From Marsupella aquatica (lineage: Eukaryota; Plantae; Marchantiophyta): a stretch of DNA of 64,000 nt. The notes under the pieces were generated by a model. It was not told where the DNA came from. It worked only from the letters and a program-made list of their open reading frames with translations, and did no database searches. Below, piece by piece: positions 1 through 64,000 of the stretch. How positions within the stretch are numbered: the first letter of the stretch is position 1; every line of letters starts with the position of its first letter. The position numbers and the translations under genes were made by a program. The DNA is taken from assembly GCA_973895155.1 (NCBI GenBank), contig OZ316895.1:21650558-21714557 (forward strand), in the 5' to 3' direction.

Positions 1-946
1 TAAGGAACATTGAGTGATAAATGGGATTGCCTGCAGTATATGTTTCACCAGTAGAGATCGACCAGTGAATGTTAGCATCTTATTCACCCACGATGATAGT
101 CTTCGTCCAATCTTATCAAGTACAATATAGTGTAACTGCTCAGTCTTCAGGTCCACACCGAGTGGGGCACCTAGGTATTTTTGTAGCTCTCCCCTTTCAC
201 TGATCACACATCCAGTGTCCCTAAGCCACCTCGAAATGTCCCCCAACACAATATAGGGATCACCACTGATTTCCTCAGGTTGAGACGGGCCCCCGTGGCA
301 ACTTCATAGCACTCAATCACTTCAGTTACCTATTTAAAACTCCTTTCCCTGACAGGGATAAACATCCCTAGATTGTCCGTAAAGAAGCGGTAGCAGATTG
401 TAAGTGACTCAGAGATCTAAATCCCAACAAGTCTGCCAGCAGCTATCTCGGCATCCATGAGGTCCATCAATGGCTGCATGGAGATAATAAATAACAGTGG
501 TGATCATAAGGGACAACCCGTTTTAAACCAATCTCAGCTGATACCATTCCATTTAGGTATACCCTGGATGTTGCATTTGAGAGTAGTGCCTGCACAAGTT
601 TAATGAAGTTGTTGCTAATTCCCAGGAGGTGCATTGTCTCCTAGATGTACTCATGCTCCACTCTATCGAATGCCTTCTCGAAATCAAGCTTAAGAAATAG
701 GGCCTCTTGTTTCCTATTTTTCAGCCAGTCAAGAGTCAACCAAGCAAGCAAAATATTTTCTAGAATGTTTCTCCCCGGAGTAAATCCCGTCTGCTGTGGG
801 CTGATTATCTTTAGCAGAATCCCAATCAACCTAAGTGCTAGTATCTTAGCAATCAGCTTGTAAATGGTATTCAACATGGTTAGTGGCCTCCAGTCTTTCA
901 GCATTCTCTTATCCAGCTTTTTGGGGATAAACTTTATCGTCCCTTC
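1..946 (-). mobile_element. L1-type LINE ORF2 (reverse transcriptase) remnant, 3' part, split by the CACTA insertion
   Basis: Minus-strand translation EGTIKFIPKK...WRPLTMLNTIYKLIAKILA...QTGFTPGRNI...FLKLDFEKAFDRV matches L1 RT domains; in-frame stops further downstream. Confidence 0.9.
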
Positions 947-967
947 CACTAGTACATTTTAGGCACT

Positions 968-1492
968 TTTCCGATACTAAAAACACGCGTTTCTCAACGC
1001 GCCCGATACTAAACACAACAGAAACGTTCCGATACTCTCAGCTACGGAACTTCCGATACTACCAAAATCGGACATTACTATCCGATAGTTTTTGTATCGA
1101 AAACCTTATCCAATCCCCATCATATCGGACAATGTCCGAAACATCCTGTATCGCAAATTGAGAGCCGACATGTTTTTCAGACGTCCGATAAGAATAGTAT
1201 CGAAAGCTAATTCTGATAGGTTTGCTTTCGGACATTTACCGATACAAGTGTTATCGGACTTATTTTTGCGATACTAGTTACAACGGAAATCATTTGCGAA
1301 GGCTTAGGTATCGGTTATTATCCGTTGAAATTTCTATCGGACCCCTCCTCGGCCTCGGGCTTAAGTGTTCGATCTGTGGAGTATCGGATAGTGGCTTCCG
1401 ATTCTTATAGTATTGGAAAATCCGATACTTTGAGGATGGGAAGGGGTTTTTGGCTTTGTCAGTACTGATGTGTGTCCGATATGTTTCCGATG
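968..1492. repeat. CACTA left subterminal repeat array (TCCGATA/TATCGGA-type motif, both orientations)
   Basis: Dense copies of (t)ccgata, tatcgga, tatcga and tccga just inside the TIR. Confidence 0.9.
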
Positions 1493-1695
1493 GTATTTGA
1501 ATGGGACATATGGGACTTTAGTGTTTTACAATGTATAGGTTGCATGGAATTAATGGATTCAGATATGCGGCATACTTTAAGCAATAGATATGTATACTGC
1601 ATGAAATTGTGGACAATGAGAAAAATCGTAGAATGCCGATAAAAAGATAGTGCCGGTAAAAATATGAATGAAGATGGTGGGGTCTACAATTTATA

Positions 1696-4600
1696 CTAAC
1701 TCGTGGGGGGTATGTCTCTATCTTCCACTACAACTACGTTGGGTCTCTCTTGGACTATGGACCGTGATCTGGGAATATACGGCATGACAATGGACCACTC
1801 GGGGTCATTGGGATAGGGTAGGTAAAAGCATTGCTCAAGGTGATGTGGGAAGGCAAAGGGATCTGAGGACCTCCAGTTGGAACTGATGACACTATTTGCG
1901 GATGTCTTCAAACGAGTAAAACCGCATGCATCATCTTCACAAGTACGATTGTGGCCTACAAGATTCATCTTGAACCATTTGCACTTGAATACCACTTCCT
2001 CCAAAGTAGTATGTGCATGGTACTTCACTGTTAGGATCTCCTCAATCTTCCCATAATGGGCCACGGTGGAGCGAATGGGATTCATGTCTGACATGCTACT
2101 CTGGGAATCTTGGGTGAACCAACCCATCACCCCACAATCCTGTGTAGCTGCCCTCTTCTCATCAAGTCGTTCCACACGAAAATGTCTCCCCTTTGATCAC
2201 ATGGCAGTCCGAGTCATGACTATAAGTAGTGAACCATGAACCAAGGTACGAAGTTTATCTGTCACGTTTGGGTAGTGTAATACACTCTCCCCGGTACCCA
2301 CCAGGGCATCCACTTCTAACAACTTCTCCTTCATGTATGGGTGAAACTTGGGAAATAACCGTGGGCGTCGACTGTTTTGCTTCTCCTCCTCATAAAATGT
2401 TGTCCACTCCCCGACAACCTCGGGTGAGTTATACAACATAAATGTTGTGAGCTGTAAACGCTCTGCTGAGCCTATGAGACGCTCTCCAGATGCCCCAGTG
2501 AGTCTATCATCCTCGTAGTCAGCCTCTCGTGCTGCCTCATCTATCCATCCCCTAGGAGCACTAGGATCTAGTGTGGCAACTATGTTTGTACAGTAAAACA
2601 TACTCTCTGCTCCAAGATGACGCTCCGCAATGCTACCTTCCACCCTAGCGCGATTAAAGACATATGACTTCATCACCCCCATATAACGCTCTACCCAATA
2701 CATCCATCGACAATGTACTGGGCCTGCAATTGCAACCTCGCGCACTAAATGTATGAGGAAATGAACCTGACCATCAAAGAATGAGGGAGGGAGTGCCTTC
2801 TCCAACTTGCAGACAACCTCTACTCCAAATATCTCCATAGCAGCAATGTCATCGGACTCCTGTACCTCCTTTTGACATACCCATCTTAAGAGCTTACCCA
2901 ATGACCAAAGGGCATCACGAAGTTCCTCACTACCCAATCCAATAATAGCAACTGGAAGAACATGTTCAAGAAAGATGGCCATTTTGGAGAATCCTCCCCC
3001 CCAAATGCCTTCCGAAGATTGGTACCATAACCTGTGGGAAACCTCATCAACCCAATACGTCTGCAAAACTCAATGCGCTCTGCCCTTGTCAAAACCCAAG
3101 GAGGATGGATGCTAGGGGGAGCACCAGGGGGGTCCAAAGATGGCCAAAAACCCAAAAGACCATGCATCCCCATCTCCTCACAACTTTCTCTCCAATTGTT
3201 ATTTTTCTCCCCATATAGATGGCGAATCAATGATTTCCCCACATTCCCCTCAATGTGCATAGGGTCTAACAAGTGATTAATGGGCATATCTGACCAATAT
3301 GGCAATTGTGACAATGCAGACAAACGGGTCATGCCACATCTGAATAATGGTAATGGATCACTCGGATCCTGAACTCTCCCCCATACCTCTCTCCAATATG
3401 CTGGATCCTTCCGCTGAGGTTGAGGACGAATATCAGGTTGGCCCTCATCAGTATCATAAAGGAATGGATCACTCCTCCAAGGATGGTCTGGTGAAAGATA
3501 TTTAGTATGACCAATGTAAACAATTTTTTGCAGAGTACTTGACTTGGGCCTGGCCACCCCCTCCAAATCGGGTCCACATGTAGAGCAAGCTCGATAGCCT
3601 GATGTTTGCAATCTAGAAACATATCCAAACCCTGCCCAGTGCATAGAAAACACATTCATAAAATAAGGTTCATCAAGGCAAAAATCTGCATAATTGCAAT
3701 TAAATACAAGGTTTAGGTACTAGAGGAAATAAGGGTTTACCATACCTGGTAAATCATGCATGGTCCACATAAGGATGGCCTTTAGAGTAAATACGCGGGA
3801 TAAACCTCCTGTGTTGTGACGTCCATCATAACAATCCACTCCTCTCCACAGTTGTATCAACTCATCAATCAATGGCTGCAAGTACACATCAATCTTTTTA
3901 ACTTGCTTAGGACCCGGAATAATCATGGAGAGTAGTAGGTGACCTTTCTTCATGGCCATCCAAGGAGGGATGTTGTAGTTTGTCAACACTACTGGCCACA
4001 CCGAATATGGTTTGGCTTTTCCTGTCAAAGCAAAAGGGCTGATACCGTCTGCTGCCAAGCCTAGTCGAACATGTCGTGGGTCAATTTTGAACTCTCCCCA
4101 TCTATCCTCTACAAATCGATTGGCAGGAGAGTCAACCATCATCCGCATGGCACTAGAGGGTACAGCCATATCAGAACAATTTTGTGAGTGCCATACCATC
4201 ATCTCAGCCAACTCTGCACATCGGAATTGATGTCACAATCGAGGGATAAGAGGAAAGTACCTCATAACCTTTTGCGGTACCTTCCCCGTCAACATGTCAT
4301 CACGGTACCGTGGCTTCTGACATTTAGGACATGTTGTGGCATTTTCATGCTCACCCCTAAAAAGAATGCAATCATCCACACATGCATGTATCACCTCATA
4401 CTTCAGGCCAATGGACCTCAACACCTGTTTAGCCTCTTTCCAAGAGGCTAGCAATGCATTGCCTACTGGCAAAATACGATCATGCAAGGTACGGAAAACA
4501 TCATCCAAAAGTAGATTGCTTGCCCCATGTCTTTGCTGCAAGTTGAGCAACAACATTATTGATGAGAGCCGAGATAACCTACTCCCCTCGAATATGCGAG

Positions 4601-4913
4601 TACGGGCATGACGTTGCGCCTCCTCCCATTGCTTGTCTTGGGACCCCCTAGAAGGATGTGGATGACTAGTCCTTTCATGGGTTGAACCAATGTCCTCCAA
4701 ACCAATGTCATCGTGATCATCATAGAATTGGTCCATGAGCTCATCCATGGCCCTCTCCTCATCAAGATGGTCTTGGATAGGATCATCACCATCATGTCGT
4801 ACCCCATCCTCTTGCCTTTGTGGTTCATGCCCACGGTTGGCCACCATGGCCTCAACAAGGTGTTGTCGCATAGCTCGTGATATTACCCCAATATCAGGCG
4901 TTACATATTGATT
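1696..4913 (-). pseudogene. CACTA TnpD/Tnp2-family transposase (Transposase_21 / DUF4218 / DUF4216-like), disrupted
   Basis: Motifs IHACVDDCILFRGE..CPKC, RHVRLGLAADGISPF, SVWPVVLTNYNIPPW, LMWTMHDLPG, HLLDPMHIEGNV, FFDGQVHFLIHLVREV..GPVHCRWMYWVER, DPFAFPHHLEQCFY. GT-AG intron at 3745-3632; in-frame TGA at 4235-4233 and 2199-2197; frameshift near 2970. Confidence 0.93.
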
Positions 4914-5036
4914 CTATCATACAACATCAATTAATTAATCTCATCAACACATGCACTGCTGAACAACATCATTCTCATGTAAACATGTAAAATAAATTGA
5001 CATATATATATACATGTATGTAAGTCCAAGAAACTA

Positions 5037-6392
5037 TCATGGACGACAACGCAAGGACAATTTTGGTGCATCCCACTCATACTCACACAATAACTCCTCA
5101 CCAGCTCTAATGGTCCTAACAGCTACTGTCATGATATGGTCGTCCATATGTTTCACAAAATATGGATGTCTAGGTGGACCAAACATTTGAATCCACTCTA
5201 CATTAGCCTCCAAACCTCTATCTCTACCTGTGGTACTATTGATGTACCCTGCTAAATTACCGTTCCGAATAGGGTCACCATCAATCATCCAGCAATGCCA
5301 CGGCCTAGTGAAGACCTCATCCGGGTCTGAGTCCATCCTCAATGCATACACCCCCCAACTTGGGTGTTGACGCAACAAAATATTCCAACTCTTGGAGTTA
5401 TATACAGCCCCAATGTAAGGAAAGAGATGCTCTCCATCATAACCACGTCTCCATGGCTTTGGAGGGACCACAATATCCTCCAAAGCAAAAAGACCATATC
5501 CTATATCATGACCAATAGAGGATGCCTTCACTATCCAAGGGCGACCCCATATCTGAACTGGTTCATCTGTAGGAATAAAATCTGGAAATTTGAAGAGACT
5601 TGGAGAAAAGTCCTTCAAAACTTTGGCAGCCCTACCAGTGAGATAGGATAGTCCAAACCTGCCCTCAACGCAAATATAATCTACGTTACCGGCTGGTCGA
5701 TCACTAATACCTAACACCTCCTCTCGTCTGTCTACCTGGTCCAGTGGTCCATACTGCCGTCTACGTCTACCAGATTGTGGTCGTGTACATAGGACTCTAG
5801 TAGTCACAACCTCGGGCTGAGAGACCGGTTCCCCCTCTACATGCTCATGTGTGGGCACGGGAGTGGGGATAGGAGCAGGTGGGCTAAGAGGCATCTGGGC
5901 AGGAGGAACTGCAAGCAACTCCCTGGCCCTTGCTAGAAACCCTTCCAACCACACAGCTTCAGGAACCAAAGGAGGTGGGGGCCTACGAGGCACCTATTTC
6001 AACACACGTACAATGGTTTTACACAAATCAATAAATTAAGTAGTGCCAGGATGTAAATGCAAGATAATTAAGCAATACCCTAAATTGGAATGCATATATG
6101 GAATGAATAGGGGACATAAACATATATATACCTGGCTAGGCAAATACCCTGGCATATCACCCTCGTGGTGGCCATAGTTCTCGATGTGCTCACAAGTCTC
6201 CCACGCATGTCGAACCACAAGTCCCTTACATCTCACACACCAGCAAGGTATGGGTCCTAGTGGAGCACGAGGACGATCTGGAGGAGGGGGTGGAGGAACC
6301 TCCCCCTCAGACGAGCTTGTGTCTGAGTCTGAATCTGACGTGGAACTATCAGAAGTAGACATCTGCATGCATGAAGTACACTCTGAATTCAT
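5037..6392 (-). CDS. Transposon-borne SET-domain protein with an N-terminal CxCxxC..H transposase-associated-like Zn motif; join(6392-6132, 5993-5037), about 405 aa
   Basis: SET motifs SSIGHDIGYGLFALEDI, FPYIGAVY, GNLAGYINS..ANVEW, AVRTIRAGEELLCEY. Exon 1 has IPCWCVRCKG...TCEHIENYG. Phase-0 CAG|GTATAT donor (6131) and AAATAG|GTG acceptor (5994) join in frame; no stops. Confidence 0.85.
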
Positions 6393-6680
6393 GTAAGCTG
6401 CATAAAAGAAGACAAGTGTTGGAGTATCAAAATAGAATTAATTAATGCATGAGATACAAAAGTCCTATTGTACCTCAATGATACCCGCGCTTTGCCAGCC
6501 TACTGTGTCGTATTTTCTACACACAAGGTGTGGGACATCCAAAATCTCTGCATATATGGGTGAGCATTTTGCTAATGAGCATACATAATCTGTAAGTGCG
6601 AAAGAGTGTAGGAAGAACACACCACATATAAAAAAATTCCAACATACAAATTAAGTGTAAATGATGCGGCTCGTGAAGCG

Positions 6681-7382
6681 GGGACATCATACCTCCTAGA
6701 TGCGCGGTCTCACACTATGCATAGTACATTGTCCAAAACAAAACCTATCTACCCCCTCACAAACATTGAACCACCCCTCCAAACGCAAGGTACTGTGCAT
6801 CAAATCCAACACAACCATTAGCCTAGCTAATATATGGAGGTTGAACCTTATCCTAAGAAAAGGTGTAACCTTATCCTAGTAAAACCCCATAACCCTAAGC
6901 CCATAAACCCCTCCAAAGAAATGATCCAAATAGCTTTCACCAAGAAATGGTTCGTACAAAAACTTCTTGTAGTATTTTGTCTATCATATATCATAGTATT
7001 GAGTTCCCATCACCACAACCATCCCTAAACTTGCAAGAGGACATCATACCTCCTGGATGCACGGTTTCATGCATAGTGCATTGTCCAAAATCGAAACCTC
7101 CCTACCCCCTCAAAAAAAGTTAACCACCCCTCCAAAAGCAAGGTACTACACATCAAATCCAAACACAAAGATTAGCCTAATGAAGGGGTTTAATATTATC
7201 CTAACAAAAGGTATAATGTTATACTAATAAAACCTCTACGTACACCCATAATCCCCTATAAAGAAATGAAACAAAAGGCTTTCACCCGAAAATGGTTCAT
7301 ACAAAAACTTCTTGTAGTATTTTCTTGATCCTATATTACATATCATAGTATTGAGTTCCCATCACCACAACCACCCCTAAAA
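6681..7382. repeat. About 360-bp imperfect tandem duplication between the divergent CACTA genes
   Basis: ggacatcatacctcct.gatgc at ~6682 and ~7039; both copies end in gagttcccatcaccacaacca.ccctaaa. Confidence 0.85.
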
Positions 7383-8041
7383 CACCAAGACTCTATACAC
7401 AATTGCATCATTAATTAGAGCCCAATATATTAAGCATGCAAGACCATAGCTTATCAAAAAAATTACATAGTCCGGTACAAACCCCAAAATTTGTTCTCCG
7501 CAACAAAGAAACTTGCAAGAGGTCCCTCTACATGCATGACACGTTCACTGTCCCGTTCACATATGTAGAGCCCTACAAAACGCGGATTCAAATATGAAAG
7601 CAAATAATAACTCCAACCATGTGCCCTTACCCCATACAAAACCTAAATATCCTAAATTATACTCTAAACCCTCCAATCCCATTATACCCAACCCAAATTC
7701 AAAACATTATATTGGACCCCCTTTGGGAAAGCCAAGAGGTATCCGATATAAATTCATGAGGGGTCCGATGCAATAGGAAACGGGCCACACTTGGTAAATA
7801 CACGGCCACAAGAAAAGGACGAGGGGTCCGAAGCAGATAGTTTCAGAAAGTCCGATTGCGTGTCCGATACCTTTGGTTTCGCAAAGTCCGAAATAGAAAG
7901 AATCGGAAGCAGCAGGTTTTGTTTCGGAAAAAAGAACCGATGCAGGTGCGAAGACCCGCACGTCGGGCCCTGTTTCGCACTTGGTGTTTTTCAAATTTTT
8001 TGAAGCTGGATCAAGGAGGAGAGCTTGAAGGAGGAGGAGAG

Positions 8042-10393
8042 ATGGAGGGGGGCGGGGGATCAGGTGGTGGGGGAGACGAAGGGGGATCAGGTGGTGGTGG
8101 AGAGCAAGGGGGACCGTCCCAGCCATACAATGAAGTTATGAGGGACATTTTTGTGGCCAAGGCAGGGCTGAGTGTGGAGGACGCAGAGAGAGTAGTCCCA
8201 CTCCTCCAAACGCTGATTGATGCCTCTCGGCGTGAGGCAGAGAAGACTGCTGCTGCAAGCATTGCAAGTGAGAAGGAGGCAAAGAAGAGGAAGAAAGAGG
8301 CAAAGAGAGGCAAGGGGGATGCAGAGGAGACACTGTCTCCAAGAAAACGAGAGAAAAAGCTTCGAAAAGAAGCTAGGGCAATTGAGAAGGTGCGATTGGA
8401 GGAGCAGAGGCGAAAGGAGGCAGAGAGAGCTCTCAGGCCTGAGCTAGCTCTCAATTCGGGTGGTGGTCCATTGCCTAAGAGCTACCATCTATTCCGAAGC
8501 CAATTCAAGCAGGTGCTGAGGGCCAATTTGGGGCCACTGGATTACTGGGGCAAGAAGAAGGAGGAAGAGAGATTGAGAATCAGAGAGCAGGTGAAGGAAC
8601 GGTTCAGGAACGGGGCCTACATTGATGACAGGTTCCTAAACAAACGAATTTCAGCATCACTCTCAGACATGCGCAATCATCAGCGAGAGAAATTCAGAAA
8701 GTACCTTGGAGATATGGCAGTGGATGCAGAGGTGATCAGGGAGGAGGGTTGTCCAGACGATGTTTCCCCGGATGAGTGGGCGGCTTGGCTTGAGGAGGAA
8801 CTCTCAGTCCGTGCCTGGCTGAAAAGAAGACATTGGGACAACGAAATTAGGCTGGCAGAGGAGAAGCGAAAGGCTGGGGAGAATGTTGATATCCTCCCCC
8901 TTCAACAGAACCTGCAACAATGGGCAGCTCAGGCAGCAAGACTCCCCAAACCACCAAGGCACATCATAGCAGCATTGGAGAGAGTGCAGGGGAGGCCAAC
9001 CATCACTCACCGGATGGGGCAAGGCGGCTCCAATCGATTGAAGGCTGAGTTTGTAAGTGCCCTCCCTCTCCTCCCCACCTCGACTCCCTGATCACCTGAC
9101 TCCTCGCACGAAGAATGAGTTGTTTGTGCCTTATGTCTTTTGTTTAAACCCTTTGCAAAACTCATTTTTGCTCTTGGGCCTGTTCTTTCCGATACTCATC
9201 CGATAGGTTTTGCATCGGAAGCAGCATCGGACACCGTGTCATGCCATTTTTCTTGTTACGCATCCGATAGACGTCCGATGCAGGCTGTATCGGACTCTGA
9301 ATTGGACCCCTCGGCAAAACATTTAAATTTTTGAATGAACGTACTTAACGTTAATTTTTTACTAGGGTAGAGTATAAGTTAGGGTGAACTATGGTTTAAG
9401 GTTACATTAGGGCTATGTAGGGTGGCTTGGTTTAGGGTAGGGCGCGCTAATACTAGATTTGATATTAACCTGGCCTCTATGGTTTGGATCTTTAAATTTC
9501 AGGAGCGGGAGTATGGTCGCCCTATTGCGCCGTTGGAGAGGAATTTGGCAAAGACGGATGGACCCCGCGCTCTAAAGCGCCACCTTGAGGATGAGTTGGG
9601 AGAGGTAAGTGTTCACCCTAGGGTGATATAATGTTTAAGGTTGTCATGAATTTGTTAGAGTTATGGTCGGGACCATTCATTCTAACTGCAATTAAACCCT
9701 ATTGCGCAGAATGAGGAGGGGTCTGGGTCGGAGGAGCTGGACTCAGATTCTGAGCAGGATGCTGAGGCAGGGTTGGGGAGGGTGCCCACAGTCACCCCTA
9801 CTCCTCAGGTCCGAGGTGTTGTTGCCCCATCTGGTGCCGTTGCCCCATCAGCAGGGAGGGGTGGGTCACATGCTGCTGATGGTGTGGGCTCCCATCGTTG
9901 TGGAGCATCACGGGGTGCGGGGCCCAGGCACTCAGGGGGTAGTAGAGGTGATGGCATGGGACGAGGCGATCGCGTAGGAGTATCTGGTGCAGGTGGCCCT
10001 TCCCGACGAGGTAGTGGCGACATGCCGGATGGTGGATCTAGAGGGCACGCACCATCTCGTGAGTCTGGTGGGAGTACAGCACGACATGGGCCACCCACAG
10101 GATCTGTCGGCGCACCATCCCATCACTCTAGCAGGTCTGCGGGAGGAGCTGAGGCGTCCTTTCACTCTGCCATGTCGGGGGTTGGTGGGACATCTACCTT
10201 GCCTGACCACCCTAGCGGTGCATCTAGTGGGTCAGGGTCTAGGCCTGCATCAGGCCAACCCATGCCATCTGGTGAGCAGGTGGCTGCCACGGTTGTGGGC
10301 AGCCAGAGGGAGGAGGGCTCTCATGATGCTAGACCTGTACCCACCCTTCGTTCTCGCCCAAAGAAGAAGAAGGGACGCAACACACCTTTTTAG
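8042..10393 (+). CDS. CACTA ORF2/TnpA-like accessory protein; join(8042-9052, 9503-9604, 9710-10393), about 598 aa
   Basis: Open reading frame across three phase-0 GT-AG exons; coiled-coil region, W-rich helical region, HRMGQGG motif (resembles the HxLGxGGY of CACTA ORF2 proteins), G/S-rich tail ending in basic RPKKKKGR; true start uncertain. Confidence 0.75.
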
Positions 10394-10729
10394 AGGTTAG
10401 TTGCATTTAGGTGGTCGGGTATCTAGTGCTAGACAGCTTTGATTAGACACTCACTCGGAGGTACCTTGTATATAGCTCAGTGTAGTCTCTAGTCAAAGCT
10501 CTCTTTACATCTTCTATCATGCCATCACGACCAGGATGGGTCTACCCAGTAGGCCTAATCCATTTTGTACATATTGGGGTGATCCCCTTTTTGAATATGA
10601 TATTTTGACCTCGTGTTTATAGCATTATCTTTGGTTCCTAATTGGTGTATGTCACCTTCAACCCTAAACCAATACCCAAACCCCCAAAAAACCACCCATG
10701 AAACCCTGTATTCCACCCCCAGAACATTT

Positions 10730-11220
10730 GATAATCCGTTGCAAGTCCGTTACCATCCGTATCGGTAATATAGCAGTGTCCGATGCTGCTGCCTTCAAAC
10801 TTTCCCATCCCCAACGCATCGGACCCCTCCTTCAAGGTTCCCATCTTAAATATATCGGATAGTCCGATACAAAAAGTAACGCACTTTCCGTTATTATAAA
10901 TAACGCAATGTCCGATACAAATTCCTTCACAACTTGCCATGTCAAATATATCGGACATACCGATTTAAATAGTATCGGACATAGGAAATCATCGTGTGCC
11001 GTCGCGTGTTAGTTATCCGATTCATTTTACAACGGACATAAAATATCCGTAACACGTTACAACGGAACGTCCGTCGTAAAAAATATCGGAAAGTCCGATG
11101 GAAGTCCGATGGTCGATATGCGATGGTTTGCGCATCGCAAAGTGCGTTGGGAATTGCATCGGATGATAGAAATTTTTGCGTCAATTTTCCTGAAGGGATC
11201 CGATGTAAATCCTATCGAAT
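10730..11220. repeat. CACTA right subterminal repeat array
   Basis: Many tccgat / atcgga / tatcgg copies immediately inside the right TIR. Confidence 0.9.
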
Positions 11221-11243
11221 AAAGGCCCAAAAATGTACTAGTG

Positions 11244-12050
11244 TTCTTTGATCCTGTTTGCCAACTTCCCAATCAACCAAAATTCATGAATCATGGCCAC
11301 CAGGTCCACATGCATAAACTCCTAGCATGCCTAGTAGATCTCCGCTGTAAGACCATCTGGGCCTGGGGCCTTATCCTTTGGGAGCAACCACAATACTTCT
11401 TTAATTTCCTTAGTTGTTGGCAGCCTTTTCATCAAATCAATCTCAGATGCACCTAATGCAGCTCGCGTGTGCTCCAACAACCTGCTGCGCTCTTTAAGTG
11501 TGTTGCTTCTCTCATACTTCGTAGGTGCCCCAGGAGCGTAGAGCTCCACGCAAGTCCTCTCCACTTCTCTCATGATCTGTCCTGCCTCCGTGAGCACCTA
11601 CCCTCCTTCAAGCAACAAGCTTTTCATTGCCTCCCGTTCCCTCTTAGCTTTCACGGTTGCAAAGTAGAATCACAAGGGTTCCTCACCCTCCCCCAACCAT
11701 TTTATTCTTGCCATCCGTCTCCCTCGGGTGTATTAGTAGAGACGTACCCCCCAACCCTCTTAAGGAGTCGAGGTGATATATTGGTAGGATGGTAATATGG
11801 CTCTCATTACCATATCCAATGATCTGAACTAATCAACTTTAATCTCTTGCAGGGCCAAAATATCAAGTCTTTCTCTTCGAGACTCAATCCAATTTTTAAC
11901 GACATGCTGCTTGTCGGGCTCACACGGGCCATATACATTCCAGGAGGCTAACTTTAGCATCTCCCCTCTAAGCGACCGGTGGCTGCCCGTGGTCCAACCA
12001 TGTTTATAGGCGGATCCTGTTGCCCGATGGTGAGCCTCATCCCTCACTCC
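11244..12050 (-). mobile_element. L1-type LINE ORF2 5' part (APE endonuclease start and pre-RT region), internally deleted
   Basis: LKLASWNVYG...DILALQEIK (APE) and EIKEVLWLLPKDKAPGPDGLTAE; continues in frame into 1-946 once the CACTA is removed. Confidence 0.88.
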
Positions 12051-13129
12051 CACTCCTCCTAGTCCTTGGTGTAGCTATTGCAATTTCTCCTGTCTCTTCC
12101 ATTTGATAGTCTTTGTTTAGTGAAGGAGCAAGCGCCAGTGTGGGCGCAGACAAGACTAAGTGACTAAATGCACACAACATGGAGTTCAGGCCTTTTGGCA
12201 GACAATCCAAGTTTCATTGTGGCGCAAATTAAAGGGCGGGCCGGGCCCCAAGGAACAAACTTTCTTTCAAGCTTTTCTATTCTACAAGATTTTTGACCCC
12301 GACAATTCTATCCTTTGGCTCTCTTTTTGGGATCATGCATGATAGAAGAGTTAATAAAACTCTCCTTTGTATAATGTTCTCTTTCAAATCTCCAGGTGTA
12401 GAGGACCAAGCTCCATAGTTTCTTGATGCCATTCATTGCTACAAAGATGAAGCATCAACTAGCTTGCAGCAAGGGCGTGAAAGGGGCACCGGCGGTGTTC
12501 AATAGGCCATAATACAACCATTAGGAACACTGATAGCAAAGCCAAGAATCTGCAATTTCTTGTTTGATCGATCAACATATCAATTTTACCATGATTTTAG
12601 TTTGCGATAGAGAGGGGAATTGTCAATTTAACTACCAGATGTCACTTTGTTCATGTTGACAATCATAAATCTTGTCATATTTGCTAGACTGTGTGAGTGG
12701 GGATCAAATGCAAAGTTCAGTTCTTGATTGGTTTGATTGGCTGACGCAGGAATCAAGATTGGGGAGAATGTTGCGCAGGATTTTTTGACGTAGTGAGTAA
12801 TTGAATTTGATCGGGCTAATTTTGGTTTTGCGAGTGGTTAGGGAGCCAAAAACTTGAGTGTCCTCAAAGTTTTTTTCAATCCAGGATGCAAATTAAATTT
12901 GCACACCCAAGGTTGCTTCCAATTGAGTCACTCATGAAGCGGCTTGCAGCCTGTATACACAAGTCAAAGCTACTTAGTCCACCCTTCCAAGAACTCAAAT
13001 CATTTATTAAGCACCGTGTCTGGAACCTTGACATCTATACCACTTGCTCCATTTCAAGATCTATCATGACCAATTCCAGATATAAAGTGGTGGACCTTGC
13101 CACCCAACGTCCTCACCAATCCCAGCACT

Positions 13130-14450
13130 TGTGCCTAAGTGCCCTTGGTGCCCGAACGTCTTCACGGAATACCTCGAGCAAGCACCCGAGTGCCTCTAGC
13201 ACCACCAGCGACCACTCCCATACAAAGTCGCACTTGCTCACCTACACGACCGCTACTCAACGGTCCTCACTGTCTGCACAAACAACCAAGCACCTCGGTA
13301 ACTAACCCTGCCGGATCTAGAACTCGCCAAGTCTAGCATCCTAACTCAAGCTCAACAGACGTTGGTAAATAGGTCAGCGATAGGTCCTCCCGATGCCATA
13401 AGCCGGAACCCAAACCCACGCCCACTGTCCGTCCAGGACAGCTCCTTCCTTGGGCGCGGCCCGGGTTCCCTCTCGTACCTATCCATCACCAACTGACCGC
13501 CCTGATCTCAGGACATGCTCATGGCCCAAATAGCGTAGCTTGTCCTAAAGCTTGTCCCAAGCTTGTCTCAACATGCCGGGACCAGAACGGCCCTGACTCC
13601 AACATCGACTCCCGGTTTGCCCCACTGATGGTCTAGGGGCCGAGCGCCCTTGGGACTCAGCCTCCATACCTACTTGGCCTTGCCTCCCCTATGCAAGCTC
13701 CCTAAGGAGGCTAAACGCGGCTTGGTTAAACGCGGCTTGGCTGCTGTTCGACAGGATTTGGCTAACGGGCAAGCTAACACCCGCAAACCACAAGAACCCA
13801 TGGCAGCCCTAGACCCAGCTAAGCTTTCCAATGCACCTAAGAAGTCCTCCAACGGACTTCCCGTTGAGAAGATATCGCCATTTCTATTTGGCGATTTCCC
13901 TTAGTGTCGCGACCACCGCGGCTCACGACTTCGGCTCGCCCTTAGCCCCCAGGGAGACACCACTCCCCTCATATATGTTTCTGGAGACCTGCCACCCTCA
14001 GACCAGCTTTGGTCCCTAAACATTTGGCCCCCAACCCGGATCCCATCGCGAGCGCGCCACCAACTAGCAACGCCCATAACTTTCTTGATAGGCATCCGCA
14101 AGTGGAGTGCCTTAGCCCGTTGTGACCGGGCCGACCCAATGCTCATGCCTAGCCCTCAGGTCTGATCGCCGCTCGGGGCCCCCGACCGGCCCAACCCGGC
14201 TCGGGCCACAACTTGCGCCCCAAGCATCCGTTGCCAATGGCATCAACTCCATTGGCCTTGGGCCCAAGAGGAGCTCACTCCCAAGCCCTCAGAACTCAAA
14301 GCCCATCCGATGGTTAGGACGGCCATCCTTGAGTCCGGCCCATTTCCCCTTGACCCAACCAGCCATAGGCTAGTCCAAGTCCTTAGTGTGTGTCCCTAGC
14401 TTGGCCCCTTGCCTCGCTAGTGCCACGTCTCATTGCCCACAAGTCTCCCC
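13130..14450 (-). mobile_element. Probable Gypsy-type 3' LTR (~1.3 kb) with adjacent polypurine tract
   Basis: On the minus strand GGGGAGACT (14450-14442) directly precedes TGTGGG.. (14441); the segment ends ..GGCACA (13130); GC-rich, no recognisable protein. Confidence 0.45.
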
Positions 14451-15521
14451 ATGCTAAGTCCTCCCCGGATGGCCTATCCGGGCCTGGACCATAAGGGAGC
14501 TCGGCGTTGGAGTCAGCGACGCAAAAGCTAAGTGTTAAGGTAGTCGAGTTCTGCAACTTATAAACACTAGTGAATCATTTTGTGCTAGACTATTTTTGGA
14601 CTTTCATGTAACAATGAAAACTAGTACAAGTAGTCAGGTGTGTAGAATAAGTTGGTTCATGCCAGTCCATATCATGACAGACCTATTTAATGTTGAAGGG
14701 GGTTTGAGAATGTATCAAACTAAGAATTTATGTGTCTTCAAGCCAACTTTTGGATCCATATTTGCATCTCTAATGGATCCAGGTTGACATGTTAAAATTG
14801 AGGCGACTAATGACATTATTTTAAGTGTCATGTTCTTTGATCATCAATTGGTTTTAGGTACCATGTTGGACAAAAAAATGCTATATATTACTTTTGGTTA
14901 TGTGCGCGAACAGTTTTGCAAGATGTGTGGGTTGCAATGAACCAAGCTAATACTGTGGAAATGATGGACCTAGAGATTGAACTTTTTGATAAAATACATG
15001 TAAAATTGGATGTTGAAAGATATTGGGGCTTAAAAGATCTTTGTGAAGAAGTCTGCTTCTACATCAGCTCTGAGAATGTTGAGATAAGTTTTCTTTTTGG
15101 CATTGTTAGGCCAACCAAACCAAGATGTTGGGAGAAGATAATTTTGAGGTTGGACATTCAAAGTCAAACTAACATCATTCTTTGGCACTTATGAAGACAA
15201 TGTATGCCCATTAATTATTTGTAAACTTGTGAATATGCAAAAAATGCAACAAATGAGAAGGTGATGTTAGTCCACAACATTGGTGAAGACAATTTTCTTC
15301 GCATTAATAAAAATGTAGGACCACAAGTTTAAAGTAGGCCTAAGTAGTCAAAGACCCACTCTTGAGAATAGCCTAGGGACATTTTACTAGGTGAACTAGG
15401 GATATTTTACAGCCTATTTGATTGATGCCCTTAAATTTAGCCCTAGTATAGTGTAATTATCAAGTTCGAGTATGATTGACTTAGAGATTTGGTTCATGCT
15501 GGTCAGTTATGTCACTTTATT

Positions 15522-16000
15522 ATGATCAAAATAAATTTATTATTGATGACCACTATGTGAAAAATGAAGAGTTTATCGATAGTTTTCTATTGATGAGCCT
15601 AATATGAGGTGTAATAGAGTGCACATTTATCAAGAATCCAATTTTCAATCACGTCAATGCAAAAAACATCAAAGATGAATAATGAAACTGAATCCACAAT
15701 TGTAAACTGAATGTGATCAAAATGGATTTATTATTGATGATCACTATGTCAAAAATGAAGAGCTTGTCGATAGCTTTCTATTGATGAGCCTAATAGAGTG
15801 CACATTTATCAAGAATCCAATTTTCAATCATGTCAATGCAAAAAACATCAAAGACAAAAAATAAAACTGAACAATTATGAACTAAATGTGATCAAAATAG
15901 ATTTATTATTGATGACCACTATATGAAAAATGAAGAGCTTATTGATAGCTTTCTATTGAGCCTAATATGAGGTGTAATAGAACGCATATTTATCAAGAAT
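15522..16000. repeat. About 180-190-bp tandem repeat, ~2.6 copies
   Basis: tgatcaaaat..atttattattgatga.cacta..aaaaatgaagag recurs at ~15523, ~15713 and ~15889. Confidence 0.85.
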
Positions 16001-16029
16001 CTAATGATGAATTATATCATTCTAGACTC

Positions 16030-16800
16030 TAATTGTGTATTCTCATTTTCTTCACTAGTCATTGTCATAACATGGGATATTGTATCTTCTGCATTTGTAA
16101 GTTCTAGTTTGTTGTTCTCTCAATGTTGTATGACACGGTACCAATATTAAAATATTTTGCACTACTGGTGAAATTGGATTTTTTGTGTCACCATGTTGTC
16201 ATTGGTATGTTGATTTAGCTGATGAATGACTTTTTTCCATACCTTAAGAACTCCATATTGACAAACTTCCATATTTGTTCACAAACCAAGATGCATGCCA
16301 AACCAAAACATGCTACAAAATATGTGGAAACTCCAACATTAGATATTTTCATAATATAAAATAAATCATAGCAATTCAACTAATTTTAACAACTATTGAA
16401 ATAATATTTTAACCACTTACCATATAGTGAGTCACATGGTATTCGCCAAAGGCTTTAATATGTATAACCGATATCATGCCTCAATCTTGGGCTTGAAAGT
16501 CTTTTGCTGGTTGTGTCAATATAAGCCCACTGAGGTATGGTTGCAACGTTTCGTAAGCTTTCCACATTGGCAATCGAGAAAGTTTGTCGTCTGGCCCATT
16601 ATGATGATGAGCGGCATATATATCTATCCAAACTTTCTCCTTATTTGATGATGAGTTTTTTTTGAACAATCTAGCAACATGTGCTTCATTCACGTTCGAT
16701 AATTTTGGACACTCCCTGTCGCTCCTAAAAAGATTGGGTCTTTAAATATTTGCACACGACCTCCATGAACTCAAGCATATGATAACGAATCTTCCATTTC
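16030..16800 (-). pseudogene. Transib/RAG1-like DDE transposase C-terminal remnant
   Basis: Spliced (intron 16420-16313, GTAAGT..TTGTAG) translation KAFGEYHVTHYM|HVLVWHASWFVNKYGSLSIWSS*GMEKSH has HxxxxH and GS..W.S.G.E spacing like RAG1; stops and frameshifts present. Confidence 0.6.
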
Positions 16801-18829
16801 TTATATAGTTTTTACTTGCAAGGCTTTATTTCTCATGAGATGAAGATGCAAGATGCAAAATTTTTCCAAACAAGAAATGAAGATGCAAGATTTTCTCCAT
16901 CATTCAAACATTAGCATGCAATGTGCAAACGTGAACCCTTGTCAATATTTCTAATACTATTGACAAGGGTGGTCTCACAAACACACACGGTCCCTTTCTT
17001 GAATTGCTCATCAACTGTTGGCTTGAAGCAGATTGGTTATCTTCCATTTTTTTTGTTTTTTTTTTCTCAAGAAAAACGAGCGTACTTTATTGATCTTCCG
17101 TTTTTTTTTTGTATTTAGCTTGTCTCACTTGTGTCCAAAATCCCTTATGTAATATTTAACAGTCAATTTTGTATAAGTGAAAGAATTATGAATCAGCAAA
17201 ATCACTTCCCCTCTCATTTTCTCAGCACTGTGTATTCTGCTTCACTCAAGGTACTTCTTATTGACAATTCACTATCCTCACTAAATAAGAACAAAGTCCA
17301 AAATTTAGTTCTTGATCTCATTATGACTTTCTATTATAATTTCTTTCCCTTACTCCCATTTCTAGATTCCGGTCCGAGCCACAATTGTTACCAGCTTTCT
17401 CAATCAGAAAATTCTTAATCGGCATTCCCCAATATGGTCATAAAAAATGTTAACCGTTAGAATTAATTAGTTGCCAAATACTTGAATTAATTATCCAACA
17501 TAACTCTCAACTTGATTAATGTCATTTCTTGTATCAATTAAATATTTTATGACTTTAATTTACTTGATTTCTTGTGCACTCTTCGCTTGCTATCCAGCCT
17601 TTTTGACAATTAGATAGTGACAGCGCAATAGGATAACTGTTACTTGCTACTGGATAGTGCATCTCTTTGTTAATTGTTCTTCAGTTAATCATTCTCCTGA
17701 GCAATCATTCTTAATTTTGTCTTCTATTTTCGTTGCTCTAAGATTAAGTGTTTGTATTGCAACCTGCACTTGTTCCACTCTTGTTTCCCTAGCTCCTTCC
17801 CCTATTTGTCGGTATGTTGGGTTGATTCTCATCTTCTAAAACTCTTATCTTTGTTTAGTTTTCTTACTCTTGTTCTCCATAATTCTCACTGCCCAACACT
17901 CATTCATGATACAAAAACAATACATTTCCTGTGTGCCAACTTGCATATGAAACTCATGCCCAATGACTCCAAACAATTGGCAACCGACTTTTTCCCATAC
18001 TTGATAGACACCATCATTGATTTGCACAAAGAAATTGTACATGTATTGGCCTAAACCTACTGGTCGACAAAAATGATTCACTCGATTCCGCATCGGCAAC
18101 CCTATATTCTAGTTTTCTCTGCTCAGTTTAACTCTACAAGCATTTGGCCTTAAGGCACACAACTTTTCATCTTCTAATGGGATATTGCATCCCTCATAAA
18201 CTAAGTCGCTACCATGCATGCCCCAAATTATCACAATCGTTACTCCAACCAAGCCGATAACTCCAGACTGATTCATCTCTATAGAATTGTTGTCTGACCA
18301 AAATTGAGTATCGAATAGACAAAATAAAACTTTGGTGGATTTTTTCAATGCTTAAATAGTAACTGCCCCAATGACTTGACCTATTTAACTATAAATCGAT
18401 ACTTAACTTTAAAATTTCAATAATCTAATTTGTTAAAATTCTACAATTTCACCCTTATTGCTCTCTCCCCTTGCACCAGCCTAGGTACTTACATTCTTGA
18501 GGAGGCCCACCCAGTGCGTCCAGAATGTTATACACACACCCAAGGAGAAGAAATTTTTTTCCATTCCCTTTCTTTCAGTATATCTCTGTATGACATAAAT
18601 TCTCATTATGACATTTTTTTTCGAGCATAAAATGGGAGCCACACGAGGGGGTATTTACAAACGATAGGAAACAATAAATAGTAATAGGAAACAAAAATTA
18701 GTAACAGGAAAACGAATGGTTATTTTTTTTGAAATGTTTTTGAAATGTTTTTTTGAATATTATTTTTGGAAAAAGAAAGTTTTTTTTCTTCAAATTTTTA
18801 ATTTTTTTGCTACCGCCTAAAGGCAGAAA

Positions 18830-21800
18830 ATAAACTAGGTTATGACACCTTGATATGACCATGTTTCAGAAAATGAAAAGAGTAACCCACGGCATACCAC
18901 AAAACGCACATCCACACATTTAAAACAATCATGCATGGCATGTTCTCAAGGCAAATTAATAGTTAGACCTTCTATTTCTAAAATTATATACGAAATGCCT
19001 AGATTTTTAGAATGCGTCCATGCAAATGTATGTGATCTCATTGAACCACCAAATGGATCATTTTGATTTTTCCTAATCATAATCAACGCATCCTTAAAAT
19101 GGTTACAAGTTTTATTACTCTCTACATGAAATAGGGTTTTTTCAAGACTTTCAGCACACATCTTGAAGCTAAAATCTCAATTCCCCTGAAAACTCTATCA
19201 AGACTAATTCACCTCAAAAACATTGGAAGATCTTTGCATGGGTACATGGATAGACATATCCATTTCCAAAACGATATTGTTAAATCTATCATTAAGAGAA
19301 TACAGATTATAATAAGACATGTGCTTATGCAAAACACAACTATCTACAATTGCTTGGGGCCATGCTATATTCCCGGCTATATTACATGCAACATCTTTAC
19401 TTAAATATCACCTATCAATATACAATGATCTAACTCCACACCACTTAGTATTTGGAATAGACCCTGACTTATCCCATGTCAAACAATTGGTTATCAAGTA
19501 CTTGTCCCCATAATGAGACCTAAACGTATTGAAATAAGATCTCAAAGATAAAAAGATATCTACATTGGTTTTGAATCACCATCTATAATCAAGTACCTCG
19601 AACCATCCACAGCCAATATTTTTCAAGCAAAGTTTCTTGATTGTCATTTTTATGAGAATATTTTTCCTAAATTGTTTGAAGAGAAACCACAATTTGGAGG
19701 ACCTTTTAACTTAGAGTTGTGATGGCTTAGAGTCTAAACCCTAAAATCAATCCACTGTTTGAAAAGAGTGTGGAGCAAATGTCAAATATATTTACATATA
19801 TTGCACAGGTGATGAGAGCACATATTCCTACCACAAACGCTCCTGCATATTTGCAAGAATATACAAACTGGCCACAAACCAACCACCAAGAGCAAAATAT
19901 GGACGTTGTCGTGAAAATTCCCTACAGAATACTAGAATCCATATTGTGTTATTAGAGTTTATGCAAAAAGAATATTATTTAAAAGTTTCATAGTAGTCCT
20001 ATTAGAACATATAGCTTATATTATGTATAATGTACATTCTACAGTGATATATAATAATTATATCAATTATGTATAATAATTTGATTAATTATATATAGTA
20101 GTTTCATCAATTATATACAATAGTTCTATCAACTAAATATAATAGTTCCACCAACTATGCATAATAGTTTCACGAACTACACACAATAATTTCACCAACT
20201 ATGAATAATATTAGCACACTTATAGGTATTTGATCATTGCCACTTGGTTTCGATCCAAAGCCAAAATATTGATCCATATTTTTTTGAAAGCACAAAGGAG
20301 CACTATAAATAAAATGAAGAGGAGCACATTCTGTTCATTCTCATTGTTTGATCTATCATGTTGTTCCAATGCTTTAAAGAGCTCTTTCTTTCTTGTGCAC
20401 ATGTTTTCTTTATTATTTGCATTTATGATTGGGTATCTAAAATTATTTTATATTTTATGCTTAATAGTCTTGAGATCAATTTAGAATAATTATAATAAAT
20501 AATATGACAAATGAAGTACCTAGTGTTTATTCCCTACGTGCTATGTCATTTGTTACTCATTTTTTAATTAGAATTCAATATCATAGCAAACATACCATGA
20601 GAATGCATCTTTTTTATTATTTTGGATTTGAGTTAATGAAAGTATTATGAATAACAATACACTATTTGTATAATCCATTATCCTTTAGAAAAATAAATGA
20701 AATATGACTATTTTTATTTATATTAAATAAATCTTTATACACAACCTGAAAATGTATCAGAGTTAGATTTCAATAGGGTTCATAATAATATATCTGATTT
20801 TCTTTCATCAATTAAAATAATAGTATTATGTCAAAAAAATATTGATTATAAAAATATTTTAATTAGAAAATATGGAGATGAAAAATACGATATCATACTT
20901 ATGATGCTAAAGTCTATAATTATATCATCTATGATGAATCTTAAAATTATAATCTTTGTTTTTTACAATTGACTTATCTAATTGTAAGATTCATTGAAAA
21001 TTATAATTCATTATTTGACTTGGGAAATAAATTATATGAAAATAAAGGATAGGCCAATTCAAAGTTTAGTATGATAAATCTGCTCATCGTAAAATGGAAC
21101 AAAGGTCGTGAAAAACATTTTAGAGTATAATGGTAGGAAAAATTGATCAAAAAATGATCGTAAGAGGTGATAAAAACTGCACTTTGGAAAAGTTTCTTTC
21201 AAGATATAAAAATTAAAAGCTTGGTGTTTCCCGATAACTAAAATTTCTCCCGATAACGTCATTTGGGATTTAAAGATACTCAATCAAGATAAAAAAAACT
21301 ATCATAAAAACATCACCCATAATACCACAAACCATCACCCATACTAAACCGAAAAAATCTTAGAAAATGAAGAAATCTCAATTCATTACATGAATATTGG
21401 GACTATATAGAATAGAAAAAATATTTCTATTGACGACAACTTTGTCTTTTACATATCCTAGAATATCACGAGTATATAACCTAACCGGAAAATTATTAGT
21501 AAAACACAGAAAAACCTACATTGGTCAGAATGGGAAAAAATAATTAATTTAAAATTGAATTCATTGATTAAATGCTAAATGTTTAGACCTACTGTTTCAA
21601 AATCATCAACCACCCACTTAACTGATCATAAGTGAACTTTCGTGAAAAAAAAAATACTCAAGACCAAGTTGCACAAATATTTGGGCATGACTTTGACTTG
21701 ATATATGCACCAATGATGGATGCAATAACTTATAGATTCCTAATTGGTTTTCTAGGTCATAGACTAATGATGCATCAGATGGATGTAGTAACATCATATA

Positions 21801-23555
21801 TATATAGACCACTGAATATCAAGATATACATGAAAGCTAATCATTAAATTCAATCACCACAAAAGAGTCTTGAATTTAATTATACTTTAAAATCAAAGCT
21901 TTACTTCCATACAAGACCTTGACTCTCAATGTATTGTTATAATGGAAGGAGGGAGAATTAATCAGCAAATTCGACACTGAATAAGATTCTCTTTCCCATG
22001 GAGTAACTCTAAAAGACTTTATAGGTTTGGAAGCCTAACATAAAGGAGGTATGGAAAGGTATACCCTTTTGAGACTAACAAAACTTGATAAAATATAATT
22101 CTAATACTAAGTTCCAACAAAAACTAAGTCTAAGTGTCGAAATGGCTAAGTGTCATTAAACTTTTCTGATGAAATATAAGATTTGACCAAATTTTTCTAT
22201 TTTTAATTCCAAAAATAATACCCAAAATGCTGATTTTCCTACAGTGGATTGTATTACCTTCAATCTGCAAGCAGGCAAAATCTCAGACTTTTTTGAGTAA
22301 TTAAGTCCTTCAAAGAAATTGGACAAAAGTGATATTGGGTGAAAATGTAATTTAACACAGATTTTTCTAAGTGTAGGGAACTAAATATGTGCACGCTTTA
22401 CAAAGCGTTAGGGTACTGGGGACGCCTTCAGAAGCGTCCTATACTTTTGTCATCGGGGTCAGATGACGCTCTCAAAGGCGTCAAGTCTTGAAGACGGACA
22501 AAGATTTAGTAACTTTGAAAAAATCATAATCGTTGCTCCGATGAAGGTCAAACCTTGCCAGGATAATCTCCTATGTCCATTCCATTTTCTGCCAAAGTTT
22601 CAGACATTTTTTAGGTCTCTATCATTTTAAATAAAATAGGAGGAGATTCAACTTTGTAATTTGCGTCAAACACTTAGAATCTGCACAGAAACTAGATTTC
22701 TTCACAAAAAAACTGTAAAAATCCGGGAATAAACTTCAAATGATGTAATCCAAAAAAAATATTCATCCACACAAGGCACATCCTTTCACTTCCCTATGGA
22801 AGTACGATCTCTAGACGGAGACAATGACACATTCAAGAAAAGAAATGAAAATAAACTATTGTTGGGTCCTGAAAAACCATATATATCAGCAATAGGAGCA
22901 CTAATATTTTTAGCTAACCAGACATGACCAGATTTTTCTTTTTGACGTAAAATTACTAGCTAAACACAATGCACAACCTATTGTACGTCATTGGAATGGC
23001 ATAAAAAAAATAATGTGTTACCTTTAAGGAACCATTGAAATGAGACTACATTTTCCTAATAACACTGATAAAACTTTAACAGGCTATGCGGACGTGGATA
23101 TTTATCAAACCCAGACAACACTAAATAACACACTGGTCATGTTATTTTGTATAGTAGTACAATTATCTCTTGGAAAAGCATTAAACAAACTTTAATCTGT
23201 ACTTCCTCTAACCACGCTAAAATTTTGCCTTATATGAAGCTAGCAGAGATCATTGGTTGAGAAAAAAAAATTGATCATATTAATGCAAACTATGGTTTAC
23301 CAGCTCTAATTCAACCTATTATATTATTAAAAGACAACCAAACATGTGTTAAACAGATATCAAAAGGATTCATTAAAGGAGATTGCATCAAGCACATCGC
23401 GTCAATTTTTTTTTCACCCATGAACAATAAGGCGACACTATTCAAGTGAAGATGATTGTCAGCAAATTAAGACAACCATGCAGATTTGTTTACAAAAACT
23501 TTGACTCTAGCCATACATCAAATTCATTGTCATGGCATTAGCTTACAGAGACTAT
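18830..23555 (+). mobile_element. Heavily decayed Ty1/Copia pol (integrase-RT-RNase H), Bianca-like, with AT-rich insertions
   Basis: Remnants FLECVHANVCDLIEPPNGSF..LLST..LKSQFP (~19000-19190), IYIGFESPSIIKYLEP (~19560), ENEEISIHY (~21365), LGPEKPYISAIGALIFLAN (~22860), GFIKGDCIKHI (~23365). Confidence 0.85.
20092..20210. repeat. About 22-bp minisatellite (aatagtttcaccaactatgcat-like), ~5 copies
   Basis: Visible periodic sequence. Confidence 0.7.
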
Positions 23556-24578
23556 CTAAACTCTGAGATTCATAATAACATTTAACTCTTCATAATCATA
23601 CATATTATACTTATATTTGCAAACAGATAATTGTACTCTATGGTATGTCCCATGGCTCTCTAAACCCAAGAATATGTCTTGAAGAAGCCGATTTCCACTG
23701 GTTTTGCTCTTACCAAGGCCGGTTCCGCGGCTTCTTGCGCGGCTTATTAGCATGAGACGCTGCTAAAATACTTTACTAACTTTTTACCCACATATACTGG
23801 ATAGATCTTTCATCAGGTCATGAGATATGTAGTCGACCTGCTCTAGGACTCTCCTTATTCTCTTTTATTGATCTCGATTCAGGTATGTTTGGATTTCGCC
23901 CTCTGATGCCCAATCGGCTTGGATAGCCGCTAAGATTCCTCTAAGCTCAACACATCCAACTTTTCCTACTCCTTATGACTTCACTTACTTCTTTTCTCTC
24001 TTGTAGTCGATGTGGGCAATCTTTACACAAGTTGAAGCGACACACAACTAGAAAGATAACTCATACTGACTAAGTTATACCGTGCAAGTGCCATACAAGG
24101 AGTACTTCTCACACACAGGATCTATGAACTAAGCCGAAAGGCCAACTCTATTCAGCTCTTAGGTATGAGAAAACATGAATATATATAAAAGTCACTGCAT
24201 AACTAACTGAGAGCTTCTCTTACTAATTGATCCCAACCTTGCTGGTGCACTAAAAACTTGTTAAGAAAAAACCCTGAGTCCCCGCTGCACAGGAATTTCT
24301 CCTGACAGCGCATCTATCTATTTCCTTGTTGTGTAAGCCTAATCTACCTCTAAGTGTAATCTACCTATGTACACGGGGCAAGAGCACAAGTGTTGCTCTT
24401 ACTAGTGGATCCGCAATCCCACTAATCTAAGTGTTAGGGCCGCCTCTTGGCCCTGATCCTAATCATATGGAGTGATTGAACCTATACCCCTGTGTCATGT
24501 AGGGAGGTGGATCTTCACTTACAGAGATAAGTGGTCGTTTGAAGGCTGTCAAAACATGTCTTCCATAGATCAATGAAC

Positions 24579-25406
24579 TCGAGTTGGAAGGGCAATCGGC
24601 TGCGGTTTAAGCTCAGACTTTGCCAGAGCATTGGAAACTGTGAGAATGTATCACTGGCAAAGTTAGAGCTGCAACCGACATCGTTTGATATGCACTTTAG
24701 CATGCACGATCTGTTACGTCTCCAGTTTCACGATTCTGAGCTCGGGGCAAAATTTCACTTCGAGTTGGAAGGGCAATCGGCTGCGGTTTAAGCTCAGACT
24801 TTGCCAGAGCATTGGAAATAGCGAGAATGTATCACTGGCAAAGTTAGAGCTGCAACCAACATTGTTTGGTATGCACTTTAGCATGCGCGATCTGCTATGT
24901 CTCCAGTTTCGCGATTCTGAGCTCGGGGCGAAATTTCACTTCGAGTTGGAAGGGCAATCGGCTGCGGTTTGAGCTCAGATTTTTCCAGAGCATTGGAAAC
25001 AGCAAGAATGTATCACTGGCAAAGTTAGAGATGCAACCGACATCGTTTGATATGCACTTTAGCATGCACGATCTGTTACGTCTCTAGTTTCGCAATTCCG
25101 AGCTTGGGGCAAAATTTCACTTCGAGTTGGAAGGGAAATTGGCTGCGGTTTAAGCTCAAACTTTGCTAGAGCATTGGAAACAGCGAGAATGTATCACTGG
25201 CAAAGTTAGAGCTGCAACCGACATTGTTTGGTATGCACTTTAGCATGCACGATCTGTTACGTGTCCAGTTTCGGGATTCTGAGCTTGGGGCAAAATTTCA
25301 CTTCGAGTTGGAAGGGCAATCGGCTGTGGTTTGAGCTCAGATTTTGGCAGAGTGTTGCAAATAGCGAGAGTGTATCACTGGCAAAGGTAGAGCTGCAACT
25401 GACATC
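24579..25406 (+). repeat. 181-bp tandem monomers, ~4.6 copies, directly upstream of LINE ORF1
   Basis: gagttggaaggg begins at 24581, 24762, 24943, 25124 and 25305 (exact 181-bp period). Confidence 0.95.
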
Positions 25407-25468
25407 CTCTACTACTCCCAATTTCTATTTGTCGTCTAAGAGTACATTCTAACAACAGTTTCAGCTTT

Positions 25469-26242
25469 GTGATGGCAACGGAGGAGATTGCCCATCTCAA
25501 GGCTTTGCTTGAGAAAATCTTAGTTGTGGCTGAAAACTCCGCAATTGAGATTACCACACTCAGCAAGGAGGTGACGGAGCTAAAGAATGAGAATGTCAAG
25601 CAAAAGAGGTTGATTAGTGATCTTCGATCTCAAACTCAGGAGAATGGTAAGCAACTCTCATTGCTTGCATCGTGTTTTGGAGACATGGAGAAGAGTATGT
25701 GCCCAGAGAAATCAGTGATACATGAGGCTGTAGGGGAGATTGAGGAGAAGCTCAAAACCTTTGCACAGGCTGCAAAACAATCACATATGGAATTTGTCCA
25801 AGCCAAGGAGGAGGAGAGGAGAGCACTAGAGGAAGAACACAAGAACCAGCATGCAAGAGTCAGCAACTGCAAAATATCAGGCCTTGTTGAGGAGGAGAAG
25901 GAAGACACCAAGAAGGTAGCAATTTCATTCTTCCAATCTCAGATGAAAGTGCATGACCCTATCATTTTGCAAGCATATAGGATTGGGCAAAAGAAGGGGG
26001 ACCTTCCACGTCAAATCTTGGTGAAGTTTGCAGCTGAATCCGAGAAAGCTAGAGTGATGGCTAACAGGAGCATGCTTAAAGGGCTAAGGATTTGGTTGGA
26101 TGATGATCTGACTCCCACACAAGTCCAAGCAAGGAAAATTGAGCTTGAGAAGGTGAGGGTAGCCAAATACCAAGGATTGGTAGCCTACTTGCGCAATGGA
26201 CAAGCTGTTGTTACCAATAAGAAGAGAGTTGTTTCTAAATGA
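25469..26242 (+). CDS. LINE ORF1 (coiled coil plus RRM-like nucleic-acid chaperone)
   Basis: Intact 257-aa ORF; N-terminal heptads, then NCKISGLVE..AYRIG..PRQILVKF..IWLDDDLT, typical of LINE ORF1. Confidence 0.85.
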   Translation: MMATEEIAHLKALLEKILVVAENSAIEITTLSKEVTELKNENVKQKRLISDLRSQTQENGKQLSLLASCFGDMEKSMCPEKSVIHEAVGEIEEKLKTFAQAAKQSHMEFVQAKEEERRALEEEHKNQHARVSNCKISGLVEEEKEDTKKVAISFFQSQMKVHDPIILQAYRIGQKKGDLPRQILVKFAAESEKARVMANRSMLKGLRIWLDDDLTPTQVQARKIELEKVRVAKYQGLVAYLRNGQAVVTNKKRVVSK

Positions 26243-29200
26243 TGGATTGGGACCTTGAGAGTCATGGCATGGAATGTTTCAGGACTTTCCATAGAAACAG
26301 CAATTGGAGGGGAACCTTTGTTTGAGAATTTTGACATCTTGCTTTTCACAGAGACTTGGGAATATGAGAGAAATGCTCTACCTAGCATTAAAGGCTTTAC
26401 TTGCATACAATCCATCTTCAATGAGAAGAAGACCACACGGGGAAGAGGGTTTGGAGGCATTGCTGTCTACACCAAGAATCAACTTCAACACATCACCTCT
26501 ATTGAACATGAAGATCCCAGCAAGCAGTTCATGGTGGTGAGACTCGCAGTTCATGGTGGTGAGACTTCATACCAGAGGTACTCCATCATTTCTGATTGTC
26601 ACCTACTTTGCTCCCCTTAATATGAATGTCTATAAGATGGGAATTGCTGATGCACATTATCCATTTCATAGGTTAATCCAAGTCATTCATGATATATCAC
26701 CACTAGGGGAGACATGGATAGTGGGGGACTTTAATGCCAGGGTATCTAATGAACAATTTACTAAAAGTGAGGACTTAGGAACTTTACCTTGGTCATCATG
26801 TAGTGAAGAGATACCTTGGGTGAGAGAGGCTCTTGACACCAGAACAAATGACATGACACGTCACTTTTTGCATTTGGGAGCTTCTTGTAATCTAAGAATA
26901 TTGAATGGGCTTGAGAGATTTCCCCAATCATCTGGTTACACTTTTAGATCTAAACAAGGATGTAGTACCATTGATTACCTTCTTGCCTCACCTACCTCTG
27001 CCACTAGAGTGGTTGACTTTCAAATACTTGATCAACAACCAGAGTCTTCACACTTGCCTTTGTTGTTCCATCTTGACCTGACCACAATCCCAAACAAAGT
27101 GCATAGAAAGCCAGTACCCAAACCTCTGTTTCTAGACCCTGATAGAGAAGTCATCTTCAAAGCCAACTTTGAACATCTTCTCCATACCCTGGATGATCAG
27201 ATTGAGCTCTCAGAAGTCATAGCACAAGCAGCAGCCTCTACTTTCTCCACCAAACCCCCTAGAAAGCAAAACATGAAGGCTTGGTTTGACGAGGATTGTG
27301 CTAGAGCAAGGATGCAAGCAAGATCACATTCAGGGGAAAAGAGACTTTTGGCATTCACTATGTACAAGAACTTCATCAAACACAAGAAGAGGTGCTTCTT
27401 GAAGAGTGATCAACAATCACTATGTGAGGAGTTCATCAAACATCCAAAACGTTTTTGGGAGAGAATGCAATCAGGCAAGACTACTCCCCCCTTGGATTAC
27501 CAGGACCTGGTAACCTATGTCACATCCTTGTATTTTTTTCCAGATGCTAGTGGCATGCCTTTGCCCCTTGGGGACACCATTCAGTTTACAGAGAGGGAGG
27601 TGAAGGTGCATCTTTCCCACATGCAACATGGGAAAGCTAAAGATCTGTTGGGCCTGAACTTGGAGCTTCTTTTGTGGGGAGGACCCTCTTTACTAACAAA
27701 CTTGGTGCATGAGTTGAATCAAGCAATGGCTTTAGGTTTACCTAAAGCTTGGATGACCAGAAGAGTGGTGCCTATCTTCAAGGCAGGCAACAAGGACGAT
27801 GTGCACACCTACAGAACCATCATGGTAGGCAATACTTTTGCTAAAGTTTTGGGAGGACTACTTGAAGCCAGATTAAGCTCTTGGTTGGAGAGTGAGATGA
27901 AAAGGGCACCTTCACAAGCAGGTTTTAGGAGAGAATTCAACACTATGGATCACATTCTCTGCTTGAGGGTGTTGTGTGAAAAGGCCAAATCTCCACATAA
28001 ACCATTATTTTGCTTGTTTGTGGACTTCTCCAAGGCCTTTGACAAAGTTTCCCGATCCAAGCTTTGGGATAGGATGGTGGAGTTGGAAGTGCCTGAAGAG
28101 CTCAGGTTGGCTGTTTCTAAATTGTACCAAGAAGTGCGCATCAAACTTTCAAAGGAAACCTCTGAAGAAATCTGGAGCACTCTTGGGGTGATCCAAGGTT
28201 GTCCTCTCTCACCTACTCTCTTTGGCATCTTCATTGATCAGCTACAACATTTTGGAGGAGCATGGTGGAGTTGGCACTCAATTGGGTAGGTTTGTCCTCC
28301 AACTTCTTATATTTGCAGATGATGTGGTCCTACTTGCTCATGCTCAAGAAGCTTTGCAAAGACATCTCAATGCCTTGGAAGAGTTTTGTCAAGCAACAGG
28401 GATGGTAGTCAACCTCAAGAAGACCAAGTGTTTGGGCATTGGCACACGACAAAACCCAGAGCTCTACTTCCAAGGGAATCTGGTGGAATTTGTGAGGACC
28501 TACAAATACCTTGGGGTGGAGTTCTCTCAAAACTTGAGTTGGGCCTCATGTGTAAAATCTAGGGTTGCCAATGGGTACAGAGCTTTTTATGCATTCATGA
28601 ACAAATGCAAAAGAGCTGGTCTACACACTTGGAGGTTAAGGAAACATCTCTTTGGAGCTTTGGTGAAACCAGTCATTCTTTATGGAGCACCAATTTGGGG
28701 AACAGGTGTGTCTAAATCTGGGTGGCAACAGCTTGAGGGGCTACAAAAGCTATTTCTTGAGATGGAGCTTGGGATCAAGTCACAAACCCCATATGCACTT
28801 ACACTGCAGAGGCAGGCTTGTTTCCTTTGGAGGTGGAGGCACTCTTCCACACACTCAAATACATCATGCGTGTAAGAGAGTTGGAGGAAAACAGATTTCC
28901 TTTTCATGCCTTGCGCTCATCTTCAGCTAAAGGGTGGTATGCAGATGTGTGCAGGTGGGCCCATGCTTGGGATTTTCCTGAACATGAATGGCCAACACAC
29001 CCAACCAAGCTAAGAGCAAAACTTGAGCAAAAGGCTTTGCACAAACTCTGGCATGAACCTAGCCCACGGCAGCAATACTACATGAGAGATGTGAACCCCA
29101 TGAAGAAATATCGAGAACAAGAATACTTATCTAGCACTATCTCAGTACAACTTAGACAACTTATTGCTCAATATAGACTAAGCTCAAACCACCTTGAAGT

Positions 29201-29477
29201 AGAACAAGGGAGATGGAAGGATATTGACAGGAAAAAGAGGGTTTGTCAACTATGTGATAGCTCTAGTATAGAGAATGAATATCATGCATTCATTGCTTGC
29301 AAGTTTTGTGAGGGGGTTAGGATGGCATCTCAAATCTTGGTGAAAGATTTGTATGCATTGTTTGGTCTGCCCCCTCAGCAACTTGGAAGATATATCTTTG
29401 CGGTGGATAGGGAAAGGAGAATAGGTTTGGAAAATCTTTCAGGGCTCTCTAGGTCCATAGTTTCTTTGAGGACATAG
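26243..29477 (+). pseudogene. LINE ORF2 with three frameshifts
   Basis: Frame changes at ~26524-26567 (22-bp tandem duplication), ~28250 and ~28805. Confidence 0.88.
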
Positions 29478-29609
29478 TTGTCCTCTTTTGAGCAATCTCT
29501 TTTGGTTGCTCTTTTCTTTGATTGCATTGTACTTTACTTTTTGTGGCAGCTCCTTTGACTTTCATGGTCCCGGAGCTTATAATACATTACCATTACCATT
29601 ACCATAAAT

Positions 29610-32600
29610 TTGGAGGTCCACGCCCATTCTACCCACTCACCCCTCCTACCTCTGCGTCCGCCCTCCTTAAAAGGGATGGCCCTCCTCCACCGTCATGACA
29701 TTGGTGGCTGGCCCTCAATGGAAGCCCTCAATCCTTTCTGGGCGGCCAATGTAGTCGGTCCGTCCTCTGACAGGTACCCTGACCCCGACTGGTCAACCCA
29801 TCCTCGGCGTGACCGGTCCCACTCCTACCTCTGCTTTTGCTTCCTCGACTTTTGCTTCCCCGACTTGCAATAGTGGTATCTCCGCTCCTGCAGCTTTGGC
29901 ACTGTCAGTCCCGACATCTGCTATCTTGCCGTAGTGATTCTCCTCATAGGCTCATCCTATGAGGCGGGTTGTCTCGTCTTCCAAGGTTGCGGTTGATGCC
30001 AATCAATGATTGGCAACCTTGAGTCAATGCCCATTGACTTGGCCTCACTCAACTGGTCTTCTTGGCCTACCTCCAAGACTGCCACCTTCACAGCCACTAC
30101 CTTGCATAAGGCTGGTGCCATGCTTTCTACTTGAGTCACGATGGCCTGAGGAACCTCTTTGCTCCCTGACCCGGAAGGTTTTTGCTTCTTCTTGTCCTTC
30201 CCTTCCCAGGCAGCCGATGCCTTCCCCTTGCCAATTACTTCCGGCATAAGTGAGGGTGCCTCGGCTTGTTTGACTCATACCCCGCCCTGCAACCCTATTC
30301 TTGCGGAGATCTTTGAGCTCCCCCTTCGGTGCCCTCTCCTTCCTCTGCACCTTTGCCATGGCCCTATTGCTGATCATTAGGTGAGCCGATGTTATGTCTT
30401 TAAACTCCTGCTTCCACTCCTCTTTCTCCTTGAGGACCTCGGCCAAATGCCATTGGGTTTGGGCAAGTTTACTCTTAATTAACTAGTTATCAGCCTTGGC
30501 TGTATCTAGTTGCCCCCTGCATGATGCTTATCTCATGCTTCCTAACGCGCAGCTCATCCTGAGCCTGCTTGGCTGCCTTTAGATCTCCTGCCTCGGCTTC
30601 CTTCTCTCTAAGCCGATGTATGACCTCTTCCTTCTTCATCCTCTCCAAGGCCAATGCTTCCTCCAACCAGATTTTATCCAACATCTCCCTATGGATAAAA
30701 AGCCCCGTCTCCAACTCTTCCCCAAAGATGTCAAGGGCAAGTAATATATCCGCACATCTTCCCGTACTCCGGACAGGGCTCTGCAACGTGCATAGGCAAA
30801 CGCGGCATCCTACCAAAAATTGTGCATGTGTACTGGTCTCTACTTCAGCTCCCACACCCGCCTTTCCCTTTCCTCATCATGACTGGGAACCTTGGGCATG
30901 GGGTTCCAGACTTGAGGCTCCCACGTACATTCGCACTCGGCTTGTTTTCCGGCCTCCTTCTCTCCGCGACCCCGGCAAAGGGATCTGCTCTGGTGGGTCT
31001 TGCGGTGCCTCCCTCCCCAACAATGCCGTGTATTGATGCCTATGCTGCAATTGCCAGCTTATCCTTCTTTACAACATCTGCAAGAGGCTTTGCATAGTTG
31101 GTTGCTGCATCGACATGGGTTCCGATGTCTAGGGGGGGAAATGTGGTTCTTGAGGAAGCACCGGGCCTATGGCTGCTAGTGTCAAGAGAGAACTTAAGTT
31201 AAGATCATGATTACTATTCTAGACTGGGTAGCAGACACCACAAGGAACGGTTCCGTGGATGAAAGCACAACATCATAACCCTTTTCTCCATACCTACGGA
31301 CTATTGCCTCCTTGGCAGCTACCTTGGGTCGAGTTACAAAACGAATATCTCCCAACGAGAAAGAAATGGGAGGCTCATCAGAGGGAGGTTTGTTGAGATC
31401 CATCTCAATACAAGATGAAAATTGTGCAAGCCCAATCCTGCCCGTAAACTACATAACGGTATACAATTGGCTCTATTGAATTTAATACCGCAGTTGCAAA
31501 TACTTCTCCAAAGTGAAAAGTCATATGCTGGTGCATTATCTCTTTTTGGAGTACATGAATTCTAATAAGGAAAGGATTAGGGAGAGGAAGAATAGGTACT
31601 GGTCTGGGCATTATCGTACTATCAAATATTCCATCCAACTAATTTTCATTCTAATGACAAGAGATAGAATCATTCAACAAAAAAATCATCCATTTCAAAC
31701 AAATATCATGCATTGAGTTAACTCTAAGTATATACATGCAGATGTTTATCTTAATAGGTTGATCTTCTTTTGAATGAAAATACTATCTGAAGGTCCAACT
31801 CATACAAAATACCTCTGGCCGAGCCGAAGCTCTAAGCAAGAGTGCATGAGTGGGTCTACTTCATAAGGATTTCACCCAAAAGGGAGCATATGATGTCAAG
31901 GCATTGTTGAGCACTTTCCAACTCTTTAGAACTTAATAACCATCTCCTATCAAATGACAACACTTTCTGAAGGTCCGACTCATACAAAATATCCCTGGCC
32001 GAGCCGAAGCTCTAAGCAAGAGTGCATGAGTGGGTCTACTTCATAAGGGTTATATTCATAGAAGAGATCATCAAGTCCAATGGATTTTTAAGACTTCACA
32101 ACTTAGTTGATGAAAAATGGGGAGTGAGGGGAGAGAGCCCCTCTCCTCTTTATTTATAGTGCTCACACCTCAAGCACACGGATCAAGCATGGCACACGGA
32201 TGGAAGCCATGTGTCATACATCCAAGGCAAGTAAGTGTGCTAGTACTGTAGTTACGTGAGTGGAGCAACTGTAGACAGTACACTGTAGCATGCACACTGT
32301 AGATCGTACACTATAGCATGCATACTGTAGATCGTACACTGTAGCATGTACACTGTAGCATGCACACTGTAGATCGTACACTGTAGCATGCACACTGTAG
32401 GTCTTGCACTGTAGCATGCACACTGTAGATCGAACAATATAGCATGCATACTGTAGACCGTGTACTGTAGCATGCACACTGTAGCATGCACACTATAGAC
32501 TACATATGCGAGAATTTAAACTACTATCCTATACTACTAAGCTATACTTAGGAGGAACTTACTAAACAAAGAATCCCCACGACACCGGTGTCGGCCTAAA

Positions 32601-33900
32601 AATCTGCGCTATCATGGGGCTGTTGGGGGGTTTGGGCTTTCTTGCTGCCAGTCTTGGTGCCGACTCCTCCTTTGGTGCCCTTGCTTGTAGGAGGAATATT
32701 GGTGCAAAGGTCTGACTCCGAGCATACCGGCACAACAATGGCATGTGATAACCAAGCCGGGACACGCTCCCTTGGCCTATCACTTGTCGTTCCTCCTTCA
32801 AGATCTTCTTCAATTGGATGAGGAGGTACCCATTGTAGTCTCGACTTGAGTCTAGCCTCTCTGCCAGGTAAACCTGTGCCTTGTTGATCTTTGGCCTCAC
32901 CAGGTTACAATGCATTGTCACCTACAAAAAATCAATCATTTCTCCAACGTGCGGCGGGTTGGTGCAGGTGTTCTGAAAGAAGCCATTCTTTGTTGATGGC
33001 TCGGGGAACAATCTAAACCCCTTGTTTGGCAAGTTCTTTCGGGTGTCTACCTTGGTCTTGTTGCCTATCCACAAGCCAAATACTTTGGCAATCACCTTGG
33101 GAGTGAGATAGAATTCCCTTCCGTAGACCTTGGTTGCATTTGACTCGTGATCCCATGATCCCACAAATTCCAGCAAATCTCATTCTGGCACCTTTGGCTT
33201 TAGCCACGGTAATCTAACAAAGGTCTCCAAGCCCGATCAGGCCATGAAGGCTTGGTACTTTCTGGACTGCATGGTTGTAAAACATGCATCCTCCTCCCGT
33301 GCAAAATGTAATTGCACTGCTTGTGATACATATGACCGTCGCCCATCCTTTCCATGTATCATCTCTGGTAGGGATGACATTGACTGGGTCGACCTCTAGT
33401 TCCTTGGCTTCCTCCTGCCTCTGTCTCCCTTGCTCGGCCGACTTTCTAGATGCTGTCAACCTTGTTCTTTTGCCAGGGTGGTTTCTTCGTTGTAGGTCAT
33501 CCTCTTTATTTTGGCCGCTTTTGAAGACTTCCCCAACACTATTGCTTTTGTCCACGCCTCAGTGCAACCCTTCAGGTCCCAATATTCATCGTTGCAACGA
33601 TTGATGGCCTCTTGGATGCCAACGATTTTATTCTTTTGAAATAGAAGATCATCAAGATGATCGGCAATAGTCATCCACAAGAATTTAGCCTTGATGAGCT
33701 CTCCTCCTAGAAAGGCAAAATTTTGCGATTCCCACAGCCGATCAAGCTCTTGTCATTCTTGTCCTGCTCTCTCCAACTCCTCATCCTCGTATGTCCCAAT
33801 GTACTCAATTGCTCGTTCAAACAGACATTCCCAAAAGTGTGCAGCTTGATTGACGTTGCTCATTCCCACCTTGTGTCGATGCTTGGTACCTACTTCTCCC
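29610..33900 (-). mobile_element. Degenerate retrotransposon-associated accessory ORF remnants, unclassified
   Basis: Fragmented coiled-coil ORFs (29957-30855) and MLEFVGSWD..VYGREFYLTPKVIAKVFGL (32922-33176), resembling plant-transposon accessory proteins. Confidence 0.4.
32266..32497. repeat. 14-bp minisatellite with two largely alternating variants
   Basis: cactgtagcatgca and cactgtagatcgta units, about 16 in total. Confidence 0.93.
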
Positions 33901-34119
33901 TCAGTGTTGATCTCAGTAGTTGATAGTCATTGGCTTCTCCTCGCAATTTGCTCGATCAATGTTTGCAAATGAGCCGTCACCCTTGGTGAACCTCCCTTAT
34001 CCACCTCCAGCCTACCGTTGCCTGACTTGGTCGTTGATTTTTTATAGGACTAAAATTTCTTTTTGGAACAAACAAGATAGATTTAAATGTTCCTCCAAAA
34101 TATAACAAGGGGTACTTGG

Positions 34120-35400
34120 GGAGGATTCGGTCACAGGTATGTCTCATTACATTTCCTTTAGTGAGGGCCCAGGGTCCTTAAGTTGGCCGATACTTAGGTA
34201 GCATTGGGGATGTTATTGAGATGCCTCCAACCTAGGGCATCTGATCTTGCTTGGATGCATGCCCCTACCGAGGATGTTTGTCTACACCTACACACTTTTG
34301 ACGTATCTATTCGAGAGACTTTTGCCTCCCTATTAGGTCTTGGTTCTTTGCTCTCATCTCCATTGCTTCATCAACAACTCACACTTCTTATTTATCAAGG
34401 GGTTTTTTGGGCTTACTTCCATTGAGAGCATAGCACCAATGAATGGCATTTTTGAGTTCATGAGCAATCTCGTTATCTTTCTTGGCCGACCGCTTCCTTG
34501 TTGAGGATCAGCCCTTTTTACTATCATCTCGTATGGAGGTTGAGGAGGGTTCCCTCCCATTTTAGGTTTATTTGCAAGATGCCCGGTCCTCACTATCGGA
34601 TCTTGTATGAGGCGCATTATTTTATCTTGAGGAGTTTTTATCCTTGGACCCTCTCCGTCTTCAGGCTGACCTTGTTGAGCGTATGCACACTTTCACCCTT
34701 TCTAGCATCCTCGCTAAGGCACCTAAAATAGACCGAGTTTGGATTCTTTATTCTGGAGGAAAAGGTGCTGGAGAGTGGCTTCAGGCCAATCCGACCATCC
34801 CTCATCTGCGAATGGCTTCAAAGGAGTTCTCCACCGCCATTCATCTTGTTGGTTTTCTCACTTCATGCACATGTGGGAAACCTTGTGATCCCACAAGGGT
34901 CCATCTTCTTTGATGTAGTTTGGGTAGCAAAACCATCGTTGTTCATGATGCTGTGCGAGATGCTACTGCTCTGGTTCTCTCAAGGTCTTTGGTACAACAT
35001 GCACTAGGAGGATGCTTGAGCTACCTGGTCCTCCCTCACAACAATTGCGGGTTGACTTGACCATGGTCCGTGATGGTCGACATGCTTTGGCGGATGTTGT
35101 GGGTGCAAATCCTTTGCGGCTAGACCTTGTTGAGTTAGCTGCGACAATGACAGGGGCATCCTGGGCGCCCTCAACAAAGGAGGAAAAATATGCCGCTCAA
35201 GCTTCATCTGATACCTTTCTCCCCCTCGCTATTGAGCTCTTTGGGCGTCTTCATCATCAGCTCAATGGGCTCCTTCGACAAGCTGCTCGTGCTGTTCACA
35301 AATGGATGGGTTCACTATCCATCTTGACCACACACTTTTGTCTTCGCATTTCAGTGGCCTTATAGCGTGCCCAAGCTCGAGCCATTTATCGTCAATCTCT
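34120..35400 (+). mobile_element. 5'-truncated CRE-like non-LTR retrotransposon with restriction-like endonuclease, decayed
   Basis: AGEWLQANP..CTCGKPCD..HLL*C..HDAVRD..RVDLTM..ALADVV..KEEKY..FLPLAIELFG..RISVAL: CCHC finger followed by an RLE-type nuclease C-terminus. Confidence 0.78.
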
Positions 35401-36379
35401 CAATCCCCCTGCAGACGCTAGCCCCCCTAGAGGACATTCATGTCCCACTAGCTTTTGTCATATATTCCAATGTAGACACTAATTATTGAGTTTGCACTCA
35501 TGTAGTGTTTGACACTTAACTCTTTTTATTAGTCTTTTTTAGGTTTACATTTGCTTTTCTTTTGTCTGGTTAGTGTTTGTTCATTGTGGAACTCTTTTTA
35601 GGGTTCCTTTTGCTCACTCTCTTTTAGTTCCTCTTCTTGGTTTTTAGGGGTTTCCTTTTGCTCACTTCTTTTAGTTCCTCTTTCTTGGTTTTTAGGGTTT
35701 CCTTTTGCTCACTTCTTTTGCGTTTGGTTTTGTCCACTTGGGACCTCTCTTGTTTATTCTTTTGTACTCTATTTGGCCTTTTTCTGTATAAAGTATGTGT
35801 ATATTCTCTTTTTCATTCCTTTCATTGTACTTTATTTTTCCCTAAATTATACATTTTGGTGAGAGTTTCTTTACTTTCTCTTTACTTTCATTGTGCTTTG
35901 GTTTTTCCTGTTTTATAAATTTTGGGGTTTCATTTTTTACTTACTTGAAAAGTCTTAATTACTTTTGGCTATACTTTGCTAGGTTTGTTTTCTTCCAATC
36001 CTAAATTTTCCCACCTAGAGCCAGAACCTGACCCTTAAAGCAAATAAGCTAGTAGTCATCCTTATGGTCACTTAGGGAATATTTCTAGCCTCTTCTCCTT
36101 GTAACGACTGCCACCTACTTCAAACTAAAAAAAAAACCTTAAAATTGACGCCCTGTAGAACTAAAAATGCAGGGATACCAGTGAACTTGTCTGGTGGGAC
36201 CCTAAATGGCCACCTTGCCTTACTGGGTGGGAGCCAACCCCTCCTTACCACCTGGCACCTGGCATGTGCACGAGTCAGGTACGTTATTGTCAGATTACCT
36301 GCTCACCACACGTCGCCAGCACCCGCGCTCGCCAGATCTCAGTCCCACGAGGCACGAGGTGCCAGCCACCTTACTACAG

Positions 36380-37203
36380 CGCTGGCCTCCACCCAAAGAA
36401 ATACACTGTACGACTGGACTCTAGACCCGAATGACCATCAATGAAAATACGCTCATTAAAGCCATCGTCTCGCATGATTTATTCAATCTTCCCTACCGCA
36501 CTGGGATAGTCTTATTATGGGGGTGCATTTTACAATGGCCGCAAGAATGAATTACTCAATTCCGGATTACATGTCAGGCTTGCCTCCACCAAAGGAAAAA
36601 CACTTTACTACTGGAGTCTGGACCTCAATAACCATCAATGAAAATTGACTCCCATTGAAGCCGTGTCTCGCATCATTGATTAATTGTACCATACCGGTGA
36701 TAGTGTGATACCGCGCTGCCCCTAATCCCCGATAGGCTTATTACGGGTCGGGGGTGCCTTTTACAACGGCCGCACAGTGAGTTCTGGATTACATGTCAGG
36801 CTGGCCTCCACCAAAGGAAAAACACTTTACTACCGGACTCTGGACCTCAATATAACCATCAATGAACTCCCATTAAAGCCGTTGTCTCGTTTGATTAATT
36901 AATTTAACCATACCGTGCTGCACTGCTGCGATAGTCTTATCACGGGGCCCGTTTACAACGGCCGCACAATGAATTCCGGATTACATGTGAAGCTGGCCTC
37001 GACGAAAGGAAAAATACTTTTACTACTGGAGTACTGGACTCTAGACCTAAATAACCATCAATGAAAATTGACGCCCATTAAAGCCGTTGTCGGGCATGAT
37101 TAATTAAATTTTCCATGCCGTGCTGCAGTGCTCTAGTCTTAATTGCGGGGTGCACTTTACGAATGCGGAATGCCGCACAATGAATTCCGGATTACATGTC
37201 AGG
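36380..37203. repeat. About 200-220-bp diverged tandem repeat, ~4 copies, upstream of COR413
   Basis: (a)ccatcaatgaa, cattaaagccg and ggattacatgt recur four times each. Confidence 0.85.
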
Positions 37204-37527
37204 AAACGTGTCGAGATACGTAGAATCCGGGATAATGCTAGTTAAATCGGTGCCGTCCATCATGACTCAGATCGGAAGATTCTCGGGGAGTGACGATGCC
37301 ACGGAAGCGTCAGGGGATGGGCACTGTACTGCGCATACAGCTAAGGGATCGGACCTCGAGAGGCGAATATACTGGGTTGAAGCTCGAGCTTCTTATCTGT
37401 ATATGCAGCTCGAGATTGCTTGGTGAGCCATCGAGGAGGGGACAGGGGAGCTGAATTTGCATAGCGTTGCTCTGTGGGTTCGATTGATTGCAAGATTTCC
37501 CAGGAAATCGCAGGAAGGGGACTCAAA

Positions 37528-39609
37528 ATGTATCAGTCGAGGAGCTTGCTGGAGCAGTACATTGAGCAGCCGATCAACATGGACGGCGGCTCCGTTGCTC
37601 GGGACTTCCAGATTATTGGCCAGGCGTCCCAGCACATCGGAGAGCAGATGTACGCCGGGCTTTTGCTGTCGTTCAAGTTTGGGACGATTTTCCAGTACTT
37701 GGCCGTCGTTGCTGCCATGTGAGTAGACTCTCAATCACCTTTCCAATCAAAGTCCGTGTCGAGGTGTACCGTCACGTGGATTGTGGGTTTGCATGGACGG
37801 ATCTGTGATCCAACAAGGTCTCTCTGAGTTACTTAGAATTCAGGACATCCTCTGTATCTGAAGGGGGTTGAGATTGGAGCTTTGCAGCCGTGTGTCTCTT
37901 CATTAATATTCGCTTTTCCTTCAATCACACTTGTGTGAACTCCTCTCCATTCTTTGGAGTACATGCATTTGTACGAACGCATGCCCTGAGCTGCCCTGAG
38001 CTGCCCTGAGCTCGGGTCTGTAACGAGTCTAGGAGAAGCGACCCTTTGAGTCGTTTCTAGGACTGTCGTCGTTTGGTCCGAGTTCAGTCTTTCTTATTAT
38101 CGGGGAAATGTACCTGAAGTTTGTCTGTCTACATGGGATATTTGGCTCGTCTTTCTTAGCTGAGGCAACAACCATGTCGAATGTAGTGGTTAGTAAGAAG
38201 TTTTTTCCAAACTCAATACTCGCTTGGCGATTATCTGCTTTGACGTGCACTTCCAGCGGAATAGCGATGGTGGCTGCCGGTATTGAAGAGTAAAGCAGTG
38301 AAGTGCTGTAGCTCGCAGTAGGGCGAACGTACTTTTTCTCCACGTGGATTTTGGATCACTTTATGGACACCGGGCTGTTCTAGCTGGCCAGAAGCTCGCA
38401 GGAAGCTTGAACAGAGTTTGTTCCACTTTGTATGTCGGGTGGCTCACGCAGAGCACATATGCACACGATTGCACTCGTGTTGTTCGTCGGACACATAAAT
38501 GTGGACTTCCTCTCATTTGAGCCGTCAGTAGGCTTGGCTGTGGAGCTCCTAGTGTACCTGCATTCGAGATGGTTTGATGACAGCCTTCCTGTCAGTAGGA
38601 ACGTGGGCATGAATTGATATTAGCCATCCAGGGATTCGAAAGTGTTGGTCACGTAAGTAGATACGACTGAGCCTGGACGCAGCGAAGGAGCTGTTGCCTC
38701 CGAGGTGGCCATATTGTCAGAAGTTGATACTGTGTGTCAATCTCCCATTGACCTCGGAAAAACGATGGTTATACTGTGAAGTACGTCGAAATCAATCTCA
38801 TGCAAGTAGTAAGTTGTACCTGTGCCTACGGCGGCTTGTGCTGACGAAGATGTCGTCCTACCTGATTGCAGCTACTTGTTCGTCATTGATCGCACCCACT
38901 GGCGAACAAATCTCCTCACCACCTTACTCGTGCCTTACATTTTTCTGAATCTTCCCGACTTCATCCTCCACTACGTTCGGTAAGCATTGTCCCTTCGTTC
39001 TAGTGTTCGCAGTCTGTTTGAATGAGTATCCTTCGACCGTTTATGATCGTGTGAATCATTTGTGACAACGCTTGTAATCCCTCGTAAGCAAGGAGTTCAT
39101 TCATTAGAGGATATAGTTTTAATGATTTAATGTGTCCGATGTTCGAGTTACGTTTTCTTATCGAAGTTGTGGTGATGGAGGAGAGGCTGCTTTGTAGTTG
39201 TTGAAAAAAGTTGTTCCAACTTACTGAGTGGAATGAGGTTTATCCGGTTGGGCTAATGTTATCGTCACGTCGACAACGGATGTAATGCAGAGGTCAAATT
39301 GGAGCTTGGATTGCGTTCATCGCAGTGGTGCTCCGGTTGTTCCTACCGCAGTACATTCCCCCACACTCTGAGCTTCCCGCCGCCCTGATTCTCCTTCTCG
39401 TCACAGCTCCGAAAACGCTCATCGGCTTCCGCTTCTGGTTGCCGGGTGAAATCATCAGCATTGGCATTGGCTTCTACTTGCTGTACGAGCACATTATCCA
39501 TGCCGGAGGTTTTAAGAAAGCTTTCGCCGAGAGAGGAGTGTTGATCACCATCGGCATCCTGCTCCTCTTCGTCGCCCCAGTTTGGCAGTTGGTTTTTGGG
39601 CTAATCTAA
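37528..39609 (+). CDS. COR413: Cold-regulated 413 membrane protein; join(37528-37718, 38872-38979, 39291-39609), 205 aa
   Basis: FGTIFQYLAVVAAI|YLFVIDRTHWRTNLLTTLLVPYIFLNLP..R|GQIGAWIAFIAVVLRLFLP..ELPAALILLLVTAP; canonical splice sites keep the frame. Confidence 0.92.
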
Positions 39610-41374
39610 TCGGCCTGCTGTGTGTACTTTGGGGATGGTGACGATGTAGTCCCCAATGTCGCTCCTGCTCGCACTCCTTCTGCTAATTAATCATGGGACG
39701 TGGAAGGAAGAAGGAGGCTATAAGTTTCTATCAAGACTTGTGAATTATAATGATGTGAATAGTAAGGACAAATCATCCTACCACGTGAGTGTATCTTTAA
39801 TGTCTTCGTGAGGTTCTCTCGATGAAATATTATACTGCTGCACACTTCGTGACATGCGTTTGTTTCGATGAACGTTGGCCTTCGACTCTGCTTGCTGATG
39901 GACAAGTTTTGGATGCCCACGAAAAGGCAATCATCAACTAGAAATGTTGGCATTGTGGGCTAAAATAAAGAACTGTGCAATTCTACGATAGATACTGAAG
40001 AAAACTGTGATGTGTACTCTCGATCGAAAAGTGAGGGGGAAGTCATGTCATATTAAATTAACTTACACTCGCCCATCCCCGTCTCCCCCCCTCCCGAATT
40101 TTTGCTCCAAACCCAGAAGTGCACCTCCAAACCCAGAAGTGCACCTATGAATCTAACCTAAGATAGAAATTATTCTGAAGTCGGTGCCTGGGACCTAAGA
40201 TGATGTACTTCCCTTGGTTGGTTCTTATATTTGGTTTTAAGTCTACTTCTAATCTCCTATTGACTCCTTTGTAGGTCCATTGGGTAAGTTTCGACTTCAT
40301 AATTACCAATGCAACCATTAGGGATAGTACAGAAGAAAAACTTGTGAACTTGTGAGGTAAGCGAAGATGGTAGTGTGGAATAATCCGATTCAGTTTAGGT
40401 CTCGTATGATTTGCGACATTGCTTACCGTTAAAATAAATGTGGTTCATTGGACATTCTGGCACTTCCCGGTGAGGAAAGCCAACTTGGCTTTACGAAAAC
40501 CTAGCTTCGCTTACTTCACAAGTAGGAAAGGAGGATTTATAGCTGACCCATCTAACTTGTATTATCACATGCCAAACGGAAAATGGCATGTTGAAATTGT
40601 TCCATAGTAACGTCGCATTCCTAGAGCCCGAACAATAAGCTATCACATCCCCAATCTGCACACAACGTGAAATTACTCTGGCTAGACATGAAAATGGCTC
40701 GGCCACTCATGATAGAAGTTTCACCACATTCCAGAGTGAATGTGTAAATTCCCAAGATTATACCTTACAAGTATAGACACCGTGTGAAGCTACATTTGTT
40801 CTGCTTTTGTTCTGGTGTAAACAAAAGTTCGTTGGCCTGCATAAGTGGGGAAAAGGTACCACATCTCAAAACTGCATGTGTATCAGTCCTCACTCCAAAG
40901 TGATTGTACCTAAGAATACGTACTTCGTTTGAAACCACTATTGTTGGACACACTAATGTGGGTTGGCCGGTATAAGTAGGGTAGACCAAGCTGAAGACCT
41001 AAGCACGCAATGAAAGTGCTCAAACAGAAATGGGCCCAAAAGGGCTTGCCAAGAACCTTATCCAGAACTTGCACCAGTTTAAACTATGAGACAGACCTAA
41101 ACAATATCTGACAGGAAAGGAGTGAACATGCTAGAAAGGATCTGATTATACATATGGTCAGAGATGTCATTATACACAAGGTTTATGAATACCTGCCCAA
41201 CACGATGCAATTGAGAACAACCTCCTCAGCAGTGGGAACTATGTCATGCACAACCAAGTACAGCAAGGATCTGGCATCTCAAAGCTGCACCCCAAAACAT
41301 AATCAAATAGGAAAAGGTAAAGTTTGTCATTGCCCAATGCAAGATGCCACTCTACAAATGTAAGATTGTCATAT

Positions 41375-43400
41375 TTAGGATGGAAAAGTTACTCTTGCCT
41401 GTATATTTTCTATTAGTTTGTATATTTGTATACTACTACATATGTAAGATTTCTTCAAACATGACCCCACAATCTCTAGACAACTCCCTTTTGTCTTCAT
41501 GAGAAGTACTTGTTGAAAATCTCGTGCAAACACAACCTCAACTCTTCCAAAAGTTTGGTCACAATCTTGCATGTCATGTAGCGTTCTATCCAACGCCTCA
41601 ACTCCATGCCGATGGATCATGAGTGCTTCATCCCATAAAATAAAAGTGGCCCTCCGTAACAATCCACCAAGGTCTTATTTTTTAACAACACATGTGGACG
41701 TTGAGATTGGTTTCAACGGAAGCTTGAATTGTGAATGGGCAGTGCGTCCTCCATCTAACAAAAGACCTGCAATACCCGAGGAAGCCACAGCCAATGCCAC
41801 ATCCCCATATGTACTCACTCTCCTCAATATAGCATTCTCAACAAATATTTTGCCTACCCCCCTTGTCCATTAACAAAAAATGTTCCTCCATCTTGAGCCC
41901 TCATAGTTGCAGGTATTGCAGCATAGGCTGCCCTCTCACTGTAGTTTAACAACGGCTATTGTTCTGCAAGTTGTTCAAGAAGTGCATCAATTGGGTAGCA
42001 TGTCTCCTCCCGTATCAAACGACTACTGTTTTCCGGTTCTTCAAAAAATTGCATACTTGGAAGCAAAAGACCAAAACCAACAATGTTTTACCAATACAAA
42101 CTTTTCAAAGCCTCATCAATTAGATAGAGAGCAAAACTCTATTGTTCATCCTCAATGAAATCCAAAAGCCCAGACCAAACACCAACAATATTTTACCAAT
42201 ACAAACTTTTCAAAGCCTCATCAATAAGATAAAGAGCATTGAAGCTCTATTGTTCATCCTCAATGAAATCCAAAATACCCATTGAGTGCAGTTGATAGCA
42301 ACAATCATCACTCAAATTGGATGCATGTTGGGTCCATAGGTCGCCCAATTCTCGGGGGTTTCCATAGAATTGGTACATCAAGTGCAATGAAAAATAAGGT
42401 AGTTTTATTGGTTCTAAAAGAAGACGTAGAAATTTTTGTGGAAGAATATTTGGGTCTTTTAAATCCAATTTTGAGTTTTTTAAGAACATTAAGGTTTTTA
42501 ATTCAAAACTTTGGAATATTCTTAAATAATTAAAAAAAATCTTATGTTGTAGGGGGTACATGGCTTAAAACCGTCGTAGGTGATGGGGGGCCTCTATGTA
42601 GTGAGACCCCCGAGGCACATTCTAGCAACACCAAATAACATGATTGTGATAAATATTTGTCAAAGTTGTGCACCCGTCTACATACCTGCAGCTTCTTGAA
42701 GACATCTATCCCATTCTTCATCATTCTTGTACAAAGCCCTAGCAAGAGCCGCAGCCTGAAAAGTTATATGAACAATGCCCTCAAAAGTCCTAAGGTCAAG
42801 GAATTGTTAGGTTATGCCTCTGGTATAACCTATTTACTTCCATAGTACTAGTTAGGTTTTAGCAGATTAGGATATCACTCATTTGAGGTCCAGGTTCCCA
42901 TAGACCATGGGATGAGGTATATCCAAGGGGAACACAAATGTGTGTTCACATTTGAGAGTTAAATCTTCTGTATGTAGAGGCTAGAGGGTGAGAGAGATCA
43001 GGTTATAGTGGAATTTGTGGAGCTAGGCTATGGTGGATGTATTGTTATGTTCATATTGATTCTTCTCTCACGGCCGTGGATGTAGCCTAGACGGGATGGA
43101 CCATGTACTTTATTTGTTAGTGTTGATGAATCGTGTTGTATGCTAGTTCCTTTGCTGTCATGCTGTCCGATTAGATCTCCAACAGGAATGATGTTGCACC
43201 TTTGATATGAAGTAGAAGTGCTCGCATATGCCAGTTCACGTGGGCATTACTTCCACTGGCAGAGTAGCAAAATCTTAGAAATAATAATTATGTAGATTGT
43301 AAAAGATCTATAAAGGCAATAATTCATTCCAACTTGTGTAGAAAAAGGTTTACTTAGGGTGACCTCCAATTTTTCTTAGTGTTGAGTCTTTTGTGGGCAA
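41375..43400 (-). mobile_element. Helitron RepHel / PIF1 helicase remnant
   Basis: ASSGIAGLLLDGGRTAHSQFKLP, ILWDEALMIHRHGVEALDRTLHD, FARDFQQVL; many stops; boundaries approximate. Confidence 0.85.
42805..43184. mobile_element. Solo LTR (380 bp) inserted in the Helitron
   Basis: TGTTAG...CCAACA termini flanked by an exact 5-bp TSD GGAAT (42800-42804, 43185-43189). Confidence 0.85.
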
Positions 43401-46400
43401 AGGGCTTTGGTGGACCTCACTTTGGAATGGGGGTTTGTGCAAAAGTTGTTTGACATAGTTATGGAGCCTAAGTAAACCAAAATGAAGGGTTAGGCTTGCT
43501 CGGGATAACAAATGTTGAGCAAAATCTGTACTTATGTGGATCTGGCACCCCAGGTAGCATTAAGGTCAATCACATTTGGGAAATGTTTTATTACCTTCTA
43601 TGTGGAATAGGCAGCATGGATGAGGGGCAGCAATGAATGACGGAACCTAACAAGGGCTCTCAAACCATAAAATTTGGTAAACTTTAATTTAGTAGATAAG
43701 GTTATGGACACAAAACATTATGGACTACCAACTTCATAATCTATAACTTTTCTGCCAGAAAGACTGGTCATATGCGATGACCATAAATCATTGTAGAGGT
43801 TATTAAAAAAACCTTTTACGTGACCCAGGGAAAAAAACTATGACTATGCTTATGGCCAAAAGTCATTGTCTCTAATAACTATGAAACTGACTCCGTAAGA
43901 GGCACTGATACATGAGTTTCCCATGACTACTAGATCATTCACAATGGTAAGAGCATATCCAATGGGTACTGGGTTGGTCTACTGTAATGTTAGGCTGCCC
44001 AAACCTAGTATCATTGAGCAAAAAAAGGCAACCCCAATGGGTTACTTGAATGCTATTGAGTTGTGAATTTACTGGGTTTTTTGGTTGCATACAAACCGCT
44101 GTAGAGCGCATTGAGTGAATATATGGTTGATCAAAGACCTAATGATGAGTATCCAACTGTGCCTATGGGAGGTGGTACTAAAAATACCAATAACCATTGG
44201 GTTTGGATTTTGACATGTGATTCTATACACTATACTGAAAAGAAGACAATCATTACAGTGTCTTTAATTTTAATATCTACAACTAAAATACCCAATATCG
44301 CCAAATTTAGTCCACTGTAGTTCGTTTATTAAAACAGTTCTAGGTGGGAATGATCAGCAGCCATTGGATTCTTTTACACTTTTTTTCTGACCATTCAATG
44401 CGTCAAGGGGACCGTTCAATGTGAAAAGGGGCAAGGCAGGGGCACTCCATCCTCAAGTTGGGCTTGCACACACTATGCCTGCCCTTGAACCCCAAGACGC
44501 AAGAGGTACCCTCCCTCATAATTATGCCATGGCCATGGGGCCTCGACTCCTGGGCTCCTGAGGCCGGTATGCCCTGCTGCCCACAACTCTCTCCCTCATA
44601 ATTGACGTAGACCATGCTGCCCAGTGCCCAGCAGAGGAGCCAGTATGCAATGCTACCAGTGTCCACTACTCTAGCCAGGCCCTCGCCCTCCTCACTAGAG
44701 GCAATTGTTCTAGTTTTGTGCAACGCACAAACATGGCACTTGGCACTAATAAGGAAATAGTGTATACGGATGAAGATGCTCAAAGGGACGGTTTTTCACC
44801 CCCCCTCATCGACCCTGTCGCGGGCGTCGCGGTCCGGGTTCCATGCAGTGCACATTTAATCCAGTCGACTCGGCGAACCGGGAAAGGTACTTTACAGGCT
44901 TTGCCGAACAGGTACGATATTTTGCTCAATGACGGGGAGCTTTTTTGTTTTCGAGCTTCGACCGAAAATTAGTGTCGGTGGCACGGTTCGACCTCACCAC
45001 CTGGCGACAAACGGGTTTCTTTGCCCGCGCTTCAACTCACTTACTGCCCGATTAGGCGCTCAATTATAGCGCCCAATTGTCAGTCGACAACGGTAATTGA
45101 GATCCGACGGCCAGAGTGCGCAGATTCCCCTGCAAGAAGATCTCGACCGTAGATCCGTTCCGATTTGACGGGGTTACGGCGCTGTAATCAATGATGATAG
45201 CTCCTAATCCGCCGTCTGCGCCGTCGCCTCCGGAGAAACAGCGAGATTTCGAGGTTTCTCTTTCGCTGCTCGTCAGATTTCATGAATCTGTCGATCAATT
45301 GATCGATCGAAGCGCTCTGTTTCTTCGCTTCGATGCGTTCGACTTCGTTCTGCTTCGCTTCGATTGACTTGGCATTTCGAGGAGCAGGATTGATGCGCTG
45401 GACATGAGCTTTCGTCTGCTTTTGGTTGCCATCTCCCGATCTCCGCCCTTGGCGCGAAACCCCAGAGCAAGAAAATTGGTGTGAGCTGGTGAGCCGGCTG
45501 GTGCGGAATCGCGTGAGCTGGAGAGTCGACCGACTGACCGAGTCCTCGATTGTTGATTTGGTGTGCGTCTCTGCCGCCACATTAGCCACATTAGCCGCTT
45601 TGTGAGTGAACTGTGAATGCTGCTCGCTACTGTTGCTGTATGGGCCAGGGGAGGACAAAATCATGAAACAGCACAGAGAGGATTGATGATGAAGGGGTCA
45701 TAGAATGATGTCGTGGAAAGTTTCTCTGCTTGCTGTTGTGCAGTTGTGGCGAAGGGGTGTGTGATATGATTAGGTGTTTATCTGGAGGAGGTGGTGCTGA
45801 CGGGGAGGTGATGACGCAGGATTTTGATGATGGTGGTGTTAGGTTGTTGATGAGAGTCAACTCCGTCACCAAGCAAAGGAGGGTACCGGAGGAAAGTAGG
45901 GGGGGCCCATCAGGACGATTCCATCTGACGAGCATTATCTGTGACCATGAAACAATTTTCTGTCACGCCGACAGTGTCGGTAGAGTGTGAGCAGTGAGCA
46001 CACGTGAGTGAGGGAAGGTGGAGGCGGATTCACTTAATGTTTGTGGTAGGGAAAACAGACGGGAAGCATGAACCGACTGGGAGGGCGGGGAGGAAAGCTA
46101 TTCTGATTTGTCGCAGAGAGACGAAGAAGTGTTGGCCTCAGGTCGATTAGAAAAGGCCAAAATGCTTGATTAAGCTGTTTCCGTTGCCTTGGAAAGATTT
46201 CATTGAGCTCCTTTCATTGAAAAAGCTGCTCGATTATCTTCTACTGAACAAGAAAACAAAGACGGCACGAATTGGGAGCGCGCGAGTTTTTGGTTCCATC
46301 GTTGCCCTTGTGGGAAATTTACCGAAGGTGATCAGATGAGTGAATATCTACTGCAAAAAGTGCAATTTTTGGGTCCCGATGAACAAGGCCAAGTATGATG

Positions 46401-46681
46401 GCGTGGCCGAGGCAATTCAAGTCAAGTCTATGCTTTTGTGTACTGGAGGTGGATTGGATTTTTGCAGATGATTGTGGTGGTGTGCAATAATGTTAAATGG
46501 AGCATTACTCCCCCTCGGTTGGGAACTGAGGGTGCCACTGCAGCTTGTTGGAGATAGAGGGCGTTGGAGAGGAGGAGAAAGCCGGAGAGTTGGAGGAAGA
46601 GGGGAATCTTCCAGGCAATGGCAGTAATATTAGAGGACGCAGTGTTAGCAGCTGAAGGGATACAGTTGTCAAGATTTGAAA

Positions 46682-49600
46682 ATGGCGCGCGGACGAGGTG
46701 GCGGATCGCGTGTGAAGATTTGTGGATTTCCGGCTATGTCTTGTCTGTCGATTTTGTGTGGAACATCTTTGTTATGCATCGCCGTATTTTCGATCTTCTG
46801 CGGTCGTCTCCTTGACCTCAACAACGGAGACTTTCAACATCGGTTAGGGCCGCCTCCGTTTCCTTTTCCCGGGCACATCAGCAGCACCTCACTGGTACAG
46901 TAATGGAGTGTTTGAAATCTTGCTATGTGGTCTCTGTTCGTTTAATTTACCAGAAAAGAAGATGAAGTGTCCTGTCGGAGAAAAACAGCGCAGAAACTTT
47001 GTACGTTCCGTGACGAAAAATAGTAAGGGGGCTGTCGGAGAAAGTCAGAAGACCATGACCCGAAATTATCGTAGGGCATAAAGCCCAACTTGCCCAAGTG
47101 GCCGAACTTTTGGCTGAGGATGTGCAAGAGCACAGCAGATTGTACGAAGCCTGTCGAGAATTCCTGGAGAACGTACCAGGAAGCAGGAAAGGCTTGGAAA
47201 TCTACAATCAGGAAATAAGTTATCAGCTCACCAGAGAGCAAGAAAGAAGAAGAGACGTATGGAGGAAAACCACTGCACGTAACTGGGATCCGGAATGGAG
47301 GAGAGGATTCTTAATGCAAAATCGGGAACTTGTTTATTAGATTATCACAGAGCTGGAACAAACGAGAGGACTATTGGAGTAAAAGCTTTGCTTTTGTAGA
47401 ATTTATTTTCATACAGATTGCAGGTTAGCTCTGTCCATGTTGGCTATCCGCGTATTTGTACCTCTTCGTGAGCGAATTGTTCGATGGCGAGTTTCGTAGA
47501 AAGTGCATTCTGAACCTAGAGTGTAGGGACGAAAGTTTCAAGTTCACAAGATAATTAAATTATGCTCAATGCTCCGTAGAGTGTCGGGAAGAGTACATCG
47601 GAGCACGGGGATGGGAGGTCAAATGAACTCTCACATTGCTGCCTCTAAGAGGCTTGACCTTGAAAACGTTCATCTGTTCAGACATTCATATTTACATGTT
47701 GTTGTCTCTATCCTTGAAAAACATATGAGGTGCACTTTAATGATAGCATCTGTATTTCTCATTCTTGCAGGAAGACTTTTCCATTTCACTTAACACGGAC
47801 CCACGAGATCTTCGAGATGTTCCGGTACGATTCGAAAACTGCTGCATCTAATTCTTAGTCATCAGCGAAGCATGTATTTTGGTCTTGGGCGCTCTCATGA
47901 TAATGACAAGTTTTGCTATTTATGCAATATTATTTTCTTCTACATTTGCGAGACGTTGCTCGGGAGTCTCATCTAAGAACGTCACGGAAATCTTTATCTG
48001 GCCACGCCTTGTTTTTGAGCAGGCAAAAGGAGACTCTACCGTAAAGAATGTTTGGTACTCTAAGAATGCCGAACTTTATCATGGTTGTAGTGCTGCGAGC
48101 GATGTCTATGCTCGTAAGTTTTCGGCATACGTTATCTTGAACCTCTGTTTAGAACGTTATATTTCACACCGTATGGAATCCGAATTCCTGGTCGTGACTG
48201 TCTTAAATTTCGTTTTTAGCTGTTATTTGAACTTTTCTGTTGCTGTAAAGTGTTTAGCTTGATTGCATGTTGTCTTTGAGCGTTTTCAGATTTGGGTTCC
48301 ACAGTCTCGTAGGATTGTCAAACATGAAGACTAACAAAATCGCGGCTGCAGCATTGTATTCTGTGTTCCCTTGATAGTGCATTAGATGACATACCATATT
48401 AACTGTGGACTGGTGTTGCAGCTGCATCTGACATTGTCAAAAATGGATACGTTACAATTCAGGCGAGTGGTGGATTGAATCAACAGAGAACCGGGGTACG
48501 GTCTTCGCCATTAATATCTTCCCCTCAAGGAAGATATCTTCCCTTTATATTCTCATGATAGATCCTCTTCCATGTCTTGTAATTTTAAAACTGTAAAAAT
48601 GTTTTCATTGAGCGTGCTGTAGAGGTGTGTTGTGATTGTGACGTGTTTCGGTTCTTGTCTCAGATCACGGACTCGGTGGCTGTCGCTCGGATCTTGAATG
48701 CAACTTTAGTCATACCAGAACTGGATCATGCATCGTTCTGGAACGATGATAGGTAATTTCTCAAAATTCCTCCCCTGCTGCTGTAAACAGGATTGGCAAG
48801 ACATGTCGACTTTTTGCATCACCTGATCTTTCTTGCTATTGAAGCGAGTGGTGGTTGAGATTTCAGTCTGTCGAGAAATGTTGAAGTTTTGACTGTTTAG
48901 CGTTGATGATGCAGCGATTTTGAAGACATCTTTGATGTTGATCATTTTATATCTGTACTAGCCTCTGATGTGAGGGTCATTAAGGAGTTACCCTTGGATG
49001 TACAAAAGCGTTCACCAGCATCACGAATGCGAGTCCCCAGGAAATCGCTCCCCCAGTACTATGAACAGAAAGTTTTGGAAAGGCTTATCAGCAAACAAGT
49101 AGGTACTAAATTAGGTGCTCTCGTTATTGCAGCCAATGCGACATGCTGTCTCTTGTGAATTGTATGTAACGGTTTTTCGACAAGCATTGTGAGTTGAAGA
49201 CCTTTACTGGTTGCGAACTTCTCCGTGTTCTCTCTCCAGCCATACTGTGAGGGTGGCGGAGCATGATGATCAAGGATTAAACAATTTTTGTTCTGTATAT
49301 GCAGGTGGTGAAATTGACAAAGTTCGACTACCGGCTTTCAAACAAGCTGGAAGAAGATTTGCAGAAACTACGATGCCGTGTTAACTATGAGGCACTGCGG
49401 TTTACTGAGCCAATTGCGCAAATGGGTCAGTTGCTGGTGGAAAGAATGAGGAAGAATGGGCGTTACATTGCGTTGCATCTAAGGTGATTTTACAGGGAGC
49501 TTTGTGTGATGTATTTCCCTTACTGTACTGATCCCATGTACTCTCTTTCACGTTTGCGAATTGGTGAGTTTCGGACTTCGAGTATGATTTTCTTGAGATT

Positions 49601-51315
49601 GCTTTGGCCTTCGTCTGGGTTGATTGTCACGCCTTTTCAACAAGAAAAAGACTGGCCATGCCCGCACATCGCTAGTTTAGAAAGTAGGCCAGTATGGAAT
49701 CGAGATGAAAATCGAAGAATATGGAATTTTCTGTAGAAGTTTGAAGTCCCCTTTTTTGCACAGGTTTGAACCAGACATGCTGGCCTTCACCGGTTGCTAC
49801 TATGATGGAGGTCCCAAAGAAATCGAGGAACTGGGTGAAATTCGAAAACGTTGGAAAACTCTCCCAGTAAGAATCTTACCTCCTCGGGCTACCTGGAAAG
49901 TTTAATGCTTACTGTGGGTGTTTAGCTATGCATATGGCATCCAGTGTCAAGGTGTACGCGAAGGTCCCCACGTTGACTGGATGGATAGGATCCGTAATAC
50001 AGAGCCAGCCGTTCATTGAGGGCCATGTTGGCAGTTCCATAGTAAGACCAGAACAATCTGCCTCAGTTTGTTAAATATAGAAATATAGGACTTGTGACTA
50101 GATATGATCTTTCTAGTCTCTTGTCGAGGAGACTACGGGGTTTCATGGTTTCATTTGTGCCATCAACGTCCAGAGATTTAAGGAAAATGTTTGTATTCCT
50201 TAGCTGACCTACGTAAATCTGCTCATATCTCTCTCGCAGGTGGCTGATCCAGTAAGGGCACGTAGAAATGGTAAATGTCCGTTATCGCCCATTGAGGTTG
50301 GTCTCTTGCTGAGGGCCTCAGGGTTTGATGATGATACCAACCTCTATGTCGCTTCTGGTGAAGTGTACGGTGGTGAGGAAGCTCTTGCACCATTGAGGGC
50401 CCTTTTTCCAAATTTCTACACGAAGGAATCATTAGCTATTGAAAACGAGTTGAGGCCCTTCCAAAATTACTCATCTCGTATGGCGGCCATTGACTACATC
50501 GTTTGCGATGAAAGTGATGTATTTGTGGCCAACAACAATGGAAATATGGCTCGCATCCTAGCTGGGCATAGGTAAGAGAACTTTTTGCGGATTACAGAAT
50601 CTGTGAATGATGTTGTGGCATGAATTTATTGTGACTTTATTCACTCGTTCAAATGCTTACTAAAGTATTGGGCGAGTGGTGGAGGCGGATTCCTTATACA
50701 AGCATAATTATGAACCGTAAGAGAAGTCCCTGAGTATATGAGGGTTCATGTTGTGGGCCGTTTTACGAGTTTCACAAACCAGTTGGTGAATACCTGTAAC
50801 AGTCCGTTCTCATGGCAGTGTCCTTGTGAAATTTATATTGCAGGCGCTTCAATGGTCACAAGCGCACAATTCGGCCAAATGGAAAAAAACTCTCTCCGCT
50901 TTTCCTTTCACGCAATGAACTTGGTTGGCAGCAGTTTGCTGAAAAAGTTCGACATGCCCAAAGGGGCTACATGGGTGATCCGTATGAAGGGAGTTTGGGA
51001 AAAGGAGAGTTTCACGAAAACCCTGCGGCGTGTATTTGTAACTCAGAAGGTCGATCTTTAGTGGAGCTGGCTGAGGAGCCAAAGCAGAGCAGCAAGCAGC
51101 AGGGAAATATAGATGCCAACGCAGTAGATACTAAGTGGCCAGAGTTGGACGAGTACTTAGACACCTTGAGTGAGAATGCAAAAGTAGATCCTGAAGAAAT
51201 TGTTCACACAGGACTGATAGGGGAGGAAGTGTTGAATTCTGTCAAGGAAGATGCCAAATTGGAAGCTAAGCTAGAGGAAGTAGAACGTGAAGAGAATCCC
51301 TTATTTTTAGATTAA
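46682..51315 (+). CDS. Plant O-fucosyltransferase family (GT106/DUF246) protein, 10 exons, about 596 aa
   Basis: Exons 46682-46894, 47771-47824, 48023-48113, 48422-48495, 48664-48752, 48915-49098, 49305-49483, 49764-49866, 50240-50571, 50844-51315; N-terminal TM helix, SGGLNQQRTGITD, LRCRVNYEALRF, YIALHLRFEPDM, GKCPLSP, NNNGNMARILAGHR; exon 1-2 boundaries are the least certain. Confidence 0.92.
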
Positions 51316-52022
51316 GTTATGATGGCAGAGCACCCCCATGTACAGTACCATACCTTTTTCTTTTCTCTGATTCTTTTTGGATTGAATTGAACGAAAATCA
51401 AAACCAAGGGATTCTCTTGATCTTTATTGAAGAGTTTTGAGGGCACCACTGAAGCTGAGGTAGAATTGTCGGCTTACAATTTCTGAGGAGCTTATCATGT
51501 GATTTGCTGTGTCCAGCAATGGTCACCGATTCCTTGTACAATTTTGGTGGATACCGCTGGAGAACTTCAAGAGGATGACAAGTTTTGACTGGTGTTTTAT
51601 GAAAGTGTTATTGATGTTTTGACAGAAATCACTGAGGATCTTCTAGAGAATGACAATTTGGACCAGTGGATACACATCGACTGCTCTGCTCCTCCCGTTC
51701 GCAAAGTTGGAAGACAATGCAAGCTTTTCATTCTACTAGAGCTGGAATTTGTCCCTGTAGTCAATGCAAGCATTTTAATCTACTAGAGCTGGATGTGTCC
51801 CTGTGAAGTAGCAGCCAGATATGAACACGGGTTTATTGCGTTATGAGAATTTCTCTAACATGTGACGTGACTCAGGACACCATATGTTGCTATGTCTTGA
51901 TGTGCATTTACCAGGAAGGAAGCTCGATGGCAAGTCAGAATTGTATCTCTAATCCACGTTTTGATGAGCTTTATGTCCGAACTGTATCTACGTTCTAATA
52001 GCCAGTAACTGTCCTTGCTACA

Positions 52023-52107
52023 TCTTATGATTGTATTTATTAGCCCCGACTCTTATGATTGTATTTATTAGCCCCGACTCTTATGATTGTAATTATTAGC
52101 CCCGACT
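52023..52107. repeat. 28-bp tandem repeat x3
   Basis: tcttatgattgta(t/a)ttattagccccgac at 52023, 52051 and 52079. Confidence 0.92.
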
Positions 52108-52304
52108 ACCCCATGTTTGAATGTGAATAGTGGGAAGGACAATACAAGAATTATTAAAATATATTCTCTATTGAATAGCATAAAAGATAATAAAAAAATA
52201 TTAAAATATATTCTTTATTCATATTCTTGAAGGGTAATGACATGATAAAAAAATTCATCATTTTAATAGTCATATATAATATATCATTCTCCTTTATGTA
52301 CATA

Positions 52305-52674
52305 CGAGCCCAATGCTAGTGCGTTGCACTGTGCAAGGAGGGCCGGTCCCATAGGGAGAAAGCGTGGAATGTAAACGTGGGAAGGGAGGCGAGCGAGGCA
52401 GGCAGCCAGGAGGGCACGAAGCCCTATGCACGGAAGGGAGGCATGGTGAGGCAGGGCCCGAAGCCCTATGCACGGAAGGGAGCAATTACGTGGGCCTGCG
52501 CCTGCCTGGGTGCGTCGTTCCTGGCATGCGAGTCTCTTTAAACGATCGGACGGATACGAAAAAAGAGATGCTTTAATCTGACGGTTCAGTTTCATTCCCG
52601 CTGATATTCAAATTCATAACGGGACGACGGACGAAAGTGACCAAATGGACGGGATTGCCTATTATATTGTTAGA
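52305..52674 (-). mobile_element. Probable non-autonomous Helitron (370 bp)
   Basis: Minus strand starts A|TCTAACAATATAATAG, has a subterminal AGTGC-AAC-GCACT hairpin and ends CTCG|T (variant of CTAG); sits between A and T with no TSD. Confidence 0.55.
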
Positions 52675-53211
52675 TTAATCTTTTTGTATTCACACATATG
52701 TTGTGGTGGGGCCATAGTGCCTATATTTTTTGAATGTAAATACTTAAAAGTTATCACAAAAAATTGACATGTCTATACATCATAGTCATGTCATGAGTGT
52801 CTCCCATGCACATGATGGCCATAGAGTTACTGTCTAGAGATTTCATTCTAGACTTAGTCTCTTAAAAGTAGAGTTCACTTGGCGCTTTTATAGTAAGATA
52901 CAACAATACCTTTCCCCTGGAAGATGGCAGCCTGTGTTATCATGTGCATTTACTAGAGCTCGATGGTATTTCCTTATTGTATCTATAATCTAATCGCCAA
53001 TACCTGTCGTTGCAATATCTTTTGATTGTTTTTACATAACGAGATTATATGTGAGACAAGATGGTGTTCCATGGTGTAGCCAGGTTAATACCATTATATG
53101 GTGAATACACCTTTCAGATTTTGTCTTATTCATAGTTTTCATGTCATATATTTTTTATTTCAGCGCCCCTTATCAAGGGGCAGCCTGTGTATCATATACA
53201 TTTTAAATTAA

Positions 53212-53445
53212 TTTATGGACCCCTCTAATTTTTAGTAACTAAATTATTTTGAACTTATATTGGTAGCCCTTTATAAATTTTAATGTAAATTTATGGACCC
53301 CTCTAATTTTTAGTAACTAAAGCATTTTGAACTTATTTTGGTAGCCCCTTTATAAATTTTAATGTAAAAATATGGACCCCTCTAATTTTTAGTAACTAAA
53401 GTATTTTGAACTTATTTTGGTAGCCCCTTTATAAATTTTAATGTT
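53212..53445. repeat. About 79-bp tandem repeat x3
   Basis: tatggacccc(c)tctaatttttagtaactaaa...ggtagccc..ttataaattttaatgt repeated. Confidence 0.9.
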
Positions 53446-54391
53446 TGTTATTTATTAGAGATGAAATGAATGGCTCTACCACTTGAATGTTTTCATGAAT
53501 GAGAGAAATGATTATGACTGTGTCTTAAGTTCTCCTCATATTTTTCTTTCCTATGTTTATGGTTTTTATTGAAATGAGTGTCATTCATTGAAATTAGTGC
53601 ACACATTGTAGCATACTTGATTGTACTTTTCATTGGTCACTGTGCACTAATCCTTCTAATTATGTTTTCATATTTTATTTACTTTCAAATCACTACAAAA
53701 ATACAAGCATGTTCCAGGATGAGCATGATATATATACCAAAGAGGTCATTTGTCATAAGAACGCTGAAGTAATGTCTCCATGTCCATTATTTAACCAGGT
53801 CCATACTAAAGAGGTCCTTGGTCACAGGACGATGGGACTATGTCGATACCAAAGAGCTCTTTGGTATGGATCTTGGTCACACGAAGATGGAACAGATGTC
53901 TTACTTTTCCTCCCAAATGTATTTTCTACCAAAACACTTTACCACATCTATGTTAGCTTTTTTCATACAGAATGTATTTGCTACTAAAATACTCTACCAC
54001 AACTATCCTAGCTTGAGCTACCAACGGTAGATAGACATTGATGTCTTTGTGTCCATATTTCTGCCTCCTAGATTTATATTACTACTAAAGTGCCCTACGG
54101 CAAGTATCTTAGGTTGGGGTATGATCTGGGTACCATCTGCAGTACCAGCTGCTTGACTCACTTCCTTCAGTGAATAAAGATAACTTCCAAACGGAGTGAA
54201 GAGAAGCTCTCCTATGAAGCTAACCTCCAAAGGGGTGGAAAGAAGGCAATTTTGGGTGAAGAAAAATTTGTACGTTGAGGTCTCACTGTTTGACTTCACT
54301 TCATTCAGTCAATAAAGATAACCTCCAAAGGGAGTGAAGAGCAGCTCTTTAATAAAACTAACCTCCAACTGGGTGGAAAGAAGTCAATTGT

Positions 54392-54436
54392 AAGAGAAGA
54401 GAAGAGAAGAGAAGAGAAGAGAAGAGAAGAGAAGAG
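54392..54436. repeat. (AAGAG)n microsatellite
   Basis: About nine perfect pentamer copies. Confidence 0.95.
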
Positions 54437-56229
54437 TTCCAGCCAATGTAGATCTCACCCAATGTAGTCAAAGTTTGATAATTTTATATATTTAGATGAT
54501 TCAGTGTGTTTTTTATAGAAGAGTTAACTGAGAAAAGAGTTAGGAGAACACTTATTGTAACATACTATGTTGGACTAAGGTCAGGTCAAGGTGTAAATAT
54601 GGGGTCACTTTAATAGAAACCCTGCCCCCTAACCGGTCACTGTTTATTTGCCTGGGCAAATAGAAACCCTGCCCCTACCCCCCCCCCCCCCCCCCCTCCT
54701 TATAGGAATTTTTTTCTTTCTGCCTTTGTGACCTATGAGTCGGTTTGGGGCCTTGTACTTTGGCACTATGATATATATATATTTCACCCATCTTGATGAG
54801 ACTAACACTAACATGTCTCCTGGTTTGGCGTTTTTGTACTTGCAATCAAGGGGTATTCCAATTGAATAAGTGCAGGAAGTGATCACTTACTGTAGTTCCT
54901 CAGTGGGGTCATTGTAGTGTGCAATAAAACAGTAAAAACATTCCTTGCACAAACCTTTTTTTTTACTTATATGACCCCTATTTCTCTATATCCAACTGCT
55001 TTGCTAACAACAACCTGGTGGTCCATTTTTGGAGTCTTAGAAACACTAAAACTACAAGGGGAAACAATTGTCTTTTGGCTAGACATTTGGAGTCTTAAAA
55101 AAACACTAAAAATACAAGGGGAAACAAATGTCTTTTGGCTAGCCATTTGGAGTCTTAGAAAAACACTAAAACTACAAAGGGCAACAAAAGGGATTTAAAA
55201 TCACTACTGTAGTGGCTCGCTAAAACCACTCTCCTGGCTATCAAATTTCTTGTTGGCTCCCATTATACTATACCTCTCCTAAGCATACCATACCCATGGG
55301 GTAGTGAGCTGGATAAACCCTGCCCCACACACGAAGTTGGATAAACCCTCGATCCGAAGTGAGAAGGGGAGACAGGAGGACGAGAGACACAGAACTCATC
55401 ATTTCTCGTCCTCAATAATGGGAAAGAAACATCTTTCCAATTCCACAAGTCCGCCAATGCTCTGCTGCGGCCATCAGAAATCGAGAACAGATTCCGCAAC
55501 CTCGGCAGTGTTTCAGGCTTCGTTTCAATCAATGCGAATGCACGAGGAGGATGAGGAGCGATCACATGTTAAGGGTTCTGGGTAGTAAGTGTTCGTCGCT
55601 CTTCAGCAGAGTGATCAATCGCCAGCTATGGATGGGCGCATGTTCGTCAGCAGCTGTGGAATGGCAATCCTGATGCCGCTCTGAGGAAGGCTGGCAGGAG
55701 GGACGGAAGGGGGCGGAATCCATGCTAATTGTATTCGGTATGGGTCGGTTGCTGTAGCCCTCTCTTTCTCCTTGAACGTGTGGATGAATTTGCGAAGAAT
55801 GCAGTTCGGGCCGTAGCACAATTGCATTTGATGTTGAAGCTTTGCAACAACAGAGACGACAGCATAGCACAGCACAGCATAGCAAATCAAGTCTGGGACA
55901 TGAGTGAATGAAATATTGAATGAACTTGTTTTCGAACTTCAAAGGTCTTGTGGCAGCATCCCCTGGGAATGAATGGACGAATGAATGAATGCATATTTTT
56001 TTATGTCAAATTTTTTATGGCTGCAGCCTTTGGCATACAGCAATTGGTTAGTGAATGCTTTTTAACATCACGTTTCTCGTGGCAGCATCCTCTGGGGATC
56101 TGCCCTGCAATCACTTTAATTCAATTCGAAGACATAAAGTTCGGCGGTAGCAGATTTTTCTTAGTGCAAGGAGGTAAGGAGACAAAGTGCCGTCGCTCCA
56201 GACCTACCAGTATACAGTGATTCCGAAGT

Positions 56230-59200
56230 ATGGCGCTCCGAATGTATGCGGCTGCTGTTGACATTGCAAGTAGGCAATCATGTGAATGCGGTGGCAAATC
56301 CGTGCAACGCAAGGGTTTTGAGCTCAGGGAGCAAACATCGCTCCACGGAACTTCACTGGCGAAAAATCCGCATCAGCCATTTGCAATTAGTGGTCTCTCG
56401 GTGAAGAATCTTTTGAACAGAAGAGGCAGAGCAAGGGTGCAGGCAGAATACAATATGGAGAGATACAATTCCGAGAGATTCAGTGAAGGAGGAGAGGGGC
56501 AGAAGGATCAGAAGGGTTTTGTGAGGAGGTACAAGAAGCCAGGGCCGAGAATGAGGATAGCACCACAGATGCCTGACGCTCCGGAAGTGGAGAAAGGGAA
56601 ATACAGGCAGGAGGTTGAGACTGCGATCAACGCACTTAGCTCTCTTCCTCCACGAGGCAGCATTGCCCGCTGCATGGATTCTTACAAGAACAAAATTTCC
56701 CTCAACGACTTCTCCTTGATCTTCCGGGAGTTTGCCCAGCGAGGAGACTGGCAACGAGCCCTCCGACTCTTCAAGTACATGCAGAGGCAGCAGTGGTGCA
56801 AACCCAACGAGCATGTGTACACCATCATGATTGGCATCCTGGGAAGAGAGGGCATGCTGGATAGAGCCGCTGAGCTCTTTGAGGAGATGCCAAACAATGA
56901 TGTGGACTGGAATGTCTACTCCTTCACAGCTCTCATTAACGCCTATGGGCGCAATGGGCAGCACGAGGCATCTCTCCACCTCCTGGCCAGAATGAAGAGA
57001 GAGCGAGTGACTCCCAACTTAATCACTTACAACACTGTGATCAATGCTTGTGCAAAGGGTGGGCTGGAATGGGAAGGCCTTCTTGGTTTGTTTGCACAGA
57101 TGAGGCATGAAGGCATTCAGCCTGACATCATCACCTACAACACTTTGCTGAGTGCCTGCAGTAGTAGGGGCCTTGTGGACGAGGCAGGAATGGTGTTCCG
57201 CACCATGAATGAGGCCGGTGTAATGCCTGATTTGGTTACCTACAGCTCTCTTGTGGATACATATGGGCAAGCAGGGAATTATGAGGGCGCAGCAGAGCTC
57301 TTGAGGGAGATGGAGAGCTCAGGCAACGTTCCTGATGTTGTGGCTTACAATGTGCTCATTGAGGCCTATACGAAAGATAACAACGTCCAAGCAGCCAACC
57401 GAATCTTCAAACAAATGCAACAGGCAGGGTGCTCTCCGAATGTTGAAACTTTCAGCACTCTCCTGGAAGCTTATGGTAAGCAAGGAAGGTATGATGACGT
57501 CAGGGCAATGGTTCTGGACATGAAGAGCAGGGGAACTGAGCCGAATGTGGGCACTTACAACACTCTCATTGAGTTATTTGGCCATGGCGGGTATTGGAGA
57601 GAAGCGGTGAGCATGTTCAATGACGTGGTTGAGGGGAATGTGGTTCCAGGTCTGGACACGTATACTGGATTACTCTTCTCGTGTGGAAAAGGGGGTCTTC
57701 ACAAGGAGGCTGCCAAGATTTTTCGCCACATGCAGCAGTGTGGCATCAATCCCCCTGTAGAGGTGTACACTGGCCTGATAAACTCGTACGGGAAAGCAGC
57801 CATGTACAGAGAAGCAGGCAGCACATTCCATGGTATGGTTGAGGCTCAATGTGATCCCGACCAAGCCACATACAACGCCCTCATTGAAGCTTATTCTACA
57901 GGAGGTTTGTTCAAAGAAGCGGGAGCTGCTTTGTGGAGCATGCATGAGTCTGGGTATTCTCCCAATGTGCAAACCTTCAATTCTCTTATCCAGGCCTATG
58001 GAAAAGGTGGGTTGTTTGATGATGCGGTTGAGGTGTTCAGAGATATGCAGGAAGCAAGGTGCCCTCCAAATCAGCAAACATATGCAGCACTCTTAAGTGT
58101 GTATTGTGCGGCTGGCCTTTTTGATGAGGCCAGGGCTCAGTTTTTGGAGATGAAGGAAGGTGGTTTGGTACCTGAGGTCACGGCTTACTGTCTCATGCTG
58201 TCTATCTGTGCAAGACGAAACAGGTATGGAATCTAGTGTACATTTGCCTTGATGAGTTCGCTAGATTCCTTATTATTTGCTGTTGTGTATGCTTAGGCCA
58301 CTTCGACTGGCATCCATTCTAGCATGAAGCAGAAGCGAGGCTCTTGAATTTAGTAGTCCGGATTCTGAATGTCCGCATTTCCGACCAAAACATATATGTT
58401 AACTATAAACCCATGTGAAATATATGCAAGTTAGGGTAAACATGTATGAAACCTTTGTGAAAGTTATGTAGATTACAGGTAAATCTGTATAAACATCTTT
58501 AACAGCTTAAATCCTCACTTCTCTCAAGTCTGCAAATTCTTGTCAAATTGAATTGGCGAACTTGAGAGAGGGGATGACTTTCGAGAAGCTTTCTGAATCC
58601 CTAAGACAGGATTCTTTCTCTTAGACACTTCTCAGCATTTCTTACGATATCGTTGTGGATGTAATTTACAGGTGGGACGATGTTAGCAAGCTGCTTGAGG
58701 AGATGCAGGGGCATAGGATGCCTACTCTTCATCAGTTGGTGGCTGGCATTATCGCAGGAGATTATGATTCAGGTGCTAATTGGCAGCTGGTGGAACACGT
58801 GCTGGATAATCTCAAAGTCGAAGGCGTAGGCCATAATCTGGAGTTCTACAATGCCTTTCTGGAAGCTTTGTGGTACTTTGGTCAAAAAGAGCGTGCAGCA
58901 CGAACATTAGAAGAAGGCAGGAAGCGGGGTGTGTTCATGGAAGCTTTTAAGAAATCCCGCAATATGTGGGCTGTGGATGTTCACCGGTGAGTTCCTGGCT
59001 TACAGTTAACAGCCTGCAATGCTTGTAGTTTTCTTGTGCCGCTTCGTAAGGTGAAAAAATGATTGTCTTCTCATTCTGACAGTGGGAGATTGTCACTTTC
59101 CCGGATAATATTGCTGATAGCGTATGGCTTTACCCGCACTAAGACCACTCGATAGTGAGGGGGTGTGAGTGGGGCAGTAAAGACCAAGAAGGGCTGCATC

Positions 59201-60085
59201 AATTTCGAATTCTTATTCATCATTTTGTTGTTTGTGGGGTGAGAAGAATGTCCACAGGAGCGGCATTGACGACGCTTATAATGTGGCTCAGTGAAATGTC
59301 AACAGCAACGAGTAACGGAGAAGAGCTCCCTCCTATTGTCAGCATTGTAACAAAGTGAGTAATACACCTCTTGGTTTCACCCCAGTTATGCTATCATGAG
59401 CGTCCTTCCCATCTCCCTACTGACTTCTTCGTACCAGGTCTTGAGTTTCGTAATGCCTCTTGACTTTGTCCGTTGGAAGCGCATGCATGCCGCTTTCTTC
59501 CCATTTTTGTAAAACGCATTGCTTACTAGTCTTACCTAATAAATCTTTTAACTTGACAGATGATCACAGATATGAATTTTGTCTTAAGCTGATCTACGAA
59601 AGAATTTGGCAATCAGTTTGTGCGTGTTTTTAGAATTGCATTCACGTTTTGATTGTTTCACTTGATTCTACCCTTGTTCTTGACCACAGTGAAAATCTCA
59701 TTTGTTTCACATTCAGATGATCATAAATCGTCGCTAAACTGGTTATGAATACTCCATGATAGTTTCAGAATCTACCTCATTATATCTGAAATTGGAATTC
59801 GGGTGCAGGTGGGGAGACTCGGGCGAAGGTAGTGACTTGAAGGAAGTGCCCATTGCAAAAGCAGTCTCTAGTGTTCTTCAAAGTCTGCGTGCTCCTTTTG
59901 CATTTGCTCCTTGGAACGAAGGCAGGATAGTGAGTCGAGCACGAGTCCTCCAACCATGGTTGTCAAATACATCCCTTCCAGCGTCTTTATGTCTAGTAAA
60001 TATTCCTCTTCCTCTTCTGCCCTCTGATGGGAAAAATCTTGTAGCTAAGTCCAATTATGGCAGAACAAGAGACTTGGCCACATAG
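56230..60085 (+). CDS. PTAC2: Plastid PPR-SMR protein pTAC2-like; join(56230-58223, 58672-58986, 59247-59354, 59809-60085), about 897 aa
   Basis: VEKGKY..VETAINALSSLPPRGSIARCMDSYKNKISLNDFSLIFREFAQRGDWQRALRLFKYMQRQQWCKPNEHVYTIMI, a long P-type PPR array, and a C-terminal SMR-like WAVDVHRMSTGAALT. Confidence 0.93.
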
Positions 60086-61915
60086 TAAAATGTTTCTTTT
60101 ATCATTGATGGTGCAATTCTTTTCTTCTTCCTTCCTGTGGTTGTCTGGCCATAGCTGTGAAGTTATTCCCCCAAATGATTGTAATTTGCCATTTCTTACC
60201 GCAGTGTTCTCCCCTTTCAGTTCATAAAGCATGATAGGATGACCCTGCACTTTTTCCGGCCTGGAAGGCAGGTTCTTGAAGGACCAAGACACGTCTTGAA
60301 ACTAAAAGCTCACGATTGAGCACTGAGAGGTTGACTGGGTGTACTGAACCTATTGGAGGCGGGCTTGGGGTAGGTTGAGGGCCATGGGTATTAATCCAAA
60401 TTAATGGGAAGGGCGGCTTTATCCAGTTTGAGTGTCCCGTTAAAGGTTCATTCAGCTACATCACCTGGTTGACGGCCTAGATTCGTGTAATAGGGAGTTT
60501 CCTTGAGATATCGATCTCTAGTGTAGCCTTGGTTTGGGCTGTTGTTTCGCTGAACGTGGCTAGGGTTCTTTTAACCATCGTGAGTGGACAGGGGATCCCT
60601 AAGTGAGGACTAGTAACTGCGGCCTAATTGATTTAAGCTACACTAGAGATCGAAGTGAAATTTTGTTTTGGGTCCGCTAAACATGACGCCATGGAGTATA
60701 TGACTCAGGCGACGAATTTAGGGCTCAGGTAGACAACAATGTTGGTTGGGAAGGGACATGGGTTTCGTTTTTACCTTGGGACAGAAACCAGGGTTCTGCA
60801 GCCCTGAAGGAGACCTGGAATACCCCGAAATATTGCCCAAAATTTGGGTCCGGAGTGGTGGATATAAAAGGAGACCTAGCTGGCTGGAGTCAATCCGTGT
60901 GCCTTTCTTGTTCGCCTTTCCGATTACAGTGATTATTATTTAAATGATTTGCATGACCATCGTCTGGAGAAACTGTTTGAAGCTTGATCGTGCAGGACGA
61001 CCGGTTGTGCATCAGCAGGGATGAATGAATGGATGATTTTGAAGTCCGTGGGACCAAGATTTTACAACAGCCTCGTACCCGGGAGACTGTCTAGATCTCC
61101 GGTGGACATGTAACGAATATAAGAAACCTTTTATGATCCAAGTGCTAAACATAGATAGGGCAAGTCACGGCGGATACTTGGATCTTTGTTCTCTCCTAGG
61201 CAATTACTAGGGAATGAACACAGCGACGTACTCATGTTCTTAGTCTAAAAACTGGTGTACATACACGGTTATAAACGGTCTCCTACTAATTTACAAACTT
61301 CGTACTGCAGTCCTTACAAACTCTCCTTAAGTAAAAGAGATTCCTCCAATTGCCAATAGCGAGCATATGACCTATGCATAGATAAGTTGCAGAGGTTGAG
61401 ATAGGCTCCAAGTTCAGAGTGACCACTGGACTGATGATGGTTGTAGACCTTACTCGTCTATCACCATTTGTGTTTCCAGCCTCACTCTCCTCCAATCATC
61501 CCCAGTCCTTTTGCCATGTACGTGGGAGTTTAAAGTGAGTTTATCAGTCCCTAAAAGGATCAATGGTACTCTCCCGAGGGTTACGGTAAACAATAGGTGA
61601 AGATTTCTGATTCTGACAGGCTATCCTATTGGATCTGAGTTTTTTGTGAAGGATTTTCCTAGAAAATTATATTTCACTGCAAAAAGCCTGACCCACAGCA
61701 GCCGTGATGTACAATTGCAACTGCATTCCAATGTGTGAATACAATCACATCTTCCACCCTCCATAGTTTAGAACCCAAGGCGAAGTATACTCCACCAAAA
61801 TGACATAGAAAGGAACAGGCTGGTCACTGTTCAACGCTGTCATATACTGAACATGGTGGGACTGCCCACCGATACAATTAGAGAGTAGGCAGGGATCTCA
61901 AACTCTCGTCATCTT

Positions 61916-63876
61916 TTACTTCAGAGCAAGTTCAGTGAGTCTGTTGTCTAAACCTTGCCTAGCATACTTCTGGTGCTCACCCCACGATATATCGTTGTAA
62001 AGAGCAATTTTGTTGCTAGGCACCAAGTCGGGCACCACACTAACGTTGACATGAATTTGAGGCTGAACGAAGACCATCACAGAGGTCCTGTCCCTCTTAT
62101 CGCTTGCTAGTACTCGATGCTCAGCACTTTTATACTTATCGTTGGTCATAATCTGAGTATGAGAGCCGAGACATTTCCAACCAAAGAACCATCATTAGCC
62201 TAATGAAGTATTCTTCTCATGAGCAGCCACATTCTACCTTTAACCCAACTTGAGTTGTCACCAAAACGAAATTCACGTCACTCTCTAGACTTCAACCTGA
62301 CGTGGTTGTCACCAACATCAAAATGAATTAATCTCCCTATTAAACTTGATTGGTTAAAAAGTAATAAATTTTCTCTCTAATCTTTAATCGAAGTTGAGTT
62401 GGTGACAGTTGAGTTCATTAATCATTTGTTGAGACCGTCCTTGAGAATATTTAATCTGTGTGGGGTACTCTGATGAACTTCTGATCTTTTTCAATTGAGC
62501 GAAGCGCAATTTTCCTATAGTAAACATGTCAATCGCACGTACGTGACCCCACATCAGAACATAGCAAACTCGAAATCCAAGATGCAAACTCATTGCACCT
62601 ATAGTACCTGGAAGGCATCGCCGATGTTGACAACGAATCCATTAGAAGCTGGCACCACAGGAATCCAGAAACCATCGTTTTTGACTTCAAGCCCAACACC
62701 GTCCTGAATCACAAGCGTCAAGAGATTGGGGTCCGTGTGGCCGATGAGTCCCAGCGCCAGATCAGGCTGTGGGCAGCGAGGATAGTGGGCTAACATCACG
62801 ATGTGCTCCATCCCGTCTGCCCCACCCAGGGCCTCATAAATATGTTCGCTTTTCAGATTCAGCCCCTCTGATATCAGTTCGAGAAGAGTAGTGGACAATT
62901 TCAGCGTTGCTCGGTTGTATTCTAGCATGGTCTCCCTACATTCACACACATTAGTTTAGATACCATGGACCAAACCACATGAAATAATTTATTACAACGA
63001 CTTATCCTGATCACCATCTGTTTCAAGTAGGCGTCCAGGAGAAAAACTATGACCAATCCGTGACAATCGTTCTGAAGGCTTCACAGATCTCATTCAACGA
63101 ACCTGAAGAGCATTCCTGTGGGTCAAAGCGAGGCTACCAGCCGACCAATGCTATCCGGGAACCACGGAGGACCCACCACCAGACCCAGGCATTGAGTCCA
63201 ACAGTATGATCAACGAATGAGTAACACTACTAACGAGTTGACTTGAGGATACTCTAATAACATGGTGATTTTCAAGGTCCGATACTCAAACTGATGTACG
63301 CGAAAGACAGGAGGCAAAAAGGTCAATTGTTGGCAAGGAGAAATAGAAAGTTGAACTAACCTCAATTGTGCACAAGGAGTTTATTACAGGCTGAAAGATG
63401 GAATTCAAATAGAACAGTTTATGCATCTAAGCTAACAACTAATCCATCTCAGGCTGAACTGACTGAAATATCATGGCCTCATCCTCAGGTGGACCCAGTT
63501 CCATCGAGAAAAAGAAACTCCTAATTTGGGTTGGCTAGGAGCACGACTTAAAGCTTAAAGGCATGTATATTACACGCAGATACAATACAGAGCGCAAAGA
63601 TTGCGATGAAAGAACCAACCTGTAGGAATCCGGTGTGGTGGGCCATTGGTCGAGTTCCGCGTCACTTATTGGAGTTATCTTATGTCTGAACAAATCTCTC
63701 CACGAATGATGGCCACTGGTCGTCGTCCTACTTTTCCCCAAAATGGGTGTTTCAAAGGGTAGATTCTTGTGCTCCCCAGTCCACTTGACCTTCTCGGACA
63801 ATGGCAACTTGAAGAACTCACATCCCACAGCGAGTATTCTCTGCCTCAAGTCCTCTGGGACGCCATGACCTACCAC
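61916..63876 (-). CDS. 2-oxoglutarate/Fe(II) dioxygenase (DOXC class), 5'-partial; exons 63876-63620, 62935-62608, 62152-61916
   Basis: VVGHGVP..EFFKLP..SWRD, HYPRCPQPDLALGLIGHTDPNLLT..GLEV..FVVNIGD, TNDKYKSAEHRV..RTSV (HxD..H and RxS motifs); first exon presumably lies beyond the window. Confidence 0.92.
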
Positions 63877-64000
63877 CTGCAACACGCGAGTTCAGGAGAT
63901 AGTCAGCTCCAACACAGGAACGAGTTCAAGTAAAGGAGAAGCATGGAAGATATCCATAGTCGACCGTCAGAGAATGTCAAGAATTTCGTAGGCAAATATC

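Follow-up and report, generated by a model that had tools for sequence, protein, structure and literature searches.

Can a CACTA transposon place one coding exon at the head of two different proteins, its transposase and a SET-domain protein, by a choice between two splice acceptors? The earlier note on this DNA proposed such an arrangement for an exon with a Cys/His motif (here the Zn exon) in the 64-kb stretch that we analysed as a whole, the window. We find that the feature is real and that it is conserved across families. The fuller reading, in which the Zn exon is spliced either to SET or to the transposase and the SET product would be a predicted lysine methyltransferase serving the element, seems to us evenly poised between right and wrong.

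The element and its genes

A complete CACTA/EnSpm element of 10,297 bp (10.3 kb) occupies positions 947-11243 of the window. Its 14-bp terminal inverted repeats (TIRs; 947-960 and 11230-11243, with CACTA...TAGTG ends) are perfect, it is bordered by a target-site duplication of 3 bp (the TSD), TTC, at 944-946 and 11244-11246, and it sits inside a LINE ORF2 whose reading frame resumes beyond the insertion. The CACTA...TAGTG termini and the 3-bp TSD are those of CACTA/EnSpm, as are the subterminal short repeats, present here as clustered ATCGGA/TCCGAT hexamers. These number 41 inside the 10.3 kb of the element against 15 in the remaining 53.7 kb, and their clusters lie at both element ends, in the intergenic region of the two genes and in the second gene's intron. 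The minus strand carries, in order, the Zn exon, the SET exon and the transposase, and the plus strand carries the second gene; no second copy of the element lies within the 64-kb window. The features are as follows.

947..11243: CACTA/EnSpm element, from its TIRs, TSD and the continuity of the LINE frame
970..1490: subterminal cluster of ATCGGA/TCCGAT hexamers
About 7740-7905, 9190-9295 and 10760-11205: further ATCGGA/TCCGAT clusters
1696..3631, minus strand: last transposase exon, with the rest of Transposase_21, DUF4218 and DUF4216
3746..4913, minus strand: transposase exon after acceptor 2, with an acidic linker, a CxxC region and the first part of Transposase_21; Met 4871 is codon 15
4914..5036, minus strand: AT-rich spacer of 123 nt (72% AT) between the SET stop and acceptor 2 (AG 4915-4914)
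5037..5993, minus strand: SET exon, 318 codons, open, from Pfam, a structure model and alignment
5501-5493 (GYG), 5417-5409 (YIG), 5258-5235 (NLAGYINS) and 5096-5079 (ELLCEY), minus strand: SET motifs
5994..6131, minus strand: AT-rich intron from the Zn exon to SET, 138 nt, 70% AT, GT..AG, phase 0
6132..6392, minus strand: shared coding exon, with a Ser/acidic and Pro-rich leader and then a CxC-xx-C...H motif (6245-6171), ending at donor 6131
6682..7381: two direct copies of ~350 bp, 80% identical, non-coding, upstream of the shared exon
8042..10393, plus strand: second gene, divergently oriented, with inferred exons 8042-9052, 9503-9604 and 9710-10393, all of phase 0

The transposase is recognised through Transposase_21 (Pfam E-value 3e-41), DUF4218 (2.6e-29) and DUF4216 (8.7e-08), and it is interrupted by a phase-1 intron (3745-3632) at a site identical to that of the distant family described below. 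The transposase of this copy is broken, with two premature stops (TGA at 4235-4233 and at 2199-2197) and a frameshifting deletion of ~28 nt near 2970; despite these three lesions, the SET frame of the same copy is open. No relatives of the transposase were found in the viral contigs searched.

The product of the second gene has no Pfam match and is 32% identical to its distant-family counterpart. From its position, its conservation and a motif, we take it to be a putative TnpA-like accessory protein. The conserved three-exon gene faces away from the transposase gene in both families (window 8042-10393, plus strand; L023:386-1615, minus strand). TnpA-like proteins are described as restricted to flowering plants (PMC13547354; 10.64898/2026.08.24.746577); if the product is TnpA-like, the second gene would fall outside that stated limit.

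The LINE ORF2 that received the element is decayed (minus strand; 1-946 and 11244-12100) and is interrupted between the part on the endonuclease side and that on the RT side; the triplet that was duplicated is one of its Glu codons. Elsewhere in the window, a second LINE-like element (25403-29474, plus strand) has a frame of 279 aa and further long frames, which we take from their motifs to be ORF1-like and endonuclease/RT-like. An open frame of 671 codons made of PPR-type repeats (56221-58233, plus strand) resembles a plastid pTAC2-like host gene. The region of about 15000-24000 is AT-rich (23-35% GC), and imperfect tandem copies of ~190 bp are visible in it at 15500-16000.

Splice sites in the window and in its relatives

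As drawn in the earlier note, the Zn exon (6392-6132) is 261 nt long and of phase 0, encodes CWCVRC (6245-6228) and HIENYG (6188-6171) and ends at a phase-0 donor, and these coordinates check out. The donor GT is at 6131-6130, the exon end reading CAG/GTATAT, and is the best-scoring GT of the region in both families by a rough matrix. Of the two bounds, the end before the donor at 6131 stands, and it is the start that we would move: because the Ser-rich N-termini of relatives begin about there, the exon probably starts at ATG 6362 rather than at 6392. This ATG lies immediately downstream of an AG at 6363, and most relatives begin at the Ser-rich leader.

The two phase-0 acceptors claimed downstream were also found where they had been placed. 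The AG ending at 5994 (acceptor 1) opens the SET frame of 318 codons; behind the AG ending at 4914 (acceptor 2) follow 226 open codons, with Met 4871 in frame. A lone AG is no evidence, since the interval from 6131 to 4800 has 89 of them; only 5994 of the 2 AGs in 6131-5994, and only 4914 of the 6 in 5036-4914, gives a long phase-0 frame. Both acceptors are in-frame TAG stops. Since TAG makes up 0.21-0.27 of stop triplets, a stop yields a phase-0 AG by chance in about 1 in 4 cases, and comparison with relatives is therefore needed; for two distant families that each have phase-0 TAG acceptors at both frames, the chance comes to about 0.27^4 = 0.5%. Introns are 70-72% AT and exons 46-53%. In the window the AT-content change-points lie +1 nt from the donor and -1 and +13 nt from the two acceptors; in the relative L004 they lie +9, -1 and +6 nt from the corresponding sites.

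A scan of metagenome contigs gave 31 loci. Their best DNA matches are of 90-99% in most cases and of 79% at the lowest, and they represent a single family, which we count as one independent case. Identity of SET between the window and this distant family is about 42% (30-46% across loci), and blastn finds no DNA similarity between them over the Zn and SET exons. The order is that of the window, with the second gene on the opposite strand, the Zn exon, SET and the transposase, and in four loci a CACTAC terminus lies on the second gene's side. The earlier note had named conservation of both AG acceptors across copies as a check, and it is borne out: the AG is intact at acceptor 1 in 23 of 25 loci and at acceptor 2 in 15 of 16, the donor GT is intact in all 18 loci covering it, and every one of these sites is of phase 0. 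Acceptor 2 reads TAG/AAT in the window and in the distant family alike. The Zn cores of the two families align with a score reached by none of 2000 shuffles, and the first SET-exon residues with one reached by 16 of 2000; downstream of acceptor 2 the residues show no significant likeness (347 of 2000). The first in-frame Met is SET codon 34 in the window against codon 4 in the distant family, and transposase codon 15 against codon 8, and thus no separate start is conserved in either frame. Two further observations concern the distant family. Its repeated motif contains TCGCAA (L004, L007, L027 and L029; about 6000-9500 in L004) and forms clusters at the terminus, within the intron of the second gene and in the stretch separating the genes, as the ATCGGA hexamer does in the window; the TCGCAA-containing motif resembles CCVTCGCAAA, reported as the target of Arabidopsis TnpA-Spm1 (10.64898/2026.08.24.746577). 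In L012 (2903-3056), the transposase region holds about 150 bases more than that of the window, possibly an extra intron.

In each family a stop closes the SET frame, and the SET exon is free of any strong conserved phase-0 donor; a SET-transposase fusion is rejected on these grounds. The spacer that follows the stop measures 123 nt in the window against 146-147 nt in the distant-family relatives, and neither family has an AATAAA between the SET stop and acceptor 2. We infer that the spacer 4914-5036 would serve both as the 3' UTR of the SET mRNA, poly(A) region included, and as the 3' end of the long intron.

Nearer subfamilies were seen in four public sequencing runs that carry the stretch; their contigs behave as DNA covering introns and are uninformative on expression. 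Over 4830-4975, where 65, 16, 24 and 43 contigs align in the four runs, all 12 substitution rows fall within 4866-4901, none in 4902-4975, and indels are absent. The divergent contigs can be aligned as far as 4925-4931, that is 11-17 nt into the intron, and then continue in unrelated intron sequence. Six contigs from three runs leave the alignment at 4895, showing six different codons and then the identical TAG/AAT acceptor in the same place; one X4 contig departs at 4913, and its letters differ from those of exon 1. ATG 4871 is unchanged in these related subfamilies, and 7 of the 11 substitution rows in 4872-4901 are non-synonymous. Over the wider stretch, divergent contigs are joined so as to leave out the inside of introns and retain their edges; among 15 of the 21 contig joints, those listed, there is no exact exon junction.

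Database proteins, which may derive from RNA or from gene prediction, carry one of the two junctions. A Zn-motif profile searched against 1.84 billion representatives gave 25 matches, from which the repeat proteins P0018 and P0029 and the frameshifted P0026 were set aside; the remaining 22, together with P0001 and the window, form an alignment of 24 rows. In P0001, P0010, P0011 and P0030, with both families represented, the Zn exon runs straight into SET-exon sequence. Val stands at the donor column in 17 of the 19 unspliced relatives, as reading through a phase-0 GT would give, and the two relatives lacking it are the most distant. A direct junction from the Zn exon to the transposase start occurs in none of the 25 matches, and word-index searches for longer proteins with the Zn exon or the transposase N-terminus, which are weak evidence, returned none. 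The alternative splicing proposed in the earlier note is thus upheld for the two conserved acceptors and for the Zn-SET junction, and finds no database protein for the Zn-transposase junction. Two proteins deserve separate mention. P0030 continues through the first ~100 SET-exon residues and then into the transposase linker; this form may be a third isoform, or it may come from a deleted copy or a predicted intron. In P0034, a C-terminal SET fragment (hhalign probability 96%) stands close behind a distant Zn motif, suggesting another family in which the two are linked.

The SET product and the shared module

The SET product scores 27.9 bits against Pfam SET (PF00856; cut-off 22.4), a cut-off passed also by all five relatives tested. 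PF00856 is the only Pfam family found in it, and there is no methylase domain. The best Foldseek rows of its structure model (pLDDT 69) are SET domains at E about 1e-6. MLL1/3, LegAS4 and SETD8 match about equally (E about 1e-6 to 1e-5, TM about 0.4), and with MLL1, SETD8 and LegAS4 about equally near in fold no substrate can therefore be named; viral SET structures match no better than cellular ones. An Atlas search returned SET clusters, one of them all-eukaryote and mostly Streptophyta, and a match to a PR/SET cluster with a score of 0.95. PDB sequence matches are at best at E 0.4 or worse. The closest named relative is a protein of the liverwort Calypogeia fissa (59%), which makes a liverwort the probable host, and no relatives for the SET alignment were found in the viral contigs or prokaryote genomes searched.

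GxG and a C-terminal catalytic Tyr are motifs with defined roles in SET domains, and the canonical histone SET methyltransferase has in addition NH in motif III and a post-SET Cys cluster. Here, GxG is kept in all 14 alignment rows and the C-terminal Tyr in all 12 of the 14 that reach it. The NH motif reads NS in each of the 12 sequences covering the site, and the alignment holds no post-SET CxC Cys cluster, so the product departs from the canonical histone enzymes at both points. For these two reasons methyltransferase activity is not assured; judged from the sequence and the fold model, activity as a lysine methyltransferase is plausible. Among the best 40 of 421 rows, 14 of 26 substitutions in the SET exon are synonymous (p about 0.0015 against a rough 25%), which argues that the exon is under constraint.

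The earlier note likened the Zn exon to the transposase-associated domain Transpos_assoc (PF13963) and proposed an HMM check, which divides the claim. The window's exon itself does not match PF13963 (cut-off 27.7). PF13963 is nevertheless the top family, below threshold (12.8-17.2 bits, E 0.006-0.14), in 7 of the 25 Zn-motif relatives, and all seven matches cover the Cys/His motif. The exon is probably a divergent relative of PF13963 and not a formal member. No CxCxxC motif is present in the transposase frames, and we suggest that the exon encodes the transposase's own divergent N-terminal module; three Cys and a His would be consistent with zinc binding. The predicted module (pLDDT 55, poor) has no fold match and neither an Atlas match nor a PDB sequence match, and a complex prediction of the module with the putative TnpA, run without alignments, scored 0.00, a value that speaks neither for nor against contact between the two.

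Mechanism, alternatives and known systems

In the mechanism that we propose, one promoter between the two genes would drive the pre-mRNA of the shared-exon gene. Joining the first coding exon to the near acceptor would give a Zn-SET mRNA whose 3' end falls within the 123-nt spacer, at a presumed intronic poly(A) site, and joining it to the far acceptor would give the full transposase, so that the choice of acceptor would set the ratio of helper to transposase. From the conserved splice signals, the Zn-transposase mRNA probably exists. The SET product would methylate the element's own chromatin or proteins, and we lean slightly towards its catalytic activity being used for the element's benefit, most simply in counter-silencing.

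How the SET product would reach its target is a more tentative matter. The earlier note suggested that the shared module might take SET to element DNA, and this is weakened by the report that the DNA-binding domain of Spm lies in TnpA (10.64898/2026.08.24.746577). Spm TnpA binds element motifs and reverses silencing (10.64898/2026.08.24.746577), and TnpD interacts with TnpA (PMC1636069; PMC13547354). Because the sequence-specific domain is reported in TnpA and TnpD contacts it, we favour over direct DNA binding by the Zn module a route in which the SET product would be recruited as the transposase is, probably via a TnpA-like protein. By this analogy, the shared N-terminal module may bring SET to the transposase's partner, most plausibly a TnpA-like protein on the hexamer clusters, which we hold possible and on balance unlikely. 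The complete scheme would be an old bryophyte CACTA lineage in which a splice choice decides whether the transposase's N-terminal module heads the transposase or a divergent SET enzyme, a self-encoded histone methyltransferase brought to TnpA-bound motif clusters whose mark evades host silencing; as a whole it is doubtful.

The two-isoform splicing may be right and the nature of the SET product wrong, Zn-SET being a catalytically weak reader or a methylator of non-histone targets (TnpA, the transposase or a host silencing protein). The replacement of NH by NS in 12 of 12 sequences, the missing post-SET CxC, a fold search that singles out no nearest histone-methyltransferase class and PDB sequence matches of E 0.4 or worse all speak for this. 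We nonetheless consider it improbable, if worth keeping in mind, given that families of 42% identity retain both GxG and the C-terminal Tyr and that the Atlas match is to a PR/SET cluster (0.95). PR/SET proteins without the His can be active. The isoform might also act mainly as a brake, the near acceptor absorbing most transcripts and its product competing with or silencing the transposase, much as P-element repressor isoforms do. The proximal acceptor does come first and is the one used by all four spliced database proteins, the distal one being used directly by none of 25, and splicing control of the P-element transposase is documented (PMC4158355). Such a role is unlikely, since a pure decoy needs no conserved SET domain of 220 residues.

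If only the Zn-SET junction were used, the transposase would start at Met 4871, driven by a separate promoter or translated by re-initiation on a transcript with two ORFs; maize Spm is described as having such a transcript for tnpD (PMC1636069). That none of the 25 Zn-motif proteins is joined to the transposase start is consistent with this, as are the constancy of ATG 4871 among the related subfamilies and a Met within 15 codons in both families. Against it, the two families place their Met at positions that do not correspond, the AG, 11-17 intron bases and the 14 codons upstream of Met 4871 are preserved and free of indels, 15 of 16 distant-family loci retain acceptor 2, and the exon looks like a divergent transposase-associated domain that is otherwise missing from the transposase; we regard an independent start as quite unlikely. 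Finally, CACTA elements capture gene fragments (PMC4158355), and a TAG stop gives a phase-0 AG about once in four, so the SET exon might be neutral captured host DNA with splice signals that arose by chance. Its position and phases are alike in families 42% identical in SET, its substitutions show a synonymous excess, and its frame is open although the transposase has three lesions; this reading is barely credible and already largely refuted.

We return to the complete scheme sketched above. If it is true, a transposon of land plants would encode its own chromatin writer, tied to the dosage of its transposase, and it would offer a direct test, in easily transformed bryophytes, of whether transposons write their own chromatin marks. 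The shared exon would give a first handle on the function of the PF13963-type N-terminal module in CACTA transposases. The family is multi-copy and old (SET about 42% between families) and may add many unannotated SET genes to bryophyte genomes. A bryophyte CACTA element with a SET exon, or the alternative-exon layout, was found nowhere in the full-text literature that we searched, a search to which supplements and Repbase Reports are external.

In maize En/Spm and in Arabidopsis EN/SPM3 and 7, alternative splicing of a single unit yields TnpA and TnpD, and variants with split genes are described alongside it (PMC1636069, PMC13547354). The present element has the CACTA termini, 3-bp TSD and Transposase_21 of En/Spm and, as proposed here, two products per transcription unit by splicing. 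It differs in that the alternative product is a SET domain sharing a coding N-terminal exon with the transposase. The analogy with TnpA/TnpD splicing drawn in the earlier note is also weakened, as both families encode the putative TnpA separately, in a divergently oriented gene on the other strand, whereas the split-gene Arabidopsis families are arranged head-to-tail (PMC13547354).

Among SET-bearing transposons, red-algal Plavaka elements of the EnSpm superfamily have an accessory gene, PAG2, that carries SET, and Helitrons also have SET cargo (10.1101/2025.02.11.637652). Plavaka and the present element are alike as EnSpm-superfamily elements with a PF00856 SET domain as long-kept cargo; PAG2 is set apart, by its description, as a separate accessory gene combining an N6-adenine methylase with SET, there being neither a separate gene nor a methylase domain here, and the hosts are red algae there and a land plant here. 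HarbingerS and oomycete MuDR families encode SET (cited in PMC12730594) and are likewise DNA transposons coding for a SET lysine-methyltransferase-like protein, but they belong to other superfamilies and hosts, and the part of PMC12730594 available to us does not mention a shared-exon layout. VANC of VANDAL and TnpA of Spm1 and Spm3 are anti-silencing DNA binders that rely on host demethylases (10.64898/2026.08.24.746577). With these the element has in common an element-encoded factor and clusters of short motifs at its ends and inside it, and it differs in that it supplies an enzyme fold itself. In primates, the host gene SETMAR joins SET and transposase in one polypeptide; there, as here, a SET domain adjoins a DNA transposase, but the SET exon here ends in a stop and would give alternative products, not a fusion. 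SET-bearing transposons and alternatively spliced CACTA genes are therefore each of a known kind, and what appears unusual, as read from the sequence, is the coding exon that the two would share.
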